From IMG/VR virus record IMGVR_UViG_3300035670_000166: 64,000 nt of DNA, one strand, 5' to 3'. Below, one piece after another: positions 1-64,000 of this stretch. Position numbers and translations under genes: made by a program. The notes under the pieces are model-generated. The model was not told where the DNA came from and ran no database searches. It saw only the letters and a list, made by a program, of their open reading frames with translations. This DNA comes from an uncultured virus (IMG/VR IMGVR_UViG_3300035670_000166) (lineage: Duplodnaviria > Heunggongvirae > Uroviricota > Caudoviricetes). The stretch's first letter is position 1, and each line of letters starts with the position of its first letter.

Positions 1-152
1 GCGATGGCCTCAGCGCTGGAGGTATGGGCCAAAACAACGACCCCACAAGCTCCACAGGCTTATTCGCCGCGTTGAACATCAAACTACGCGGCTTCAAAAA
101 GGGCATTGATACTACCAATGCCAATGTCATCCGTCTCGACATGGTGCTTTGA
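1..152 (+). CDS. 3' end of a CDS truncated by the window edge (probably a tail or tail-fibre protein)
   Basis: Open frame from position 3 (DGLSAGG...VIRLDMVL) ending TGA at 150-152 and overlapping the next ORF; lies upstream of the tail fibre module. Confidence 0.5.
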   Translation, partial: DGLSAGGMGQNNDPTSSTGLFAALNIKLRGFKKGIDTTNANVIRLDMVL

Positions 153-511
153 TCATGACCATCTCTTTCTCCATCGAGCTCCTCAAAACCCCCGCTGTCG
201 TCACCGAGCTTGGCGACATGTCCGACGTACTTGTAGAAGTGCAGTACCGCCTATGCGGCTTTGACGGCACACGCTATGCCTACCGCACCGGGACCGCTAC
301 CTTCCCCGCCCCCGAGCCCGATGGCTTTTTGCCGTACAACACCCTTACCCCGGATGTAGTCAAACAGTGGACCGAGGATGCTGCTTCCGATGACATCACA
401 GAACTACAAACCGAGATCGAATTCGAACTTGCACAGCCCGTGCAAGAGCTGAAGCCCTTGCCTTGGCTTATGCCCAGCCTCGGTAACATAGGCATAATGC
501 CCGCCCCTTGA
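149..511 (+). CDS. Small tail-fibre-associated protein, paralog of 2464..2781
   Basis: Shares the V.Y...FDG...G....AP....PY..LTP..V..W......LPW pattern with the 2464..2781 ORF; flanks the tail fibre gene. Confidence 0.6.
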   Translation: MIMTISFSIELLKTPAVVTELGDMSDVLVEVQYRLCGFDGTRYAYRTGTATFPAPEPDGFLPYNTLTPDVVKQWTEDAASDDITELQTEIEFELAQPVQELKPLPWLMPSLGNIGIMPAP

Positions 512-516
512 TCGTT

Positions 517-2367
517 GTGGCCAATACAAAGATTACCGAGCTGACACAGCTTACCAACCCCGTTAGCACTGACGTGCTTCCCATTGTTGATGTAGGGGCT
601 GATGTCACCAGGAAAATCAGCATTGCAGATCTACTAAAAAATGCAAGTACTGGCACTGCTGATGCTCCCGGTATTGCATTCGATGGGCGTAGTCGAAATG
701 GCATCTACTCCCCCGGCGCAGATCAAGTCGCAATTTCTACCAATGGCACTGGGCGGTTGTTTGTTGATGCGAGTGGGAATGTTGGTCTCAATGCTTCAAC
801 GCCAAATAACTATGGTGCCGGGTACAACGTTTTTACAGTAAACGGCTCAACTTCTCCCGTCATTGACTTGAATGTTGGCGGAACTAGAACAGCTACGTTT
901 TATGCTTTTTCTACAAACACTTTAATTGGCACCCAGACCTCTACGCCACTTCAGATAATTACAAATGGAACGGAAAAGGCCCGCATCACATCGGACGGGA
1001 AACTAGGTCTGGGGTCTTCTGCCCCAGGCGCGAAGTTGCAAATCTCAGACACATTTGCATCGGCAGGTACGAAGGACTATCTGCGTCTGCAGTCGGAATC
1101 TGGGATAGATGGGTGTGTAATGCGTATCTCTGGAACTGGTTATCCAGGCACTACGCAAAGCGCCATTGATCTTATCCAAAACGCCGGGACCAACTTCCAA
1201 AGTCAGATTGCGTTCAGTACCAGTGCAGGTGCAGGTGCTGTTGAGAGGGTTCGCATCACTTCGACAGGAGCGGTAGGGATTGGCACTGCGAGCGTTAGCG
1301 CAAACCTTCACATTGGAGACGCAAATGGGAAGCTGCGTATCGGTATTGACGCTTCTTCTCAGTATTTAGATGTCTATCGAGATAATGCTACTGGATTTAC
1401 TGTATACAATGCAGCGCAGCCCGGGACATTTAGGGCACACGTATGGCAGCTCGGTGGGACAGAGGCAGCCCGCATCGACAGCTCCGGCAGGTTGTTAGTT
1501 GGCACGTCTAGTGCGCGCGGCAACTTCTTTAATACAGATTTCCTTACTAGCAGGCTTCAAGTAGAAGATTCCACTCACCCAGTCATAAGCTCTACAAAGA
1601 ATGCTAATGACGAGTTTCCGTCATATTTGGTACTTGCCAAAACGCGCGGTACTGGTAACACCATTGTCAACAGCGGTGATAGTATTGGCGCCGTTTCATT
1701 CCAAGGCAATGATGGATCAGAATTTGTAGGTGCCGCAGAGATTGTTGCTCAAGTCGACGGCACCCCCGGCACTAACGACATGCCGGGCAGGCTCATCTTT
1801 TCTACCACCGCCGACGGAGCGAGCAGCCCGACGGAGCGGATGAGGATTAGGAACAATGGAGAAATTAGTTGCTATCAAACCGGGAGTGCCGCTCTTGTCT
1901 TAAGGAGTTCTCAAGCTGCGGGTACAGCTAATAGCCTGATTGTAGGTATTCATTCTGGAACCGGTATGGATGCCGGCGGGGCAATTTCTTTTTATGTATA
2001 TACAAACGGCAACGTTCAAAACACCAATAACTCCTACGGAGCTATCTCCGACATCAAGCTAAAGGAGAACATCGTTGACGCCAACTCCCAATGGGATGAC
2101 CTAAAGGCCCTGCAGGTCCGCAACTACAACTTCAAGGAAGGGCAAACCCACACCCAGATTGGTCTTGTCGCCCAAGAGGTTGAACTTGTCTCTCCCGGCC
2201 TCGTCAGCGAATCCCCAGACCGTGACGAAGAAGGCAACGACCTTGGAACCGTCACCAAGAGCGTCAACTATTCGGTGCTCTATATGAAGGCAGTCAAGGC
2301 GTTGCAGGAAGCAATGGAGCGGATCGAGGTGTTGGAACAGCGTCTCACTGATGCTGGTATCGCCTAG
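517..2367 (+). CDS. Tail fibre protein with C-terminal intramolecular chaperone (peptidase S74-like) domain
   Basis: N-terminal KITELTQL..DVLPIVD anchor; repeated E(R/K)xRI.S.G..G.G units; C-terminal SDIKLKENI...GLVAQEVE...VNY...KALQE coiled coil. Start taken as GTG 517 (ORF track starts at 508). Confidence 0.85.
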   Translation: MANTKITELTQLTNPVSTDVLPIVDVGADVTRKISIADLLKNASTGTADAPGIAFDGRSRNGIYSPGADQVAISTNGTGRLFVDASGNVGLNASTPNNYGAGYNVFTVNGSTSPVIDLNVGGTRTATFYAFSTNTLIGTQTSTPLQIITNGTEKARITSDGKLGLGSSAPGAKLQISDTFASAGTKDYLRLQSESGIDGCVMRISGTGYPGTTQSAIDLIQNAGTNFQSQIAFSTSAGAGAVERVRITSTGAVGIGTASVSANLHIGDANGKLRIGIDASSQYLDVYRDNATGFTVYNAAQPGTFRAHVWQLGGTEAARIDSSGRLLVGTSSARGNFFNTDFLTSRLQVEDSTHPVISSTKNANDEFPSYLVLAKTRGTGNTIVNSGDSIGAVSFQGNDGSEFVGAAEIVAQVDGTPGTNDMPGRLIFSTTADGASSPTERMRIRNNGEISCYQTGSAALVLRSSQAAGTANSLIVGIHSGTGMDAGGAISFYVYTNGNVQNTNNSYGAISDIKLKENIVDANSQWDDLKALQVRNYNFKEGQTHTQIGLVAQEVELVSPGLVSESPDRDEEGNDLGTVTKSVNYSVLYMKAVKALQEAMERIEVLEQRLTDAGIA

Positions 2368-2396
2368 ACCTCTTAGCCCTACTCACTGATCTCCCT

Positions 2397-2425
2397 AGGA
2401 CGGCTTTCCGCCGTCCTTTTCTTTT
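2397..2425 (+). terminator. Rho-independent terminator
   Basis: AGGACGGC-TTTCC-GCCGTCCT hairpin followed by TTTCTTTT. Confidence 0.7.
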
Positions 2426-2463
2426 GCCATTCATTAAACTAAGAAAGACCATTCTTTTTAACC

Positions 2464-2781
2464 ATGGCTACTGAATTCACTTGGGGCGTCGCTCAGCTTG
2501 AGCGGCAGCTTTCAGACGGCACGGTGTACACCGTTCATTACACCATTGAAGCTTTTGATGGCACTTATCGTTCTTCGGCTTACGGCAGTCTTGGCCTTGA
2601 GGCTCCCGACGAAGACGAAATGATTCCCTACGCCGATCTCACGCCTGAAATTGTCATGGAATGGGTGAAGGAAAAATTTGGCGAGGAGAAGGTGGAAGAG
2701 ATCCACCAGGCCCTCTCGGCGCAGATCGCAGAGCAGCGTGCTCCAAAAGTCGCCCAAGGGTTGCCCTGGGCTGCCGCCTAA
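2464..2781 (+). CDS. Small tail-fibre-associated protein
   Basis: 105 aa; paralog of 149..511; ends GLPW. Confidence 0.65.
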   Translation: MATEFTWGVAQLERQLSDGTVYTVHYTIEAFDGTYRSSAYGSLGLEAPDEDEMIPYADLTPEIVMEWVKEKFGEEKVEEIHQALSAQIAEQRAPKVAQGLPWAAA

Positions 2782-3046
2782 TCGACCCCTCTAAACAAAC
2801 GGCCGGGTACCTCGCGGTCCCGGCCACACCCCGGCGTTAATGTCGCGTAACGACTCCACACGCCTTGGCCACAAAAAGTAAGACCGGTGTATCAGCCGCC
2901 CGTCTCACCTTTAAGCAAGGAAGGCCAAAAACGACAAGCCAGGGGCAAGGCCAGAATTCCCGCCCCAACCGCCGAGGACGTAAAAAACTACGCGGACAGG
3001 GCCACTAATCAGCCTCGCTACGCTGGTTTGTACGCTCCGCTCTGTC

Positions 3047-3292
3047 GTGATTGAAGTAGCCGCAGCCGTCGTCGGCGCCGCCATCACTGTCGGAGCGATG
3101 GGCGTCGGTGGCGCTAACCGCAGCGCACGCGACGGGCGCGAAGCCGTCATCAAGCTCACCGCCGCCGTCGAGAACGTCGCCCTCCGCCTCGAAGAGCTCC
3201 ACGTCGACATCAAGGCCGACCGCAAAGAGACCTACCAACGCATCAACGGCCTCGAGCAGCGCGTCGCCAAGCTCGAAGCCACCTCGACATGA
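3047..3292 (+). CDS. Small membrane-anchored coiled-coil protein (holin-like / lysis-associated)
   Basis: N-terminal hydrophobic helix plus C-terminal coiled coil (RINGLEQRVAKLE); near the endolysin. Confidence 0.55.
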   Translation: MIEVAAAVVGAAITVGAMGVGGANRSARDGREAVIKLTAAVENVALRLEELHVDIKADRKETYQRINGLEQRVAKLEATST

Positions 3293-3534
3293 ACCACCCC
3301 ACCATCGTGACGCTGGTTCTGCGCCTTCTGGTCGGGTGCTACGGCTACATGATGGTGATGGCCAGCGCCAACGTCGCCAGCTGCGAATGGCGCCGCCCTG
3401 GCCAATGTGGCAACCAATGGACCCAAGCCTTCACCGTCGCCGGGGGCGCGACCTCAACGATGTGGGCCTACATCACCGACAGCCCCAACAGCACGAGCTC
3501 GGTGCGCAAACGCAATAGCCCACCTACCTCCTAA
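3289..3534 (+). CDS. Small membrane protein (possible holin)
   Basis: Two hydrophobic segments, basic C-terminus, ATGA overlap with the upstream gene. Confidence 0.5.
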   Translation: MNHPTIVTLVLRLLVGCYGYMMVMASANVASCEWRRPGQCGNQWTQAFTVAGGATSTMWAYITDSPNSTSSVRKRNSPPTS

Positions 3535-3538
3535 CCTC

Positions 3539-3847
3539 ATGTCCCTCCGCACCCTGATCGACGGTCTGATCGCCTTCCTCGTCATGGGTCTCACCGAGGC
3601 CGTGATCAAGCCCTTGGCCAAAGCCGTCATCGACCGCCCGCTGCGCAAAGCCCTGCCCTACGTCTACGAGCGCCTCGATGACGAGATGCCAACGCTCCTG
3701 CGCACCGCCAACCCAGAGGTGATGACCGCCGAGATCGCCGCCTCCATCGCCAAAGCCACCGGCAACCCCGCCACCGCCCGCCAGATCGAGCAAGTCGTCG
3801 CTCTGTACTCCCCGATCAAGGCCACCCTGCGGAACGCAAAACGATGA
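3539..3847 (+). CDS. Hypothetical protein with N-terminal hydrophobic helix
   Basis: ATG 3539; phage-typical C-ending codon usage. Confidence 0.55.
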   Translation: MSLRTLIDGLIAFLVMGLTEAVIKPLAKAVIDRPLRKALPYVYERLDDEMPTLLRTANPEVMTAEIAASIAKATGNPATARQIEQVVALYSPIKATLRNAKR

Positions 3848-3892
3848 TCAACGCCTCACGTCATCCGTAAAATTGGGGATCACCAAAGAACC

Positions 3893-4246
3893 ATGACACA
3901 GAAAATCGTAGACGGAGATCGTTACACCGAGGTTTACGTCAAAGTAGATCCCGACTCACCTTTATACGTTGAACCCCTCGGGATCACCGGAACCGCTTAC
4001 CAACTCGCCGCAACTGCTACTAGCACCAACACTCAGCTCACTGCAAACTGCAAACGACTCACCATGCGAGCAGTGGGTGCTGACATTAGATACCAAGTAG
4101 GAAGCGCAGCCCAAACCGCAACCGCCGAAAGTCACTTCATCGCAAACGGAGAACGCCTAGACATCGGACTCCCTTCTACACCTCACATTGCGATTCTCCG
4201 TAATGCAAGCACAAACGGCACTTTAGAAGTCACCGAGCTACTGTAA
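3893..4246 (+). CDS. Hypothetical beta-rich virion-like protein
   Basis: 117 aa ORF with a clear start; Thr-rich beta-strand pattern. Confidence 0.55.
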   Translation: MTQKIVDGDRYTEVYVKVDPDSPLYVEPLGITGTAYQLAATATSTNTQLTANCKRLTMRAVGADIRYQVGSAAQTATAESHFIANGERLDIGLPSTPHIAILRNASTNGTLEVTELL

Positions 4247-4401
4247 TGCGACTAAGCGCGACTAAGATTTCACCTTACAGAATCGGTCAATCCCAGCGAT
4301 TCATGATCGTAGTGGCGCCGCTTATTGCCCAGGACGGCTCACTTCTAATTACACAAGACAGCAATCAAATTGTGGCATCCATTCTGAGCCAACCGCAGTA
4401 A
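4246..4401 (+). CDS. Small hypothetical protein (51 aa)
   Basis: TAATG coupling with the upstream gene; MRLSATK...LIAQDGSLLITQD motif. Confidence 0.4.
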   Translation: MRLSATKISPYRIGQSQRFMIVVAPLIAQDGSLLITQDSNQIVASILSQPQ

Positions 4402-4460
4402 GCTAGTCCCAGTAACACCCCCTCAGCCTCTCCATGGAAGCTCAAACCTGGGGGGGCACT

Positions 4461-4532
4461 GGGTCGGTAGTCCATTGGTAAGGACAGGTGGACAACGCAC
4501 TCGGAGAGTCGGTTCGATTCCGACACGACCCT
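4461..4532 (+). ncRNA. tRNA-like element with aberrant (15-nt) anticodon arm
   Basis: Acceptor stem GGGTCG/CGACCC, D-arm GTCC-ATTGGTAA-GGAC, T-arm GTCGG-TTCGATT-CCGAC; anticodon arm GGTG-GACAACG-CACT has only 4 bp and no U33. Confidence 0.65.
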
Positions 4533-4718
4533 TGAACGCCAAATTTGGCGCTGATTAGAAGTTCGTTAGGCTTTGAGCGATAGCGCCCAGGCCCCTGTCC
4601 CCGCACGCCTGGGTCATCCCCACACCAAAGGAAAGGTCCCCGGCGCCTCTACATATTGGCAATTACATTGTCAACGCCAATACCTCAAACCCGCTGCCCC
4701 GCAACGGATCTAGGCGCT

Positions 4719-4862
4719 TCACTTCCTTCCGAAATCCGGCCCCGGGTCGCGCCCCGTCGTCAGCACCGCCACCGCCCTCGTATAGAAGGGGCTGCTGGTT
4801 TTGCCGGAGCGCTCCAGCGCCTCTTTGACCTTCGCCCAGTTCTCCCGAGTGCGGTCATCCAT
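4719..4862 (-). CDS. Small cyanophage-type protein (47 aa)
   Basis: MDDRTRENWAKVKEALERSGKTSSPFYTRAVAVL; TGATG-coupled to the endolysin stop; not in the ORF track. Confidence 0.6.
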   Translation of the reverse strand: MDDRTRENWAKVKEALERSGKTSSPFYTRAVAVLTTGRDPGPDFGRK

Positions 4863-6007
4863 CAGTAGATCCACTCCGCCGCGGGCCTGACCCCGGCACC
4901 CGGCACAAAGCCACCGCCACCGCGCACGTCGAGGTGCACGAAGCCACGCGGCCTCCCATCACCCAGCCCCCCGGTCCACCGAGTGCGAATCCACTGGTAG
5001 AAGCTGTCCAGGCTCCGGTCCACCGGGTAGAGGTCGAACGCCTCCCCGAGGACGTGCCTCGAGCCCGGCACCCCTCCTACCTGGGCATTGATCGGCTCCG
5101 GCCTGTAGAAGCTCGTCACGCCCAGGGGGCGCCCCCACGCCTCGCGCACTCTCTGAAACTCCGCCGCGGTGCGCAGCAACCGAGTCCGCACCGAAGCCGC
5201 CGGCCCGGGGATCCGGCGCTTGTCCCATTGCACGATCTCGCCCACCGTCAGGTTCGGCGTCACCAAGCAGTTGAAGTCGCTCCAGTCGACCTCGGCCTGC
5301 ATCGCTTCACCAGCGCCGATCACCTTGCGCCAGTGCGGCTCATACAAGAACCACGTCCCGGCACCTGCCGCGAGCTCCACCTGCGCGTGCCCATCCGCCG
5401 GACACTCGGCGTATGCAACAACCGCATAGTCCCGCCCCTTCGGGCAGCTCACCTTCTCCTTCTCCCCGAGCTCGGTGGCCTGCACCGGCTCCTTCTTCAG
5501 CCAGGTGTCCTGCGTCGCCTCGATCCGGTACAGAATTGCCTTCGGCGATGCCTTCACCACGGGCTTCGCTGGCTCACTCTGCGGCGCATGCTCCCCGAGC
5601 AGCGTGATCAGCTTCTGGGCGTACTGCGGATCCGTGGCGTAGCCCTGCTTGACCAGCTCCTTGGCCGCAGCCTCCAGCGTCGGCGCCCGGTCCACCCCCT
5701 CGTACTGGTCCCAGTCCTTGTACCACCGAGTCACGAGGTACCGCACGCACGCCCCGAGATCGGGGAAGTCCATGAACTCGGCATCGAGATGCACCCGAGC
5801 TCCGTTGACGAACTCAGTCGTCGGCTTGACCGTGCCCTTGCCCTTGATCCCAAATGCGTTGTTCCTCCCACTCATGTGCTTACCGAATCCGCTCTCGAGG
5901 GCCCATTGAGCGGCGACCAACGACACATGCTTCGCCCCTGCATCCTTGGCCGCCTGCTCAACGCCCTCCCAGGTATTGGGGTACGTCTTCGGCTTCGTGC
6001 CGGCCAT
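4862..6007 (-). CDS. Endolysin: N-terminal glucosaminidase (GH73-like) plus C-terminal peptidase M15
   Basis: AQWALESGFG...NAFGIKG...GYATDPQY (GH73 motifs); SFYRPEPINAQVGG..SRH...A.D...HLDVR (M15 Zn peptidase motifs). Confidence 0.85.
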   Translation of the reverse strand: MAGTKPKTYPNTWEGVEQAAKDAGAKHVSLVAAQWALESGFGKHMSGRNNAFGIKGKGTVKPTTEFVNGARVHLDAEFMDFPDLGACVRYLVTRWYKDWDQYEGVDRAPTLEAAAKELVKQGYATDPQYAQKLITLLGEHAPQSEPAKPVVKASPKAILYRIEATQDTWLKKEPVQATELGEKEKVSCPKGRDYAVVAYAECPADGHAQVELAAGAGTWFLYEPHWRKVIGAGEAMQAEVDWSDFNCLVTPNLTVGEIVQWDKRRIPGPAASVRTRLLRTAAEFQRVREAWGRPLGVTSFYRPEPINAQVGGVPGSRHVLGEAFDLYPVDRSLDSFYQWIRTRWTGGLGDGRPRGFVHLDVRGGGGFVPGAGVRPAAEWIY

Positions 6008-6123
6008 GCGCAAACCGCGTATTCACAAGGCTAGGCCTGATTCATGAATGAGCTATGTAAGCTTTGGGTGGGAGAGCACAGAGCCAACTGCCCCTCCCCG
6101 GACACCTGAATCCACCAAGTGCC

Positions 6124-6605
6124 ATGAGAATTTTGCCAGAAGAATGGCGGCCCATACCAGGCTACGAACACTATTGCGTATCAAACTCAGGGAACGTAAA
6201 GGGTCCCAGAGGCCATTTGCTTAAACTACACAACTCAGGGAACGCAGCAAACCACCTAAAATTTAACATTATTGATAGAGAATATAAGCGGCAGATAAGC
6301 ATGAAAGTACATAAAGCAGTCGCTCTAGCATTCTTAGGGCCAGCTCCTGAAGGGGCTATCATCTGTCACGGCTCAAAAGGCCCTAGAGACAATTCCATTG
6401 ACAATTGTACTACGCTTCCCACAAGCAGAATATGGGACCAGACAAATTTAGAGATGGCAAGCTGAACCATAAGCTATCACCTGGACAGGTACAAGTCATA
6501 AGAGCCGATACTAGATCTTGCCATGAACTGGCTCGTGTATATCAAGTAGACGCAAAAACGATTTGGAAGATAAAGAAACGCTTGACTTGGGCCTGGCTCG
6601 ACTAG
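6124..6605 (+). pseudogene. NUMOD4-HNH homing endonuclease with C-terminal HTH, frameshifted near 6404
   Basis: EEWRPIPGYE.Y.VSN.G.V (NUMOD4) and VHKAVALAF...ICH...DNSIDN continue as LYYASHKQN only in the -1 frame. Confidence 0.75.
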
Positions 6606-6607
6606 GG

Positions 6608-6626
6608 CGGCGCACAAACGGCCCAC
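6608..6626 (+). repeat. Putative integrase arm-type site (left of attP)
   Basis: CGGCGCAC-AAA-CGGCCCAC tandem with 11-bp period; matches 6841-6859. Confidence 0.55.
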
Positions 6627-6675
6627 AGCTTTCGCCTACAGCCCAAGAAGCATTGCTAGAACTAAGCTCTCCCGG

Positions 6676-6731
6676 GGTCTTGAAAACCGGCGAAGTGAAA
6701 GCTTCCGTGGGTTCGAATCCCACCCTCTCCG
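6676..6731 (+). mobile_element. attP core: 3' half of tRNA-Ser(TGA)
   Basis: GGTC-TTGAAA-ACCGG anticodon arm, long variable arm GAAG-TGAAAG-CTTC, T-arm GTGGG-TTCGAAT-CCCAC, acceptor 3' strand CCTCTCC-G; no 5' half present; adjacent to the integrase. Confidence 0.85.
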
Positions 6732-6746
6732 TTCCCAGAAACACTC

Positions 6747-6780
6747 AAGACTCCAGTCCACAACTGGGGTCTTTCTTTTT
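6747..6780 (+). terminator. Terminator downstream of attP (would serve the reconstituted host tRNA)
   Basis: AAGACTCCAGT-CCACA-ACTGGGGTCTT hairpin plus TCTTTT. Confidence 0.7.
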
Positions 6781-6840
6781 GCCTGGGGCGTTCTGGACTT
6801 CCCCTCTTCGCCTCTCTGCGCGAGACTTCGCGTGATAGAA

Positions 6841-6859
6841 CGGCTCACAACCGGCTCAC
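6841..6859 (+). repeat. Putative integrase arm-type site (right of attP)
   Basis: CGGCTCAC-AAC-CGGCTCAC tandem. Confidence 0.55.
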
Positions 6860-6866
6860 GTGCGCC

Positions 6867-7997
6867 GTGCTCGAACTCGCCCCCCTGAACAGCTCGCTCA
6901 AGGCTCGAGGCCTCCGCATGATGGTTGAACAACGGCGGCAGGGGCTAGCCGTCCGCGGCACCTTCCCCGAGCCCGACGGAACCAAAAAGCGGCGCTACAT
7001 CTCGCTGGACCTCAAGGCGGTTGCCCCCAACATCGTTACCGCCGAACTTCGCTGCCTCCAGCTCCATGCGGCAATCGAAGCCGGCACCTACCCTCCGACG
7101 CTCCCGTGGTCCACACCGGTCCACACCCCAGCGGAGCGCCCTGACGCACCCTTGAGCTGCGCCGCGGCGATCCACGCCTTCGAGACCCATTACTGGCAAG
7201 TACGCCCACGCACCCCAGCCTCGGAGCGCACTTGGTCTCGCATTTCCCTGGAGCTCAGACGCCTTCCCACTAAAGCCCCCTGCACACTTCAGCAGCTCTT
7301 AAAAACCGCCGCTGCGACACCGCCCGGCACCCGCACGCGGCTCGAGTGCTGCAAAGTCTTCAAGCGCCTCGCAAAACACCAGGGAATCCCCGGCAACCTC
7401 GAAGAGCTCTCCGCCCTCAAAGGCAACTACGAACCCGCTGACCGCACCATCCCCGAGGACGAAGCAATCCTCGCCCTACTCGACGCTCTCCGCCCGACGA
7501 AGTGGGGCTGGTGCTACGCCGCTCTGGCAGCGTTCGGCTGCCGCCCCGCCGAAGTCCCCTCGCTCGTGCTCCACGAGGACGGCACAGCCGACTGCCTCAC
7601 CATCAAACGCCGAAACCGCGCCCCCGCCAAGCGCACCTGCTTCGCACTACCGCGCGCATGGATCGCACGCTTTGACATTCAAAACATCTCAATCCCTGGT
7701 GGGACTCGCTGGACTCAACCTGACGAGTACAACTCCGCCCTCGGGAAGAAGTTCGTCGACTCCTGGCGCCACAGCCGTCGTTCGCAGGAGATCCGCCCAA
7801 TCATCGAAGCTCACCTCCCCGAGTTCGACCTGTACGACCTGCGCCACCGTTGGGCAATCCGCAGCATCGAGGGCGGCAAACGCCTGACGCTCTGCGCCCG
7901 AGCGATGGGCCACAGCGCCACGGTCCACGAGCAGACCTACCACCGTCACATCCAAGCCGCCGACCTTCGAACAGCCATGGCAACCGAGGCCGACTGA
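6867..7997 (+). CDS. int: Tyrosine recombinase / phage integrase
   Basis: FGCRPAE (catalytic Arg), YDLRHRWAIR, MGHS....EQTY (catalytic Tyr); next to attP. Confidence 0.9.
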   Translation: MLELAPLNSSLKARGLRMMVEQRRQGLAVRGTFPEPDGTKKRRYISLDLKAVAPNIVTAELRCLQLHAAIEAGTYPPTLPWSTPVHTPAERPDAPLSCAAAIHAFETHYWQVRPRTPASERTWSRISLELRRLPTKAPCTLQQLLKTAAATPPGTRTRLECCKVFKRLAKHQGIPGNLEELSALKGNYEPADRTIPEDEAILALLDALRPTKWGWCYAALAAFGCRPAEVPSLVLHEDGTADCLTIKRRNRAPAKRTCFALPRAWIARFDIQNISIPGGTRWTQPDEYNSALGKKFVDSWRHSRRSQEIRPIIEAHLPEFDLYDLRHRWAIRSIEGGKRLTLCARAMGHSATVHEQTYHRHIQAADLRTAMATEAD

Positions 7998-7999
7998 GC

Positions 8000-8272
8000 T
8001 CAGCGGAGCCCGAGATCCCGCAAGGCCAACTCGCGGTGGTACCGGTAGTTGAACGTCTTACCCCGAGCTTCACGCTTGAAGCTGGCTTGCCCCAAGCGAC
8101 CGCTTGAGACATAGCTCTGCAGTGTCCGAGGGGTGACCCCGCAAAGCTTGCTCATCTCAGTGGGCGTCAGCCAAGTGCGATCGACAGCCGGCAGAGCTTG
8201 CTCCAACTGCTCAAGACGCTGGCTGATGGAGCGGAGCTCCTGAAGAATGACAACCCCGAGGTCGGCAGCCAC
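8000..8272 (-). CDS. Excisionase-like HTH DNA-binding protein
   Basis: WLTPTEMSKLCGVTPRTLQSYV winged-HTH; convergent with the integrase. Confidence 0.7.
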   Translation of the reverse strand: MAADLGVVILQELRSISQRLEQLEQALPAVDRTWLTPTEMSKLCGVTPRTLQSYVSSGRLGQASFKREARGKTFNYRYHRELALRDLGLR

Positions 8273-8343
8273 GACTCACGCGCATCTACGCGAAGACTAG
8301 CGCATTCACGTCTTGGTTGGAGCTCCACCCCAGAGCGAACTGG

Positions 8344-9105
8344 TCAGTCGCTGACGCGGCTCCACACGGCTTTGACCGCTTCCACCAGCCAGCCACGCTT
8401 GTAGCTCTTGACCTGACGAGGGGCACCATCGACGTATTGCATACGAGTCGGTGGCTCCTTGTCGAACTCCTCCCGGTAGAGCGCGGCAACCAGACGACCG
8501 ACACCCGGACCATCCCGCCGAGGCAGAGGCGACCCGGTCACCTCCAGCCAGGCATCCGAGAGCGTGAGTTCTTCGTCCTCGGGGGCTGGAGGCAGCGCGA
8601 TGGTGGAGCCTGCAGCTCGCAGCACGGTATTGCGAGTCAGATCTCGGAACAGCAGCTGATCCCGATCGTCGAGACCGCCGAACTGCTCCATGAGGATCGC
8701 AGCCCGCTCCAGCGTGGTGAGCATGGCTTCCACAGGAAGAGCCGCGAACTCAGGTGGCGTGTCCCGCACTTGAGAACCTCGAACCTCCAGCTCTTCCAGG
8801 AACCAGCCGTCCATCCAGACGGCGAAGGGAGCGCTGATCCAACGGGCTAGGTCGACAGCGACCTGGGGATGAACCCAGGTGCCTCCACCATTTCCAGCTC
8901 GTGTCTCGATCGGGCTCAAACCTCCAAAATCGGAGGTTTCAGCGAGCGCGTCGATGTACTCCTGGCATCGGTCGGTTTCGCGGTACTTAGACCACTGCCT
9001 GCCATTCGCGCGGCACATGGCCGTGGCGTTGACGTACCCATCCGTCGTACGCCGCGAGATCGGGGTGCCATTCCACGAACGGCTCTGAAGCGCTTGAATG
9101 TTCAT
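8344..9105 (-). CDS. KilA-N domain protein (antirepressor-like)
   Basis: DGYVNATAMCRANG...GGTWVHPQVAVDLARWISAPFAVW; start ATG 9105. Confidence 0.85.
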   Translation of the reverse strand: MNIQALQSRSWNGTPISRRTTDGYVNATAMCRANGRQWSKYRETDRCQEYIDALAETSDFGGLSPIETRAGNGGGTWVHPQVAVDLARWISAPFAVWMDGWFLEELEVRGSQVRDTPPEFAALPVEAMLTTLERAAILMEQFGGLDDRDQLLFRDLTRNTVLRAAGSTIALPPAPEDEELTLSDAWLEVTGSPLPRRDGPGVGRLVAALYREEFDKEPPTRMQYVDGAPRQVKSYKRGWLVEAVKAVWSRVSD

Positions 9106-9199
9106 GATCGCTTTGCGACTTGGGTGATCCGGGGCCTGGGTGTGGTTGCACCGCAGGCCCAACCAATCTAGGGGGCATCTGCAGAGCGTCCCCGTCAGG

Positions 9200-9418
9200 T
9201 CAGCGCCGAACGCCCTTCCAGTAGCGCTCTTCGGCCTTGACCTCCCACCCCTTGTACTGAGCCAGACGCGCGGAAGCCCGAGCCCGGCGCTTGCGGAGGT
9301 TCCAGTCCTCGAAGAACTGAGCGTCGTCCACCAGGCGTTGAAGCAACCCGTTCGGCAGCTTCTCTGCAATGTGGACGAGCTTCCGCAAATACCGAGCCCG
9401 GGCCTCTGACGCGCTCAA
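9200..9418 (-). CDS. Hypothetical protein
   Basis: 72 aa ORF packed directly after the AbrB-like gene. Confidence 0.5.
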   Translation of the reverse strand: MSASEARARYLRKLVHIAEKLPNGLLQRLVDDAQFFEDWNLRKRRARASARLAQYKGWEVKAEERYWKGVRR

Positions 9419-9419
9419 A

Positions 9420-9806
9420 TCAAGCCGCAGTTAGAACGACCTTCTTGACCACAGGGGCCGCCACAGGCTGCACAGGCAGGGGCACCAGCTTGATGCAGTC
9501 CTCCTCAAGGAGAATCTCAAGCTCATCTCCCGGGTTGAGGCCGAACTTCTCCGAGTAGGTCTTGCCCAGCAGGATCACACCAGACTTGTGCACTGATGTC
9601 GCAAACTGTGCGCTCTTACCCGGAGTACGCCCCAGGGGAATAGGCATGCCTTTAGCAGCAAGCAGCGAGTTGTAGAACTGCTTGACAAGTACCTGCTCAC
9701 GGCCTGTCTTAGTCACGCGGAGATAACCCGCACCACGAGCAAGCTCCATCTGGTTCATACCGTCGTTTTCTTTGACGAAGGCGATCAGGTCCGCTCCAGT
9801 CAGCAT
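9420..9806 (-). CDS. Cyanobacterial AbrB-like (cAbrB) transcriptional regulator
   Basis: MLTGADL..FVK......ELARGAGY.......FYNSLLAAKG...VHKSG.ILLGKTY....GL.PGDELEI. Confidence 0.85.
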   Translation of the reverse strand: MLTGADLIAFVKENDGMNQMELARGAGYLRVTKTGREQVLVKQFYNSLLAAKGMPIPLGRTPGKSAQFATSVHKSGVILLGKTYSEKFGLNPGDELEILLEEDCIKLVPLPVQPVAAPVVKKVVLTAA

Positions 9807-9862
9807 TGGGATAGAGAAATGGACTAACCAGGTTAGGGAGGGTGTCAGCAAAAGGAAAGCGG

Positions 9863-11815
9863 TTATTTGGCATCAGCCCAAGTTTTGCCCCATGACACCT
9901 CAGCAACGATCGGCACTTGCTGACAAACCTCAGCTCCTGCAGACTCCATCGCTTCCTTCAAGGCAGTAGCCCAATGCTCAGCCTCTTCTTCCTGAACCTC
10001 TAGAACGATCTCGTCATGCACCATTGAGATGAGCTTTGCCGTATCAGCAGGAACACCACGTAGTTTCTCCCAGATTTTACCGATAGCAATCTTGGCAATG
10101 TCTCCTGCTGTCCCTTGTACCTGCGTATTGATCCGCGTTGTGTACTTATCGTTGAACCCGTGCAGTTGGCGCCTGCGTCCAATGGCGGTGTAAACGCACT
10201 CGGATGTAGAAGTGCCTTCTTCCTGCTGCCAGTCGTAGAGACGTGGGTACGCCTCACGGAAACCGTCAACGATTTCCTTCGCTTCCGTTGGTGTCATATC
10301 CACACCGTACTGAGCAACCGCTTGCTTTCTGAGTGTGGCTGGACCCGCTCCATAGAGCAATCCAAAGTTAGCAATTTTTGCGGATGTTCTATCATCTTTA
10401 GTCACCTTGTCTTGATCTACTCCTTTCAGCCTTGCTGCTGTCTCTGTATGCAGATCTCTTCCATCTGCATACGCCTGAATCATAATTTTCTCACCGCTTA
10501 GCTCGGCCGCTACACGCAGCTCGATCTGCGAGAAGTCAGCCACCACAAGGACTTTCCCGAGATCGGCCAAGAACTTGCTGCGGAAATCTGCCGAGCGGTT
10601 CACCTGTTGCAAATTCGGAGAAGCCGCGCTCAGCCGTCCTGTATCTGTACCCATTTGCCTGTAATTGCAATGAATCCTGCCGTCAGCACCGACGGACTCG
10701 ATGAGCTTCTCAATCTGCGTGACCTGCGTCACTGATTCCTTCCAGATCAGATACTCATCAATCAGCGGGTTGGTCTTCCTTAGAAATGCCAACAAGTTCT
10801 GATCAAGGCTCAGCTTTCCCTTCTCGTTGGGCCTGAGTTTGATGCCAGCCTGCGTCATGCGAACGACCATCTGATCAGTCGACCTCGGATTGAAGCCTTT
10901 CTTTTTCTTGGTCCCAAGCCGAATCGAGCCTGTGTCCTTCTCCTGCGTGTTGAACTCGTTCGTGCCTTCGTAACGCGGCAGCCAGATCTGCGGCTCGTTC
11001 GGATTGAGTCGCCTGATCTCCGCGTCGAGGTGCTCCAGCAGAACGATCTTGAGCGCTTCGGAGTTCTCGTGCAGGGTGTCCCGCAACTTGATCGCAGGCT
11101 CCTTGTCGAACCCAAACCCATGCCACTGCATCAGGGCAATGGGCCGCAGCACCTTCATCTCGAGTGCGAACACCTCCCACAGCAGCTTTCCACTCGGCAC
11201 CCGGCTCTTCTTCAGAGCTGTTGCCAGTAGCTCCGCCAACCACGGCAAACAGAGCGCGTCACGAGCGCCGTACTCGAACATCTCAGCAGTGATCTCACCC
11301 GCCCAGTTCGCTTTCTGCAGCTCTTTGGGAAGCTCGTAATTGAGATTGCGCCTAACGATTGCACCTAAGTCGTTTTTAACACCACTACCATTATTGATTA
11401 TTTTAGCTGCAACCATCGTGTCAAAGATTGGCCCACCAAGGACGATGCCCTCTCCCATCAGAAAGTTCAGATCAAATGCAGCATTTTGCAGCACCTTGAG
11501 CTTCGGTCCCTCAAGCAGCTCCGCCAATTCACGAAGTCCTGGTGCATACCAATCCACGTAGCGACTCTCGCCACGACGGAAGCCATCGAGGTCAACAATC
11601 AGAACGGATTCTTTAGATGCGACCTGAATCAAACGCACTCGGTTGGCATGCGGGTCGAGGCCAGTTGTTTCTGTGTCAACACCCAAAGCCGTTGCAGCAA
11701 CTGCGTTCTGCCGAATCCAAATCGCCACGAGCCCGGCATCCTGCGGGCCATGGACAACGGCGAAGTCCACATCATCGAGGACTCTCTTCACACTCTCAGT
11801 AGTCAGCGTCGGCAT
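9863..11815 (-). CDS. Family A DNA polymerase (3'-5' exonuclease plus polymerase)
   Basis: ExoI DTETTG, ExoII NAAFD, TGRLS...PNLQQ, motif A DFSQIELR, motif B RTSAKIANFGLLYG, motif C VHDEIV. Confidence 0.95.
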   Translation of the reverse strand: MPTLTTESVKRVLDDVDFAVVHGPQDAGLVAIWIRQNAVAATALGVDTETTGLDPHANRVRLIQVASKESVLIVDLDGFRRGESRYVDWYAPGLRELAELLEGPKLKVLQNAAFDLNFLMGEGIVLGGPIFDTMVAAKIINNGSGVKNDLGAIVRRNLNYELPKELQKANWAGEITAEMFEYGARDALCLPWLAELLATALKKSRVPSGKLLWEVFALEMKVLRPIALMQWHGFGFDKEPAIKLRDTLHENSEALKIVLLEHLDAEIRRLNPNEPQIWLPRYEGTNEFNTQEKDTGSIRLGTKKKKGFNPRSTDQMVVRMTQAGIKLRPNEKGKLSLDQNLLAFLRKTNPLIDEYLIWKESVTQVTQIEKLIESVGADGRIHCNYRQMGTDTGRLSAASPNLQQVNRSADFRSKFLADLGKVLVVADFSQIELRVAAELSGEKIMIQAYADGRDLHTETAARLKGVDQDKVTKDDRTSAKIANFGLLYGAGPATLRKQAVAQYGVDMTPTEAKEIVDGFREAYPRLYDWQQEEGTSTSECVYTAIGRRRQLHGFNDKYTTRINTQVQGTAGDIAKIAIGKIWEKLRGVPADTAKLISMVHDEIVLEVQEEEAEHWATALKEAMESAGAEVCQQVPIVAEVSWGKTWADAK

Positions 11816-11839
11816 CGTGAAATAACTGCGATTGAGCGG

Positions 11840-12064
11840 ATGGACGACCTCTCGCTGAAATTTGCGGAGGAAGCAGCGTTACGCCAGGTTGAGGAATGCA
11901 CCGACCTCGGGGAGCTCAAGAAATTGACGAGCTCCCTGATCCGCGGTCACTTCAGCGCCAAGGCGCTGATCTGCAACCTGATGCTGCAGGGCCTCGAGGA
12001 CATGGCCCGCGACCTGCGTCATTCCTCGAACAGCGCGGAGAAGTCGTCCTCGGGTCCCTGGTAG
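11840..12064 (+). CDS. NblA-like small helical protein (candidate phycobilisome degradation adaptor)
   Basis: LSLKFAEEAALRQVEECTDLGELKKLTSSLIRGHFSAKALICNLM resembles the two-helix NblA pattern; fills the gap between the primase-helicase and the polymerase. Confidence 0.5.
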   Translation: MDDLSLKFAEEAALRQVEECTDLGELKKLTSSLIRGHFSAKALICNLMLQGLEDMARDLRHSSNSAEKSSSGPW

Positions 12065-14751
12065 TACCTCAGCTCCCTTCGAGCGGGGGGTTGAGCTTCG
12101 GATTCCTCTTTAGTGTGCTTAGAAGTGCCTTTTGGGCGCTCATCCACGAGATCGCCCTCGGGGACAGGGATCTCCTGAACAGACATCTTGACCTCATCCG
12201 GCGCGTGTCCGTTCATTCTCTGAGTAGTTTGCCCGCCAACCAAAAGCGAGTTGGTCACGTCCTCGGATGAAGAGACAACTTCCTCCCGGCACTCAGCGTG
12301 TTCTTTCAAAGATCCGTTCTCCTGCAACCGTTCTCGGGGAAGGACGGACACGAGCCTCTTCTCCATACGCAACGCGCGTGTACAGGAGGGGGGAAGCGTA
12401 TAGGAAGGGGCCGGTTTGCGCTGTCCTTCAACAGGCAGGGGCTTGCCCTGAGAGAGCACCCCGTCTTCCACCCACCGATCCAACCAGCGCTTCACCGTCT
12501 TGCTCGAGGGCGGTAAACGAAGCTGCCCGTTCATCTCCTCCACAAGGCGCTCCCAGACCTCCTTGGCGGTCATCCGGTCCTTGAGGGTCGCGCCCTCTTC
12601 GCACGCCTCCTTGACGCGGTCCTTGACGATGCGCAGCGCCATCGTGTGAGGCTCCGGAGCACCCTTCCCGTCGTCCTCGCGCCGCTCAGTCGGGGTGTAG
12701 TCCGAAACCGAGTACGCGAAGTTCTCATCGCGCTCCACCACCAGCAGGTCGCCCTGGCGCCCGAGGCGTGACTTCTTGATCGCGATCATGCGGCAGTTGG
12801 ACGGATTGCTCCCCTTCTCGCGAATCGCCTCCCGCTCGTCCTCGGTGGTCGGCCGGAGGTGCCACTGCTCATCGATGGCATTGATCAGGTAGCGGGTGCC
12901 CCTGGCGTCCCCGTGAGCGTTGTCGTGGTGGATCCAGATGAACGTCGTCGCCGGGAAGCCCCCATCAGTGGGATCCCCGTTCTTGTCGGCGTAGAAGTAC
13001 AGGGGGTGTGCGAACGCCTTGTCCTTCTCCTCGATCTGCATCTGAGTGGAGCAGGAGCCAATCGAGTCCACGACCACGAGGGCGGGCTTATACGCCTTGA
13101 TCCAGGAGACCATCTCCTGCTCGTGGTTGAGCTGCCACCCCCGCTTGACGATGAACCACTTGTCCACGGCGGGGTGGATGCCGTTGTCCTCGCAGTCACG
13201 CAGCAGCTTCGCCGGGTTCTGGTCGTTCTGAATCCAGAGGACGGTGCCCTGCTTCACCGGTAGGTCGATCCCTCGGATTCGCATGCTCTCGCCGCGCCCC
13301 ACGGCCTTGGCGAGGCCCATACAGGCCGAGGTCTTACCAAGACCGCCCGCCGCGTGGAGCATCACCTGCGTCGGCCTCATCAAGAGGTTCGGCACCAGGA
13401 AGTCCATCTTCTCGACGTTCTCCCACCACTCGGCCTTGTCGTTCTTCTCCTTCGAGCGCTTGTAGTAGCGGTACTCCTCCATCGCCGCGAGGCACTGGAC
13501 CCCGGTGAGGCGGCGCCCCGTCTCAGCCGCGAGACCCGCCATCCGGCCAATGCGAATCGCCGGGTTGGTCTCCTCGTCGTTGATCTTGATCAGTGCCTCG
13601 TGGAACTGAACCTCATCAAGCAGGAGACGCGGCACCTCCTTGACGACCTGTGCCCTGGCGTCCTCCGGGTAGTTGTACCCGAGGGCGGTGGTGATCTCCG
13701 CGACGTAGTTCTCGAGGTCCACCCCGCACGGCTTGCCCGCGTGCTTGTTGTTGGTGCGGATCTTGTGAACGAAGTCCAGCAGGTCCCCATGCACGTCGCA
13801 CGCCTTGCAATCCCAACAGCCGGACTCCATGGCAAAGGAGAAGGTGGTTCCGGACGACCCCCCGTGCCAAGGGCACCCGCACTTCATCTGAGGCTTGCTG
13901 CCGCCCGTCTCCTTCCACCCGTACTCGTCGAACACCGGGTGGTTGAACACGAGGTCGGTGAGCCGAGGCATGAGCTTCGCCTGGATCTCATCCTTGAAGA
14001 ACCAGCCCCGGATCTGCCGCGGCGGGATGATCGTGTCGCCGAGGTCCTTGACCGATTCAGCCATCTCCTCTGAGAGGAAGGCCACCGGCTTGCGGTAGGG
14101 CCGCACAGCATCGAAGATCCATCCCGGCGCCTTCGCCGGCATACCCCCGTTGTACGAGAGGAACTTGTAGCGCCGCCCTTCAGGGTGCGCCGAGCCCGGC
14201 AGCACGCTCTGGCAGTTGTTGAACCGAAGGACGACCTCTTGGTACTCCTCGCCTTCGGGCAGTGCCTCATCCCCGACAACGCGGTCCTTGTCGCCCGAGC
14301 CCGAATACCACTCGCCATCCAGCTTGAGGATCAGCGTCTTGAGGCTCGAGAGCTCATCCGTGATGTGAGACGGCAACCGATAGAGGATCTGCCTGCGGCC
14401 CTCCTTCCCCGAGGTCCAGGCCATGGTCTGCTCCTCGCCGTAGGGCTCGTACTCCTCACCGGCCAGCGCCTTGTAGCGAGCATCAGCCAGAGGCCCGTCG
14501 ATATCAAGGGCGATCAAGCCATCAGAGAAGGAGCCCGTAACGACACCGACGCCGTTGTATGCCTTGTTGGCGTTGTAAGCCTCAATGCAGAGGTCCTTCG
14601 TCAGGGGCTGTGTAGCCCATTGCTTCACGAAGGTCTTCTTGCCAGCAACCGGCACAAAGTGCCAAGCAGAAGGGAAGACGTTGTTACGCAGCAAATTGAG
14701 CGCGCTCTCCCCTTTCCAGGGAAAACCGCTTGCGTTGGTGCCATTCGTCAT
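12019..14751 (-). CDS. Bifunctional Prim-Pol primase / Zn finger / RepA-like AAA helicase
   Basis: Prim-Pol motifs PV.GKK...GVVTG...ALDIDG, SVLPGSAHP; CPWH...CKAC zinc finger; Walker A AAGGLGKT and Walker B LVVVDS, IHH. Confidence 0.9.
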   Translation of the reverse strand: MTNGTNASGFPWKGESALNLLRNNVFPSAWHFVPVAGKKTFVKQWATQPLTKDLCIEAYNANKAYNGVGVVTGSFSDGLIALDIDGPLADARYKALAGEEYEPYGEEQTMAWTSGKEGRRQILYRLPSHITDELSSLKTLILKLDGEWYSGSGDKDRVVGDEALPEGEEYQEVVLRFNNCQSVLPGSAHPEGRRYKFLSYNGGMPAKAPGWIFDAVRPYRKPVAFLSEEMAESVKDLGDTIIPPRQIRGWFFKDEIQAKLMPRLTDLVFNHPVFDEYGWKETGGSKPQMKCGCPWHGGSSGTTFSFAMESGCWDCKACDVHGDLLDFVHKIRTNNKHAGKPCGVDLENYVAEITTALGYNYPEDARAQVVKEVPRLLLDEVQFHEALIKINDEETNPAIRIGRMAGLAAETGRRLTGVQCLAAMEEYRYYKRSKEKNDKAEWWENVEKMDFLVPNLLMRPTQVMLHAAGGLGKTSACMGLAKAVGRGESMRIRGIDLPVKQGTVLWIQNDQNPAKLLRDCEDNGIHPAVDKWFIVKRGWQLNHEQEMVSWIKAYKPALVVVDSIGSCSTQMQIEEKDKAFAHPLYFYADKNGDPTDGGFPATTFIWIHHDNAHGDARGTRYLINAIDEQWHLRPTTEDEREAIREKGSNPSNCRMIAIKKSRLGRQGDLLVVERDENFAYSVSDYTPTERREDDGKGAPEPHTMALRIVKDRVKEACEEGATLKDRMTAKEVWERLVEEMNGQLRLPPSSKTVKRWLDRWVEDGVLSQGKPLPVEGQRKPAPSYTLPPSCTRALRMEKRLVSVLPRERLQENGSLKEHAECREEVVSSSEDVTNSLLVGGQTTQRMNGHAPDEVKMSVQEIPVPEGDLVDERPKGTSKHTKEESEAQPPARRELRYYQGPEDDFSALFEE

Positions 14752-14782
14752 GTAGCCTCTAGACGTAGTTGAGACACCTGAG

Positions 14783-14813
14783 AGCCCCTTCCCCCGTCAG
14801 GGAGGGGCTTTTT
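14783..14813 (+). terminator. Terminator-like hairpin in the divergent intergenic region
   Basis: AGCCCCTTCCC-CCGTCA-GGGAGGGGCT plus TTTT. Confidence 0.55.
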
Positions 14814-14944
14814 ACTGCGCTAGCGGCTCTCAGGTACTGGTCAACCTAGCCGCCTAACCAGTTCTGGGCAGCGTCCGATAAGCAAGAAGAATGTATGAAG
14901 CGTAGTAGTTAAGGCAGATATGGTATTTAGAGTCAGGACACGCC

Positions 14945-15694
14945 TTGCACGGTTCACTTTTGGAGTACACGCCCGCTAGCACCTTCAAAGAGGACGTGCC
15001 GGACTACCCCGCGATTTACGAAAAGGGACGGCGCACGTTCAAGCTGCTCTTCTCCCGCTGGATGGACACCAACTGCTGGTCCCACCCTGTGATGACCGAG
15101 CTTGCCGCCTGCGCCATGGGTGGTGTGCGCTGGCTGCACAGCTCCCAAATCAGTGGTCTGCGCCACCTCAAGACCGAAAACCCAGGACCTCGCACCTTCG
15201 TCGCGATAGAACGCCTGAACTACTACGTCTACCGATATAGCACGGAAAAGCGCCTTATTCCTGGTACGGACAGCAGCCGTCTCTACTCACAAGCATTTGC
15301 CATCACCGAGGACGGCAAGCCCCCCTCAGCCGGCTGGTTTTACGAGGTCTTCTGCGGCCTGCGCGTCCCCCAGGACATCGACCTGCGCCAAGCCTTCTTC
15401 ACCGACGCCCAGGCCGAAGACATCTCTTCCAACTGGGGCGCCCTGATCCGCAAGCTGATTCGCGACCAGGACCTCGATCTGATCACTGATCTCGACCGCA
15501 TCCTGCGCGGGTCTTACCCGGTCAAAGAGCCCGAACGCCTAACCAACACGCGCGGCGTTATCCAAAACACCTATGTCTGGAGCCCCGACGAGCTGATCTC
15601 CGAGCTTCCCGCCGTCCTAGCCCTGACAAGCGCTTTGGGAGGCCCACGTACAGAAGACGAGCTGCTACATCTACTACAAGAAAAACGCTCTTAA
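14945..15694 (+). CDS. Putative repressor-like protein with N-terminal HTH-like segment
   Basis: Divergent from the replication operon; WLHSSQISGLRH..TENPGPRTF resembles an Xre recognition helix; alternative start GTG 14996. Confidence 0.5.
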   Translation: MHGSLLEYTPASTFKEDVPDYPAIYEKGRRTFKLLFSRWMDTNCWSHPVMTELAACAMGGVRWLHSSQISGLRHLKTENPGPRTFVAIERLNYYVYRYSTEKRLIPGTDSSRLYSQAFAITEDGKPPSAGWFYEVFCGLRVPQDIDLRQAFFTDAQAEDISSNWGALIRKLIRDQDLDLITDLDRILRGSYPVKEPERLTNTRGVIQNTYVWSPDELISELPAVLALTSALGGPRTEDELLHLLQEKRS

Positions 15695-15790
15695 GCTTTG
15701 CTACAGATTTCTCACACCATCTGTAGTGCTAATCCAGCACCTAAACGCTGCATAGCCGCTACATTTGCTGTGCCGTAACCAAACGCAGCT

Positions 15791-16123
15791 TTGAACTGCT
15801 GTCGCCCTGTTCCAGTCAGCATCATTGATTGGGATTACGCCTATCTGATCGAAGTTCGCGCCTTAGGCGACAGCGCGACGCTCCTTTGTGGCACCGAGGC
15901 CGACTTCCCCGAATTCGAGGTCGCCTGCGCGTCGTTACACGCTCTGGCTCCTTTCGCCGAGCTGCACGCCGCGTGGCGCCGGACGCCCGCCGCAGTCGCT
16001 CCCCCTTTGATCCCCTACACCCGAGAACGGTCAGGTCACCGCACCTTCTGCACACGCGGTGCACTGCACGACTATCCATTCCTGGACTCAAGGGACTCGG
16101 CCAACCTTTCCGAGATCGGTTGA
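15791..16123 (+). CDS. Hypothetical protein
   Basis: 110 aa ORF co-oriented with its neighbours. Confidence 0.4.
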   Translation: MNCCRPVPVSIIDWDYAYLIEVRALGDSATLLCGTEADFPEFEVACASLHALAPFAELHAAWRRTPAAVAPPLIPYTRERSGHRTFCTRGALHDYPFLDSRDSANLSEIG

Positions 16124-16169
16124 CGGCACCCCTCGACCGAACTAGGCTGATTTCAGTTGACCAAATGCC

Positions 16170-16352
16170 TTGGGCACCAAGCACCGCCTCTACGGCGAGC
16201 TGAAGCGCAAGCGGCACCTGTACCTCACAGACACCGCCTACGAGCATTTGGTCAACCTCGCCCGGGCCACGGACGCTTCACCTTCGCAAGCATGCGAAGT
16301 GTTGGTGCGCTCGCACCTCGTCCAGGCCAAGGGCACTTCGCCCCTCACTTAA
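16170..16352 (+). CDS. Small ribbon-helix-helix-like DNA-binding protein
   Basis: KRKRHLYLTDTAYEHL..LA.....SPSQACE.LVR pattern. Confidence 0.55.
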   Translation: MGTKHRLYGELKRKRHLYLTDTAYEHLVNLARATDASPSQACEVLVRSHLVQAKGTSPLT

Positions 16353-16368
16353 GAACACCCCCTTTCCA

Positions 16369-16905
16369 ATGGCAGTCCTCGACGCAACCTTCTTTGAAGA
16401 AGTCCTCACCGAGTCCGGCGGCTCTGGTCGCTACGTCAATCTCAGCAAGATCGACGGCGAAAAGCGCTTGCGCTACATGGGCCACGGCATCTCGGGCTAC
16501 ACCGCCTGGACGACCGAAAACAAGCCCGTCCGCTGGGAACTGAAGCCCGAAGAGCTCCCCGACAACATCAAGCCCGACATGAACGGCAGCATCGCTGCTA
16601 AGAAGTTCATGGCCGGCGTCGTCTGGGACTACGACGACTCTGAGTTCAAGATCCTCGAGCTCACTCAGATCTCCGTCCTCAAGCAGCTCGCCAAGTACCT
16701 GGCTGACGAGGACTACGGCGACTGGTCGCAGTACGACATCAAGATCGCTCGCGATCAGAAAGGCGAAAAGATCACCTACACCCTGCTCGCCGCTCCGCCG
16801 AAACCGGTGAAAACCGAGATCGCCAAGCAGTACGAAACGATGCCCGAGGTCAACCTCGACGCCCTGTACGAGGGCAAGGATCCCTGGGCCGCTCCGACGG
16901 CCTGA
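16369..16905 (+). CDS. Putative ssDNA-binding / recombination protein
   Basis: Aromatic-rich beta protein (YVNLSKI, VWDY, YDIKI.R, YTL) with acidic C-terminus ending DPW; upstream of the exonuclease. Confidence 0.6.
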   Translation: MAVLDATFFEEVLTESGGSGRYVNLSKIDGEKRLRYMGHGISGYTAWTTENKPVRWELKPEELPDNIKPDMNGSIAAKKFMAGVVWDYDDSEFKILELTQISVLKQLAKYLADEDYGDWSQYDIKIARDQKGEKITYTLLAAPPKPVKTEIAKQYETMPEVNLDALYEGKDPWAAPTA

Positions 16906-16923
16906 GCTGACTGATTCATAAAC

Positions 16924-16954
16924 GGGGCGGCTTCCAACCCGCCCCTTTCTTTTT
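16924..16954 (+). terminator. Rho-independent terminator
   Basis: GGGGCGG-N8-CCGCCCC plus TTTCTTTTT. Confidence 0.7.
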
Positions 16955-16964
16955 GCACTTCGCC

Positions 16965-17645
16965 ATGTCAGTCCTCACCGAACGTCTCCGCGCCCTGCCC
17001 CGCTACGAGCTCGTGCGGCACGACGGCGAGACCCGCACTTACGACACTCCCAGCGGGCGCATGCCCTCTGTCACCACAGTGCTCTCCGGCTCCCGTGACA
17101 ACTCAGGCCTCGACGAGTGGCGCGAATCCATCGGCATCGAGCGCGCCGATCAGATCCTCAAGATCGCCTGCTTTCGCGGCACCGGCCACCACACCAACAT
17201 CGAGCGCTTTCTTACCGACGGCACCGAGCCTCGCTTCGACGCTCTGCTCACTCCGTATTGGAAGAGCAGCCGCCGCTTCCTCGACCGCATCGATAAACCC
17301 CTCCTGCTCGAGGGCGGTGTCTGGCACCCCGACGGTTACGCCGGCGCCCTGGATTGTGTCGCTTATCTCGACACGGACGATGTGCAGCCGACACTCCTCG
17401 ACTGGAAGACAGCCGACTCACCCCGCAAACCCAACAAGATCTACGAGTACTCGCTGCAGTGCGCGGCCTACGTCAACGCCGCGAACTACGTGTACGGCCA
17501 CATGGGCCTAGCGATCAAACAAGCGATGCTCGTTGTCGCTCTGCCCGACGAAGCACCGCAGATCGAAATCATCGACGAGAGCGGCCTCACTCAGTACTAC
17601 CAGCACTTCTTGGCGAGGCTTCAACGCTTCGTCTACGCGAGGTGA
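16965..17645 (+). CDS. PD-(D/E)XK exonuclease
   Basis: PSVTTVL, RGT..H..IE, YAGALD...LLDWKT, Q..AY. Confidence 0.85.
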   Translation: MSVLTERLRALPRYELVRHDGETRTYDTPSGRMPSVTTVLSGSRDNSGLDEWRESIGIERADQILKIACFRGTGHHTNIERFLTDGTEPRFDALLTPYWKSSRRFLDRIDKPLLLEGGVWHPDGYAGALDCVAYLDTDDVQPTLLDWKTADSPRKPNKIYEYSLQCAAYVNAANYVYGHMGLAIKQAMLVVALPDEAPQIEIIDESGLTQYYQHFLARLQRFVYAR

Positions 17646-18043
17646 CCGTGGCTGACGACCCCAACAAGCTCGAGGAGTATCTCGCCACCGTGCTCGCCGG
17701 CTCCTTGGTAGGTCAACTCGCTGCCGAGCGCGGTTTGCAGTACTCGGACCTTGCCCCGGGCAGCACCACGCTGCGCTCCCTCGCAAATGAACTCGCGAAC
17801 CTCGGATTCGACCCTGAGATCCTTGCGTCGCACAGCTTGAACTCGCTGGTCGCACTCTTCGCCCAGCCGAGCAACGCGGACCTGATCACAGGTCAATTCA
17901 CCGCACTGCTCTGGTCAATCCTCGGCGACCCCAAGAACGGAGGCCGCCCTCCCGAGATCTACCGCCGCGCAGGCGTGGCAATGCACCTCGCCCTGCTCGG
18001 AATCCTTGATCCCTCCATCGTCGAACGCCGCACCCGTTCATGA
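17642..18043 (+). CDS. Hypothetical protein
   Basis: GTGA overlap with the upstream stop and ATGA overlap downstream. Confidence 0.55.
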   Translation: MTVADDPNKLEEYLATVLAGSLVGQLAAERGLQYSDLAPGSTTLRSLANELANLGFDPEILASHSLNSLVALFAQPSNADLITGQFTALLWSILGDPKNGGRPPEIYRRAGVAMHLALLGILDPSIVERRTRS

Positions 18044-18612
18044 CATCACCTCGCCTGATCGGCCTCTACAGCCCCGCCCCACGCAGCGGTAAATCCACCG
18101 TCGCTGCCTACCTCACCGAACACGGCTTCTACACCGTGCCCTTCGCGCGCCCCATCAAGTTGATGGTCCGCACCTTCCTGATTCAACTGGGCTACGGCCC
18201 GAGCGAGATCGACCACTTCCTCGAGGCCGGCAAGAACGATGTCATCGAAGGCATCCGCACCACACCCCGACAGCTGATGCAGCTTCTCGGCACCGAGTGG
18301 GGCCGGGGGTGCGTACACCCTCAGGTCTGGCTGATGTGCTGGGAACGCGCAACACAGTCAAAGCTTGAGGCCGGCATCCCTGTCGTCGTGGACGATTGCA
18401 GGTTCCCCAACGAAGCCGCCCTGATTCGCCGTCTCGGCGGGGAGCTCTGGCGCATCGAACGCCCAGGCAACGAGCGCAACACCGATCACGCCTCCGAGGG
18501 CGGTCTCGACGAATACCCCCTCTTCGACCGCCACATCGTCAACGACGGCTCGCTACTCACGCTTCACAGCCGGGTACGCGAAATCGTCACTCCTCTTTCA
18601 CTCGCGTCCTGA
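18040..18612 (+). CDS. Deoxynucleoside monophosphate kinase
   Basis: P-loop SGKST, FARPIK, TPRQLMQLLGTEWGR, DCRFPNEA, HASE. Confidence 0.9.
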   Translation: MTSPRLIGLYSPAPRSGKSTVAAYLTEHGFYTVPFARPIKLMVRTFLIQLGYGPSEIDHFLEAGKNDVIEGIRTTPRQLMQLLGTEWGRGCVHPQVWLMCWERATQSKLEAGIPVVVDDCRFPNEAALIRRLGGELWRIERPGNERNTDHASEGGLDEYPLFDRHIVNDGSLLTLHSRVREIVTPLSLAS

Positions 18613-18615
18613 GCC

Positions 18616-18870
18616 ATGCCCATCATTCCGTCAGTACCGATGACGCTTGCGCCAAAGCCAGCGGATACCCATCAGGTCTACCCCTGGCGCTTCCGCATCG
18701 GTTCTTTGGTCTACGTGAAGGGCCACCCAATCGACGACACCTTCACGGTGATCGGAGGCGAACTGTGGCTGGGCTTCCCCCATCTGCATCTCTACGACCG
18801 TGACGGCAAGACCTGGCGCATCCCCCAGATCCACTGCTCGTCGAAGCCAATCACTTTCCGCAAGGGCTGA
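18616..18870 (+). CDS. Hypothetical protein (SH3-like small beta protein)
   Basis: FRIGSLVYVKG pattern; tightly packed in the operon. Confidence 0.5.
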   Translation: MPIIPSVPMTLAPKPADTHQVYPWRFRIGSLVYVKGHPIDDTFTVIGGELWLGFPHLHLYDRDGKTWRIPQIHCSSKPITFRKG

Positions 18871-18880
18871 ACACACCGTG

Positions 18881-19600
18881 ATGGATTCCCGTTTCCGCGT
18901 CGAAGTCCTCGCCCGCACTGAAAATCCACAGACTGTCTGTTGGTGGGCCGCTCATCAAGATTATTCCGAGAACTTTGTCTTCGACGAAGACCCCCCTAGC
19001 GAATCCGAGGCCGGGGCTCTCATCGTCAAACACCTCCTCGCTGGCGAGCGCGGTCACTACGGACCCCTCGAGCACCCGGCCATCACCTTCAACGTCGGTG
19101 GCTTCCCCCACTCGGTGATGCAACAAGCCCGCACCCACCGGGTGGGCGTTTCATTCGATGTGCAATCCGGCCGCTACACCGGCAAGCGCATCCTCGATGT
19201 GTGCACCGGCGAGCGCGACGTCGAAGAAGTCTTCTACCTCCGCCCCGTCGGCACCTACCGAGACCGCCAAGGCAAGAAGTACGAGTACACCGAAGACCAG
19301 CGACTCGTCCACCGCATCATCTGCATCGACTCCGCCGGTCGCTACAAGCTCGCCCTCGAGAGCGGCTTCAGCGAAGAACACGCCAGGGACATCATCCCCT
19401 ACGCGATTCGCCAGGACTTCGTGGTGTCTTTCAACCTACGCTCACTGCTCCACTTTTTGGATCTGCGGAGCAAACGCGACGCCCAACTCGAGATCCAAGC
19501 GCTATGCGATCTGCTCTGGCCTCACCTCGAAGCCTGGGCACCGGACATCGCCGCCTGGTACGCCGCCTCGCGGCTGCACAAAGCCCGTTTAGCTCCTTGA
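18881..19600 (+). CDS. thyX: FAD-dependent thymidylate synthase
   Basis: GHYGPLEH, ARTHRVGVSFDVQSGRY signature, NLRSLLHFLDLR..AQLEI. Confidence 0.95.
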   Translation: MDSRFRVEVLARTENPQTVCWWAAHQDYSENFVFDEDPPSESEAGALIVKHLLAGERGHYGPLEHPAITFNVGGFPHSVMQQARTHRVGVSFDVQSGRYTGKRILDVCTGERDVEEVFYLRPVGTYRDRQGKKYEYTEDQRLVHRIICIDSAGRYKLALESGFSEEHARDIIPYAIRQDFVVSFNLRSLLHFLDLRSKRDAQLEIQALCDLLWPHLEAWAPDIAAWYAASRLHKARLAP

Positions 19601-19605
19601 CATTT

Positions 19606-20004
19606 ATGAATCGCTCCACACTCATCATCATCAGCATTGGCAGCATCGCTGTGCTTGCTTTCATCCTCTGGGGAACCCCTCAGTTGGGTGTCTACAACCG
19701 TACGCTTCGCGGCCGCGCCGCCCTGATGGAAGCCGAGAGCACTCGTCAAGTCCGCGTGCTTGAGGCCAAGGCGAAGCAGGAATCAGCCGAACTCGAAGCA
19801 AAGGCCGAGATCACAAAAGCTCAAGGGAGCGCCCAGGCCATCGCCGCACTCAAAGCCGAGCTCGGTAGCAGCGACGCCTACCTCCGCTGGCTCTACATCC
19901 AGGGCCTCCAAGAGCAGAACGACAAAGGTGAGAAGACCATCGTCTACATCCCCACCGACGGCCTGGTGCCTCTCCCCATCTCCGAGGCCCCGCGCGTCAA
20001 GTGA
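19606..20004 (+). CDS. Membrane-anchored SPFH/band-7-like coiled-coil protein
   Basis: N-terminal TM helix, EA/AE-rich coil, YLRWLYIQGL...IVYIPT..LPI.EA. Confidence 0.6.
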   Translation: MNRSTLIIISIGSIAVLAFILWGTPQLGVYNRTLRGRAALMEAESTRQVRVLEAKAKQESAELEAKAEITKAQGSAQAIAALKAELGSSDAYLRWLYIQGLQEQNDKGEKTIVYIPTDGLVPLPISEAPRVK

Positions 20005-20303
20005 ACCCCCTCCTCATCACCATCCGCTCCACCCCCGACGGCTACTACCGCTGGGAGTTACGCGACGGCCCGGACGGCGCCTTCGAGTACGCCGGGACCG
20101 CCCCGCTCCTCGAGCGCTGCTTCGAGGACATCCTCCGTGCCCAGTGGGCCCTCGCTGAGCACCTCACAGATGACCTGGACCCCGAGAGCGCTGGTCCTTC
20201 GCACAACGCCCCGCACCCGGCGCCCATCTCCCAGGTCCATACGCCCGGCCGCCCCGCGCTTCCCGCTCAGCAGGACATCCCACCCCCGCGCCATACGCAT
20301 TAA
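20001..20303 (+). CDS. Hypothetical protein
   Basis: GTGA overlap; phage-like codon usage. Confidence 0.5.
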   Translation: MNPLLITIRSTPDGYYRWELRDGPDGAFEYAGTAPLLERCFEDILRAQWALAEHLTDDLDPESAGPSHNAPHPAPISQVHTPGRPALPAQQDIPPPRHTH

Positions 20304-20354
20304 GCCTCTCTTTCATTTACCTTCTCCCGCCCTAATTAGGTTGACAATGCCCCG

Positions 20355-21224
20355 ATGTCCCAATCCGAAATACACGACTATCTGACCCAGGTTGGTCGGC
20401 ACCCCGTCCTCTCCAAGGAGGCACAACTACGCCACTGCCGCCGCATCCACGCCTGGCTCCACCACGAGGACGGCCGCGACGCCGCACCTCTCGGTATCCG
20501 CCGCGCCGGTCAACGCTCCATGGAGGTGATGACGGTCACGAACCTCCGCCTCGTCATCTCCATCGCCAAGCGCTATCAGAACCGTGGCCTCGACATGGCT
20601 GACCTCATCCAGGAAGGCAACCTCGGCCTGATCCGCGGCCTCGAGCTCTTCGACCCCACCCGTGGATACGCCGTAAGCACTTATGCCTACTGGTGGATCC
20701 GCCAAGCCATCACCCGCGCCATCCACACCCACGCCCGCACGATTCGCCTCCCTATCAATACTCACGAGCTGATCACCCGGGTGCAGCGTTTCAGCTACGA
20801 ATTCACCTCACATGCTGGCCGACCTCCCTCCCACAACGAAGTCGCCGAGGCCGTCGACGTCAGTCCCGAGCGCATCGCTCAACTCCTACAAACCCACACC
20901 AGCACGGTCTGCTGCTCCCTCGACGCCGTCTGCGCTGACAGCACCAGCCCCTTGATCGATATCCTTGCCAACCCGGAGGGCACCAACGGCGCCGAGCCCG
21001 ACGAGTTCATCCTCGCTACAGCCGCCCGCGAAGATGTCAACGCCGCATTGGCCCAGCTGAACTCCACTGAAGAAGCCATCGTCCGAGGCCGGTACTTTGA
21101 GGGCCGCACTCTGCGTGAGATCTCCGAGGAGCTCGGCTTTACCCGCTCCCGCGCCGGCCAAGTCCAGCAGACCGCCCTACGCAAACTCCGCACGCAGCTC
21201 GCCCGCCAAGGCCATGACGACTGA
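20355..21224 (+). CDS. RNA polymerase sigma-70 factor (group 1/2-like)
   Basis: YL..VGR.P.L, NLRLVISIAKRY, DLIQEGNLGL, FDPTRGY..STYAYWWIRQAI, region 4 TLREI...SRAGQ...ALRKLR. Confidence 0.95.
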   Translation: MSQSEIHDYLTQVGRHPVLSKEAQLRHCRRIHAWLHHEDGRDAAPLGIRRAGQRSMEVMTVTNLRLVISIAKRYQNRGLDMADLIQEGNLGLIRGLELFDPTRGYAVSTYAYWWIRQAITRAIHTHARTIRLPINTHELITRVQRFSYEFTSHAGRPPSHNEVAEAVDVSPERIAQLLQTHTSTVCCSLDAVCADSTSPLIDILANPEGTNGAEPDEFILATAAREDVNAALAQLNSTEEAIVRGRYFEGRTLREISEELGFTRSRAGQVQQTALRKLRTQLARQGHDD

Positions 21225-21435
21225 CAACTTCAACACGGGCCTCCGCTGGTATGAGCAGTGGCTGCTCGAGTTCCTGGTAAAGAGCCCCCGGATCAGCCGG
21301 ATCATGGTCGAGATACCCGGGGACGGAACAGAGGAGGAAGACGACGTCGATGACGAGCGCCACGAGGCCGATCTCCGCCAACAGCTGGAATGGATCTACC
21401 ACGGCCCAAGCGCCGACGAGGAAGAGCAGGGTTGA
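21214..21435 (+). CDS. Small acidic hypothetical protein
   Basis: ATG 21214 overlapping the end of the sigma gene. Confidence 0.5.
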   Translation: MTTDNFNTGLRWYEQWLLEFLVKSPRISRIMVEIPGDGTEEEDDVDDERHEADLRQQLEWIYHGPSADEEEQG

Positions 21436-21483
21436 CGAGAAGCGCGGCATTTGGGCTAGAGTGATCGCACTAAAGCAACGCCT

Positions 21484-21861
21484 ATGCCCGCTTCCGCTGT
21501 CTCGCTTCAGCAGCTCTTCATCACCTGCGAAGCCCTTTACCAACGCGACGGCTTTGTGCGCTGGGCCGACGTCGCCAAGACCCACGGCGTGACCCGTCAA
21601 GCCGTGCAACTACGCCTGAGGCGCGCTATGGAGCAGGGCGAGCTTGAGGAAACCACCTTCAAGCGTTGGCAGTCCATGTCGACCCGGCGCACCGAGACCG
21701 CCAAGCGTTCCGACGCCAAGGAGAAGCTCCGCAAGAGCCTGATTATGAGCTTCTCTCTGACCCCTGAGAACCACGCTTGGCTCAAAGAGCAATGCACCGA
21801 GCGCGGCTGCACCCGTGCTGACATTCTCAACGGACTGATTAACAAGGCTAGGATTAGTTAG
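21484..21861 (+). CDS. HTH plus ribbon-helix-helix-like DNA-binding protein
   Basis: WADVAKTHGVTRQAVQLRL HTH; C-terminal SFSLTPENHAWL...TRADILNGLI. Confidence 0.6.
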   Translation: MPASAVSLQQLFITCEALYQRDGFVRWADVAKTHGVTRQAVQLRLRRAMEQGELEETTFKRWQSMSTRRTETAKRSDAKEKLRKSLIMSFSLTPENHAWLKEQCTERGCTRADILNGLINKARIS

Positions 21862-23082
21862 ATCAGGGAAACATATACATACATTTATATAGTCGTCCTG
21901 GAAGTGATATGTCCGCTATGTGATGCTCTCTCACGCTGAGTCGCGTGAGACTAGGCCAATACTATCCTGTTTCCGCGCGCGCGTAAGGTCTCAGCCTGAG
22001 TCTCAACTGCACCGGCTGACCTTTGCCAGCTGTTGACGGTTTCCGCTCGGTCGGTGGTAGTCTTCTCTCACAACCGAGCCCGACCCGGAGAGCGACGCTC
22101 TCGCGGATGGCGGCCCGGTTGTACCCCACGCACCTAGACAACCGAGCACCCAGGCCCACGTGGTCCCGCAGCTTTGCTGCGCCCATTGGCCGATCGCGCT
22201 TCTCGCCTTGTGCGGGATCTGTGATTCCCGCGGTTGACCGCTTGACGGATCACGCGGCAGGGGTGCTACGTTAGGTGCATCGATCCGAAAGGGTCGGCCG
22301 AACCTCGAAAACCGAATAGATCTGTGGCGCGGGCAGAGCCCGGCCAACCGGCGCGGCCGATGGTAGGTGTGGTGTGACAGACCCACCGAAACGTAGGCAA
22401 AGCGCGTCAGTGAACCGTGCGGATGGCACAAGGCAGAGATGCTGCGTGCGTGGATGCTCCATAGATCTATTAGGTAGTTTCGCGACATAGGGTCGCGAGA
22501 ACCTAGACAATAGAATAGTTGTGAGGATTGTCCTCTTCATGCCAGCTAACTTGCTCTGGCAGTAGGACCCGCGAGGGGTCGTTGTAGGCATAGTGTGCCT
22601 ACATTGCGATAGTTTGAATTCCTACGTCTTGCAATGACAATCCTTCCCTATTCCGCACGCATAGTGCGCATAGCTTCCGCTCACAGTATTAATGCAGGCA
22701 AGGTCGCCTGGTGTGACAGTATCGCTGTGAGTATTGCGTAATCAATCTACAGGTGCAATGTAGCCGAATCAAGTAAGCCTTAGCACTCCTGTGTGTTCCG
22801 ATTCCCTACAGATAGGGTGTGGCCTAGCAACCCACACCAGCCGCGGGCGCTCTATCTGTACCGCAACGCACAGAGTCTCTGGATAAACACCATCTGTAGA
22901 TCTTATCGGTAGCCTTTCTCCCTGGTTACTCATACCAGGCAGACGCGCGGCGCCTCCCGCGCGATACAAATACGCTCAAGGCAGACCATCTCCCCCAAAC
23001 ATTCCCCCTGGCGCACTGCGTCCGGGGGTTGTTTGGCTGAGGTGCTTTGCACCTTCATCCTCTCGCTGTGAGTTTCAGCACT
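21862..23082. promoter_or_regulatory. Long non-coding control region (early promoters; possibly origin or genome end)
   Basis: About 1.2 kb without convincing ORFs, with AT-rich tracts and several inverted repeats; precedes the early small-ORF array. Confidence 0.5.
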
Positions 23083-23331
23083 ATGCAAACTATGGTCTTC
23101 GTTCGCACTCGCATTGTGAACGATAGCGGCGACATACGCGCTAACCTCGCCGACACCAAACTCAAGCGTGGCAGCACCCAGCGCCACTACAGCCACAAGC
23201 TTTCTGTGGCTGAGAATCATCTCGTCAGCGCCCGTTGCTGGGTGATCGACAAGATGCCACTTGTCAACAGTCAGCCCGTTGGTGTCCAGTCCTACTCGGA
23301 CGGCTACATCTATGCGTTCTCGTGCGACTGA
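23083..23331 (+). CDS. Hypothetical early protein
   Basis: ATG 9 nt after the TCGCTGTGAGT leader motif. Confidence 0.55.
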   Translation: MQTMVFVRTRIVNDSGDIRANLADTKLKRGSTQRHYSHKLSVAENHLVSARCWVIDKMPLVNSQPVGVQSYSDGYIYAFSCD

Positions 23332-23361
23332 TTCCTGAATTAGACACTTAGCAACCTAGTC

Positions 23362-23652
23362 ATGTTCAAAAACACCTGGTTCCAAGGCCGCAGCTCCCTG
23401 CGGCAGCTCCCCCTCGAGTGCGTCTGCGATTGCTCCGGCGCGGGCGACCGCGACGCGGACGTCTCCACATGGGTCGACCGTCTCGAGTTCGATGGCCCCG
23501 CCTGGCTTTTCCGCGAGTACCTGCGCGGTTTCGGCGCATGGGATGCCCGGGATCTGGCCGACCACAACGAGAACCGCAAGCGCGTTCTCTGGATCTGGGC
23601 CTGTAACGCCCGCGAGTATCCCGGCGCCTACGACTACCTCTATCTGGACTGA
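23362..23652 (+). CDS. Hypothetical early protein
   Basis: 96 aa; GAW....L.DH.EN..R.LW pattern. Confidence 0.6.
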   Translation: MFKNTWFQGRSSLRQLPLECVCDCSGAGDRDADVSTWVDRLEFDGPAWLFREYLRGFGAWDARDLADHNENRKRVLWIWACNAREYPGAYDYLYLD

Positions 23653-23655
23653 CTA

Positions 23656-23814
23656 ATGACTTTCTCTGATTCCATGTCCAATGACGAATTCCTCGACTTT
23701 CTATTTAGCAAAGTCGCACCCTTAAAGCAGGATCTAGACCTGCAGGATGATGACGCTTGCGTCGATCATCTTGAGCTAGAGAAAGCCCATCAATTCAACC
23801 TATTTGAATCATGA
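23656..23814 (+). CDS. Small acidic hypothetical protein (52 aa)
   Basis: Fills the gap; ATGA overlap with the next ORF. Confidence 0.45.
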   Translation: MTFSDSMSNDEFLDFLFSKVAPLKQDLDLQDDDACVDHLELEKAHQFNLFES

Positions 23815-24035
23815 GAATCGATCACATCAATTTCGTCCGCAAGTTCTCCGTGACGCTTGTGCACTACAACCACAACGTCCACGGAATGATCCTTGAGAAC
23901 GTAGTAGGAGTGGATCCCCACCGCATCCAACAAGGCTGGAAGTTCGTCTCAACGTCAGGCGACGTAGAGCTCGCCGCCACCTTTAACGAGGCCCAGCGCA
24001 AAGCCGCTGAGTCGCTCCTGCGTTCCTACGCCTGA
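23811..24035 (+). CDS. Hypothetical protein
   Basis: 74 aa ORF in the operon. Confidence 0.5.
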   Translation: MRIDHINFVRKFSVTLVHYNHNVHGMILENVVGVDPHRIQQGWKFVSTSGDVELAATFNEAQRKAAESLLRSYA

Positions 24036-24117
24036 CTCGCCCCCAGAGCCCTTCCCCTTGCGGGTGGGCTCTCTGGGCGCATCGCGCCTCATCCTCTCTC
24101 GCTGTGAGTTACAAGCA

Positions 24118-24846
24118 ATGCGTAAGCCAATCGGCTTCGTGATCGACCGTGGCATCTCGCCAATCGACGGCCAACCATATGTCGCTATCGCGACACTCAA
24201 AAGCACCAACGCCAAGACCGGCGACATGGTGCAGGTCTTCATCCTCCGCCCGGATGTGCACCCGCTCGACGCCATCGCGTCCGGCGATGATCGCACGATT
24301 TGTGGCGATTGCCCGCACCGCAGGCGTCAAGTGTGGGACGCCAAGCGCAAGCGCTTTCGCTGGGTGCGTTCCTGCTATGTCGACGTGGGCAAAAGCGTAG
24401 GCAGCGTCTGGCACGCCTTCGCCCGGGGCTCGTATCCCGAGTACGACCCCACGCTCCACGCCCGCTACCTCCGCGGGCGCCGCATCCGCTGGGGTGCCTA
24501 TGGCGATCCGGGTATCCTCAACGCGCCCGTAGTGCGTAACCTCAACGCCATCGCCGATGGCCACACCGGCTACTGCCACCAGTGGCGCCAACCATGGGCG
24601 CAATGGGCGGTTGGCCTGTTCCAGGCCTCGTGCGACAGCTTCCAGGACTATCTGGACGCCTCCGCCATGGGCTGGCGCACCTTTGCTGTCGTCCCCCAGG
24701 GCGACGCCCCCTACAGCGGCAAGCTGTGCCCAGCCACGGCCGAAGGCTCCCAAGCGCAGTGCCTCACCTGCCGCCTATGCGACGGTGCCAAAACCGACGT
24801 GTTCGTCAGGGCCCACGGTGTCGGCGCTTCGTTCGTCGGCATCTGA
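24118..24846 (+). CDS. Cys-rich protein, possibly Fe-S / divergent radical-SAM-like
   Basis: STNAKTG, ICGDCPHR...CYV, RWGAYGDP, TGYCHQW, ASCDS, CPA...CLTCRLC. Confidence 0.55.
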   Translation: MRKPIGFVIDRGISPIDGQPYVAIATLKSTNAKTGDMVQVFILRPDVHPLDAIASGDDRTICGDCPHRRRQVWDAKRKRFRWVRSCYVDVGKSVGSVWHAFARGSYPEYDPTLHARYLRGRRIRWGAYGDPGILNAPVVRNLNAIADGHTGYCHQWRQPWAQWAVGLFQASCDSFQDYLDASAMGWRTFAVVPQGDAPYSGKLCPATAEGSQAQCLTCRLCDGAKTDVFVRAHGVGASFVGI

Positions 24847-24875
24847 CCCGTTCCTGAATCAGTTGACCTATTGCC

Positions 24876-25055
24876 ATGTCCTCTCTACGCTCCAAGCGCG
24901 CACCGCGTCGCCGCCCCATGCCCCCATGGCTCGCTGCCGAGCACGTCGCCGGCTTCCTCCTCGGCCTAGCCCTCGCCGCCATGGCCATCGATTACGGCTA
25001 CGAGCGCCCGACGCGAACCCTGCCGCCGACGCCCACCGTCTACGCAGGCCCATGA
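24876..25055 (+). CDS. Small membrane protein
   Basis: VAGFLLGLALAAMAI TM segment; ATGA overlap downstream. Confidence 0.5.
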   Translation: MSSLRSKRAPRRRPMPPWLAAEHVAGFLLGLALAAMAIDYGYERPTRTLPPTPTVYAGP

Positions 25056-25258
25056 CCTACTGCCCCGACCCCAGGCCTATGTCACCGCCAGAGTTCCCCG
25101 AGCACGTCGCCGAGCCTCATCCCGTCTGGCACTTCCTGTCAGACGACTGGGAGCACGAGCACTGGCTCGAAGACCCCACCGAGGTCGACCTACTCCTCAG
25201 CGAGTACGCCAAACGTGGAGAACCCTTCACCTTCCGCCAGCTACTGGTGACCGATTAG
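25052..25258 (+). CDS. Hypothetical protein
   Basis: ATG 25052; acidic, 68 aa. Confidence 0.5.
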   Translation: MTYCPDPRPMSPPEFPEHVAEPHPVWHFLSDDWEHEHWLEDPTEVDLLLSEYAKRGEPFTFRQLLVTD

Positions 25259-25293
25259 CGAATCAGTCAGCAGCCAACCGTTTTCAAAGAACT

Positions 25294-25641
25294 ATGACCA
25301 TCTCTTTCGTAAAGCGCCGCGAGCGCACCTATGTGCCCACCGGCGAAGTCGGGCAGCACCTCTCCCGAGCGCGTGAGCTGCAACTCGAGATCCAGCGCCT
25401 AACCGCTGCGTATGACGCAGAACGCGACTGGCTCCTGAGCCACATGCAAACCAAAGCGCTCACCAACGTCGCCCTAGGCGAGGTCAAGTGTGTGCTCAAG
25501 CAGCGCAATCGCTGGATCTACTCCATCGAAACGCAGCGCGAGATGGAGCGCCTACAGATCACCCAGAAGTGGGAACAATCCCGCGGCATCGCTAGTAACG
25601 AACCCTCTTTCTATGTCGCCCTAAGTGGGGCTAGCGCATGA
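25294..25641 (+). CDS. Hypothetical coiled-coil protein
   Basis: 115 aa ORF with a clear start. Confidence 0.55.
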   Translation: MTISFVKRRERTYVPTGEVGQHLSRARELQLEIQRLTAAYDAERDWLLSHMQTKALTNVALGEVKCVLKQRNRWIYSIETQREMERLQITQKWEQSRGIASNEPSFYVALSGASA

Positions 25642-25844
25642 ACAAATACCGCTTCGAGTACACCTACCTCAACAACGGCACCTCCAACTGGGGCTGTTAC
25701 GTCGACGCGCCCAGCGCCGCCGAAGCCTGGGCGCTGTTTGAGGCCACGCATCCCCCGTCCCGCTGCGTGGTTCACCGCATGCGCCTCTTCTGGGACGGCT
25801 CCACGAGTCGCCCTGTATCTAACAACATCAACCTCGTCAAATGA
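25638..25844 (+). CDS. Hypothetical protein
   Basis: ATGA-coupled on both sides. Confidence 0.5.
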   Translation: MNKYRFEYTYLNNGTSNWGCYVDAPSAAEAWALFEATHPPSRCVVHRMRLFWDGSTSRPVSNNINLVK

Positions 25845-26044
25845 GCCCTACGACTTTCGCCGCGCTTGATGCGGCTACCCAATTCCGCACTTTCGCCGCA
25901 ATGGAGCGCCACGGCGGTGGATTCTGCGCCGCCTTGGCACACGCCTGGTACAAAGCCGACCAAAACAACAAGCGCCGCCTCGAAGGAGCCTTCGCCCACC
26001 TCCTCACCGAGTACGGCCCCGACTCCCGCTACTACACCGCCTGA
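25841..26044 (+). CDS. Hypothetical phage protein
   Basis: M.RHGGGF..ALA.AW..AD..N..RL..AF pattern. Confidence 0.6.
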   Translation: MSPTTFAALDAATQFRTFAAMERHGGGFCAALAHAWYKADQNNKRRLEGAFAHLLTEYGPDSRYYTA

Positions 26045-26364
26045 TGCGCCGCTTGCTCCTCTCCTTCGCAGCCGCCGCGCTTTGCACCCCAGCGCAGGCG
26101 CGTGTCGTCACCGCCACCGTCTACGACGGCTGGTACCACGGCCGTATCACCTACTGCGGTGATGTCTACCGCCACTGGGAAACCTCCGCCGCCCATCCCT
26201 GGCTCCCCTGCGGCACCCGAGTGCGCGTCTCCCACCGAGGGCGCTCCCTCACGGTGCCCATCACCGACCGGTGTGATTGCAACTCGCTCGATCTCTCCGC
26301 CGGTGCCGCCTATCGCCTGGGCGTACCCCTCGATGGCATCGCCGACGTTCACATCAGCTACTGA
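26044..26364 (+). CDS. Secreted RlpA-like double-psi beta-barrel protein
   Basis: Signal peptide; ATVY..WYHGRITYCG...SAAHPWLPCGTRVRV...V.ITDR....LDLS..AA..LG. Confidence 0.8.
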   Translation: MRRLLLSFAAAALCTPAQARVVTATVYDGWYHGRITYCGDVYRHWETSAAHPWLPCGTRVRVSHRGRSLTVPITDRCDCNSLDLSAGAAYRLGVPLDGIADVHISY

Positions 26365-26368
26365 TCAA

Positions 26369-26632
26369 ATGCAAACAACATCTCTCACCCTTCCCACCGT
26401 TCACCTGAACGGCACCTCCCGCCAGATGCTGGCCGAGGGCTACTTCAACGCCTACCGCGCCCTGCAAAACGCCATCCGCACCTTCAACGAGATCGAGCAC
26501 AACGCACGGGATTACTACGTCGCCGGTCCCGGCGCCTGGCCCCAGGCCACGACGCAACGCGACGTGATGCGCTCCCACCTGCGCTCCGTGCAGGAATACC
26601 TCGAAGCCCACCTGATTCACCTAGGCGAATGA
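26369..26632 (+). CDS. Hypothetical phage protein
   Basis: PTVHLNGTS...HNARDYY pattern. Confidence 0.6.
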   Translation: MQTTSLTLPTVHLNGTSRQMLAEGYFNAYRALQNAIRTFNEIEHNARDYYVAGPGAWPQATTQRDVMRSHLRSVQEYLEAHLIHLGE

Positions 26633-26844
26633 ACGACTCCACTCGTTACCCCATACTCACCAAAGCGTATTCTTTAGCCATAAAGAATCTCGCTGGAGTT
26701 ATAGCTATCGTCCAGTACATCGAATTAGTCACCCGCGACATCGACGACAGGCCTCAAGCCAGCGACAAATGGAAAACCATGGATCACAATTTGAACGAAA
26801 TCAGTGAGTACCTCGTCTCCCACCTCCGGCAACTAAACAAATGA
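26629..26844 (+). CDS. Hypothetical protein
   Basis: ATGA overlap; helical, with an EYL.SHL end similar to the upstream ORF. Confidence 0.5.
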   Translation: MNDSTRYPILTKAYSLAIKNLAGVIAIVQYIELVTRDIDDRPQASDKWKTMDHNLNEISEYLVSHLRQLNK

Positions 26845-26866
26845 CTGACCCCATCGAGATCGTGCA

Positions 26867-27127
26867 ATGAACTATTCCTTTAACCACGCCAGGGTCATTA
26901 CAGAGACTGCGCAAATCTCCACGGCCTACGGCCCTAACGAGAACCGCTACATCAAAGCCGCCAGGCGTATGTGGCATCGCGATGGTGAGATCGAAATCGA
27001 TGACTGGCCTTTGATCTCGCCCACCGATGACGGTGCCTACGTCCAGGCATGGGTGTGGGTATACAACGACGATCTGAAATCACTTGGCCTGCAGACCAAC
27101 GACGGCAACAACCTCAACGATGACTGA
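26867..27127 (+). CDS. Hypothetical phage protein
   Basis: DGEIEIDD....S...DGAYVQAWVWV pattern. Confidence 0.6.
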   Translation: MNYSFNHARVITETAQISTAYGPNENRYIKAARRMWHRDGEIEIDDWPLISPTDDGAYVQAWVWVYNDDLKSLGLQTNDGNNLNDD

Positions 27128-27398
27128 CCCCACCTTCAACCTGCTTCAACTCGCCTCGCGCCCCAACTGGTACGACCACCTCTCCCAGGTCGAGGCCGCC
27201 ATGGCTGAGCAAGACCGCATCGACGGTGCCCGCTGGCGCGCCGGATGGACCGGCGACGAGGGCGGCTGGTACGCCCCCTGCGGCATGCACGAATCCGATT
27301 GGGAACTCGAGGGCTACCCCTTCCCGGAAGACCCCGAGTTCCCCGCCTGGGCCGCAGCCTTCTACCACTACGACACCCTCGACGCTGCCGCCCCATGA
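27120..27398 (+). CDS. Hypothetical protein
   Basis: Trp-rich, acidic, 92 aa; overlapping start and stop. Confidence 0.55.
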   Translation: MTDPTFNLLQLASRPNWYDHLSQVEAAMAEQDRIDGARWRAGWTGDEGGWYAPCGMHESDWELEGYPFPEDPEFPAWAAAFYHYDTLDAAAP

Positions 27399-28180
27399 AG
27401 TTCCACCTCCCCTCGCTCCAGGCGGTGGCCCACATCGCCTCCGCCTCCCAGAAGGAGCGCTACCCCTTGCGCCTGGTGCAGGTCGTGCGCCGCCCCGGGG
27501 GCGGCCACCGCTACCTCGCCACCTGCGATGGCCACATCGCCATCGCCTGCGACCACCGCTGCGAGCAGACCGTCTCCGTGACGCGCGCCGGCACTTACGC
27601 CACGGAGCAACACCGCGTCCCCCTCGAAGACACCAAGCTCCCCGAGGGCGTCGTCACCTTGATCTGGGCTGACAGCGTCCCCAAGCGCAAACCCACCCAG
27701 CGCGAGATCGCCGACGACAGCGCCTGGATCCCCGAGAGCGATCTCCAAACCTGGCGCATCCTCGACGGTGACACCCGCCTCGAGATGCTGCCCGGCGACC
27801 GCATCCCCGGCGATCCGCACACCTCGACCCTGCTCGAGATCCCCCGCCTGCACAAGCTCCTGCGCGAGTTCGTCCCCGGTAACTACACCGCCGGTACCTC
27901 GGCCCGCGTGAACGGCCGCTACCTCGGCCTGCTCTCCCGTGCTTCGGAGCTCCTCGCCCGGGCCGTGCTCGTCAAGAGCATCCACGGCGACCTCTACGGC
28001 GACACGCCGTCGCTCGAGTTCTTCACCGACCACCCCCTCGAAGGCGCCCCGGTCCTCGTCGACCTCACCGCCCAGCGCTGGGACGACCCCGACGCCTTCA
28101 CCGCCTGGGCGCAACTCATGCCCATCCAACGCCGCCGCGAAGGCATCCGCGGCAAACAATCCCTCGCCGCAGTCGCATGA
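27395..28180 (+). CDS. Beta sliding-clamp-like protein (partial DnaN-like fold)
   Basis: A.....ERYPLRLV......LATCDGH resembles the clamp R..L.GV...ATDGH motif; later NGRYL and a C-terminal LMP. Confidence 0.45.
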   Translation: MKFHLPSLQAVAHIASASQKERYPLRLVQVVRRPGGGHRYLATCDGHIAIACDHRCEQTVSVTRAGTYATEQHRVPLEDTKLPEGVVTLIWADSVPKRKPTQREIADDSAWIPESDLQTWRILDGDTRLEMLPGDRIPGDPHTSTLLEIPRLHKLLREFVPGNYTAGTSARVNGRYLGLLSRASELLARAVLVKSIHGDLYGDTPSLEFFTDHPLEGAPVLVDLTAQRWDDPDAFTAWAQLMPIQRRREGIRGKQSLAAVA

Positions 28181-28362
28181 TCCACCCCCATTCCCGGCGC
28201 TCCAGCCAGCGCGTCACGATCACCGTTCCCTTCCACGTCCACGAGCGCATCTGCAGCATTGCTAACGAGCAGGGCCGCTCCAACTCGAATCTCATGGCCT
28301 ACATGCTCGAGCGCGCCGTTGAGATCCTTTTCCCCTCGTCTGACTCAACCCGTTTAGGTTGA
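28177..28362 (+). CDS. Arc-like ribbon-helix-helix protein
   Basis: RVTITVP..VHERI...A..QGRS.SNL.AY.LE. Confidence 0.7.
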   Translation: MIHPHSRRSSQRVTITVPFHVHERICSIANEQGRSNSNLMAYMLERAVEILFPSSDSTRLG

Positions 28363-28446
28363 GCTCTCGCCCCAACCCCTCTAGTCTTGCCCCGAGGGGC
28401 GCGCCTCGGCACAACGCGCACTCATCTACGCAGCCAATCGACTCAA

Positions 28447-29520
28447 GTGACTTTCACCGCCAACCGCGTCAGCACCTCCTACGCCGCCGACGGCACCGGC
28501 CCGCTGGTCTACGGCCGCTACCGCGACAAGGGCTACGCCGTGAACCCGCTCATCGGCCGCGTAGGCACCATGGTCCCCGAGAACGTCACCGCCCGTGACG
28601 CCTTCGAGATCGCCGGCCTCAACTGGACCGCCGACAAGCGCCCCGCGTTCTTCATGGGACCGGACGGCCCGATGCAGTCCTTCGAGCACTGCTCCATCGT
28701 CCGCAGCGACACCGACGCCCTGCTCGGCATCCACGGCTCCGGCTACACCCCGGTGCAGAACGACGCCTTGATCAACCTCCTCGACTACCTCCACGAGGAC
28801 GTCACCATCGAGAACGTCCTCTCGATCCGTGACGGCCGCAAGGTGTTCGCCACCGCCTCAATCGACACCGAGGACGAGGTCGTCCCCGGCGACAAGGTGC
28901 GCCGCTACTTGCATCTGTTCAACTCCCATGACGGGAGCTCCGGCTTCGGCGTGTTCTTCAGCGACGTCCGCCTGCGCTGCGCCAACCAGCTCGCCTATCT
29001 CACCGGCAAAGCGGTGGGCAAAGCCGTCGCCAAGGGCGCCGGGCTCCGCGCCAAGCACACCGCATCCGTCACGCAGTTCGCCGAGCGCCTCCCGCTGCTG
29101 ATCGATCTGGAGCGCCGGAGCTTCCGCCAATCCATCAACGAACTGCGCGACCTCACCAACGTGCAACTCACCACCGAGATCGCCCGTCGCGTCCTCGAGA
29201 CCACCTACGCCGACAAGCTCGCCACCCCTTACAAGGACAAGTCCGGTGCCACCCGTCCCCGCACCCTCGGTGACATCCCCGAGGTCGCCACGATCCGCAG
29301 CCACTACGCGGGCGAAACCGGCCTAGGGATCCGCGACATCCCCGGCGTGGCCGGCACCGTCTATGGCCTGTTCAACGCCATCACCCAGGCCGAAACACAC
29401 GACGTCGGCCGCGCCAAAGACGAAACCGAGCGCGCCCGCATCCGCCTGGAGTCTCTCTGGGGTGGCACAAGCGCGAAGCGCATCGATCAAGCGCGGCAAG
29501 CTTGTCTTGCCCTTGTGTGA
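28447..29520 (+). CDS. DUF932/DUF945-family phage protein
   Basis: AGLNW, Y.PVQN, YLHLFNSHDGSS, VRLRCANQL, KHT, GTVYGLFNAIT. Confidence 0.85.
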   Translation: MTFTANRVSTSYAADGTGPLVYGRYRDKGYAVNPLIGRVGTMVPENVTARDAFEIAGLNWTADKRPAFFMGPDGPMQSFEHCSIVRSDTDALLGIHGSGYTPVQNDALINLLDYLHEDVTIENVLSIRDGRKVFATASIDTEDEVVPGDKVRRYLHLFNSHDGSSGFGVFFSDVRLRCANQLAYLTGKAVGKAVAKGAGLRAKHTASVTQFAERLPLLIDLERRSFRQSINELRDLTNVQLTTEIARRVLETTYADKLATPYKDKSGATRPRTLGDIPEVATIRSHYAGETGLGIRDIPGVAGTVYGLFNAITQAETHDVGRAKDETERARIRLESLWGGTSAKRIDQARQACLALV

Positions 29521-29524
29521 TTTC

Positions 29525-29542
29525 GGGGCTTTAGCCCCTTTT
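29525..29542 (+). terminator. Terminator-like hairpin
   Basis: GGGGCT-TT-AGCCCC plus TTTT. Confidence 0.55.
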
Positions 29543-29571
29543 ATCCACACAATTCTTTCACTCTTTCTCTA

Positions 29572-29865
29572 ATGTCCGAAAGCAACATCATCGTTACTAA
29601 GAACCAAAGCCTGATCGCTTGGCTCAATGACAAGGGCGTCAAAGCACCCGTGCTCGAGTACGCCAACCCTGGTGATGTCGCGCACCGTCACGTCTACGGC
29701 ATCGTCCCCTACTGGATGGCCGCCTTCGCCGAGTGCGTCTCCGAAGTCACCATGCCCGGCCTTGACCGCGCTGACCGCGACCGCTTCAACCGCGGTGTCC
29801 TCTCCGTCCAAGAGATGGACGCCGCAGGCGCCGAGCTCGTCACCTACCGGGTGCGCCGCGTTTGA
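29572..29865 (+). CDS. Csx16-like protein (candidate anti-type-III CRISPR ring nuclease or cOA binder)
   Basis: IVT....I.WL...G......P.DV....V.G.VP..MAA...LS..EM.AAGA.L..YRV follows the Csx16 (Cas_VVA1548) pattern as recalled. Confidence 0.55.
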   Translation: MSESNIIVTKNQSLIAWLNDKGVKAPVLEYANPGDVAHRHVYGIVPYWMAAFAECVSEVTMPGLDRADRDRFNRGVLSVQEMDAAGAELVTYRVRRV

Positions 29866-30030
29866 GAAAAACGCCCTGGGCTCTCACCCCCAGGGCGGAT
29901 CATCCACGCAGGTCGCTGTGAGTTCACCGAGCCTGCGCGCTCCCACCCTATGGGAAGCGCGGCAGAATGACCAAGCGGGCCCTGCCCTCAGCCGCACCAA
30001 CCCGCACCGCGTTCTTCACCGCCCGTCGAC

Positions 30031-30216
30031 ATGGACACATCCATGGCAGGTTTCGCTGCGTATGAACTAATGCAGATCACCACAGGAATAGCGCTTTACA
30101 CCACCTTTGCTACAGCCAATGAAATCCTAAAAGCCAATGCAAATCTCAAACAACGTGGCATCGATTCCCGCTTTGTTCCTGCAGGATCCTTTGTCATGCC
30201 GTCACTACACCACTAG
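30031..30216 (+). CDS. Hypothetical protein
   Basis: 61 aa; EILKANANL. Confidence 0.5.
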   Translation: MDTSMAGFAAYELMQITTGIALYTTFATANEILKANANLKQRGIDSRFVPAGSFVMPSLHH

Positions 30217-30220
30217 GTAT

Positions 30221-30412
30221 GTGATTCGCACCGAGGCCGGCTTCCTCGCCGCCTGCACCGGCATCGGTGGCGTCCCTGTCGAAGAGGTCTCAGACCCCTT
30301 CGCCGCGGTCCGCTTCGCGGATCTGGACACCGCCGGCCTACGTGCCCGAGCCCTTCTCAAGCTCGGTTGGTCCAACCTCCGCATCGTGGCGCTCCGCGCT
30401 CCGCTGTTCTGA
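30221..30412 (+). CDS. Hypothetical protein (start uncertain)
   Basis: Coding-like codon usage from about 30220. Confidence 0.45.
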   Translation: MIRTEAGFLAACTGIGGVPVEEVSDPFAAVRFADLDTAGLRARALLKLGWSNLRIVALRAPLF

Positions 30413-30432
30413 AATCATCCACGCATCTCGTC

Positions 30433-30621
30433 ATGACTCAATCGTTCTGGACTTCACTCGCCTCGTATTGCCAAGAGCTCGCCCCTGTCGCCGGCCCTCT
30501 GCTTAGCGCCGTCGGTGACACCGCCGAGGCTGTCGACCGCGCCGGTCGCCAGACGAAGTCACTCCGCGCCTCCTCGCGCACGCTCAAGGCAGACCTCCTG
30601 GCCACCGAGGACGACTTCTAA
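30433..30621 (+). CDS. Hypothetical protein
   Basis: ATG 30433 after the TCATCCACGCA leader. Confidence 0.5.
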   Translation: MTQSFWTSLASYCQELAPVAGPLLSAVGDTAEAVDRAGRQTKSLRASSRTLKADLLATEDDF

Positions 30622-30642
30622 TCACCCCATCGCACCCTGTTC

Positions 30643-30825
30643 ATGTCTGAGACCACTCCCCACTCGTTCATGCCAGGGTGCGACCCCCTGGTGCAGTTGG
30701 CCCGCACCGAGCTCCTCGACACGCTCTACGCCTACGACGGCCGCGATCGGAGCGACCACCCACTGCACCACACCTACACGGGCCTCTGGCAGAAGTACGT
30801 CGGCAGCACCTACGAGGTCGCATGA
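30643..30825 (+). CDS. Hypothetical cyanophage-type protein
   Basis: LD.LY..DGR....HP.H.TYTGLW pattern. Confidence 0.6.
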   Translation: MSETTPHSFMPGCDPLVQLARTELLDTLYAYDGRDRSDHPLHHTYTGLWQKYVGSTYEVA

Positions 30826-31004
30826 ACCCAGGCGATCTCCTTGTCGATTACTACGTCGACGCCCACGGCCACGACTGTTACCGGATCTGCATCCCCGAGA
30901 GCGGCCCTTGTTCCATCGTCTCCTCCGCCCATCTCATCGATGAGCGCAAGACGCAACTCCTCCGCATGTATCCCCAATGCCACCCGTCATCGTCTTCGGA
31001 TTGA
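30822..31004 (+). CDS. Hypothetical protein
   Basis: CS.VSS.HL...K..QL pattern; ATGA overlap. Confidence 0.55.
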   Translation: MNPGDLLVDYYVDAHGHDCYRICIPESGPCSIVSSAHLIDERKTQLLRMYPQCHPSSSSD

Positions 31005-31053
31005 CCTGGCTCCTGGGAATCCTCGCCGTCACGATCTACCTCACTCAACTCGC

Positions 31054-31176
31054 ATGAAGCGCTACGCCGTCCTCGCCATCGCCCTGGGCATCGTCCTCGG
31101 CGCTGGCGCCCGCTGGGCCACTTCACCCTGGCGTCCCACACAATCCCCCCACGCCCCTGACACCTGGGAGCACTGA
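31054..31176 (+). CDS. Small membrane peptide
   Basis: MKRYAVLAIALGIVLGAGA; TGATG-coupled to the next gene. Confidence 0.4.
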   Translation: MKRYAVLAIALGIVLGAGARWATSPWRPTQSPHAPDTWEH

Positions 31177-31520
31177 TGCGGTGCAACAGCTGTGGCGCAC
31201 TCACGCGCGTCATCAACACGGAACACCGTGACGACGGCACGCACAGATGGCTTCGCTGCACGTCCTGCAGAAGCCTGCTTCGCACCCTCGAGACCTACAT
31301 AGGCCCTAAGAAGCCGGGACCTAGCCCAGGAACTCCCCGAAACGGAGTCACGGCAAAGGGCTCCCGAAACGCAGCTTCTGTACTCACTGAGAACGACGTC
31401 AACCGACTGCGCCAGTCGGCCGCCGATGGCGTCATGCAGAAAGAGCTGGCCCGGAGCTATGGCATCGCCCCGGCCACCGTTTCTCGCATCATTACCCGCA
31501 AGACTTGGACCCACATCTAA
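31176..31520 (+). CDS. Zinc-ribbon plus HTH protein
   Basis: MRCNSCG..TRV..T.......R.LRCTSC....RT.E (NrdR-type ribbon); C-terminal QKELARSYGIAPATVSRII...W HTH. Confidence 0.75.
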   Translation: MRCNSCGALTRVINTEHRDDGTHRWLRCTSCRSLLRTLETYIGPKKPGPSPGTPRNGVTAKGSRNAASVLTENDVNRLRQSAADGVMQKELARSYGIAPATVSRIITRKTWTHI

Positions 31521-32101
31521 TGCTGAAAAACGACATCTGGATCCGCGTCCGCGCTGCTGGCGGCATGATCCAACCCTTCGAGCCTGACCTCATCCGCCAG
31601 ATCGAAGACCGCAAGTTGTTGAGCTATGGCTGCAGCTCCTACGGCTACGACCTTCGCCTGTCACCCCGCGAATTCCTTGTGTTCCGCCACGTCCCCGGCA
31701 CCGTGATGGATCCCAAGGACTTCAACCCCGCCAACCTGGAGGCCGTCCCCTTGCACGAGGACGAGCGCGGCAGCTACTTCATCCTCCCTGGCCACAGCTA
31801 CGGCCTGGGCGTCGCCCTGGAGTACCTCGCCATCCCCTCGAGCATCACCTGCCTGTTCATAGGTAAATCCACCTACGCCCGCATGGGCGTGATCGCCAAT
31901 ACGACCCCGGGCGAAGCCGGCTGGAAAGGCCACCTCACCCTGGAGTTCAGCAACTCCTCCGGCGCCGACTGCCGCATCTACGCGAATGAAGGCATCGTCC
32001 AAGCACTGTTCTTTGAGGGCGAACCCTGCGCCGTCTCCTACGAGAACCGCGAAGGCAAGTATCAAAACCAACCCGAGAGCGTCACCTTGGCGCGGGTTTA
32101 G
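31520..32101 (+). CDS. dcd: dCTP deaminase
   Basis: SYGCSSYGYDLR, GKSTYAR, EAGW.G.LTLE, YANEG..Q, YENREGKYQ.Q. Confidence 0.92.
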   Translation: MLKNDIWIRVRAAGGMIQPFEPDLIRQIEDRKLLSYGCSSYGYDLRLSPREFLVFRHVPGTVMDPKDFNPANLEAVPLHEDERGSYFILPGHSYGLGVALEYLAIPSSITCLFIGKSTYARMGVIANTTPGEAGWKGHLTLEFSNSSGADCRIYANEGIVQALFFEGEPCAVSYENREGKYQNQPESVTLARV

Positions 32102-32125
32102 ATCTACACACTACGAGGTTTAACG

Positions 32126-32452
32126 ATGACTCAGCAACACCCAATTACCCCACCGCCGGAGCTTATAGAGAAGTGGATACAAGTTCACACCACCAAGTAC
32201 GATTTAGCCCGTAAAGCCGCCCAATGGGGTTCAGACCAGGAGCTGGAGGCGTGCTGTGAGTGGGTCAAAAGCAAGCAGACCTATTGGGCACACGACGAAC
32301 TCCGCGCCGCACGCCGGCCCAAGCCAAAGAGCTTGAACAGCATCGCGATGCAGATGCTGGGGACGATTGAGCGCGATGGCCACTACATCCCCGAGATAAC
32401 TGACACCATACGCCGCGCACTGGAGCAACTTCCCGACAACAAGGAAAGCTAA
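32126..32452 (+). CDS. Hypothetical cyanophage-type protein
   Basis: HPITPPPEL, AAQWG.DQELEACCEW, LRAARRPKP, DTIRRALEQLP. Confidence 0.65.
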   Translation: MTQQHPITPPPELIEKWIQVHTTKYDLARKAAQWGSDQELEACCEWVKSKQTYWAHDELRAARRPKPKSLNSIAMQMLGTIERDGHYIPEITDTIRRALEQLPDNKES

Positions 32453-32610
32453 TGGCCTTTTCGTTTTACTTTGCCGTTTTAGTTGCAGTAGCCTGCAGCG
32501 CTCTTGTTATTGTTCTTAGTGGCTTTGCAGTTTTTGTGTGGCTGCAAGTTCTTAATGAGCTAGAAGAGCGTCGTGCTCGCAAGAGGCGACAACGTGAATC
32601 CAGCTTCTGA
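32452..32610 (+). CDS. Small membrane protein (52 aa)
   Basis: TAATG coupling; long hydrophobic stretch followed by a basic tail. Confidence 0.45.
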   Translation: MAFSFYFAVLVAVACSALVIVLSGFAVFVWLQVLNELEERRARKRRQRESSF

Positions 32611-32644
32611 TGTTTTAGCAACCCTTGTAGTCACCTTCACTTCT

Positions 32645-32878
32645 ATGTCTGAACTTTCACCCGCCGCGCAAGCAGTGCTGAATGCCGTGACGCTTACGCG
32701 CTACGACGTGCCGTATTACGCCTGTCCGAAGTCGATCGACCAGATCAAATCCGATGTCGCCGCCGCTTTGCGAGCTGCTGCAGATCAGGTTTTGCCGGGA
32801 TCTCCGGCCATGATTCCGAGCCTGTTGATGGTGCGCTATCGCCTCCTCGCCATCGCCACCGAGATCGAAGCCCAGTAG
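32645..32878 (+). CDS. Hypothetical cyanophage-type protein
   Basis: LSPAAQAVL..AAALRAAADQV...LLAIA.E.E. Confidence 0.6.
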   Translation: MSELSPAAQAVLNAVTLTRYDVPYYACPKSIDQIKSDVAAALRAAADQVLPGSPAMIPSLLMVRYRLLAIATEIEAQ

Positions 32879-32934
32879 GCATCTCCCCAGCCCTTTCCCA
32901 CCCCCGCCCCCCCCCCCCCCATAACGTCATAACG

Positions 32935-33204
32935 ATGTCGTCAAAGCGCCTCGAAACCAAAGTCTTCCTCACCCCAGAAGAACGCCTCCGCCTCGACACC
33001 GAAGCCGCAGCGCTCCTCATCCCCCGCGGTCAACTCATCCGCGAGCGAGCCCTAGGTAAGGCTCCGGCGCCTCGCCCTACACCTCGCGCCTACGCCCAGG
33101 CCGTCGAGAACGCCGCTCGTGTTGTTTCCGGCGTACCACGCCCGCATCTCGAAGCCATCGTTGCTTCAGTGGTGACAACCCTGGCGCAGTCCGATGCGGC
33201 TTAA
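32935..33204 (+). CDS. RHH-like DNA-binding protein
   Basis: KVFLTPEER..L..EA......RGQLIRERAL. Confidence 0.55.
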   Translation: MSSKRLETKVFLTPEERLRLDTEAAALLIPRGQLIRERALGKAPAPRPTPRAYAQAVENAARVVSGVPRPHLEAIVASVVTTLAQSDAA

Positions 33205-33421
33205 CGAGCACTATTCCCTGCCCCATTTAGTAGCAACATTCAAACGCGCAGCCGCCCTCCATCCCGAGGACGATTGCATCGAGCACGGGCTTCGTGCCGT
33301 TCTCCACGACGTCACCGACGCCGCTCGCCTTGCTGCTGCCCGAGACCTGCTGCGCTACGACCACCGCTCCCTTTATGAGTTCTGCGCAGCGCTCGAATAC
33401 GCCATGCGCAAACCTACCTAG
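33194..33421 (+). CDS. Hypothetical protein
   Basis: 75 aa ORF overlapping the upstream gene. Confidence 0.5.
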   Translation: MRLNEHYSLPHLVATFKRAAALHPEDDCIEHGLRAVLHDVTDAARLAAARDLLRYDHRSLYEFCAALEYAMRKPT

Positions 33422-33460
33422 ACTCGGAACGTATCAGCCATAAGCAGTACAAATCCGCAC

Positions 33461-33937
33461 ATGCCGAGGACGAATCCATCGCCGATCGACGGCCTCCGTG
33501 AGCAAGAACGCATGGCGGCAGAACTTCTCGCCCGCGGAAAGAACTGCCGTGAAGTCTCTCGAGCTTTAGGTATTAGCGAACGCGCTCTTTACAACTGGCG
33601 TAAAAAGCCCGTTGTTCAACGTGCTATTTACACTCTCCAACAAGAACTAATCGATACCAGCGAGTCGCGTGGCCTCGCCCTCATGCCCGAGGCGATCTCC
33701 ACGTTGACCGAGATCATGAACGACCCCAACGCAAGGGCATCCGACCGCATCGCCGCCTCTCGCGCCTTGCTCAACGGCGCCGCCGCCTACCAGGAGCGCA
33801 AGATGCTCGAGCGCACGGTGTCCGACCTCGAGCACCAGATGTACGGACTTCTCCAGATCCCCAGCGAAGAGGTCAAAGAATCCCCCGAGGACGAGTACCC
33901 CGAGCTGCTGCGAAGCGCTGACCCCGAGGACGAATGA
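33461..33937 (+). CDS. terS: Terminase small subunit (N-terminal HTH)
   Basis: REVSRALGISERALYNWRK HTH; immediately upstream of and coupled to TerL. Confidence 0.75.
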   Translation: MPRTNPSPIDGLREQERMAAELLARGKNCREVSRALGISERALYNWRKKPVVQRAIYTLQQELIDTSESRGLALMPEAISTLTEIMNDPNARASDRIAASRALLNGAAAYQERKMLERTVSDLEHQMYGLLQIPSEEVKESPEDEYPELLRSADPEDE

Positions 33938-35415
33938 CCGCCTCCCTCGCGCAGCTGCAGCGCCGGGCCGACAAGCTCCGCCTCGAGCTCGCCCGCCGCA
34001 AGGCGCGCTCCGCCAACTTTGACCCCGCTGTCGCCCCGACGAAGCTCCCCGGCGTGGAGGACTGGCCCGCCTTCGCCAAGCGCACCTGGATCCGCACGAG
34101 CGGCACCGTGGCCCCCTTTGTCCCTTACGAGTACCAAGAGGCGCTGGTGCGCTCCATCAACGAGCACCCCAACACGATCATCAACAAGTCGCGCCAGATG
34201 GGCGCCTCGGAGACGGTCTGCTCCTACCTGCTCTGCCGGGCGCTCACCGAGCGCGGCTTCGCAGCGGTGATTTTCTCCAAGACGCAGCAGGACGCCTCCG
34301 AGCTCGGCCGCCGTGTGCGCGCCATGGCGAACAGCATCGAGGGCGAAGCGATCCGCTACTTAACGGACTCCAACACGCAGATCGCCATCGAAGGGCGTGG
34401 CACGTTGTACTTCCTCCCGGCTTCTCCTCGCGCCGCCCGCGGTATCCCCAGCTGCTCCGTCCTCTTCATGGACGAAGGCGCCTTCCTCGACGGCGCTGCC
34501 GAGATCTACCGAGGCGCCATGCCCACGCTCTCCATGGTGGGCGACGCGGCCAAGGTGATCGTCACCTCGACACCCGACACCGAGCTCGATTGGTTCGGTC
34601 AGCTCTGGCACCAAGGCACCCCCGAGGACTGGTACGACTACGTCCGCCGCCGCGAGATCGAAGCGCTCAACACGCGCCTCGCCCTGGTGAACGACAGCTG
34701 GAACCGCGTCGCGATCCACTACTCACAGCACCCGATCTACGGCCACGACCCCCAGTGGGCCCGGAAGACCCGCGAATCGCGCCGGATGACCCAGGCCGCA
34801 TGGGACTCCGAGTACGAGCTGGCGTTCGGCGCGACCGACACCCAGGTGTTCCCATCGGAACTGGTGCGCCGCGCCACCCGAGGCCACTGGCGTGAGTGTG
34901 GCTCCGTCGGCCGCACCTACGTGATCGGTGTCGACCCCAACGCCGGTGGCAACGATTACTTCACAGCGATCGTGCTGGACATCACCGAAACGCCCTACGA
35001 GGTCGTTGGCATGTACCACGAGAACGGCAAGAGCACCGATTACAGCTTGCGCCATGTGAAAAGCCTCATCGAGGATTACCTTCCAGAGCGGGTAATCGTG
35101 GAGAAACAAGCAATGGGCGCTGTGATCGCAGAAGCGCTCTCCACTGCTTTGCCCAAATATGCTATCGAAACCTTCAACACCAGCCGCCCTAGCAAGATCG
35201 TTGCTACCGATCGCATCCTATTCCTGATGGAACACGACGACTTGATTTTCCCCGAGGGCGCCATTCCTAATGAGCTTCGCGCTTTCCAACAGAAAGAATC
35301 CGGCCAACGAGAAGCTGCATCTGGAGCACACGACGATTGCGTCATGGCTCTAGCGTTCGCCTGTCACGCCATTCCAGAGACTCCAAATACTGCAGGATTC
35401 TTCGCTCACATTTAA
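33934..35415 (+). CDS. terL: Terminase large subunit
   Basis: PYEYQ, KSRQMGAS (Walker A), LFMDE (Walker B), STP, IGVD, HDD.VMALA nuclease motif. Confidence 0.95.
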   Translation: MTASLAQLQRRADKLRLELARRKARSANFDPAVAPTKLPGVEDWPAFAKRTWIRTSGTVAPFVPYEYQEALVRSINEHPNTIINKSRQMGASETVCSYLLCRALTERGFAAVIFSKTQQDASELGRRVRAMANSIEGEAIRYLTDSNTQIAIEGRGTLYFLPASPRAARGIPSCSVLFMDEGAFLDGAAEIYRGAMPTLSMVGDAAKVIVTSTPDTELDWFGQLWHQGTPEDWYDYVRRREIEALNTRLALVNDSWNRVAIHYSQHPIYGHDPQWARKTRESRRMTQAAWDSEYELAFGATDTQVFPSELVRRATRGHWRECGSVGRTYVIGVDPNAGGNDYFTAIVLDITETPYEVVGMYHENGKSTDYSLRHVKSLIEDYLPERVIVEKQAMGAVIAEALSTALPKYAIETFNTSRPSKIVATDRILFLMEHDDLIFPEGAIPNELRAFQQKESGQREAASGAHDDCVMALAFACHAIPETPNTAGFFAHI

Positions 35416-35419
35416 TTGT

Positions 35420-35692
35420 ATGCCATATTACCGCAAACGCATGAGTGATAAGGACTTCTACTTATCGCAAGCGCGCCGTCCATTACGCAAAGACGCCTTC
35501 TCTCGCTTTCGCGGCGTGACCAAAGGTACTGCCACGCATCCCTATCGAGCTGCTATCACTCACATGGGAGTGCGCTACCAGATTGGCGTCTACACCTGTG
35601 AAATCGAAGCCGCCCGTGCCTACAACGAAGCTGCCTTGCGCATTGTTGGGGACTACGCGATCCTCAACGACATCCCGAGTCCGGGGGCTTAG
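35420..35692 (+). CDS. Stand-alone AP2 DNA-binding domain protein
   Basis: SRFRGV......YRAAI......IG.Y..EIEAARAYNEAA....G.YA.LN. Confidence 0.8.
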   Translation: MPYYRKRMSDKDFYLSQARRPLRKDAFSRFRGVTKGTATHPYRAAITHMGVRYQIGVYTCEIEAARAYNEAALRIVGDYAILNDIPSPGA

Positions 35693-35755
35693 CTATCTGG
35701 TGAAAGCAGCCGACTCATAATCGGCCTCAGGCGAGTTCGATCCTCGCAGCCCCCA
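35683..35755 (+). tRNA. tRNA with CAT anticodon (probably Ile2, possibly Met)
   Basis: GGGGGCT/AGCCCCC acceptor, D-arm with TGG, GCCGA-CTCATAA-TCGGC anticodon arm, GCGAG-TTCGATC-CTCGC T-arm, discriminator A. Confidence 0.9.
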
Positions 35756-36047
35756 TCCATTCGTAGATCGCGTCTTCCCGGTGCGCTTCCCAGAAGCACT
35801 GAGCCCGGAACCACACGAGCCACTCCTCGGAACCCTTCGCCCGGTTGCACGTCGCGCAGGCCGCCACCAAGTTGCGCGGCACTGTGGGCCCGCCGCGACG
35901 TTTCGCCTTGATGTGATCCAGCGTGCCCGCTGGGGCTCCGCAGTACGCGCAGCAACCATCCCAGGAGCTCAAGATGCCCTGGCGGAATCGCAACTTCGCA
36001 AAGCGTTTCGAGCAGAGGAGGGACCCATCGATGTGATGGTCCAACAT
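35727..36047 (-). CDS. HNH endonuclease
   Basis: CAYCG....TLDHI..K..GG.....NLV.AC..CN..K. Confidence 0.85.
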   Translation of the reverse strand: MLDHHIDGSLLCSKRFAKLRFRQGILSSWDGCCAYCGAPAGTLDHIKAKRRGGPTVPRNLVAACATCNRAKGSEEWLVWFRAQCFWEAHREDAIYEWMGAARIELA

Positions 36048-36235
36048 GCGCCGGCCGGCCGCTGACCAAGCGTACCGAGGTCGGCCAAGCGAAGCATTGA
36101 AAAGGTTACCTTACGTATCTAACTAGCATCGATAACTTTAGTCTATACAAAAAGGCTCACTAACAAGTTTCTCTCGCAGTGTCGACGCTCAGCGATAATC
36201 TTTCTATATCAATCAGCCCTACGGCCACCGTGGAA

Positions 36236-38062
36236 ATGAATGCTGATAATTTCCGGAATGATGGTGCGTTAGTAAATGTACTGTCCGGCATGGGTCTAAC
36301 GACCAAGGACAAGACAGTTGCTACTTCTGTAGGCTCTAAACCCATTCTCAGCGAGGGCGAACTCGAAGCCCTCTACGTCCACGGCATCCCCAGACGCTAC
36401 GTCGATGCCATTTCCGATGAAATCCTGCGCCACAGGACCACGATCAAGCTTGGCGGTGACGAGCAGAAGAACGCCAACGACCTGATCGCCGACTTTGAGG
36501 AGTACCTCAAGGCCACCCAGTTCCACCACGCCTTTGCCGAGGTCGTCAAGCTTCAGCGCCTCTACGGCGGTGCCGGTCTGGTGCTTCTGATCGATGACGG
36601 TCTCCCTCCGGAGGAGCCCGTCGACCCCGCGCGGATACGCGCTGTCCGGGGCTATGTGCCCCTCTCCCGCTGGGAGCTGATTCCGGAAGACTTCTCGATC
36701 ACCGACTACACCAAGCCCTCGCACTACCGGATCACCACCGCGCAGCGCCTCACGCCTGAGCAGCAAGGGCAATATGTCAATGTGAGCATACACTCATCCC
36801 GCGTAGCGCGCTTCGACGGGCTGTACCTGCCCTGGAACGTCCGAGTGCGGAACACCGGGTGGGGCCTACCGGTGCTCCAACTCGTCTGGGAGGCGTACAA
36901 GCGCTACGAGACCGCGATGTCGGGCCTGGAGTCGATGACCACCGACTCGGACCTGTTCGTCCACAAGATCCCCGGTCTTTTCAACCGCATCGCTTCCGGC
37001 AACGAGAGCGATCTGCGCAAGCGCCTCGAGGCCAACAACCTCAGCCGCTCGGTCTACGGCGGCATGGTCGTCGACACCGAAGAGGAACTGAGTTTCCTCA
37101 ACCGCGCACTCAGCAACATCGCCTCGGCGACCGATCCCTTCGTAAAGGATCTCCAAGCAGCGACCGGTTGGCCTGCCTCGATCCTCATGGGCGACTCCCC
37201 CGGGGGCCTGGGCAAAGAGGGACGCTTCGAAGAGCGCGTCTGGGCAACCCTTGTCGAGCAGTGGCAGGAGCTCTACTGCCGAACGGCGGTGACCGAAGTC
37301 TTCACTTACATCCTCGCCTCGCGCGAAGGACCAACCCGAGGGCGGCCCCCTCAGAAGTGGAGCGTCGAGTTCCCGAGCGTTTTCACCGAGACAGCAAGTG
37401 AAAAAGCAGATTTAAGAGCAAAGATGGCCTCCGTTGATTCGCAGTACGTAAACATGGGCGTTCTAAATCCTATTGAAATACGCGAAGCCCGCTTTGGAGG
37501 GACGGAGTACAACATAGAGACCACACTAGACGAAGAGTTCAGCGAACAAATGCGGGTAAAAGCTGAATCAGACTTCCAGATGCAAATGATGAATATGGAG
37601 GCCCAGGCTCAGGCCATGGCTTCCAGGCCTCAAGAGCCGGGAGCTCCCTTGGAGGAGACTGCACCGCCTGAAGGGGAGGCTCCGATTCTTCCAGAGGGCC
37701 AGCAGAACCTTGATGCGCTTGACACCTACCAGGCGCATGGATACCGAATCCGCGTCACCGGTGAACGTGAGGGCAACAGGATCGGCCACTTGATTGCACC
37801 CGACGGGCAGCGAATTGATACCACAGAGAATGCATCGCTATTTGTTGTAGGCCCACATCGCTCTTACGGACGCAAGCTGTATCGCGCACGCTTTGACCGT
37901 CAGGGAGAACTGATCGCCGGTCCTTACGCCATCGGATTTCGCAGCGTGAAAGCCGCACAACGTGCAATCGCATCCTTTTACCCGCGGCAGACTGTGGCAG
38001 GGCTCTCCCCTGTATCCGAGGGCGAAGCAGAAGCCCTCCGTGCCGGTTGGGAGCAGTACTAA
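36236..38062 (+). CDS. Portal protein (DUF1073-like) with C-terminal extension
   Basis: Follows TerL; RLYGGA...I.DG, IH.SRV..F.G, WG.PVLQ, P.SIL.G.SPGG, F.....E...EKA; start ATG 36236 or GTG 36230. Confidence 0.85.
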   Translation: MNADNFRNDGALVNVLSGMGLTTKDKTVATSVGSKPILSEGELEALYVHGIPRRYVDAISDEILRHRTTIKLGGDEQKNANDLIADFEEYLKATQFHHAFAEVVKLQRLYGGAGLVLLIDDGLPPEEPVDPARIRAVRGYVPLSRWELIPEDFSITDYTKPSHYRITTAQRLTPEQQGQYVNVSIHSSRVARFDGLYLPWNVRVRNTGWGLPVLQLVWEAYKRYETAMSGLESMTTDSDLFVHKIPGLFNRIASGNESDLRKRLEANNLSRSVYGGMVVDTEEELSFLNRALSNIASATDPFVKDLQAATGWPASILMGDSPGGLGKEGRFEERVWATLVEQWQELYCRTAVTEVFTYILASREGPTRGRPPQKWSVEFPSVFTETASEKADLRAKMASVDSQYVNMGVLNPIEIREARFGGTEYNIETTLDEEFSEQMRVKAESDFQMQMMNMEAQAQAMASRPQEPGAPLEETAPPEGEAPILPEGQQNLDALDTYQAHGYRIRVTGEREGNRIGHLIAPDGQRIDTTENASLFVVGPHRSYGRKLYRARFDRQGELIAGPYAIGFRSVKAAQRAIASFYPRQTVAGLSPVSEGEAEALRAGWEQY

Positions 38063-40944
38063 TGAGCAATCCTTCTCTCGAGACCGTCCGCACCGCGGCC
38101 TACCTCGCTGCTCGTGAGCGACTGGATTTTCGCGGTGGCAAAACTCGTCGAGCGGTTCAATGCACACCGCCGAATGTCCAGTGCGGAGGCCGTTGTATCC
38201 CACCGGACTGGGATTGCCGCCTGAAGGGCCAAGGCGCTGATCCACACCTCCGCGCCGTCAAAACCGATCCACTGGGAGGACTGGCCAACATCCAGCGAGG
38301 CTTAGCACGTATCACGAAGGGCCTACCTAAAGGCAACTTCTCTGAAATTGAAGGAGGCAAACGAGCTATTATTCGTGGAGCCGTAAAAGTAGCTCCAGGC
38401 AACATTCAACAAAAGAAAGAGCTGCAAGCAAACCTAGAAGAAAAATCTAGACTTATTGGTATAAGCCTCGCCGTAGTAGGAGGAGCTTTAGGTGCACACG
38501 CCATTCTCATGCGCACCAATAGCTACAAGTATGGGGTTGGCAAGCGTATTAACGAAGCTGCGCGTGATGGCGTCAGTGCTGTACTCGACGTTATTCCTGG
38601 TCTAGGCCAGCAGCGTCGTACAACCCGCACAGCAGCCACATCCCGGGTGACCGCTACAGGCGCCAGAGAGCGAGCGTTCGCTGAAGAAGCCGACCTATCA
38701 CCCCGAGAGCGTGTACTGAGCACCCCCATCGAAGACCGATGGATGAAAGGGAGTTTTAAACTAAAAGCTGATTTAGACAAAGTGGATAACGCAGTATGGT
38801 CTCCTCAAGCAGGAAGTGAGCCTCTCAGCTTTTATGACTGGAACCAACAACATCGCGGAGCGTTTTGGAAAGCAGCGACAGTAGAAGGAACAGGTGAAAA
38901 AGCCGTTAGGAGAAGTATATATGCTGAACCTTCCGCACAGAAGTTCTTAGCACAGCAATGGGGATTGAGCGGACGTGATTTAGAGTCCCCTACGTTTATA
39001 AAAGACCGCATCGAAGCCTCGATAAGCCGCGAGCGAAGTGACTACGTGCAACTCGCGCAGCAGCAAGGCTTCAAAATGCGCACTGTTAGAGGTGAGCTAG
39101 ATATCGACCCGAGCGCTTATGCAGGCTTTAGACGTCGTTTAACAGACGGCATAGTGGACGATGCAGTACGCAAGAGCACGTCTGAGCACATAGAGGGTGT
39201 GCTGACAAGCACCCCAAAATCTTATGCATCTAAGATCTACAAGAAAACCGTAGACTTTTATGACACAGAATTCAAAGAAATTGGCAGGATCTTAGACGAG
39301 ACAGCCGGAGCTAGCTTAATCGACCCTGTCTTTAAGGCCAAGGGCTACAGCGAATTCATGGGCGATGCAGACGCTATTCGAGTGCAAACAATGATGCGCA
39401 CCGGCAACGCTGCCATCAAAACAAGCCGAGGCAAAGGCCACGAAGAACTGTATCTGCTTGCACACTATCACACACAAGGTTTTAAAAGGAAAACAAGCTC
39501 TTTTATCGTTCCAGATCGAGTTGCTCGAGCAGCGGCAGAAGAGATCAGTGGTACCCGTGTGCGATCAACTGAAGAAGCATTTGTCATTCTTCAAGCCACA
39601 CAAGACTTCAGAGGTGCGTCTTCAGGTATTCAAGCCGCACCCAGGACAGCACGTAGCTCTCAACCGAGGGCGGCTTCCGGAGAGAGCAGCACTCCCCGCC
39701 CCGCTCGTCGTCGCTCCGCAGCGCAAGCAATCGCCTCCATGATGAGGCAGAAAAATCCAGATGGTTCGCCTCGCTACGCCACAAGAGAGGCCGCTCAGGC
39801 CGCATACGAGCGCATGCAGACCAAGAACGATGAAAGAGAGAATGCAGAAACAAGCCAACACTTACCACTGCGTGTTCGGGCATATCTCGAGACACAAGAT
39901 CGTCTCGACAAGCGCTGCGGCAAATCGGGTATTGCTGAAAACAAGAAGTGCAGCAAGCCGACTCCAGCGCAATCACGCGAAGCTGCCCAACGTACCAAAG
40001 GAGCAGCCGAGCCCGGCGTCACCTGCGCACCTGGGACACAGCAGTGCGGCAAGATCTGCATTCCACAATCAGCGACGTGTCACATCAAAGCCGGGGGCGG
40101 CGATCTAAAGAGCAACTTGGCTAAGGGAGCGCTTGCTGCTGGAGCTGTAGCTGGAGTTGCCTTAGCTGGCCGTGCCACGTACAAAAATCGTCGAAGCATC
40201 ACTGCTTACACGGGTGGTGCTCGTTACATGGACCAGGCCATCAAGCGAATGTCTGAACAAGATGTTCGTCAGGGCCTTAGCAAGCTCCCGAAACAATGGC
40301 AGCAACCAGCTAGCAAGTTGGTAGGCAAAGCCAAAGTAGGCTTGGCACGTGTCTCCGCAGACATGCAAGGCATGGAAGTCCGCAGTATCGATAATGACAA
40401 CAACTTCAGTACTCTTGTCAATCCCAAGACGGGTCACGTACTGAGCATCGGTTCTGTCGATGACACCCTCGTGACCTTTGTATCCGAGCGAAAGGGAGCA
40501 GCTGGTCAATTCCCTAAGTACGGAGTCGCCTTCCAGACTGATCTCAGCTTCTCTCAGAAAGCAGACGTATCCAAAGCGCAGTCCCTCGCTGTATCGAAGC
40601 AAGTCAAGACAATGTTCGATGACCAGCTAGCTCAACTACCTGAGAATGCTGTTCTCTTCAACAAGCCATTCAAAGACGATGGACTTGGTAAAAAGCGTGC
40701 TTCTATCTACAAACGCTTCAAATTCCGTGAGCTAAACGGGCTTCGTGGCGGGGAAATGTACGCTCTCAAAAATCAGGGCAAGCTAACTGCAATCCCTGAA
40801 GCACAGGAGGACTACATCGCTTCCCTGATTCGCGGTGGTGACACCCAATCGGCGGCCGAACGTTTCCGTCGCTCCCGCGGTGACGCTCTCGATGCCGTGC
40901 GCTCCGCAACCTACCTCCTCATGAGCGAGAAGCTCACTGCATGA
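38062..40944 (+). CDS. Large modular head-region polyprotein (Cys motif / hydrophobic helix / cargo cassettes)
   Basis: 960 aa; RLD-preceded Cys motifs near 38119 and 39901; CxPxxxQCGxxCIP motifs at 38161 and 40024; two Gly-rich hydrophobic helices. Confidence 0.75.
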   Translation: MSNPSLETVRTAAYLAARERLDFRGGKTRRAVQCTPPNVQCGGRCIPPDWDCRLKGQGADPHLRAVKTDPLGGLANIQRGLARITKGLPKGNFSEIEGGKRAIIRGAVKVAPGNIQQKKELQANLEEKSRLIGISLAVVGGALGAHAILMRTNSYKYGVGKRINEAARDGVSAVLDVIPGLGQQRRTTRTAATSRVTATGARERAFAEEADLSPRERVLSTPIEDRWMKGSFKLKADLDKVDNAVWSPQAGSEPLSFYDWNQQHRGAFWKAATVEGTGEKAVRRSIYAEPSAQKFLAQQWGLSGRDLESPTFIKDRIEASISRERSDYVQLAQQQGFKMRTVRGELDIDPSAYAGFRRRLTDGIVDDAVRKSTSEHIEGVLTSTPKSYASKIYKKTVDFYDTEFKEIGRILDETAGASLIDPVFKAKGYSEFMGDADAIRVQTMMRTGNAAIKTSRGKGHEELYLLAHYHTQGFKRKTSSFIVPDRVARAAAEEISGTRVRSTEEAFVILQATQDFRGASSGIQAAPRTARSSQPRAASGESSTPRPARRRSAAQAIASMMRQKNPDGSPRYATREAAQAAYERMQTKNDERENAETSQHLPLRVRAYLETQDRLDKRCGKSGIAENKKCSKPTPAQSREAAQRTKGAAEPGVTCAPGTQQCGKICIPQSATCHIKAGGGDLKSNLAKGALAAGAVAGVALAGRATYKNRRSITAYTGGARYMDQAIKRMSEQDVRQGLSKLPKQWQQPASKLVGKAKVGLARVSADMQGMEVRSIDNDNNFSTLVNPKTGHVLSIGSVDDTLVTFVSERKGAAGQFPKYGVAFQTDLSFSQKADVSKAQSLAVSKQVKTMFDDQLAQLPENAVLFNKPFKDDGLGKKRASIYKRFKFRELNGLRGGEMYALKNQGKLTAIPEAQEDYIASLIRGGDTQSAAERFRRSRGDALDAVRSATYLLMSEKLTA

Positions 40945-41813
40945 AGCTGGTCGAGAGGTACAACGAGCTCCTCCGCACTCTCGAGGACGACACCGTCCTC
41001 ATGCTGGACCGCATCCTCGATGCAGGTTTTAACCGCCTGGTGCGCCGAACTCGGATTCACATGAAGGCGGGCTACACCGACCCCGCCCAGCGCAACCTCG
41101 CTCTACTACAGGAGTTCCGGCAGCTCGTCCCGGTCTTCCGAGCGGATCGTATCGATGCGTATGACCGGATCCTCCGTCTCCTACTGCAAACCGCTGCTCG
41201 CTATGGAGTCACCGTGGCAACCGAGCTCGGTGATCAGGCCAAGCCCGGCCCCCGCGTCGACGTTTCGATCCCTCTCGAAGCAACCGCGGCCGCTGCGGCT
41301 CAAGCCAAGGGCTACCTCCGCAAACACGGCGAGCGCTTTGCGGCCACATCGGCCGCGACGATCGCCCAGGGCGTAGCCGAAGGCCGCCCAACCGACGCCA
41401 TGGTCCAGGACCTGCGCTCCCGCCTCGGGGTGGTGAAGTCCCGCGCTGAAGCGATTGTGCGCACCGAATCACTTCGTGCATACAACGACGCTTCTAATAC
41501 GTACTACGCGGCACAAGGCATCGAACTTGTTATGTATTACGCCACCGCTGATGACCGCGCCTGCCCAATCTGCGCCCCGAGAGCGGGCAACATCTACCGT
41601 AGGCAAGATATTCGTGTCCCTTTACACCCTAGATGCCGTTGTTACCTCGCACCTTGGGACGCTGACATCGCTTCCATGGACCAAAATTATGCCGATATGC
41701 GAAAAGCGCATAAAAAAGAGGTCGAACAGGCAGTTCAACGCCTAGGCGCCGCACCTGTTTCCCTCAACAAGGCCGCGGTCTTCGAACAGATCGCACCTGT
41801 TCCGGTGTCCTAG
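40941..41813 (+). CDS. Minor head morphogenesis protein (MuF / SPP1 gp7-like)
   Basis: RAEAIVRTE..RAYN, D.RACPIC, P.HPRCRC. Confidence 0.9.
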   Translation: MKLVERYNELLRTLEDDTVLMLDRILDAGFNRLVRRTRIHMKAGYTDPAQRNLALLQEFRQLVPVFRADRIDAYDRILRLLLQTAARYGVTVATELGDQAKPGPRVDVSIPLEATAAAAAQAKGYLRKHGERFAATSAATIAQGVAEGRPTDAMVQDLRSRLGVVKSRAEAIVRTESLRAYNDASNTYYAAQGIELVMYYATADDRACPICAPRAGNIYRRQDIRVPLHPRCRCYLAPWDADIASMDQNYADMRKAHKKEVEQAVQRLGAAPVSLNKAAVFEQIAPVPVS

Positions 41814-41870
41814 CCAGGAACAGGTTCTTACACTGGCCTATCACAAACCGGGCGGACGCGCCCCCTAGTC

Positions 41871-42689
41871 ATGGCCGCTTCCACCACTAAGAAGCCCACC
41901 GCCTACCGCGAAGGCCGCGCCGATAAGAGCAAGAAGCCCTCGATCGAGATCGAGATCAAGCCCGAGGGCGAAGAAATGGACGCCTCTAAGCCCCACTCCC
42001 GCAAGCGCAGCGCCAAGGGCGCCAAGCACACCAAAGCCCCCATGGACGGTGGCATGTACGGCAAAAAGCCGATGGACGGGGAAGGCTGCAACTGCGGTAA
42101 GCGCAAAGCCAAGTGCGACGGAAACTGCGGCAAGAAGATGGACCGCAACGACGCCCTCACCCCTCAGGAGTACCTGGCCGCCTGCGAGCTCGGCATCCAG
42201 GGCCGCGCCCGCTCTTACATCCGCGCCCGCCTCGACGCTGAAGAGCGCCTCGATCTGAAGTGCGGCAAAGGCTCCATCAGCCAAGGTGAGAAATGCACCA
42301 AAGGAGCAGCGACAAAGGCACAAGGCCCCAGTGCAGCGGTAAAAGTTGGGCAAGCTGCAAAAGCTGTAGGCCTGGGGGTGCTCGAGACCGGTAAGTGGGT
42401 CTCCGGCTACAACATCGGCAAGACCATTGCCTCGGGTGTTACCCAAGGGAAAAACGAAAAGGGATCAGGGGGTGCCAAAGCGGGCTCCATCATCGGTTCC
42501 GCTCTTCTCCTTAACCCAATCGCAGGTATCGGTGCGGCTCGCCGCGTAGGTGCTTTTGGTTCCACCGACCTCCAGCAGCACGCTCAGAACGAGAAGAAGG
42601 AAAAAGCCTGGCGTAAGAGCGTCGGTTATCGCGATGGAGGAACCTATGCCAAAGGTTTCAAAGTCGACTATGCACAGCTGGGGCTTTGA
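41871..42689 (+). CDS. Modular head-region protein (Lys/Cys-rich N-terminus plus one cassette)
   Basis: RLD-LKCGKGSISQGEKCTKG motif, Gly-rich helices, C-terminal YAKGFKVD tag. Confidence 0.75.
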   Translation: MAASTTKKPTAYREGRADKSKKPSIEIEIKPEGEEMDASKPHSRKRSAKGAKHTKAPMDGGMYGKKPMDGEGCNCGKRKAKCDGNCGKKMDRNDALTPQEYLAACELGIQGRARSYIRARLDAEERLDLKCGKGSISQGEKCTKGAATKAQGPSAAVKVGQAAKAVGLGVLETGKWVSGYNIGKTIASGVTQGKNEKGSGGAKAGSIIGSALLLNPIAGIGAARRVGAFGSTDLQQHAQNEKKEKAWRKSVGYRDGGTYAKGFKVDYAQLGL

Positions 42690-44109
42690 ACATGACTCTC
42701 ACCCCGAGCACGGTCCGTTGCGACCTAAGATGTGGTAAAGGCGCCATCTCCAAAGGCGAAAAATGTACTAAGGGCGCTGCTCAAGAAGTTATTGAAAAAG
42801 CCGCACCTATAGCTCTCGGCTTGGGGCTGGCTGCAGGTGCTATCGCGCTGCATCGTCGGGGTAAAAGACCTCGTATCGGGGATGGACGGACTGTGCCAAA
42901 CATTCCCAAGACTCCTCCTAAGCCTGGAAAGGTTTCCAGCCCGGCGAGCAAAGCTCAAGCCGAGGCAATGACGACCCGTGTAACCGAGCGCGTTAAACAG
43001 CGTGTGCGTGAAAACCCGCAGAAAATAGCCTACGAAATGCAAGCGGAAGAGATTAAAAGCGCAGCGATGAGAGATGTGGTGCGTAGCAAGAAGTTCCAAG
43101 ATGCGTTTAAGCGCAGAGCCATGACTATGGAAGAGCTAGCTGAACTAGCTCGCGATCCTGATGCTTTCGATAAATGGATGAAGCGCACAGACTCCGCACT
43201 AACCCCGAGCACGATCCGCTCAGACCTCAAATGTGGTAAAGGCGCCATCTCCAAAGGCGAAAAATGCACTAAAGGCCCTGCAACTCCAGCTAAGTCAAAC
43301 AACACCATCCGCAACATCGCCCTCGGTGTAGGCGGCGCCGCTGTTCTTGGAGGCATTGCTTTAGGGGTCAGCAAATATCGTTCGACGCAACGTATTACCA
43401 ATAAGCCTCTAGGTAAAGATACCTCTCCGGAACAGGGTATCTCTCAGGGAAAAGCAGCTTTCAAAGAAGCACGTGGAGTAGCACTCGGTGCAGAGATCGC
43501 CGGAGCTGGCTTAGGGATCGTAGGCGCCGGTCTGGTGGCGAACGAGTACGCCAAAGAGCCCAAGAAGAGGCAGGCCGGAAGCATTATGGCTGGTGGCACT
43601 CTTATGTATCTAGGTACTGGCACCTTTATGTCGGGTCGCCAGATGCGCACTCAGCTTGCTACCACTGAAGCCGAGTGGACCATGGGCGCAGAAGACTACA
43701 AGCGTCAGTGGTATTCAGCTCGAGAGCAAGCGCAGCAACGCGCAAAGCAAAACGCAGCCTCAGGCAGCCAGGGCAGTCGCAACGTAGGTAGCAACAAAGC
43801 TGTAGCGAACCCATTCAAAGACCTCGGCATGTCCGAGGGCGCGTCAGACGCAGACATAAAGAAGAAATGGCTCCAGCTAATGCGAGAAAACCACCCCGAC
43901 GTCGGTGGTGACCCCCGCAAAGCCCAGCAGATCAACGCCGCCTACCAAGAGATCCTGCGACGCCGCGGCAAGCTCGACTCCATCTACGCCGACGGCTTCC
44001 ATATCGACTGGGAGGCCATTGCGCTGTGACCCTCACTCCGAGCACGATACGAAGCGACCTCAAGTGCGGCAAAGGCGCCATCTCCCAAGGGGAGAAGTGC
44101 ACCAAAGGG
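42246..44109 (+). repeat. Four dispersed direct repeats (60-84 nt) encoding (TLTPSTxRxD)LKCGKGAISxGEKCTKG
   Basis: Copies at 42246-42305, 42692-42775, 43199-43276 and 44026-44109; ATGTGGTAAAGGCGCCATCTCCAAAGGCGAAAAATG is identical in copies 2 and 3. Confidence 0.9.
42692..44029 (+). CDS. Two-cassette modular protein with C-terminal membrane-anchored J-domain
   Basis: Two Cys motifs, four hydrophobic segments, NPFKDLG...IKKKW..L.RENHPDVGG......INAAYQEI J-domain, C-terminal YADGFHID tag. Confidence 0.8.
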   Translation: MTLTPSTVRCDLRCGKGAISKGEKCTKGAAQEVIEKAAPIALGLGLAAGAIALHRRGKRPRIGDGRTVPNIPKTPPKPGKVSSPASKAQAEAMTTRVTERVKQRVRENPQKIAYEMQAEEIKSAAMRDVVRSKKFQDAFKRRAMTMEELAELARDPDAFDKWMKRTDSALTPSTIRSDLKCGKGAISKGEKCTKGPATPAKSNNTIRNIALGVGGAAVLGGIALGVSKYRSTQRITNKPLGKDTSPEQGISQGKAAFKEARGVALGAEIAGAGLGIVGAGLVANEYAKEPKKRQAGSIMAGGTLMYLGTGTFMSGRQMRTQLATTEAEWTMGAEDYKRQWYSAREQAQQRAKQNAASGSQGSRNVGSNKAVANPFKDLGMSEGASDADIKKKWLQLMRENHPDVGGDPRKAQQINAAYQEILRRRGKLDSIYADGFHIDWEAIAL

Positions 44110-44976
44110 CCGACTACCCAGGCGAAGATCGCCCTGGGCGTGGGCCTAACGGCCGGTGCCCTTGCTCTTGGTGCTCTTGCAACACGCCGTAAGCCAGGTG
44201 CCGCGCGCCCAGCGAGCACCCCGCCCCCCGAGAGCGGCGCCATTCCCAAACCCTCCGGCCCACCTCGTATTCCCGGCTCACCGCCACGCGCTGCCCTTTC
44301 TCCCGCACCTCCGCGTCAATCCAAGACCCAGCGCATGCGGGCCAACACCGCCACTGCAGTGCGCAAAGCCGAGGGTGCCATCGCCCAGACCGCCCGCGAG
44401 GAAGTCCGTCGCGTCGCTCAAATCGGCAACACCATGGCTGCCACAGGCGAAGCCACGGGCATGGCGGTGAAGACCGGCCTCCGCGAGCTTCGTCTCCGCA
44501 CCGAGGCCGCCCGCCGTCGGTTCGAGCCCGGGTACCGCGCTCCTGACCAACGCCGCCTTCCAGGTGGGGTGCAAGCTCCCCTCAACGCGCAAGCTCCCGA
44601 GCGCGAGGCCATCCCCATCGATCCACGCACAGGGCAACCCAGGCGCCCCCGCGCCCAAGGCTTCGGCCGCCGGGACAACTACATCCAGCACTACGCCCCA
44701 GTTCAGCTCCAACCTCCCCTGCGCCGCGACACCGAGGACGGCAAGAAGTACACCAAGATCGTCACCAACCCCGAGACCGGCCGCAAAAACAAGGTCCGCT
44801 ACGGCGCTAAGGGCTACAAGATCGCCCCCGGCACCGACAAAGGCGACAACTACTGCGCCCGCAGCTTTGGCGACATGAAGTCGCACGGCAAGGACTGCTC
44901 CGGCCCTGATCGCAACACGCCCCTATGCCTCTCCCGGGCGAAATGGAAGTGCTCTGGGAAGACCTCACGCCGGTGA
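44026..44976 (+). CDS. Modular protein: one cassette plus a C-terminal basic Cys-containing domain
   Basis: MTLTPSTIRSD-LKCGKG..., TM helix, Pro-rich linker, then RRD and a KKY..V......K.V.YG..GY....YCARS...W.C domain. Confidence 0.75.
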   Translation: MTLTPSTIRSDLKCGKGAISQGEKCTKGPTTQAKIALGVGLTAGALALGALATRRKPGAARPASTPPPESGAIPKPSGPPRIPGSPPRAALSPAPPRQSKTQRMRANTATAVRKAEGAIAQTAREEVRRVAQIGNTMAATGEATGMAVKTGLRELRLRTEAARRRFEPGYRAPDQRRLPGGVQAPLNAQAPEREAIPIDPRTGQPRRPRAQGFGRRDNYIQHYAPVQLQPPLRRDTEDGKKYTKIVTNPETGRKNKVRYGAKGYKIAPGTDKGDNYCARSFGDMKSHGKDCSGPDRNTPLCLSRAKWKCSGKTSRR

Positions 44977-45137
44977 AACCCGCTCATCCCCCCGAGCACG
45001 CCATCACCCGCCTCTGGTTCTGGAACCACGCCGGAGCCCAGACACTTCTGTGCCCCGCCCACGAAGCGACAGACATCCGACGTCGCCTGATCGCCGAGGG
45101 CGCCGTGGTCTACCACACCGAGGTCTATAACGCTTAG
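44973..45137 (+). CDS. Small hypothetical protein (54 aa)
   Basis: GTGA overlap with the upstream stop. Confidence 0.5.
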   Translation: MKPAHPPEHAITRLWFWNHAGAQTLLCPAHEATDIRRRLIAEGAVVYHTEVYNA

Positions 45138-45349
45138 AGCCCTTCGATCAGCCCCGAGGCCGAGATCCCATACAAGTCTGCTAACTCAAATAGCTTTGAT
45201 AATGCGAACTCAATTTCCCCCTTTTCCAAGCGACAATAAGCTGCTTGACTGATAGCAAGTTTCTCCGCTATCTGCGTCTGCGTGTATCCCGTCTTCCCTC
45301 TTAGCTGTCTAATACGCTCACAAAGTGCGAGCTGACGATAGATCGCCAC
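45134..45349 (-). CDS. Xre-family HTH regulator
   Basis: IRQLR...GYTQTQIAEKLAISQAAYCRLEKGE. Confidence 0.85.
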   Translation of the reverse strand: MAIYRQLALCERIRQLRGKTGYTQTQIAEKLAISQAAYCRLEKGEIEFALSKLFELADLYGISASGLIEGL

Positions 45350-45411
45350 TTCCGGCCATACGCTATCCGAATCAGCCTAACGCTTGCAGCGATAAGCCTT
45401 AAGCTGACGCC

Positions 45412-46674
45412 ATGGAAACATCCGTTTCTCGCTACGATTTCGCGCCCATTACGGGAAGCGAAACCACCGACGAGGGTTATCTCCGCGTCTGGTGTCGTGC
45501 TGCGCGTGTAGGCACTCAGCTCTACAAGCGCGCGGATGGCTCCCAGGTCCGGGAATACCGTCCTCCAGAAGAGGTCAGTTCCCCGGAATCGCTCTCCACG
45601 TTCGGCATGAAACCCGCAACGTGGGGTCACCCACCTGTTCTTCTCGATTCCGCCAATACCAAGCAGTTCCAGGTCGGTTACTCCGGTAGCCAGGTCCGGT
45701 ACAACGACGGTTTTGTCGAAGTTGCCCTAGTCGTCACTGACCAGGACAGCATCGAAAAGATCAAGCGCAAAGACGCCACTGAGGTCTCTGCCGGCTACAA
45801 GGTCGACTTCGACCCGACTCCCGGTATCACCCCCGAGGGCGAGTCCTACGACGGCGTTCAGCGCAACATCCGGGTGAACCACATCGCGATCGTCCCCCGC
45901 GGCCGGGCTGGCCCGGAGGTTCGCCTGCTCATGGATCGCATGGATGCGGCCGATGCCGTCGCCTTCGATCCGGCGCTCCAGCCCTGTACACCTGCATCTC
46001 CCGTAATGGCTTCCGTCAAACTCGACGGCCTGGAGATCGATCTGCCCGCAGAAGCAGCTAGCGCGGTCCAGTCCTTCGCACGGGACATGGAGCGCCAGCT
46101 CAAGTCTGTGACTACTGAGCGCGATCAGCTTGCCACCAAGCTCGATGCGCAGCAGGAAGAGATCGACGCCCTTGCCTACGAAAAAGAGGCCGCTGAAGGC
46201 CGAGCCGACGCTCTCGAAGAGCGTGTCACCGAGCTCGAATCCACCTCCTCCAGCCGCATCGACACAGCCGAGCTCGACCAACTCGTCGCTGCTCGCCTCG
46301 CCACGCTGCAGAAGCTGGCACCCGCCTTCGCCGAAGACTTCAAATTCGACGGCATCGATAACGAGGACCTCTACGCCCAGGCGTTCGAGAACCTCACAGG
46401 CTCCGCTCCTCGCGAAGACGCTGAATCTGGCTACGTCCAAGGCGTTGTGGACGGCATTCTCGCCGCCCGCGCTGATGCCGACGAGGACGAAGCAGGCGAA
46501 GAAACCCCCGAGGACGCAGGCGATGAGCCTGAAACCAAGGAGGACCGCGCCGACAGCACCACTTCCCTCCGCGACGCACTGAAAGGTGCCGGCCGTGGCT
46601 CTGCTTCCTCGGTAGACACCTACCGCGCCAAGCAAGCGGAAGCCTGGAAGCGTCCCCTCACCGCCACTAAGTAA
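45412..46674 (+). CDS. Capsid maturation protease / scaffold (DUF2213-like)
   Basis: T.EGYL...ARVG.Q.Y, YRPPEEV, T.GHP, EVSAGY, YD.VQRNI..NHIAIV.RGRAG; acidic coiled-coil scaffold C-terminus. Confidence 0.88.
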   Translation: METSVSRYDFAPITGSETTDEGYLRVWCRAARVGTQLYKRADGSQVREYRPPEEVSSPESLSTFGMKPATWGHPPVLLDSANTKQFQVGYSGSQVRYNDGFVEVALVVTDQDSIEKIKRKDATEVSAGYKVDFDPTPGITPEGESYDGVQRNIRVNHIAIVPRGRAGPEVRLLMDRMDAADAVAFDPALQPCTPASPVMASVKLDGLEIDLPAEAASAVQSFARDMERQLKSVTTERDQLATKLDAQQEEIDALAYEKEAAEGRADALEERVTELESTSSSRIDTAELDQLVAARLATLQKLAPAFAEDFKFDGIDNEDLYAQAFENLTGSAPREDAESGYVQGVVDGILAARADADEDEAGEETPEDAGDEPETKEDRADSTTSLRDALKGAGRGSASSVDTYRAKQAEAWKRPLTATK

Positions 46675-46686
46675 GGAGTTCCTTCC

Positions 46687-47298
46687 ATGGCCGTTACCTT
46701 CACCGCCACTACCGTCACCAACCCCACCGGCGCCCAGGGCAGCTACCCGCTGCGCGAAGTTGCCGGTCACGAGGGCATGCTGGCTGACCTGCAGGCCTAC
46801 GTCTGCCGCAGCTATCGCAACCAATCCGGCGCCGCCATCCCTTATGGCGTGCTGGTTGCAACCGACAACAGCCCCACCAGCAACGACGCCCTCGCCGTCG
46901 AGATCGCGACCGGCACCACCCTGATTCAGGGCATCACCGTAGACACCCTCACCATCGAGGGTGCCAAGGCGGGCATGGTGTACACCCCCATCCCGACCCC
47001 GATTTATTCGGATGGTCGTCTGGGCTATCCCGACAAAGAGACCGTGAACGTGGTCTCCAAAGGCGTGGTCTGGGTGTATAGCGCCACTGCCATCGCCCTG
47101 GGCGACGCAGTCCGCTTCTACAACGCGGACCACTCCGGCACCGTCGCCGGGGCTTTCCTCGGTCGCTTCACCAAGACCGCCGTCGCCAACAAGACCGTCG
47201 CCATCACCGGCGCTCGTTGGCTGTCTGAAACCACCGCCGCGGGCCTGGTTCTGCTGGAGATTGACATCCCCGGCATGACCTACTCCGCCGACACTTGA
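46687..47298 (+). CDS. Head decoration / cement protein
   Basis: Lies between scaffold and MCP; IPYGV.V, Y.....VNV...G.VWV, GD.V. Confidence 0.75.
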   Translation: MAVTFTATTVTNPTGAQGSYPLREVAGHEGMLADLQAYVCRSYRNQSGAAIPYGVLVATDNSPTSNDALAVEIATGTTLIQGITVDTLTIEGAKAGMVYTPIPTPIYSDGRLGYPDKETVNVVSKGVVWVYSATAIALGDAVRFYNADHSGTVAGAFLGRFTKTAVANKTVAITGARWLSETTAAGLVLLEIDIPGMTYSADT

Positions 47299-47315
47299 TC
47301 ACGGAGCTTCCTCCC

Positions 47316-48233
47316 ATGACCACCGAAATCCGTAACGACGAGGTCGGCATCTTTCTCGCCCGCGAGCTGGAAACCATCCTGGCTCGCACCTTCGAGGTCG
47401 AGTACGCCGACATCAAGTACAGCAGCCTGATCCCCATTTCTTCTGAAGTGGGCAATGGTGCTGACTCCTTCACCTATCGCGTCTTCGACAAGCAAGGCTC
47501 GATGAAGGTGATCGGGGACAAGGCCCAAGACCTGCCCCGCGCTGACGTGCTCCGCAAGGAAGTGACCCACCCGGTTCGCTCCCTCGGTGCATCCTTCGCC
47601 TACACCATCCAGGAAACCCGTGCCGCCGCCATGGTGCCCGGCATGAACCTGGAGCAGCGCCGCGCCAACGCTGTGCGCCGCGCCTACGAGGAGAAAGTGC
47701 AGGAGATCGCCTACTTCGGCGATGCCCCCTCCGGCATGAAGGGCTTCTTCAACAACGACCAAGTCGACAAACTTGTCCCCAACAAGTGGTTCGACACCGC
47801 CGGTGTTACCACCGACGAAATGCTGGAACTGCTCAACGAGGCGCCCACCCGCCTCGTGCAGAACTCCAACATGAAGGAGATGCCTAACACGATGCTGGTG
47901 CCCTACAACGTGTACCGCGTCATCTCCACCACCCCGCGCAGCACCACCTCCGACACCACGGTGATGGAGTTCTTCCTGCGCACCAACCCGATGATCTCCG
48001 CCATCGAGCCCATCAACGAGCTCGAGGCCGGCAAATCGGGCGGCTCCCTCTCCAAGGACCGCATCGTGGTGTACGACCGCAGCCCCGACAAGCTGCAACT
48101 GCACATCCCCCAGCCCCTGGAGTTCCTGCCTCCCCTGCGTCAGGCCCTGGAGTTCTCCGTTGCTGCTCACGCACGCATCGGCGGCCTCGCGCTCTACTAC
48201 CCCAAGAGCGCCATCGTCCTTGAGAAGGCTTGA
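47316..48233 (+). CDS. Major capsid protein (DUF2184 / encapsulin-like HK97 fold)
   Basis: FLARELE.I....E.EY, Y.IQE...A, IAYFGD....G.FN, GG...YYP. Confidence 0.9.
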   Translation: MTTEIRNDEVGIFLARELETILARTFEVEYADIKYSSLIPISSEVGNGADSFTYRVFDKQGSMKVIGDKAQDLPRADVLRKEVTHPVRSLGASFAYTIQETRAAAMVPGMNLEQRRANAVRRAYEEKVQEIAYFGDAPSGMKGFFNNDQVDKLVPNKWFDTAGVTTDEMLELLNEAPTRLVQNSNMKEMPNTMLVPYNVYRVISTTPRSTTSDTTVMEFFLRTNPMISAIEPINELEAGKSGGSLSKDRIVVYDRSPDKLQLHIPQPLEFLPPLRQALEFSVAAHARIGGLALYYPKSAIVLEKA

Positions 48234-48272
48234 CCTTTTCAGAATCGGTTATCCATTCATCTCGTCTTAGTC

Positions 48273-48689
48273 ATGATCCTCGTTTACCGACCCGAACTTG
48301 AAAATCCCCCGATGGACAAAGAATGCACCATCGGTTTCTCGTTCGTAGGCGGCGCAGGTCTCTCTGACCACATTCAAGTCGCCTCTGGCGTCACTCGGAA
48401 TTTTCCCGAGGCCGTCTGGGAAAAGATCAAGGACTACGACGTGGTGAAAAGCCTCCTCAAGCTCGGTGCCTTGCGCATCGAAGCCGAGGAGGTGACAACC
48501 GAGGACGGTGTAACCACCTCGGTGAACGCAGACACCATCGCGGATCTGCCCATCACCCAGGCACTTGAGCTCGTCGAAGCATCCTTCGACATCGAACAGC
48601 TCAACAAGTGGGCCGCTAAAGAGCAGCGCATCAAAGTCCGCAATGCCATCAGCAAGCGGATCACTGCGATCACTGAAGGTAACGGCTGA
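48273..48689 (+). CDS. Hypothetical head-associated protein
   Basis: Follows the MCP; C-terminal E.R..V.NAI.KR helix. Confidence 0.6.
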   Translation: MILVYRPELENPPMDKECTIGFSFVGGAGLSDHIQVASGVTRNFPEAVWEKIKDYDVVKSLLKLGALRIEAEEVTTEDGVTTSVNADTIADLPITQALELVEASFDIEQLNKWAAKEQRIKVRNAISKRITAITEGNG

Positions 48690-48997
48690 TGGCAGTTCCC
48701 TCGACCAGCGCATTCCTCCTTCGCTTCCCCGAGTTCGGCGAGCAATCGCTCTCGGTGGTTGAAGGCGCGCTGGCCGAGGCCGGACGCTACGCCTCCGCCA
48801 CCGTCTTCGGCGCTGTTCACACAGACGCTGTCGGTTACCTCACTGCGCATCTTTTAGCGACTCGAACGATGCAGATCGGCCTCCAGATCGAGGCAAAAGC
48901 CGGTGCCCCTGCGGGTTCCGGCCTCGACGCCACGCTCTACGGCCAGGAGTACAAGCGGCTGCTCGACAGCCTCGCCCTCAGTGGATTCGCCCTCTAG
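48689..48997 (+). CDS. Head-tail adaptor (DUF4054-like)
   Basis: F..RFPEF, LTAHLL, T.YGQEY..L. Confidence 0.85.
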   Translation: MAVPSTSAFLLRFPEFGEQSLSVVEGALAEAGRYASATVFGAVHTDAVGYLTAHLLATRTMQIGLQIEAKAGAPAGSGLDATLYGQEYKRLLDSLALSGFAL

Positions 48998-48999
48998 CC

Positions 49000-49398
49000 A
49001 TGGCGATCTCGGCCACCACCATCGCCTCTTACGCCCCCTGGGGTAATGCCCAGCTCGCGTTCGAAGTCGGCACGGGGTTTGCCACCACAGATCCCGCCAC
49101 TGGCAACGCCACCCAATCCACTGAAATCGTCGAATACCTCGCCGCCCTCACTCTCCAGGCACCGTCCTGGAAAGCCGAGGCCGGCATGGACAACACGACC
49201 TACTCCTGCCGAGGCCGCCTGCTCAGCCCAGCGATCCTCGACCCCCGCATCACCAACGGCTCTCAAGCCGAAGCAGTGATCAACGGATACCGAGGACGTT
49301 TCGAGCTCGTCTTCGACCTGGCCATGGATTCCTACCACCGGCAGGACCTGCGCCAATCCATCGAAGGCACCTTCCGCGTTATCGGAGGTCCGACCTAA
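49000..49398 (+). CDS. Head closure / stopper-like protein
   Basis: Position and size in the connector module. Confidence 0.6.
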   Translation: MAISATTIASYAPWGNAQLAFEVGTGFATTDPATGNATQSTEIVEYLAALTLQAPSWKAEAGMDNTTYSCRGRLLSPAILDPRITNGSQAEAVINGYRGRFELVFDLAMDSYHRQDLRQSIEGTFRVIGGPT

Positions 49399-49772
49399 TG
49401 GCCCGCCCTCAACGCGAGCTCAGTCAAGCCGTCGAGATCGCTAAGGCCCAGGCCATGCATCAGCTCGGCACCTGGCTTGACGCCCGCTTCACCCAGGAGA
49501 TCTCCGCGGTGAAGTGGCCCTATCCCACACCACCTGCGGTGCGGGACATCGTGGATACCGGTCGCCTTCGCGCCAGCCAGACCCGAGTCGTCAATGCCGA
49601 CGGCTCAATCACCTTCTCCTGGCCGGTCGAGTACGCGAACCAAGTCCACGAGGGCGGAGTTGCCACTACCGGCCTTCGCTTCCCCGGTCGCCCTTGGACC
49701 AAAGCCCCTCTCGAGGAGGCCCCCGCCAAGTTCGGCCAACTGCTGCGCTCCGCTCTGGAGGCCCAGCAATGA
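49398..49772 (+). CDS. Tail completion protein (HK97 gp10-like)
   Basis: VDTGRLRAS, YA..VHEG, RPW. Confidence 0.8.
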   Translation: MARPQRELSQAVEIAKAQAMHQLGTWLDARFTQEISAVKWPYPTPPAVRDIVDTGRLRASQTRVVNADGSITFSWPVEYANQVHEGGVATTGLRFPGRPWTKAPLEEAPAKFGQLLRSALEAQQ

Positions 49773-50242
49773 CGATCTCCACCCACTGCCCACCGGTCAC
49801 CGCGCTCCGGCGCACCCTTGAGCTCCACATCCTCGACCTCTACCAGAGCGACAGGACCACCCTCAAGGCATACACCGCCTGGCCTGGGTACTACACGCTC
49901 CCCGACGCCAGCCGCGTTCCCGCGGTCTACGTCACCGGCGCCTCGATGGTCCCCTCTAACTGGGCCGTCACCGGCATCGAGTGCGTCATCGAGGACGTCC
50001 CCGAGATCACCAGCCCTGGTTCAGTGGGCGCCGTTCTGTCTTTTGAGACCTGGAACGTCCGCTTCACGAACTTCGGCACCAAAGAAGGCACCCGAATGCC
50101 GGTCTCGCTGCTGGACATCAGTCGCCGCCTGGCCCGCGCCTTCCCACGGGACCAAGTCACGTACATGGCCCGGACCGAGGTCACCTTCGAGGCCCTCACG
50201 GCCCGCATCCGCGGAGCCGTCCTGAACCCCCCGATCCCCTAA
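49769..50242 (+). CDS. Tail terminator-like protein
   Basis: Directly upstream of the tail tube gene; ATGA coupling. Confidence 0.6.
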   Translation: MTISTHCPPVTALRRTLELHILDLYQSDRTTLKAYTAWPGYYTLPDASRVPAVYVTGASMVPSNWAVTGIECVIEDVPEITSPGSVGAVLSFETWNVRFTNFGTKEGTRMPVSLLDISRRLARAFPRDQVTYMARTEVTFEALTARIRGAVLNPPIP

Positions 50243-50254
50243 GGAGTCCCAACA

Positions 50255-51259
50255 ATGGCTGACTACGCCATCGGGTTGTCGTTCCACAAGGCTCACCGGA
50301 CCATCGTCCGCGCCGTGGATCTGAACCCTCCCTGTCGCTACTTCGCCTCGCGTTCCACCGCGGGCGCCATCACCCTGCCCACCCTCGACGCTGGCGCCAG
50401 CTACGTCGAGCTCCAAGGCATCACCAACACGAGCTTCCAGATCAACGACAACAACCAGGAGTTCCGCCTCCTGGGAGATGACGGCTGGATGGACAGCGTG
50501 ATCACGGGCTCCTCTGTGCAAGCCTCGGTGACCGCCTACTTCCTCAAGGACACCGAAGTCCCCGCCGGCCAAAACTGCCCGGTCTTCCGCGGCGGTTACA
50601 ACGAGGGCTTCTCCCTGATCCAGAAGGCCCGTTACAACAAGGACTACGAGATCTACATCGAGTTCCTCAAGGAGCTGGGCCAGGCCGACGGCGCTTCGGG
50701 CAACTACATCTACGACTTCACCGGCTTCAACGCGGTGATCCAGAACTACTCGGAGAACCTCACCGCTGAGGGGCTCACCGAGATCTCGTTCGACCTGATG
50801 TCCCGCGCCCGCCCCGTTTTCGGTCGCTATGACGCCGGCGCCTCGGCCATCAGCAGCGGCGGCGTCCAGTCCAGCCTGCTCTTCCTGGTGAATGGCACTC
50901 GCCAAGCTGCCACGAGCCCGGCCAACAACGCATCGGCTGTAGCCGTGGGCGACAACATCACGGTCACCTACACCAGCAACGGCACCATCGCCCTGACCCA
51001 ACTCGCCCTGGGTCAAACCGACGGCTCCGGCTTCAGCCTGGAGAACGCCTCCACCGGCGTGAAGGTGCCCGCGACAGTGTCTCTGGCATCCAACGTGGTG
51101 ACCATCAACCCGAGCGCGGACCTCGCTGCTGGCACCATCTTCCGGCTGGTTGTCGCCGACGGCGCCATCACCCAAGCGGTCGATGCCAACGGCACCGCTT
51201 CGGCATCGGGCGTGAAGCGCCCCGTGCAAGGTCTCACGACCACCTTCCGGACCGCCTGA
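50255..51259 (+). CDS. Major tail tube protein with C-terminal Ig-like domain
   Basis: Position; C-terminal SPANNA..V.....ITVTY...V.INP..DL...T.....V Ig-like pattern; followed by a terminator. Confidence 0.8.
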   Translation: MADYAIGLSFHKAHRTIVRAVDLNPPCRYFASRSTAGAITLPTLDAGASYVELQGITNTSFQINDNNQEFRLLGDDGWMDSVITGSSVQASVTAYFLKDTEVPAGQNCPVFRGGYNEGFSLIQKARYNKDYEIYIEFLKELGQADGASGNYIYDFTGFNAVIQNYSENLTAEGLTEISFDLMSRARPVFGRYDAGASAISSGGVQSSLLFLVNGTRQAATSPANNASAVAVGDNITVTYTSNGTIALTQLALGQTDGSGFSLENASTGVKVPATVSLASNVVTINPSADLAAGTIFRLVVADGAITQAVDANGTASASGVKRPVQGLTTTFRTA

Positions 51260-51281
51260 TCCCCGAGTGCGTCAAACACCC

Positions 51282-51308
51282 AGGCCCCGCAAAGGGGCCT
51301 TTTTCTTT
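51282..51308 (+). terminator. Rho-independent terminator
   Basis: AGGCCCC-GCAAA-GGGGCCT plus TTTTCTTT. Confidence 0.8.
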
Positions 51309-51314
51309 GTACTT

Positions 51315-51569
51315 ATGCAGCACGACATTCTTATAGACCCAATCAACACGGTCTTTGCAGTTAATTGTGTGGTGGAAGGCTCCACGCTCCACTGCGGAGC
51401 CCTCTACCTTGAACCCCTCGTCCAGAGCCAGTTTATACGCTTGGCGTATGACGGCGCTAGTCTGGAGGTTGAAATCCCCACCGAGCTCGTCAACCAAACC
51501 ACGCCGCATCGAGCGTGGCAGGTAGCGCTCCCTATCCGCAATGAGCAAGTACAGCGCACTTCTCTTTAA
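51315..51569 (+). CDS. Hypothetical protein
   Basis: ATG 51315; 84 aa. Confidence 0.5.
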   Translation: MQHDILIDPINTVFAVNCVVEGSTLHCGALYLEPLVQSQFIRLAYDGASLEVEIPTELVNQTTPHRAWQVALPIRNEQVQRTSL

Positions 51570-52089
51570 GCCCGCAACCTATTGTGAGATCGGACCATTT
51601 CGTTTTCCTGTCTATCACGATTTAGTGCCCGGTGAAGCAAAAGGCATCGAAGAATTCTCTAAGAAGCAATCGCGCTCTACGTTTAAGTCCATCAAGCTTG
51701 CGCAACGTATCGCCAAAGACAAGGGTATTAGCACCAAAGAAGCAGTTGAGCTGCTAGGGAAGGTAGGGAGCGAAGAAACAGAACTTGTCTATGAATACGC
51801 AGCAGAATTGGACGATCTTCAAGTCGATAGCATTGGTGCCGTACAGCAGCGAGTAGAATTCGTAACCCTGTTTATGCAGTATAGAGGTGAATCCAAGCTG
51901 GACGGCGAGCAATGGGTACAACTAAAAGATTGGGAACAAGAAGATACCGAAAATATGCCGTCCAAACTTATGGATCAAGTCTTCGAGCTCGTCATGTGGG
52001 AACGTGACGGCTGGCCACAGAAGGACGAAGCAAAAAACGCAGACGACAACACGGAGCAGGAGTTCAGCCCACCCCGGAAGAAATCCTAA
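51541..52089 (+). CDS. Tail assembly chaperone (lambda G-like)
   Basis: Between tail tube and tape measure; contains slippery A AAA AAC at 52032-52038. Confidence 0.75.
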   Translation: MSKYSALLFKPATYCEIGPFRFPVYHDLVPGEAKGIEEFSKKQSRSTFKSIKLAQRIAKDKGISTKEAVELLGKVGSEETELVYEYAAELDDLQVDSIGAVQQRVEFVTLFMQYRGESKLDGEQWVQLKDWEQEDTENMPSKLMDQVFELVMWERDGWPQKDEAKNADDNTEQEFSPPRKKS

Positions 52090-52520
52090 GCGAGTGCGAA
52101 ACCTTACTTAGAACTCCACTAACGGACTGGGACGATATTTACTTTAAGCTGCGGGCATCCCCTCTCAGAGATGACTTCAACCGAGAGCGGTTTGTCCGCA
52201 CGCCCGTATCAGTCATACGTTGGGCAACAAAGCGTGCTTTAGATCACGAACAAGAGCAAGCAAACTTGCAAGCGCTGGCAACAGCACGATTAACAGCTAC
52301 TCTGATACAAATAGCGCATGGTTTTTCTGGCTCTAAGGGCCCTGCGCCTAAATTGCAAGTAAAAGATTTCTTGCCATTCCCTGACTGGAAACCCGACTTA
52401 GAAACTGCCGAAGGTCCGGACGAAGTTACTAGATACACATTAAGCAACTTGGCCCGAGCTCGAAGAATCCCAATGCACGTCTTCTCGGCTCTGATGACTC
52501 CCGCCAACCGGCAGTCTTAA
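52032..52520 (+). CDS. Tail assembly chaperone -1 frameshift extension (lambda T-like)
   Basis: The -1 frame is open from the slippery site to TAA 52520 (KKRRRQ...DWDDIYF...KDFLPF). Confidence 0.75.
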   Translation, partial: KKRRRQHGAGVQPTPEEILSECETLLRTPLTDWDDIYFKLRASPLRDDFNRERFVRTPVSVIRWATKRALDHEQEQANLQALATARLTATLIQIAHGFSGSKGPAPKLQVKDFLPFPDWKPDLETAEGPDEVTRYTLSNLARARRIPMHVFSALMTPANRQS

Positions 52521-52550
52521 CATAGACATACCGCATGGTCGCAGAGCAAG

Positions 52551-55500
52551 GTGGCTGACTATACGATCCGAGTTGTCGCAGAGACCAAAGAAGCCGATGA
52601 TAAAGTCAATAAGCTAGACAAGCGTCTAAGCAACATCAGCCAAGACAAGAAAATCAACATAAGCATCCCAAGCATAAATGACACTATAGCTGGGGTAAAG
52701 CAATTAGGAGAGGCATTAGGAACAACATACAAGATAGCGCGCCAAATGCCTATCATAGGCGGCCGCATCCAAGACATTGAAGACCTAGGAGATATAGCAT
52801 CTAAAACTGGAGAAAAAGTCGTAAAAGCCTTCAAGTTAATTTCCAGTGCAACTCCAGGAAATTTACTAGGCACATCAATTAGCGCGTCGCTAAACGGGGT
52901 CGACAGCCTAGCTAAAGCCACAGCCAACCTCGGCTACACCGTATTTGGAGTAACTCAATCTGTAAACACACTAAAAAGTGCATTCGGAGCTTTCTTTAAC
53001 GATACCATCGGAAGGGAGATCCAGCTACAAGAAGCCTTATTGCGTACAAAGACAACTCTAGTATCTACGGCAGATGTCGCAGTCAACGGTCGCCGTATAA
53101 CGGATCCCTACGAAGCGATTCTAAAACTAGAAAAACCGATAAACAACACAATCGACAACATCAGACAACGTTCCCTTGAAATTGCCGGTACAACGTCCGA
53201 AGCCATTGTTCAAGTCTTCGGCGTCGTAGCATCTCAAATCGGAAACATCGGAGGCGGTCTAAAGGACGCTGAAGATCTGGCTATTACTTTTAGTGCCGCG
53301 CTCGGTACCCTCGGGCTATCTGACCCGACGTATGCCACTCAGGAAATCCGCTCCATCCTGACCGGCACGATCGACCAGAACTCAGTCCTAGCGCGCTCCC
53401 TAGGACTCACCAACGAGGACGTCACCAAAGCGAAGAACTCTGCTGAGGGTTTGGTTGCCTTTTTGCAGAAGCGACTCTCAGCCTTCACCGCTGGTCAAGC
53501 GATGGCCGCAAAGGGCTTCGCCGGCATCACCAGCAACATCGCTGAGTTCCAAGACGAGCTGAAGCGTGCCTTTGGTAAAGGACTTCTAGCCCCACTTCTT
53601 GATGGGTTGACCATCCTGTACGAGCGCCTCCAGCTCGTCTTCAAAAGTTCCTTCGGGATCGCAGACGCACTGGGTAAAGCCTTTGGAGCAGTCGCACGAG
53701 GTGTCGTGGGCGCTGCGGCAGCGGCCCCAACCCTTGCCAACTTCAGTCAACGCCGCCAAATCGGTGTAGGGCAGCAAGGCGAGCAGGCCGCTGTTCAGAT
53801 GTTCCTACAGATCCAGAGCGCGGTAGACAGCTTGCGTCCTCAGATCGCAACTCTGGCGGATCAAGCCGTGAAAGCGGTAGCGCAGATCGCAAGTGGATTA
53901 GCAAATCTGGCAAAAGGCTTCACTGCTTTTAAGTTTGAGCAATTCAAGATCTATCTCAGCGCTCTGATCGGTATCGGTGAAGTACTGAACAAAACAGTAA
54001 TCCCCGCATTTACCGCACTGCTAAATATATACGGTGAAATTCTAAAGAATCCCATAGCTCAGTACCTAAATCAGCTCGGAGCGCAGTTCGATGTTTTGAA
54101 CCGCGTAGGTGTACTTCCTTTGGCGAAGACTTTATTTGTACTTCGCAATGTTGTTCCAAGCGTTCTTGATACCGTACAAAAGCTAGGACAAGGCTTCAAC
54201 TGGCTCAAAGTACAGCTTGCGGGTGTCGCTGATCTGATACTCACTGGCTTTTCTGCAGCTATCGCAGGTGCCTCAACCTTAGTGTCAAATCTAGGTCGAG
54301 TACTCGTCACAGCAGTTACAACGGGCATAACTGCCCTGATTGTCGGACTACGAGCTGCAGTTGTTCAGCTTGGCGTCTTCTTAATTCAGATAGCTGAGCT
54401 CGTGCAACAGTCTGGTCCGAAATTCGGACAAGTCGCTGTTTTTATTAGTCAGATCGGGCAGGCACTGCTAGGCGTAGACGCAGCTTTCCAAAAAGCTCAA
54501 ATTAGTGTTGCTCAGTTCGGCATAAAGACAGCTAATGCTCTTGACAGTCTGCAGGTAAAAACACAACAAGTACGACAAGGTATCGCAGACTTAAATACTA
54601 GCGTTAGAGATAACTTAGGGAAAGCCAGCCAAACAGTAGGCTCCAAAATAAAGGAAATGATCACGAGCTTTGTAAGTTTCTCTCTACAGCTCGTTGCCCT
54701 ACAGCTAGCAATTACTCTAGCTTTTGATCTGTTCCAGCGTTTTCAACGGGCCCAACAAGAGATCGCCGACCAAACACGCGCAGAACTGGCAGTCAAACGA
54801 CTGAGCACTGTTTACGCCGAGGTCGGAGAAAACGCCACAGCGGCAACCAAAGCAGCCAAAGCGTTTGAGCAACAAATACTCAGTAGTCGTGTAGACGACC
54901 TAACTAAAAAGCTGGGTGGCCTAGTAGATCAATACACCAAACTGAGAGACCTCGAGGCCGAGATAGCTTCGAGCTCCGGCGGAGCTGATAACATAGCCGC
55001 AAATGCTAAAGCATTCTTCTTAAGCTTTAGCCAGAGTCTAGATCCTCAGGAGATCCGCACACAAATTGCACGAGTTAGAGACGAGTTAAATCGCTTAGCT
55101 GAGTTCCAAGATCGGATAAAAGAGAATGATAAAGCCAAGGACGACGTTCAGATACTTGCCAAGGAACGCCTAGGACTTGAGAAAGAGCTGAAAGAGGTCC
55201 GCAAACAGCTAACAAAAGAGATCACAGATTTTGAATGGAGTGAGCGGCAGAAATCTCTGCAATTAGAGCAGCAGATGCGTGATGCGCTGGCACAGGAGCA
55301 GCGTTCTCAGCTAGAAGAGCGTCAGCGAATTGAGAATCGGGGATTAAGTGATATAGGCAACAATCTCAAACAAATCTTTGACGAGTACGAGACAGCTCTC
55401 TTCGACGCGCAGGTCGAAAGCCAGCGTCAGCAGACCGAGCTCGTTATCAAACGCAATGAGATTGAAAAACAACTAAGCGACTACAAATACAAGCTTGAAG

Positions 55501-58178
55501 AGCAGACATTAAAGCTCCGCGAGAAGATGGGGCAGATGAACAAGAAAATCGTAGATTACGAAGCAGCACAACGGATTCGCGCATCCAAAGAAGCCTTACG
55601 CTACGCCTTACAAGCGGCAGCCATCCAAGGTGAAGACTTTGTAGTTACTGACGAAGACAAGAAGAATTTCCTTAATGCCGCTGCTCAACAAGGCGTTAGT
55701 GCCGAGCGCGCCCTAGCCCTTCTTAAAACTGGAGCTGGACGCGACCTCGGTCTCAGTAGCGCGACACCTGCTCAGCAAGTCATTGCCGCACTAAAAGAGA
55801 ACTATGCGGGAGCTTTGACCATGTCTGCTCCCGAGTTTGAGAATGCGTTGAATATGAGAGCCAAAGCCTTTATGGGTCAGTCCCAAGGCGGAACTTTTGC
55901 TCTTCAATTAGCAGAACAGGAGCTAGGTACTGGGCGGTTTAAGCGCACAGCTCCCGTAGCGCCGCCCAAGATGGAGGAGTTGGGTTCGTTCGTGGATATT
56001 GGCGGTAACACTGCACGCATGCGCGCCAGTCTCGAAAGCAACTTTGTTCTAGCTCGAGAGCTCGTAGACAGGACAAGCGCAATCCGTGACAATCAAGACT
56101 TGGCTCGATTCCTAGAACGCCTCGGAGACCCGGCTAACTGGGGTGTGGCCGCAGCTGAAGTGGGGCGACTCGACAAAGAAATACTGCAGCTCAAGAACGA
56201 CACCGAAGCTCTTAGCAAATCTATTGCCAGCGGATTAACTGATCCGTCAGCTCTTCAAAGCATCACGCCTGTTAAAACCGCTATAGATGTATTCCTGACT
56301 CAGGTTTATGATCAACTCGCCAAGAGCTCTCTTCTAAAAGGTGTATCCCCAGACATTATCTCAAGCAACAAGCAAGGAGTATCTGATGTCTTAAGGAGTG
56401 CCGCAACAGGCAATACGTCTCTAGCAGCAGCCCGCGCTGAGATTGATCGCTTACTTGGTGGCGCGCCCATACTTGCAGACGCGATCAAAGCAATACTTGG
56501 AGATCCTGGCAAGAACACTGGAATCATTGGCGCCCTACGCAATGCCGCCGATTTAACCAAGCGTCAATCGCAGCTTCTGCTAGAAACCCTTAGAAATGAC
56601 TTCACCAAGCTCATACAGCAAGCTATCGATATTCGTCCTGGAGTTCAAGGGCTGCTTGATCGCTTCAGTCAAGCTCAACAAGCACTGATTCTTCCGGGTT
56701 ACTCACTTGAGAATGTAAACCGACGCTCAGATCTAGCTGCTCAGACTTATCTGGGCTCGCAGTTGAACCGACTGACACCCGAGCAACGAGCTGCAAATCC
56801 GAACTTAGTTCCAGAGCTCCAAGCCCAGGCAAATCAGCTCGCAGAAAACTACCGCCGTACCAACGAACAGCTAGATCCACTGAATAGAGCCGTGGGGAAC
56901 TTCGAGCAGCGGCTCGGAATGGCTGTCGCAGCTACGGAGGCATACGCCACAGCCAGTCGTGGCCTTCTCGAGAGCCTCTTCAGCGGAACCACCGACTTCC
57001 GGGAAGCACTAAGCAATTTCACACAGACTATTGGCCAAGGATTCGTACAGCAATTCCTCGATATTGCAATGGCACCCATGCAAGAGCAAGTGTTTGACCG
57101 TATGAAGAAGCTATTCGGTGTCGAATCAGCTCAGGAGAAAGTCAACCGAGAATTTGCCAACACCGGCATTAAATTCGATACCGCAGTAAGCACCTTTGAT
57201 GCTGCGGTCAACACTTTCCGCTCTAGTCTCAGTGCAGGCATTGGTGGTCCCGACCTTGATGCCAACACCTCAGGTCTCCCTTACGGCATCCGGATTGGCG
57301 ACACCGTCGGTTCTTTAGCACCAAGAAAACAAGTACCTGCAGCCGGCATCAAACTTCCCGCCCTTACCGGAGCCGAGTCCGAGTACGAAATGATGACGCG
57401 GCTCGGGAACCTTGGGCCTGACTACATCACAGAGATCGAGGGCATGGTCGAGCAGTCCTTCAAAGGCATTGGCGAGTCCCTAACCCAACTTGGCACCGTC
57501 GCCGAAACCACTGGCCAACAGACCGGTAACGCCGCCAAATCCGGCGAGCAAGGCTTCGGCAAGTTCCTCGGCGCCATGACCGGCGTCGCCACTGGCGCCC
57601 TTGCCATCACCGGCGCCATCCAAGCGATGCAGGACTCCGAGGGCGGCACCTACGGCACCCTCATGGGCATCGCCGGCGTCCTCGGCGGCCTCGGTGCCAT
57701 CGCCGGCGGCATCGGCGGAATCATGAAGCCCCCCGGCCGTGCCGCCGGCGGCCCCGTTTCCGCCCGCCGCCCCTACATCGTCGGTGAGATCGGCCCCGAG
57801 CTCTTCGTCCCCGAAGGCAACGGCACGATCATCCCCAACGACAAGATCGCTTTCACGGGCAGGTCCGGAGCAGGCTCCAGCACCGAGGGCGGCTCCATCT
57901 CCAACGCCTTCTCCACCCTCTACGGCGCTGCGATCCCTTTCACCAAATCCACCGAGCGAGCCATGGCCGAGCGCTCCGAGCGCGAAACCGTCTCCGCCAT
58001 CAACAATCCCAAGCCCCTCGACGTCCGCTTCGAGTCCCAGGTCATCAACAACGTGACCTACGTCACCGCCGAGCAGCACCAGCGCGGTATGGCCCAAGCC
58101 GCCGAGCGCGGTCGCGCCTTGACCCTCGAAGCGCTGCAGAACAGCGTCACCTCTCGCCGCAAGGTCGGTATCAACTGA
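52551..58178 (+). CDS. Tail tape measure protein
   Basis: 1875 aa helical Ala/Leu-rich protein; C-terminal RAAGGPV....YIVGEIGPELFVP. Confidence 0.92.
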   Translation: MADYTIRVVAETKEADDKVNKLDKRLSNISQDKKINISIPSINDTIAGVKQLGEALGTTYKIARQMPIIGGRIQDIEDLGDIASKTGEKVVKAFKLISSATPGNLLGTSISASLNGVDSLAKATANLGYTVFGVTQSVNTLKSAFGAFFNDTIGREIQLQEALLRTKTTLVSTADVAVNGRRITDPYEAILKLEKPINNTIDNIRQRSLEIAGTTSEAIVQVFGVVASQIGNIGGGLKDAEDLAITFSAALGTLGLSDPTYATQEIRSILTGTIDQNSVLARSLGLTNEDVTKAKNSAEGLVAFLQKRLSAFTAGQAMAAKGFAGITSNIAEFQDELKRAFGKGLLAPLLDGLTILYERLQLVFKSSFGIADALGKAFGAVARGVVGAAAAAPTLANFSQRRQIGVGQQGEQAAVQMFLQIQSAVDSLRPQIATLADQAVKAVAQIASGLANLAKGFTAFKFEQFKIYLSALIGIGEVLNKTVIPAFTALLNIYGEILKNPIAQYLNQLGAQFDVLNRVGVLPLAKTLFVLRNVVPSVLDTVQKLGQGFNWLKVQLAGVADLILTGFSAAIAGASTLVSNLGRVLVTAVTTGITALIVGLRAAVVQLGVFLIQIAELVQQSGPKFGQVAVFISQIGQALLGVDAAFQKAQISVAQFGIKTANALDSLQVKTQQVRQGIADLNTSVRDNLGKASQTVGSKIKEMITSFVSFSLQLVALQLAITLAFDLFQRFQRAQQEIADQTRAELAVKRLSTVYAEVGENATAATKAAKAFEQQILSSRVDDLTKKLGGLVDQYTKLRDLEAEIASSSGGADNIAANAKAFFLSFSQSLDPQEIRTQIARVRDELNRLAEFQDRIKENDKAKDDVQILAKERLGLEKELKEVRKQLTKEITDFEWSERQKSLQLEQQMRDALAQEQRSQLEERQRIENRGLSDIGNNLKQIFDEYETALFDAQVESQRQQTELVIKRNEIEKQLSDYKYKLEEQTLKLREKMGQMNKKIVDYEAAQRIRASKEALRYALQAAAIQGEDFVVTDEDKKNFLNAAAQQGVSAERALALLKTGAGRDLGLSSATPAQQVIAALKENYAGALTMSAPEFENALNMRAKAFMGQSQGGTFALQLAEQELGTGRFKRTAPVAPPKMEELGSFVDIGGNTARMRASLESNFVLARELVDRTSAIRDNQDLARFLERLGDPANWGVAAAEVGRLDKEILQLKNDTEALSKSIASGLTDPSALQSITPVKTAIDVFLTQVYDQLAKSSLLKGVSPDIISSNKQGVSDVLRSAATGNTSLAAARAEIDRLLGGAPILADAIKAILGDPGKNTGIIGALRNAADLTKRQSQLLLETLRNDFTKLIQQAIDIRPGVQGLLDRFSQAQQALILPGYSLENVNRRSDLAAQTYLGSQLNRLTPEQRAANPNLVPELQAQANQLAENYRRTNEQLDPLNRAVGNFEQRLGMAVAATEAYATASRGLLESLFSGTTDFREALSNFTQTIGQGFVQQFLDIAMAPMQEQVFDRMKKLFGVESAQEKVNREFANTGIKFDTAVSTFDAAVNTFRSSLSAGIGGPDLDANTSGLPYGIRIGDTVGSLAPRKQVPAAGIKLPALTGAESEYEMMTRLGNLGPDYITEIEGMVEQSFKGIGESLTQLGTVAETTGQQTGNAAKSGEQGFGKFLGAMTGVATGALAITGAIQAMQDSEGGTYGTLMGIAGVLGGLGAIAGGIGGIMKPPGRAAGGPVSARRPYIVGEIGPELFVPEGNGTIIPNDKIAFTGRSGAGSSTEGGSISNAFSTLYGAAIPFTKSTERAMAERSERETVSAINNPKPLDVRFESQVINNVTYVTAEQHQRGMAQAAERGRALTLEALQNSVTSRRKVGIN

Positions 58179-58657
58179 TGAGCACCTTCGCCTTCGTCAA
58201 CTACGCCCGCTTCACCCAGCGCAACGGAGCAGCCACCTCACCGGTGCATGCCTACCAGAACTTCTCAGTGAACCAGCCCCGCATCTACGGCGGCGTGACC
58301 TACCAATTCGTCCCCTTCGCCGTCTCCACCGGTGCCGGCAGTAAAGGAGGCGACCGCTCCGAAGCCACCCTCGGTGCCGGCACCAACGCCATCACCGTCA
58401 ACGTCTTCACCGAGGCCGTGAACTCCGGCTGGCTTCTCGAACTCAAGACCGTCTCCTTGAACCCCGAGACCTTCGCCGACACCGCCCTGATCCGCACCGA
58501 GATCTGGCGCGTCGCCCGCTACGAGATGGACACCGAAAAGATCCTGCTCAAACTCACCTCGCCCCTGGACGCCGTCCGCGAGCAGGTGCCCAACCGCTAC
58601 CTGAACACGCGACTGGTCGGCGCCCTCCCGACCTCGGCAACGTTGGTGGTGAGCTGA
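58178..58657 (+). CDS. Minor tail protein (tail tip L-like)
   Basis: Follows the TMP; YQFVPF, L.SPLDAV..Q.P.R. Confidence 0.7.
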   Translation: MSTFAFVNYARFTQRNGAATSPVHAYQNFSVNQPRIYGGVTYQFVPFAVSTGAGSKGGDRSEATLGAGTNAITVNVFTEAVNSGWLLELKTVSLNPETFADTALIRTEIWRVARYEMDTEKILLKLTSPLDAVREQVPNRYLNTRLVGALPTSATLVVS

Positions 58658-59034
58658 TGCCGACCTGGATGCGCTGGATCGGTCTCCCCCACGGCTTCGG
58701 CGCCCACCCCGAGGACGGCATCGCCTGCGACTGCTTGCTGATGGTCTGGTCCGTCCTCGACGAGGCCGGCGTCCACCATCCCCCCTTTGTCCAGGAATGG
58801 CTTGACTTGGCCAGGGAGGGGCACTGGCGTGACCTGCAGAAGTTATGGGATGCCGGCACCCGAATACTCCAGGAACCCCAGCCCTACGCGGTCACGTTGT
58901 TCCACAACGGCCCCAACGGCCTGGGCGTCGGCGTGGTGGTTGATGACGGCCTGCTCATGGTCCACCACAAACGCGGCGTCTGCTGGATCCCCCTCGCAGT
59001 GATGAAACGCCTCCCCTACTACGAGTTCGTCTGA
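58657..59034 (+). CDS. NlpC/P60-like tail assembly protein (lambda K-like)
   Basis: WIGLPH.FG.......DC. Confidence 0.7.
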   Translation: MPTWMRWIGLPHGFGAHPEDGIACDCLLMVWSVLDEAGVHHPPFVQEWLDLAREGHWRDLQKLWDAGTRILQEPQPYAVTLFHNGPNGLGVGVVVDDGLLMVHHKRGVCWIPLAVMKRLPYYEFV

Positions 59035-62000
59035 TGTCCGACCCTCGGATCCTCCCCGCCGACCGCTACCTCGCCTCCCTGCTGGGCATCAGCGACGAGG
59101 ACTACGCCCTCTTCAAAGCCGAGGTCGAAAAACGCGCCGCCGAAGGCCCCCAGCCGTCGGTCGTAGCCGGCGCCGAAACCCTCGCGATCATCTCCCTGGT
59201 GCTGACCGTCCTCTCGGTCGGCTTCACCATCGCAGCGTCCTTCTTCAAGCCTCAGCCCGACGACACGCGCCCCGCCCAGCTCAAGAGCCGCAACCGCGGG
59301 GGCCGCGCCCGCACCGAGAACGAACGCTTCGCCCCGCGCTACGGCTTCGACTCCGCCCAGGACATCACCACCCTCGGCGCCATCGTCCCGTTGGTTTACG
59401 CCCTCCGCGAAATCACCGGCGGCGTGACCTACGGCGGCGTCCGCGTCAACACCTCCCTGCTCTGGTCCCAGATCTACAGCCTCGGCGGCTCCCAGATGCT
59501 GCGGGCCATCTTCCTCATCGGGGAAGGTCCCATCGGCGCCATTGACATTCAGAACTTCGCCGCCGGTGGCAACACCCTTGCCTCCTACAACTACGGCAGT
59601 GGCACCGCCGCAGGTAGCCGCATGACGGTGTACGGGCGCTACACCGCAGCCCACGGCCTCACCAGCCGCATCAACTCCACGCACTACGTCTTCGGCCGCA
59701 ACCCGAGCACAGACAAAGGCGCCGCCAGCACCGGCGACATTTTCCTGGTGAACGGAGCCGCCAGCTTCAGCAGCGCCAACCGCCCCAACAACCAGACCAC
59801 CTTCGGCGTTTACAACCTGATCGGCAACGACTTCGGCTTCCGCCTGAACCCCACGATCAAACCCATCGTCCAAGCCCAGCTCATCCCCGAGGGCGATGAC
59901 GGTGATGCCAAAGTCAAATGCACCATCGATGACGTCGCTTGGGTCCAGAAGAGGAAAGCCCAGACCTACTTCTCATCGCGTGGAGCAATCACCAGCAGCG
60001 GCCTCGGGAGTATCGGCGGTACCACCTCCTACACGCTATACAACAGCACAGACAAAGACACCGTCTTCAGCAGGGACGTCAAGAGCCTGACCACCCCAAG
60101 CGACTGGGTGTTCTCAAAGGAAACCAGGGCAAAACAAGGCGCGGGGACCTTTGTCAAGTCCATCAACAAGGGCTTTGCCCACTACCACGACGACACCGAG
60201 GACGAGAACACAACAATCATCGGCGACCTCGAAAGCCGCATCAGCGCCAGCATCTCCGGCCCGATCACTGTTGACTCCAAGGGGAAGGGCTCGTTCAACG
60301 TCAACGTCACCTTCAACACATCCGGCCTCCAGGACAGCGATAACGACAACGAAGATCTAAACCTCTTCTTACAGACACTCAAGGCAGTCCGCTTTGTCTT
60401 GAAGTGGAAAAACGACCTCTCTGCCGATGACCCCGAGGACGATGTCGTCATTCGCCTGCCCCTACAGGTTCTTGTCAAGACAAAGGTCAAGCAGCAATTC
60501 ACATCCGATGGAGGAACGGTCTCGGCACCGACATTGAGTGTGACCAAAAACGGGGACGGACTGGTTACGAATGTATCTATCGCCGGCGGAGGTGGCACGA
60601 TTTCAGGCTTATCCACCACGCAATCATTCAGTACTCCTCAATTCAAATTCAAGAAAATCCCCCAGATGATCGCCAGCTCCGGCAAAGTCAACGCGGGGTC
60701 GAACGTAACCGGAACCTTCACACTCAAATTCAACGCCAAGAAGGCTTACATCGAGACCGCTGATGACGTAGCCGCCAGCGTCTCCGGTCGCCAGAAAACC
60801 TGGGACGACAACCTTATCGAGGGCGAACTGTACAAAATCGGATCCGGCCTCGCAATCTGCACCGACCGCACTGCAAGTGCCTTCGTCTCCGACGCGGATA
60901 TCAGCTCAGGCTCAGGGAGCTCCGTCACCGCGTCATTCACTACGGTGCGCACCGGCTCCGTCACCACCAACAGCTCGAGCCAAGCCCAACTGGACGGCTG
61001 GACTTGGAACGAATCCCGCCCCTCCGTCGAATGGCGCAACGTCGCCTCGACCGACGGTCACATCCTCCGCTGCGCCATTGCCAGCATCTCGACAACCCGA
61101 GCCTGCAAGACCGTCGAGATCGGCATCCGCTCTCGGCTCGGCATCCGGGTCGGCGGCATCTGCAACTTCAAAGAGTCGCTCAGCTTCGACGACTGCGATA
61201 ACCGTGCCTGCCTCGACTACAAGGACGACATCATCGAAAAAGGCAGCACCCTCAAAACAGACATTCACCAGTCGAACACGATCTCTGCTCCGGTTGAGCG
61301 ATACTCGTTCTTCGCCATCTATTACCGAGAAGCCGGCAGCACCAACACATTCACCAAACTTAGCAACGCCTACGGCGTCCGCGGAGCTACCCAGCAAAAC
61401 GTCTTCAACTATATCCAGCTCGAAATGCCTACCGTAAAACAGTGGGAATTCCAAATCGAGCCCTACTCGAGCTTTGAAGTGCGCAACGGGGGCATTGGCA
61501 CGCTGTACGTGCTCGACGCAGCCCTGAGTACAGCGCAAACGGTCAGCGAGGGCGGTGTCACAGTGCGCTTCACCGGCACCTCCGTTGCCCAATCCGAAAA
61601 CACCTTCTCTATCCCTGTTGGTCGCCGGCGCAGTGCTAAGAACGGCCTTGGAATCGCCCGCTCCGACACCCCCTACGCCAACGGCGACTACTCCTACATC
61701 GACACCTGGGGCAAGCTCGCCGAAGCCTTCGTCTACGAGGAGATTCAATCCTCAGCCGCCAATGGCCCCGAGCACGAGGTCGTCTACATCAACGAGATCG
61801 TCCCCAACCCCATAGCACCCCTCTACGACAACCTGGCGCTGCTCGGGGTCAACATCATGTCCTCGGTCGAGTGGCAACAGTTCAACCAGTTCTCCTGCTA
61901 CGTCACCGCGGGTAAGACCTGCCGACGCCTGCTCAACGGCCTCAGCACCGGCTCGACGCACCTGTTCCCGGACGTCCTGCTCGACCTGCTGACGAACACC

Positions 62001-62978
62001 ACCTACGGCGCCGGAAACCTGATCACCGACCAGATGATCGACTTCACCTCCTTCCAGGAGGCCGCTCAATGGTGCCAGGACAGTAGGTATTTCTACGACG
62101 GCGTGATCGCTGACCGCGTCAACCTCCGCCAGTGGGCCGCGGACATCGCCGCTACGCATCTGCTGATCTTCGGCGAGCGCGACGGCAAGTTCTTCCTGCG
62201 CCGGGCATTGCCCACCACCGCAGTCACGATCCGTGGCCTTTTCACCGCAGGCAATATCGCCGAGGGCTCCTTCCAGCTCCAATACTTGGACCCCGAAGAC
62301 CGCGACCCCATTCAGGTCTCCGTCCGTTACCGCGAAGAGCGTGCCTCCACGGACCTGACCAACCCCGGCCTCTTCCCCGTCGTCCGCGAGGTGATCGTCC
62401 GCGAAGCCTCTACCCCCGAGGGCGCCACGATGCAGTCCCTCGACATGAGTGACTACTGCACCAACGCGGCGCACGCCATCGACGCCGCGAAGTACATCAT
62501 CCGGATGCGCCGGATCCCCACCCACTCGATCCGCTTCACCACAACCCACGAGGGCGTCCTCGCTCAGATGGCCCCCAGCGACTACATCCGCGTCGCCATG
62601 GACAGCACCGAGTACGACCAGTTCAACAATGGGGTCGTCACTGCCTCTGGGACCCTGGTCTCGACCAAGTCTCTGAACGACGGCGCCTACAACGTGATCG
62701 CTTGGAACGGCGAGGCCGCCACCGCTCCCTACGACACCACCTTGCGTGTCAACGCTGGCGGAACACAAGCCACTCCCACCGGCATTGTCTTCACCGTCAA
62801 AGTCCCGAGCACGCAGGTTCGCACCTACCAAATCGAGCGCATCACGCCCAACGACGATGGCACCTTTACGATTGAGGCGGTACACATGCCCACCAACGGA
62901 TCGGGCGTGCTGAACCTCGCCGAGAGCATCGAGCTCGGTGGTACAGCGTCCTCCGCCAACTGGACGATTCAAGGCTGA
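59034..62978 (+). CDS. Tail tip / central fibre host-specificity protein (lambda J-like)
   Basis: 1314 aa; VPLVY, GEGPI, Y.DG......R.W, LF..GNI. Confidence 0.85.
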   Translation: MSDPRILPADRYLASLLGISDEDYALFKAEVEKRAAEGPQPSVVAGAETLAIISLVLTVLSVGFTIAASFFKPQPDDTRPAQLKSRNRGGRARTENERFAPRYGFDSAQDITTLGAIVPLVYALREITGGVTYGGVRVNTSLLWSQIYSLGGSQMLRAIFLIGEGPIGAIDIQNFAAGGNTLASYNYGSGTAAGSRMTVYGRYTAAHGLTSRINSTHYVFGRNPSTDKGAASTGDIFLVNGAASFSSANRPNNQTTFGVYNLIGNDFGFRLNPTIKPIVQAQLIPEGDDGDAKVKCTIDDVAWVQKRKAQTYFSSRGAITSSGLGSIGGTTSYTLYNSTDKDTVFSRDVKSLTTPSDWVFSKETRAKQGAGTFVKSINKGFAHYHDDTEDENTTIIGDLESRISASISGPITVDSKGKGSFNVNVTFNTSGLQDSDNDNEDLNLFLQTLKAVRFVLKWKNDLSADDPEDDVVIRLPLQVLVKTKVKQQFTSDGGTVSAPTLSVTKNGDGLVTNVSIAGGGGTISGLSTTQSFSTPQFKFKKIPQMIASSGKVNAGSNVTGTFTLKFNAKKAYIETADDVAASVSGRQKTWDDNLIEGELYKIGSGLAICTDRTASAFVSDADISSGSGSSVTASFTTVRTGSVTTNSSSQAQLDGWTWNESRPSVEWRNVASTDGHILRCAIASISTTRACKTVEIGIRSRLGIRVGGICNFKESLSFDDCDNRACLDYKDDIIEKGSTLKTDIHQSNTISAPVERYSFFAIYYREAGSTNTFTKLSNAYGVRGATQQNVFNYIQLEMPTVKQWEFQIEPYSSFEVRNGGIGTLYVLDAALSTAQTVSEGGVTVRFTGTSVAQSENTFSIPVGRRRSAKNGLGIARSDTPYANGDYSYIDTWGKLAEAFVYEEIQSSAANGPEHEVVYINEIVPNPIAPLYDNLALLGVNIMSSVEWQQFNQFSCYVTAGKTCRRLLNGLSTGSTHLFPDVLLDLLTNTTYGAGNLITDQMIDFTSFQEAAQWCQDSRYFYDGVIADRVNLRQWAADIAATHLLIFGERDGKFFLRRALPTTAVTIRGLFTAGNIAEGSFQLQYLDPEDRDPIQVSVRYREERASTDLTNPGLFPVVREVIVREASTPEGATMQSLDMSDYCTNAAHAIDAAKYIIRMRRIPTHSIRFTTTHEGVLAQMAPSDYIRVAMDSTEYDQFNNGVVTASGTLVSTKSLNDGAYNVIAWNGEAATAPYDTTLRVNAGGTQATPTGIVFTVKVPSTQVRTYQIERITPNDDGTFTIEAVHMPTNGSGVLNLAESIELGGTASSANWTIQG

Positions 62979-63382
62979 TGGCTGTCACGTTCCCCAGCAT
63001 CGAACCGACGAGCCGCAGCTTCGTCGCCCCAAAGTGGCCCACCACGGGGATCACCAGCCAGTCAGGTGTCACCACCCGACGCCTGTGGGGCAGCCACCCC
63101 TCACAAGCTCAGCTCACACTCAACTTCGCCAATATCACTGATGACAACGCCGCGCTAATACTTGCAGCTTATAACAACGCCAAAGGTGCGACTACAGATC
63201 TTACGCTTCCAGCAATTATTTTCCAGGGAGCCTCCAGTAACTTAACCGGCTGGCTAAATACAACACTAAGCGGCGGCGGAATCAAATGGTTCTTCTCCGA
63301 AGACCCGCCAAGTATCGACAGCGTGGCTCCGGGGCGCTCATCTGTGAATCTTCGTCTGGTCGCGGAACTTAGACTGAACTGA
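62978..63382 (+). CDS. Minor tail protein
   Basis: FP...PT.R; L.L.F.NI; W.F...P. Confidence 0.65.
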   Translation: MAVTFPSIEPTSRSFVAPKWPTTGITSQSGVTTRRLWGSHPSQAQLTLNFANITDDNAALILAAYNNAKGATTDLTLPAIIFQGASSNLTGWLNTTLSGGGIKWFFSEDPPSIDSVAPGRSSVNLRLVAELRLN

Positions 63383-63400
63383 AATTCGAGGCGGGTAGCC

Positions 63401-63799
63401 ATGGCCGTAAAGACAGCTGCCACCGCTGAACTGCAGTTTGGCGGAGCTGTTATTGGCAAAGTGCGAGATATCAAACTCGATATCAATCGTGACGCATTAG
63501 AGACGACAGGAATCGGACAAACAGACCGTACATACGTCTACGGCGTTCGCAGCACCAGTGGCAGCGGAACACTGCTCTACGACTCCACCGACACGGCGAC
63601 CCGCAATGTGATGAACACGCTACTCAGCGACTCACAATCACTGTCACGGGTGAAGCTCGTGCTGGACACCGCAACAACCCTAGGCACAATCGAGGGCGAT
63701 GTTGTAGTGACCCAAGCCGGCGTCAGCGTCAGCGTCGGAGATGTAGTCAGCGTCCCGATCAGTTTCAACGTCAGCGGAAAACCTAGCGGTAGCTTCTGA
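63401..63799 (+). CDS. Tail-tube-like minor tail protein
   Basis: LETT..G..DRTYV.G.RS.SGS.TL.Y...F..SG. Confidence 0.7.
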   Translation: MAVKTAATAELQFGGAVIGKVRDIKLDINRDALETTGIGQTDRTYVYGVRSTSGSGTLLYDSTDTATRNVMNTLLSDSQSLSRVKLVLDTATTLGTIEGDVVVTQAGVSVSVGDVVSVPISFNVSGKPSGSF

Positions 63800-64000
63800 T
63801 GGCAGTCCTCGGTGTTGGCGGTGTTCTTGACATCAGCCGGGCGATCCCCGAGCCCGTTGCGCTGTCGTCCGCCCGTATCAACACCGGCAGCGCCACGACA
63901 ACCATCTCGCTGACAAACCCCGGCTACTGGGCGGGCGACCGGATCATCATCGCGTCATCGCTTGGTGTGCCGTTCGATGTCAACGGTGACGGCTACGCCG
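63799..64000 (+). CDS. Tail protein, truncated by the window edge
   Basis: TGATG coupling; MAVLGVGGVL..., open to the end of the window. Confidence 0.6.
   Translation, partial: MAVLGVGGVLDISRAIPEPVALSSARINTGSATTTISLTNPGYWAGDRIIIASSLGVPFDVNGDGYA

What the first reader, a model, noticed from the sequence alone, without database searches (positions are those of the whole stretch)
38062..44976. Candidate undescribed system: repeated leader-RxD / Cys motif / membrane helix / variable cargo cassettes in the head module
Seen: four genes between the portal and the DUF2213 protease (interrupted only by MuF) share one grammar. A short leader ends in R-x-D (MTLTPSTVRCD, SALTPSTIRSD, MTLTPSTIRSD, AEERLD, TQDRLD, ARERLD). 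A Cys motif follows (L[KR]CGKG[AS]IS[KQ]GEKCTKG four times, KRCGKSGIAENKKCSK once, CxPxxxQCGxxCIPxxxxC twice). Then comes a Gly/Ala-rich hydrophobic helix (IALGLGLAAGAIAL, IALGVGGAAVLGGIALGV, IALGVGLTAGALALGAL, GALAAGAVAGVALAG, LIGISLAVVGGALGA), and finally an unrelated cargo. There are about six cassettes. Established: T4 internal proteins carry a ~10-aa capsid-targeting leader removed by the prohead protease, and MuF-linked genes can carry virion-delivered cargo. Inference: these are capsid-packaged, protease-matured membrane effectors or ejection proteins delivered to the cyanobacterial host, with a common targeting module and interchangeable payloads.
Basis: partly seen in the sequence, partly recalled or inferred. 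Interest (0 to 1): 0.92.

Follow-up and report, generated by a model that had tools for sequence, protein, structure and literature searches.

The report
Modular head-cargo genes in a cyanophage
A group of uncultured relatives of a Synechococcus phage carries, among its head genes, a fast-changing set of proteins that share one address tag (short leader, two-cysteine loop, glycine-rich helix, tail peptide) on swappable enzyme payloads, and these are probably packed into the capsid, trimmed there and injected into the host.

Summary
The core motif CG-x3-I-x5-C occurs 7 times in the window, all in four co-oriented genes between portal and head protease, against 0.32 per shuffle.

The same grammar recurs in 74 uncultured viral loci of one S-CBS4-related lineage, always inside the portal-to-protease interval (172 of 172 motifs in 32 complete loci). 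It also recurs in 426 protein clusters from metagenomes. It is absent from Pfam, PHROGs, NCBIfam and 50,697 cultured phage records.

Payloads differ between near-identical phages. They include truncated kinases, J domains, ADP-ribosyltransferases, LRAT/NlpC-P60 and lipases.

The R-x-D that ends each leader matches the likely cutting site of the phage's own DUF2213 protease:
- The Edman-determined capsid-protein cut of phage TLS (after K-N-D) aligns with R-N-D in this capsid protein.
- R-x-D is 3.3-fold enriched in the scaffold.

Two points are new here. Most small members carry a conserved C-terminal tail ([RK]-x-D-S-[IV]-[YW]-A-x-G-F). The "membrane helix" shows no charge asymmetry between its flanks, so it is not shown to be a classical membrane anchor.

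Packaging, cleavage and delivery remain inferences. Verdict: a new variant of capsid-packaged effector systems, and a good experimental target.

The parts
36179..38062 (+). Portal protein (627 aa). Its C-terminal part, from about 37527, lies in the block that diverges from the nearest relative.
   Evidence: Pfam Phage_portal_3 2e-55; blastn against G001.
38047..40944 (+). g965, the large two-cassette protein. Cassette 1: leader helix VRTAAYLAARERLD (38086-38127), 4-Cys loop (38161-38217), hydrophobic helix (38446-38511), payload 1 of unknown family. Cassette 2: leader helix ...DRLD (39868-39909), 2-Cys loop (39916-39951), 4-Cys loop (40024-40080), hydrophobic helix (40117-40167), payload 2 of unknown family. 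It ends in a leader-like C-terminal helix (40891-40941).
   Evidence: No Pfam, PHROG, NCBIfam or PDB sequence match. In relatives the second payload is usually LRAT/NlpC-P60.
40941..41813 (+). Stand-alone MuF-like minor head protein (290 aa) with no fused toxin domain.
   Evidence: Pfam Phage_Mu_F 3.4e-14; PHROG 115 minor head protein.
41871..42689 (+). g272. It has a charged N-terminal part with a 4-Cys cluster, then R-N-D|ALTP (42144-42164), leader RSYIRARLDAEERLD (42210-42254), 2-Cys loop (42261-42296), a weak hydrophobic stretch (42480-42539) and a tail-like C-terminus YRDGGTYAKGFKVDYAQLGL (42627-42686).
   Evidence: Family consensus from 30 loci.
42686..44029 (+). g447, a fusion of two cassettes. 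Cassette a: leader MTLTPSTVRCD (42692-42724), Cys loop (42731-42766), helix (42800-42850). Junction RTD|SALTPSTIRSD (43184-43225). Cassette b: Cys loop (43232-43267), three hydrophobic helices (43316-43366, 43478-43540, 43571-43633), J domain with HPD (43814-43948), tail GKLDSIYADGFHIDWEAIAL (43967-44026).
   Evidence: Pfam DnaJ 9.1e-07. In relatives cassette b is a separate gene of about 278 aa starting MTLTP. HPD is invariant in 79 sequences. AlphaFold model.
44026..44976 (+). g316. Leader (V/M)TLTPSTIRSD (44026-44058), Cys loop (44065-44100), helix (44128-44178), Pro-rich linker, spacer RRD...RRD (44668-44730), then an 81-aa Cys-containing C-terminal domain (44731-44973).
   Evidence: The C-terminal domain is 71% identical to the C-terminal half of a 159-aa hypothetical protein of cyanomyophage S-TIM5. 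No Pfam family.
45134..45349 (-). Small HTH_3 regulator on the opposite strand, between the cassette array and the protease.
   Evidence: Pfam HTH_3 2.3e-10. S-CBS4 has a 'transcriptional repressor' in the same place.
45412..46674 (+). DUF2213 prohead protease (aa 1-175) fused to a scaffold-like coiled coil (aa 176-420). The scaffold part has six conserved R-x-D sites (aa 176, 264, 282, 334, 353, 379).
   Evidence: Pfam DUF2213 1.9e-41; PHROG 530 head maturation protease. R-x-D counts and conserved columns.
47316..48233 (+). Major capsid protein (305 aa from the conserved Met). Its N-terminus MTTEIRND|EVGIF carries R-N-D at the position aligned with the experimentally determined TLS cut.
   Evidence: Pfam Major_capside 4.1e-56; N-termini in relatives; BLASTP alignment with TLS; TLS Edman data.

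Best explanation
The four genes, and their many relatives in one uncultured S-CBS4-related phage lineage, encode capsid-internal cargo proteins built on a common address tag.

Proposed mechanism, step by step:
1. They are made with the portal, MuF and the protease-scaffold from one co-oriented, start/stop-overlapping gene block (shown).
2. They are recruited into the procapsid by the conserved ends, that is the leader with Cys loop and helix and/or the C-terminal tail DS[IV][YW]AxGF (inferred).
3. The DUF2213 prohead protease trims them after basic-x-Asp. This removes the 11-residue leader and the tail, separates fused cassettes, and in g316 releases the C-terminal domain (inferred from sequence and from homology to the TLS capsid cut).
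4. They stay in the head and leave with the DNA (inferred by analogy with T4 Alt and internal proteins, SPP1 gp7/MuF and polyvalent proteins).
5. In the host, the Gly/Ala-zipper helix would hold the payload at or in the cytoplasmic membrane or drive oligomerisation. The payloads would act on host proteins and lipids. Here the payloads are a J domain, an 81-aa Cys domain and three unknown domains. In relatives they are truncated RIO-like kinases, ADP-ribosyltransferases, LRAT/NlpC-P60, lipases and a zincin.

The conserved module DNA also gives homology for cassette shuffling, which would explain the rapid turnover of payloads. The role of the invariant Cys pair (disulfide staple or shared metal site) is open.
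For: Position and synteny
- In 32 complete loci, 172 of 172 core motifs lie between portal and protease, an interval that is 48% of the bases examined.
- The order portal, large protein, MuF, g272-type protein, 1-6 N-tagged genes, protease is conserved.
- The genes overlap stop and start with portal and MuF.

Protease code
- TLS has a DUF2213-type protease. Its mature capsid protein starts ASDMGIW by Edman degradation (PMC11447400, passages read). In the TLS sequence this follows ...GAKND.
- BLASTP aligns TLS K25-N-D with R6-N-D of this capsid protein. MT[TSNR][ED]IRND is conserved in 24 of the 26 distinct lineage capsid N-termini; the other two read MTDTRLD and MTRDIRND.
- In the scaffold part of 33 lineage proteins, S-CBS4 included, R.D is 195 observed against 58.5 expected and K.D 105 against 34.8. 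D.R is 13 against 58.5 and K.E 2 against 33.1. Six conserved R.D columns are present.
- The TLS scaffold has K.D 10 against 2.7 and JulesPiccard 9 against 2.6.
- 563 of 677 modules (83%) have R.D within 15 residues upstream, against 211 of 2405 random positions (9%) in the same proteins. The D-to-Cys gap is 2 in 448.
- R-x-D also sits at fusion junctions (RTD|SALTP, RND|ALTP, RRD|xxLTP) and just before the conserved C-terminal domain of g316.

Tail
- D[STA][IVMAL][YWF]A.GF is present in 231 of 481 motif-bearing sequences. GF lies exactly 9 residues (165 cases) or 2 residues (41 cases) from the C-terminus. It is mostly preceded by RRD, KLD, IKD, KRD, RGD or RSD.

Payloads typical of injected effectors
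- Pkinase/RIO/ABC1 matches stop at about profile position 150 of 263. Also found: DnaJ, LRAT/NlpC-P60, ADPrib_exo_Tox, lipase/cutinase/Tle3, ATLF-like zincin.
- PMC5512222 describes such truncated kinases, ARTs and MuF-linked effectors as virion-delivered (passages read).

Turnover
- In 31 locus pairs with proteases at least 95% identical, on average 44% of cassette-region proteins have a counterpart. Window against G001 gives 2 of 8.

Disorder of the ends
- The AlphaFold model gives pLDDT below 50 for the leader with Cys loop and for the tail, as expected of linear motifs.
Against: - No virion proteome, N-terminal sequence or expression data exist for any member. No cultured phage among 50,697 records carries the module, so every functional step is inference.
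- The cleavage code rests on one Edman result in a capsid protein only 27% identical to this one. Three other DUF2213 phages (Vibrio 1.106.O, Rhizobium RHph_I72, Pectobacterium PEAT2) show no basic-x-Asp enrichment in their scaffolds.
- The lineage sequences are related, so the counts are not independent events.
- R-x-D may simply be part of a folded module.
- Hydrophobic helices would be expected to send a cytoplasmically made protein to the membrane rather than into a procapsid.
- g965 shows no R.D enrichment overall (4 observed, 4.5 expected).
- About 16% of modules lack R.D nearby, and 250 of 481 sequences lack the tail.
- S-CBS4, the nearest cultured relative, has the same head genes without any cassette, so the module is not needed for head assembly.
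Confidence: 0.5

Rival explanations
1. The proteins are late-expressed membrane proteins of the infected cell and are not virion components. The hydrophobic helix anchors kinases, J domains and lipases to the cytoplasmic or thylakoid membrane for host takeover, superinfection exclusion or control of lysis. On this reading R-x-D and the Cys loop are just parts of a small folded ectodomain or endodomain.
For: - 376 of 675 modules are followed within 60 residues by a 17-residue window with Kyte-Doolittle mean of at least 1.5.
- The J-domain cassette has three hydrophobic segments before a C-terminal J domain. Its best NCBIfam hit is the membrane-anchored co-chaperone DjlA, at 26.7 bits, far below the cut-off of 162.
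- A Cys pair that is invariant in 598 of 599 profile hits would suit a disulfide on the periplasmic side.
- The loop has a sub-threshold likeness to a disulfide repeat, myxo_disulf_rpt (17.9 bits, cut-off 20.8).
Against: - The flanks have no charge asymmetry: K+R is 3.55 on the N side and 3.73 on the C side per 15 residues, and the C side is the more basic in only 173 of 376.
- 299 of 675 modules lack a TM-grade stretch.
- Fused cassettes such as g447 would put successive modules and payloads on opposite sides of the membrane.
- It does not explain the strict confinement between portal and protease, the protease-type motif at every boundary or the C-terminal tail.
Confidence: 0.2
2. The proteins are structural ejection (pilot) proteins. 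After release, the Gly-zipper helices assemble into a conduit or membrane-breaching complex for DNA entry, as with P22 gp7/gp20/gp16 or T7 gp14-16. The enzyme domains (LRAT/NlpC-P60, lipases) mainly help to cross the envelope rather than reprogramme the host.
For: - The genes sit where ejection proteins of portal/MuF phages are encoded.
- The helices are rich in Gly and Ala: G+A fraction 0.55, and 4.4 small-xxx-small pairs per 17 residues.
- LRAT/NlpC-P60 is the commonest second payload of the large protein, in 12 of the 24 large (at least 870 aa) representatives scanned. Lipase-like payloads also occur.
- Foldseek gives weak likeness of the three-helix part to alpha-pore-forming toxins AhlB and SmhB (E 0.2, not significant).
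Against: - The phage is a siphovirus with an 1875-aa tape-measure-sized protein (52551-58178) that would normally form the channel.
- Kinase, J-domain and ART payloads need cytoplasmic ATP, DnaK or NAD.
- A structural conduit would not be expected to turn over this quickly between phages with identical capsids.
- S-CBS4 does without these proteins.
Confidence: 0.15
3. The shared module is only an assembly or scaffolding-core element (an inner-body-like filler) or a recombination handle. On this reading the variable parts are passengers without a delivered function.
For: - The module DNA is the only part that still aligns between otherwise unrelated cassettes.
- R-x-D sites as in the scaffold suggest degradation along with the scaffold.
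Against: - The payloads keep intact catalytic or functional signatures, for example HPD invariant in 79 J-domain cassettes.
- The payloads are recognisable enzyme families across hundreds of clusters, which argues for selection on their function.
Confidence: 0.1

Closest known systems
Phage T4 internal proteins IPI-III and Alt, with the capsid-targeting sequence removed by prohead protease gp21
   Same: - A short N-terminal leader ends in the protease's own cutting motif.
- The same motif marks the capsid protein and the scaffold.
- Unrelated payloads sit behind one leader, including an ADP-ribosyltransferase in relatives.
- Delivery with the DNA is proposed.

   Basis: gp21 specificity I/LxE and the CTS reference as cited in PMC12991175 (passages); Alt as described in PMC5512222.
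   Different: - The protease family differs (DUF2213, not gp21) and so does the code (basic-x-Asp, not I/L-x-Glu).
- The tag is much larger: a Cys loop, a Gly/Ala-zipper helix and a C-terminal tail.
- The virus is a siphovirus with MuF.
- There is no sequence homology (no PHROG or Pfam hit).
- Nothing has been shown experimentally.
Polyvalent proteins and MuF- or portal-fused effectors (Iyer, Burroughs, Anand, de Souza, Aravind 2017, PMC5512222)
   Same: - Encoded among late head genes next to MuF.
- Payload repertoire of truncated protein kinases, ARTs, peptidases and lipid- or wall-active enzymes.
- Several payloads in one chain in relatives: LRAT plus DnaJ, or ART plus kinase.
- Mosaic, cassette-like variation.
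- Predicted processing into units.
   Different: - The payloads are spread over 4-9 genes.
- Each unit is headed by a Cys-loop and hydrophobic-helix module and many end in a conserved tail. The words 'transmembrane', 'cysteine', 'DnaJ' and 'NlpC' do not occur in that paper's main text (its FTP supplements were not seen).
- Processing would be by the prohead protease, not by a built-in MPTase.
- MuF here stands alone.
Proteolytically matured ejection proteins of giant phages (phiKZ, SPN3US)
   Same: Many head-internal proteins carry propeptides that the prohead protease cuts at a short motif also used in the capsid protein (abstracts of PMC10052503 and PMC7411985, search listing).
   Different: - Those are giant myoviruses with a gp21-like protease and a different motif.
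- They have no Cys loop, helix or tail tag.
- Their cleavage is shown by mass spectrometry, which is lacking here.
Ejection proteins of phage P22 (gp7, gp16, gp20)
   Same: They are head-carried proteins that leave with the DNA and then associate with the envelope (abstract of PMC8402733, search listing).
   Different: - They are conserved structural proteins, not a hypervariable enzyme-bearing array.
- There is no homology.

Membership tests
T4-type capsid-targeting-sequence (CTS) cargo | A short N-terminal leader ends in the cleavage motif of the phage's own prohead protease, and the motif is shared with capsid protein and scaffold. | tested here: met
   This holds at sequence level only.
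- Leaders end in R-x-D.
- The capsid protein has R-N-D aligned with the Edman-defined TLS cut.
- The scaffold is 3.3-fold enriched in R.D.
- 83% of modules have R.D upstream, against 9% of random positions.
T4-type capsid-targeting-sequence (CTS) cargo | The proteins are present in mature virions in processed form. | not testable with these tools
   No cultured member exists and no proteome is available.
T4-type capsid-targeting-sequence (CTS) cargo | Homology to T4 internal proteins or to the gp21 protease. | tested here: not met
   The protease is Pfam DUF2213 / PHROG 530. The cassette proteins have no Pfam or PHROG family apart from DnaJ.
Polyvalent proteins (Iyer et al. 2017) | Two or more biochemically disparate effector domains in one polypeptide. 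| tested here: inconclusive
   Met in relatives: P0001 has LRAT plus DnaJ, P0034 and P0137 have ART plus kinase, P0015 has kinase plus DnaJ. In the window only one payload, the J domain, has a family. g965 has two payload segments of unknown family.
Polyvalent proteins (Iyer et al. 2017) | Encoded with virion packaging or head genes, often with MuF. | tested here: met
Polyvalent proteins (Iyer et al. 2017) | A built-in zincin-like MPTase for self-processing. | tested here: not met
   No such domain was found in the window's proteins. Among the 66 longest relatives, one has an ATLF-like zincin match.
MuF polymorphic toxins | A toxin domain fused to the C-terminus of the MuF domain. | tested here: not met
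   MuF is 290 aa. The Phage_Mu_F match covers residues 140-236 and no further domain is present. MuF is 287-304 aa in the 29 related complete loci (30 with the window) where it was found.
DjlA-type membrane-anchored J proteins | A J domain with HPD, plus equivalog-level similarity to DjlA. | tested here: not met
   HPD is invariant, but the NCBIfam DjlA score is 26.7 bits against a cut-off of 162.
Integral membrane proteins with a signal-anchor | A TM-grade hydrophobic segment with positive-inside charge asymmetry. | tested here: inconclusive
   376 of 675 modules have a stretch with Kyte-Doolittle mean of at least 1.5. The flanks are equally basic (3.55 against 3.73 K+R). AlphaFold places the segments in 33-62-residue helices.
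Disulfide or zinc mini-domains (for example myxo_disulf_rpt, zinc knuckles) | A match above the curated threshold, or a confident fold that brings the Cys residues together. | tested here: not met
   myxo_disulf_rpt scores 17.9 bits against a cut-off of 20.8. AlphaFold pLDDT is 44-65 over the Cys loops.

The most novel reading that the evidence does not exclude
This is a self-contained address code for loading, processing and re-deploying proteins through a phage capsid. It would work as follows:
- A protease-cleavable leader and a C-terminal docking tail load any payload into the procapsid.
- The Cys loop and glycine-zipper helix survive trimming.
- After ejection they insert or oligomerise at the host membrane next to the entry site.

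One recurrent payload, the membrane-proximal J domain, would recruit host DnaK there. It could act like the mitochondrial Pam18/Tim14 import motor, pulling or refolding the unfolded proteins that follow the DNA. The array would then be a programmable effector-injection system of uncultured picocyanobacterial siphophages, evolving by cassette exchange at the conserved module.
Probability: 0.22. Interest if true: 0.85.

Novelty: new variant of a known kind. Interest (0 to 1): 0.7.

Why it matters
- If these proteins are packaged and injected, the tag lets the delivered effector set of a whole lineage of environmental cyanophages be read directly from sequence. That covers hundreds of protein clusters, most with payloads of unknown function.
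- It gives a testable cleavage code (basic-x-Asp) for the very widespread DUF2213 head proteases. A tblastn search matched this protease in 1271 cultured phage records, T1-like coliphages and Klebsiella phages among them.
- It offers a compact tag that could be tried for loading foreign proteins into siphophage capsids.
- The fast payload turnover next to identical capsid genes marks the region as a likely front line of phage-host conflict in picocyanobacteria.

Tried and rejected
1. Complex prediction of the C-terminal tail (last 36 residues of the J-domain cassette, with alignment) against the protease-scaffold. The tool gave no verdict (score 0.00, mark 0.32; controls not run). This is evidence neither for nor against binding.
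2. AlphaFold on the N-terminal 170 residues of g965 (46-row alignment). Mean pLDDT was 59 and the Cys region about 55-65, so it does not decide between a zinc site and disulfides.
3. AlphaFold on the J-domain cassette followed by Foldseek against the PDB. Only J domains matched. The AhlB/SmhB pore-toxin rows have E 0.2 and very large rmsd, so they are not used as evidence.
4. ESM Atlas look-up of g965 gave no usable hit.
5. I first labelled the C-terminal domain of g316 'DUF5872-like'. I rejected this. Pfam finds nothing in it even at E 1. In relatives DUF5872 is a separate upstream domain.
6. I first thought the homologue in S-TIM5 was a stand-alone copy of the predicted cleavage product. It is the C-terminal half of a 159-aa protein.
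7. The prophage idea is rejected. A scan of 185,579 species' genomes found one 1030-base contig in a metagenome-assembled genome.
8. The promoter and terminator scan of 35400-46000 found no more sites than the shuffles.
9. The 9-sequence alignment A1 was too diverse for the locus finder. The 5-sequence A2 was used instead, which biases the loci found towards close forms of the motif.
10. Generality of the code: three other DUF2213 phages show no basic-x-Asp enrichment, so the code may hold only for some branches.
11. Literature: searches for DUF2213, polyvalent proteins with MuF, S-CBS4 structural proteins, cyanophage siphovirus virion proteome with MuF and capsid targeting sequence with ejection proteins turned up no description of this module.

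Full report
WHAT IS THERE

The window is most of a siphophage genome. It holds DNA polymerase A, a primase-helicase, a sigma factor, an endolysin, a tape-measure-sized gene and tail genes. Its head genes are closest to Synechococcus phage S-CBS4, with the capsid protein 55.9% identical.

Between the portal (36179-38062) and the DUF2213 protease-scaffold (45412-46674) lie five co-oriented genes whose stops and starts overlap:
- g965 (38047-40944)
- a stand-alone MuF (40941-41813)
- g272 (41871-42689)
- g447 (42686-44029)
- g316 (44026-44976)

The two Cys motifs are one family, because the 4-Cys form C-x6-CG-x2-CI-x5-C also fits the core CG-x3-I-x5-C.

The core occurs 7 times in six frames of the 64-kb window, all on the + strand between 38182 and 44065. 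In 100 dinucleotide shuffles the mean is 0.32 and the maximum 2. In 2000 residue shuffles of the four proteins the mean is 0.0005. The module is also visible as DNA repeats of 69 and 83 nt at 67-88% identity.

HOW WIDE IT IS

None of g965, g272 and g316 has a Pfam, PHROG or NCBIfam family. g447 has only a J domain.

Searches of 50,697 cultured phage records (tblastn):
- g965: nothing.
- g447: only J-domain hits.
- The 35-aa module: only chance-level hits, E of 3 or more.

S-CBS4 has the same portal, MuF-like, protease and capsid genes. Between them it carries glycosyltransferases, a methyltransferase and small soluble proteins, and no module.

A scan of one genome for each of 185,579 prokaryote species found a single 1030-base contig, so this is not a prophage feature.

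The IMG/VR scan with the close-motif alignment A2 found 146 relatives, of which 74 loci were kept. All 74 belong to the same head-module lineage (phmmer with the window's proteins). Their proteases are 68-100% identical to the window's.

A profile of 9 modules, searched against 1.84 billion representative proteins, gave 426 clusters at E of 0.001 or better and 140 at 1e-10 or better. These proteins carry up to 4 modules and reach 1838 aa. A word-indexed search with g447 gave 184 proteins. All come from metagenome sources and none has an informative name.

ANATOMY ACROSS THE LINEAGE

In 33 loci that span portal to protease (32 distinct records) the order is conserved:
- portal
- a large protein of 626-1529 aa with 1-4 modules
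- MuF
- a g272-type protein with the module at about aa 116-171
- one to six genes whose module starts at about residue 14-17
- protease

The interval measures 5-11.5 kb. All 172 core motifs of these loci lie in that interval, which is 48% of the bases examined.

The leaders come in two related forms:
- N-terminal: MTLTPxTxRxD.
- A longer helical form...LTPEGFRTAAYLAxxxRLD or YIRARLDxAERLD, used at the start of the large protein and at internal positions.

Some proteins carry both in series with a fossil Met (RARLDTAMNLTPSSVRAD|LKCG). g447 is itself a fusion. Its second half exists in many relatives as a separate gene of about 278 aa starting MTLTP.

The Cys pair is present in 598 of 599 profile hits. 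The profile weights the Cys residues, so this count is biased.

- It is present in 231 of 481 distinct motif-bearing sequences.
- GF sits exactly 9 residues (165 cases) or 2 residues (41 cases) from the C-terminus.
- It is usually preceded by RRD, KLD, IKD, KRD, RGD or RSD.

In the window g447 ends GKLDSIYADGFHIDWEAIAL and g272 ends in a variant.

PAYLOADS

Pfam was run on two sets. The first was the 66 longest of the 150 listed profile hits. The second was 98 representatives, clustered at 70% identity from 160 proteins of at least 140 aa in 31 related loci.

Families found:
- RIO/ABC1/APH-like protein kinases, whose matches stop near position 150 of the 263-position Pkinase profile
- DnaJ
- LRAT/NlpC-P60
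- ADPrib_exo_Tox
- alpha/beta-hydrolase, lipase, cutinase and Tle3-like
- an ATLF-like zincin (one protein)
- DUF5872, DUF6496 and Rho_N

Many payloads have no family. Truncated kinases, ARTs and MuF-linked enzymes are the repertoire described for virion-delivered polyvalent proteins (PMC5512222, passages read). That paper's main text holds no occurrence of 'transmembrane', 'cysteine', 'DnaJ' or 'NlpC'. Its FTP supplements were not seen.

In the window itself:
- The payloads are a J domain with HPD (invariant in a 79-row alignment).
- There is an 81-aa Cys-containing domain, 71% identical to the C-terminal half of a 159-aa hypothetical protein of cyanomyophage S-TIM5.
- The charged N-terminal part of g272 carries a conserved 4-Cys cluster.
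- g965 has two segments with no match anywhere.

TURNOVER

Against the nearest record, G001, the flanks are 97.3% and 95.7% identical in DNA. Between 37527 and 44727 there are only patches of 73-84% identity, and most of these are the module itself.

With 100% identical proteases, only 2 of 8 cassette-region proteins of window and G001 have a counterpart (at least 40% identity over at least 70% of the length). Over 31 locus pairs with proteases at least 95% identical, the mean shared fraction is 0.44, and it is 0 of 6 for L063 against L059.

IS R-x-D A PROTEASE SITE?

The best anchor is outside the lineage. Phage TLS is T1-like and its protease-scaffold matches the window's DUF2213 protein family. 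Its mature capsid protein starts ASDMGIW by Edman degradation (PMC11447400, passages read). In the TLS sequence this is preceded by ...GAKND.

BLASTP aligns TLS K25-N-D with R6-N-D of the window's capsid protein (27% identity over 303 columns, E 6e-35). The N-terminus MT[TSNR][ED]IRND|(E/S/T/Q/D)VG is conserved in 24 of the 26 distinct lineage capsid N-termini; the other two read MTDTRLD|NNVG and MTRDIRND|ADVG, which keep the basic-x-Asp.

In the scaffold part of 33 lineage proteins, S-CBS4 included:
- R.D is 195 observed against 58.5 expected.
- K.D is 105 against 34.8.
- D.R is 13 against 58.5.
- K.E is 2 against 33.1.
- Six R.D columns are conserved, three of them shared with S-CBS4 at 42% identity.

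The TLS and JulesPiccard scaffolds have K.D at 10 against 2.7 and 9 against 2.6.

Against generality, three other DUF2213 phages show no such enrichment, and related sequences are not independent counts.

In the cassettes:
- 563 of 677 modules have R.D within 15 residues upstream, against 211 of 2405 random positions in the same proteins.
- The motif recurs at fusion junctions (RTD|SALTP in g447, RND|ALTP in g272, RRD|xxLTP after the g316-type domain in relatives).
- It recurs at the tail (RRD|S...).
- It occurs twice just before the conserved C-terminal domain of g316.

I read this as good but indirect support for trimming by the prohead protease. That in turn implies the proteins are inside the procapsid when the protease is active.

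THE HELIX AND THE Cys LOOP

Of 675 modules, the best 17-residue window within the next 60 residues has a Kyte-Doolittle mean of:
- at least 1.5 in 376
- 1.0-1.5 in 154
- below 1.0 in 145

The windows are 55% Gly plus Ala, with 4.4 small-xxx-small pairs. The two flanks are equally basic (3.55 against 3.73 K+R per 15 residues). The C-terminal flank is the more basic in 173 of 376, equal in 66 and less basic in 137.

So there is no positive-inside signal. This weakens the reading as ordinary co-translationally inserted membrane proteins. It leaves open late insertion or helix-helix assembly.

AlphaFold on the J-domain cassette (79 rows, mean pLDDT 74.9) gives three helices of 33, 42 and 62 residues at pLDDT of about 85-94, then a J domain. 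The leader with Cys loop and the tail score below 50.

The 4-Cys region of g965 is modelled as a small hairpin at low confidence. The sub-threshold likeness of the loop to a disulfide repeat is a lead only. Whether the Cys pair forms a disulfide or shares a metal is open.

VERDICT

The link to the head module, the cargo exchange and a protease-type boundary code are supported by computation. Packaging, cleavage, membrane insertion and delivery are inferred.

The closest known systems are the T4 capsid-targeting leaders with Alt and the internal proteins, and the polyvalent or MuF-linked effectors. It is not a member of either by homology or by their defining parts (gp21 protease, MPTase, MuF fusion). 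It most likely works like them.

Other agents' notes in this scan describe leader-plus-protease-site cargo genes with other codes in other uncultured phages (unchecked here). The general theme therefore seems recurrent. The Cys loop, Gly-zipper helix and C-terminal tail are particular to this lineage.

Noticed in passing
window 37527-38062: The block that diverges from the nearest relative G001 starts inside the portal gene. The portal has an extra C-terminal domain of about 110 aa after a Pro/Glu-rich linker, and this part is only about 74% identical in DNA while the rest of the portal is 97% identical.
   Followed up: partly
window 45134-45349 (-): A small HTH_3 regulator gene sits on the opposite strand between the cassette array and the protease. 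S-CBS4 has an annotated transcriptional repressor in the same position, so it is a conserved interruption of the head operon.
   Followed up: no
window 35420-36047: A 90-aa ORF (35420-35692, +, no Pfam hit) and an HNH endonuclease (35727-36047, -) lie between terminase and portal.
   Followed up: no
window 42084-42131 (g272 aa 72-87): The g272 family has a further conserved 4-Cys cluster (C.CG..KG.KCDG.CG) in a very basic N-terminal region, upstream of R-x-D|ALTPQEYL. It may be a metal site or a nucleic-acid-binding part.
   Followed up: partly
L057, L048, L068 (g272-type genes): These proteins read ...RARLDTAMNLTPSSVRAD|LKCG. This is the internal helical leader followed by an N-terminal-type leader with a retained Met, which looks like a fossil of gene fusion.
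   Followed up: partly
window 44731-44973; L086 364-843: The C-terminal 81 aa of g316 are 71% identical to the C-terminal half of a 159-aa hypothetical protein of cyanomyophage S-TIM5. Weaker matches occur in roseophages and Vibrio phages. This is a small Cys-containing domain of unknown function shared across unrelated marine phages.
   Followed up: partly
window 149-2781: Two DUF7936 paralogues (149-511 and 2464-2781) flank a 619-aa fibre-like gene that has a C-terminal Peptidase_S74 intramolecular chaperone domain.
   Followed up: no
window 20355-21224: The phage encodes a full sigma-70 family factor with regions 2, 3 and 4.
   Followed up: no
L080 (1030-base contig of a metagenome-assembled genome): This is the only hit to the module in 185,579 prokaryote genomes. 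It is a 1-kb contig binned with a freshwater actinobacterial genome, and is most likely a mis-binned phage fragment.
   Followed up: no
L001 12873-13525 (S-CBS4 gp018, gp019): Where this lineage has cassettes, S-CBS4 has small soluble proteins. From memory, one looks like the DUF6496 family, which appears as a payload in one module-bearing relative (P0008). I did not scan the S-CBS4 proteins.
   Followed up: no
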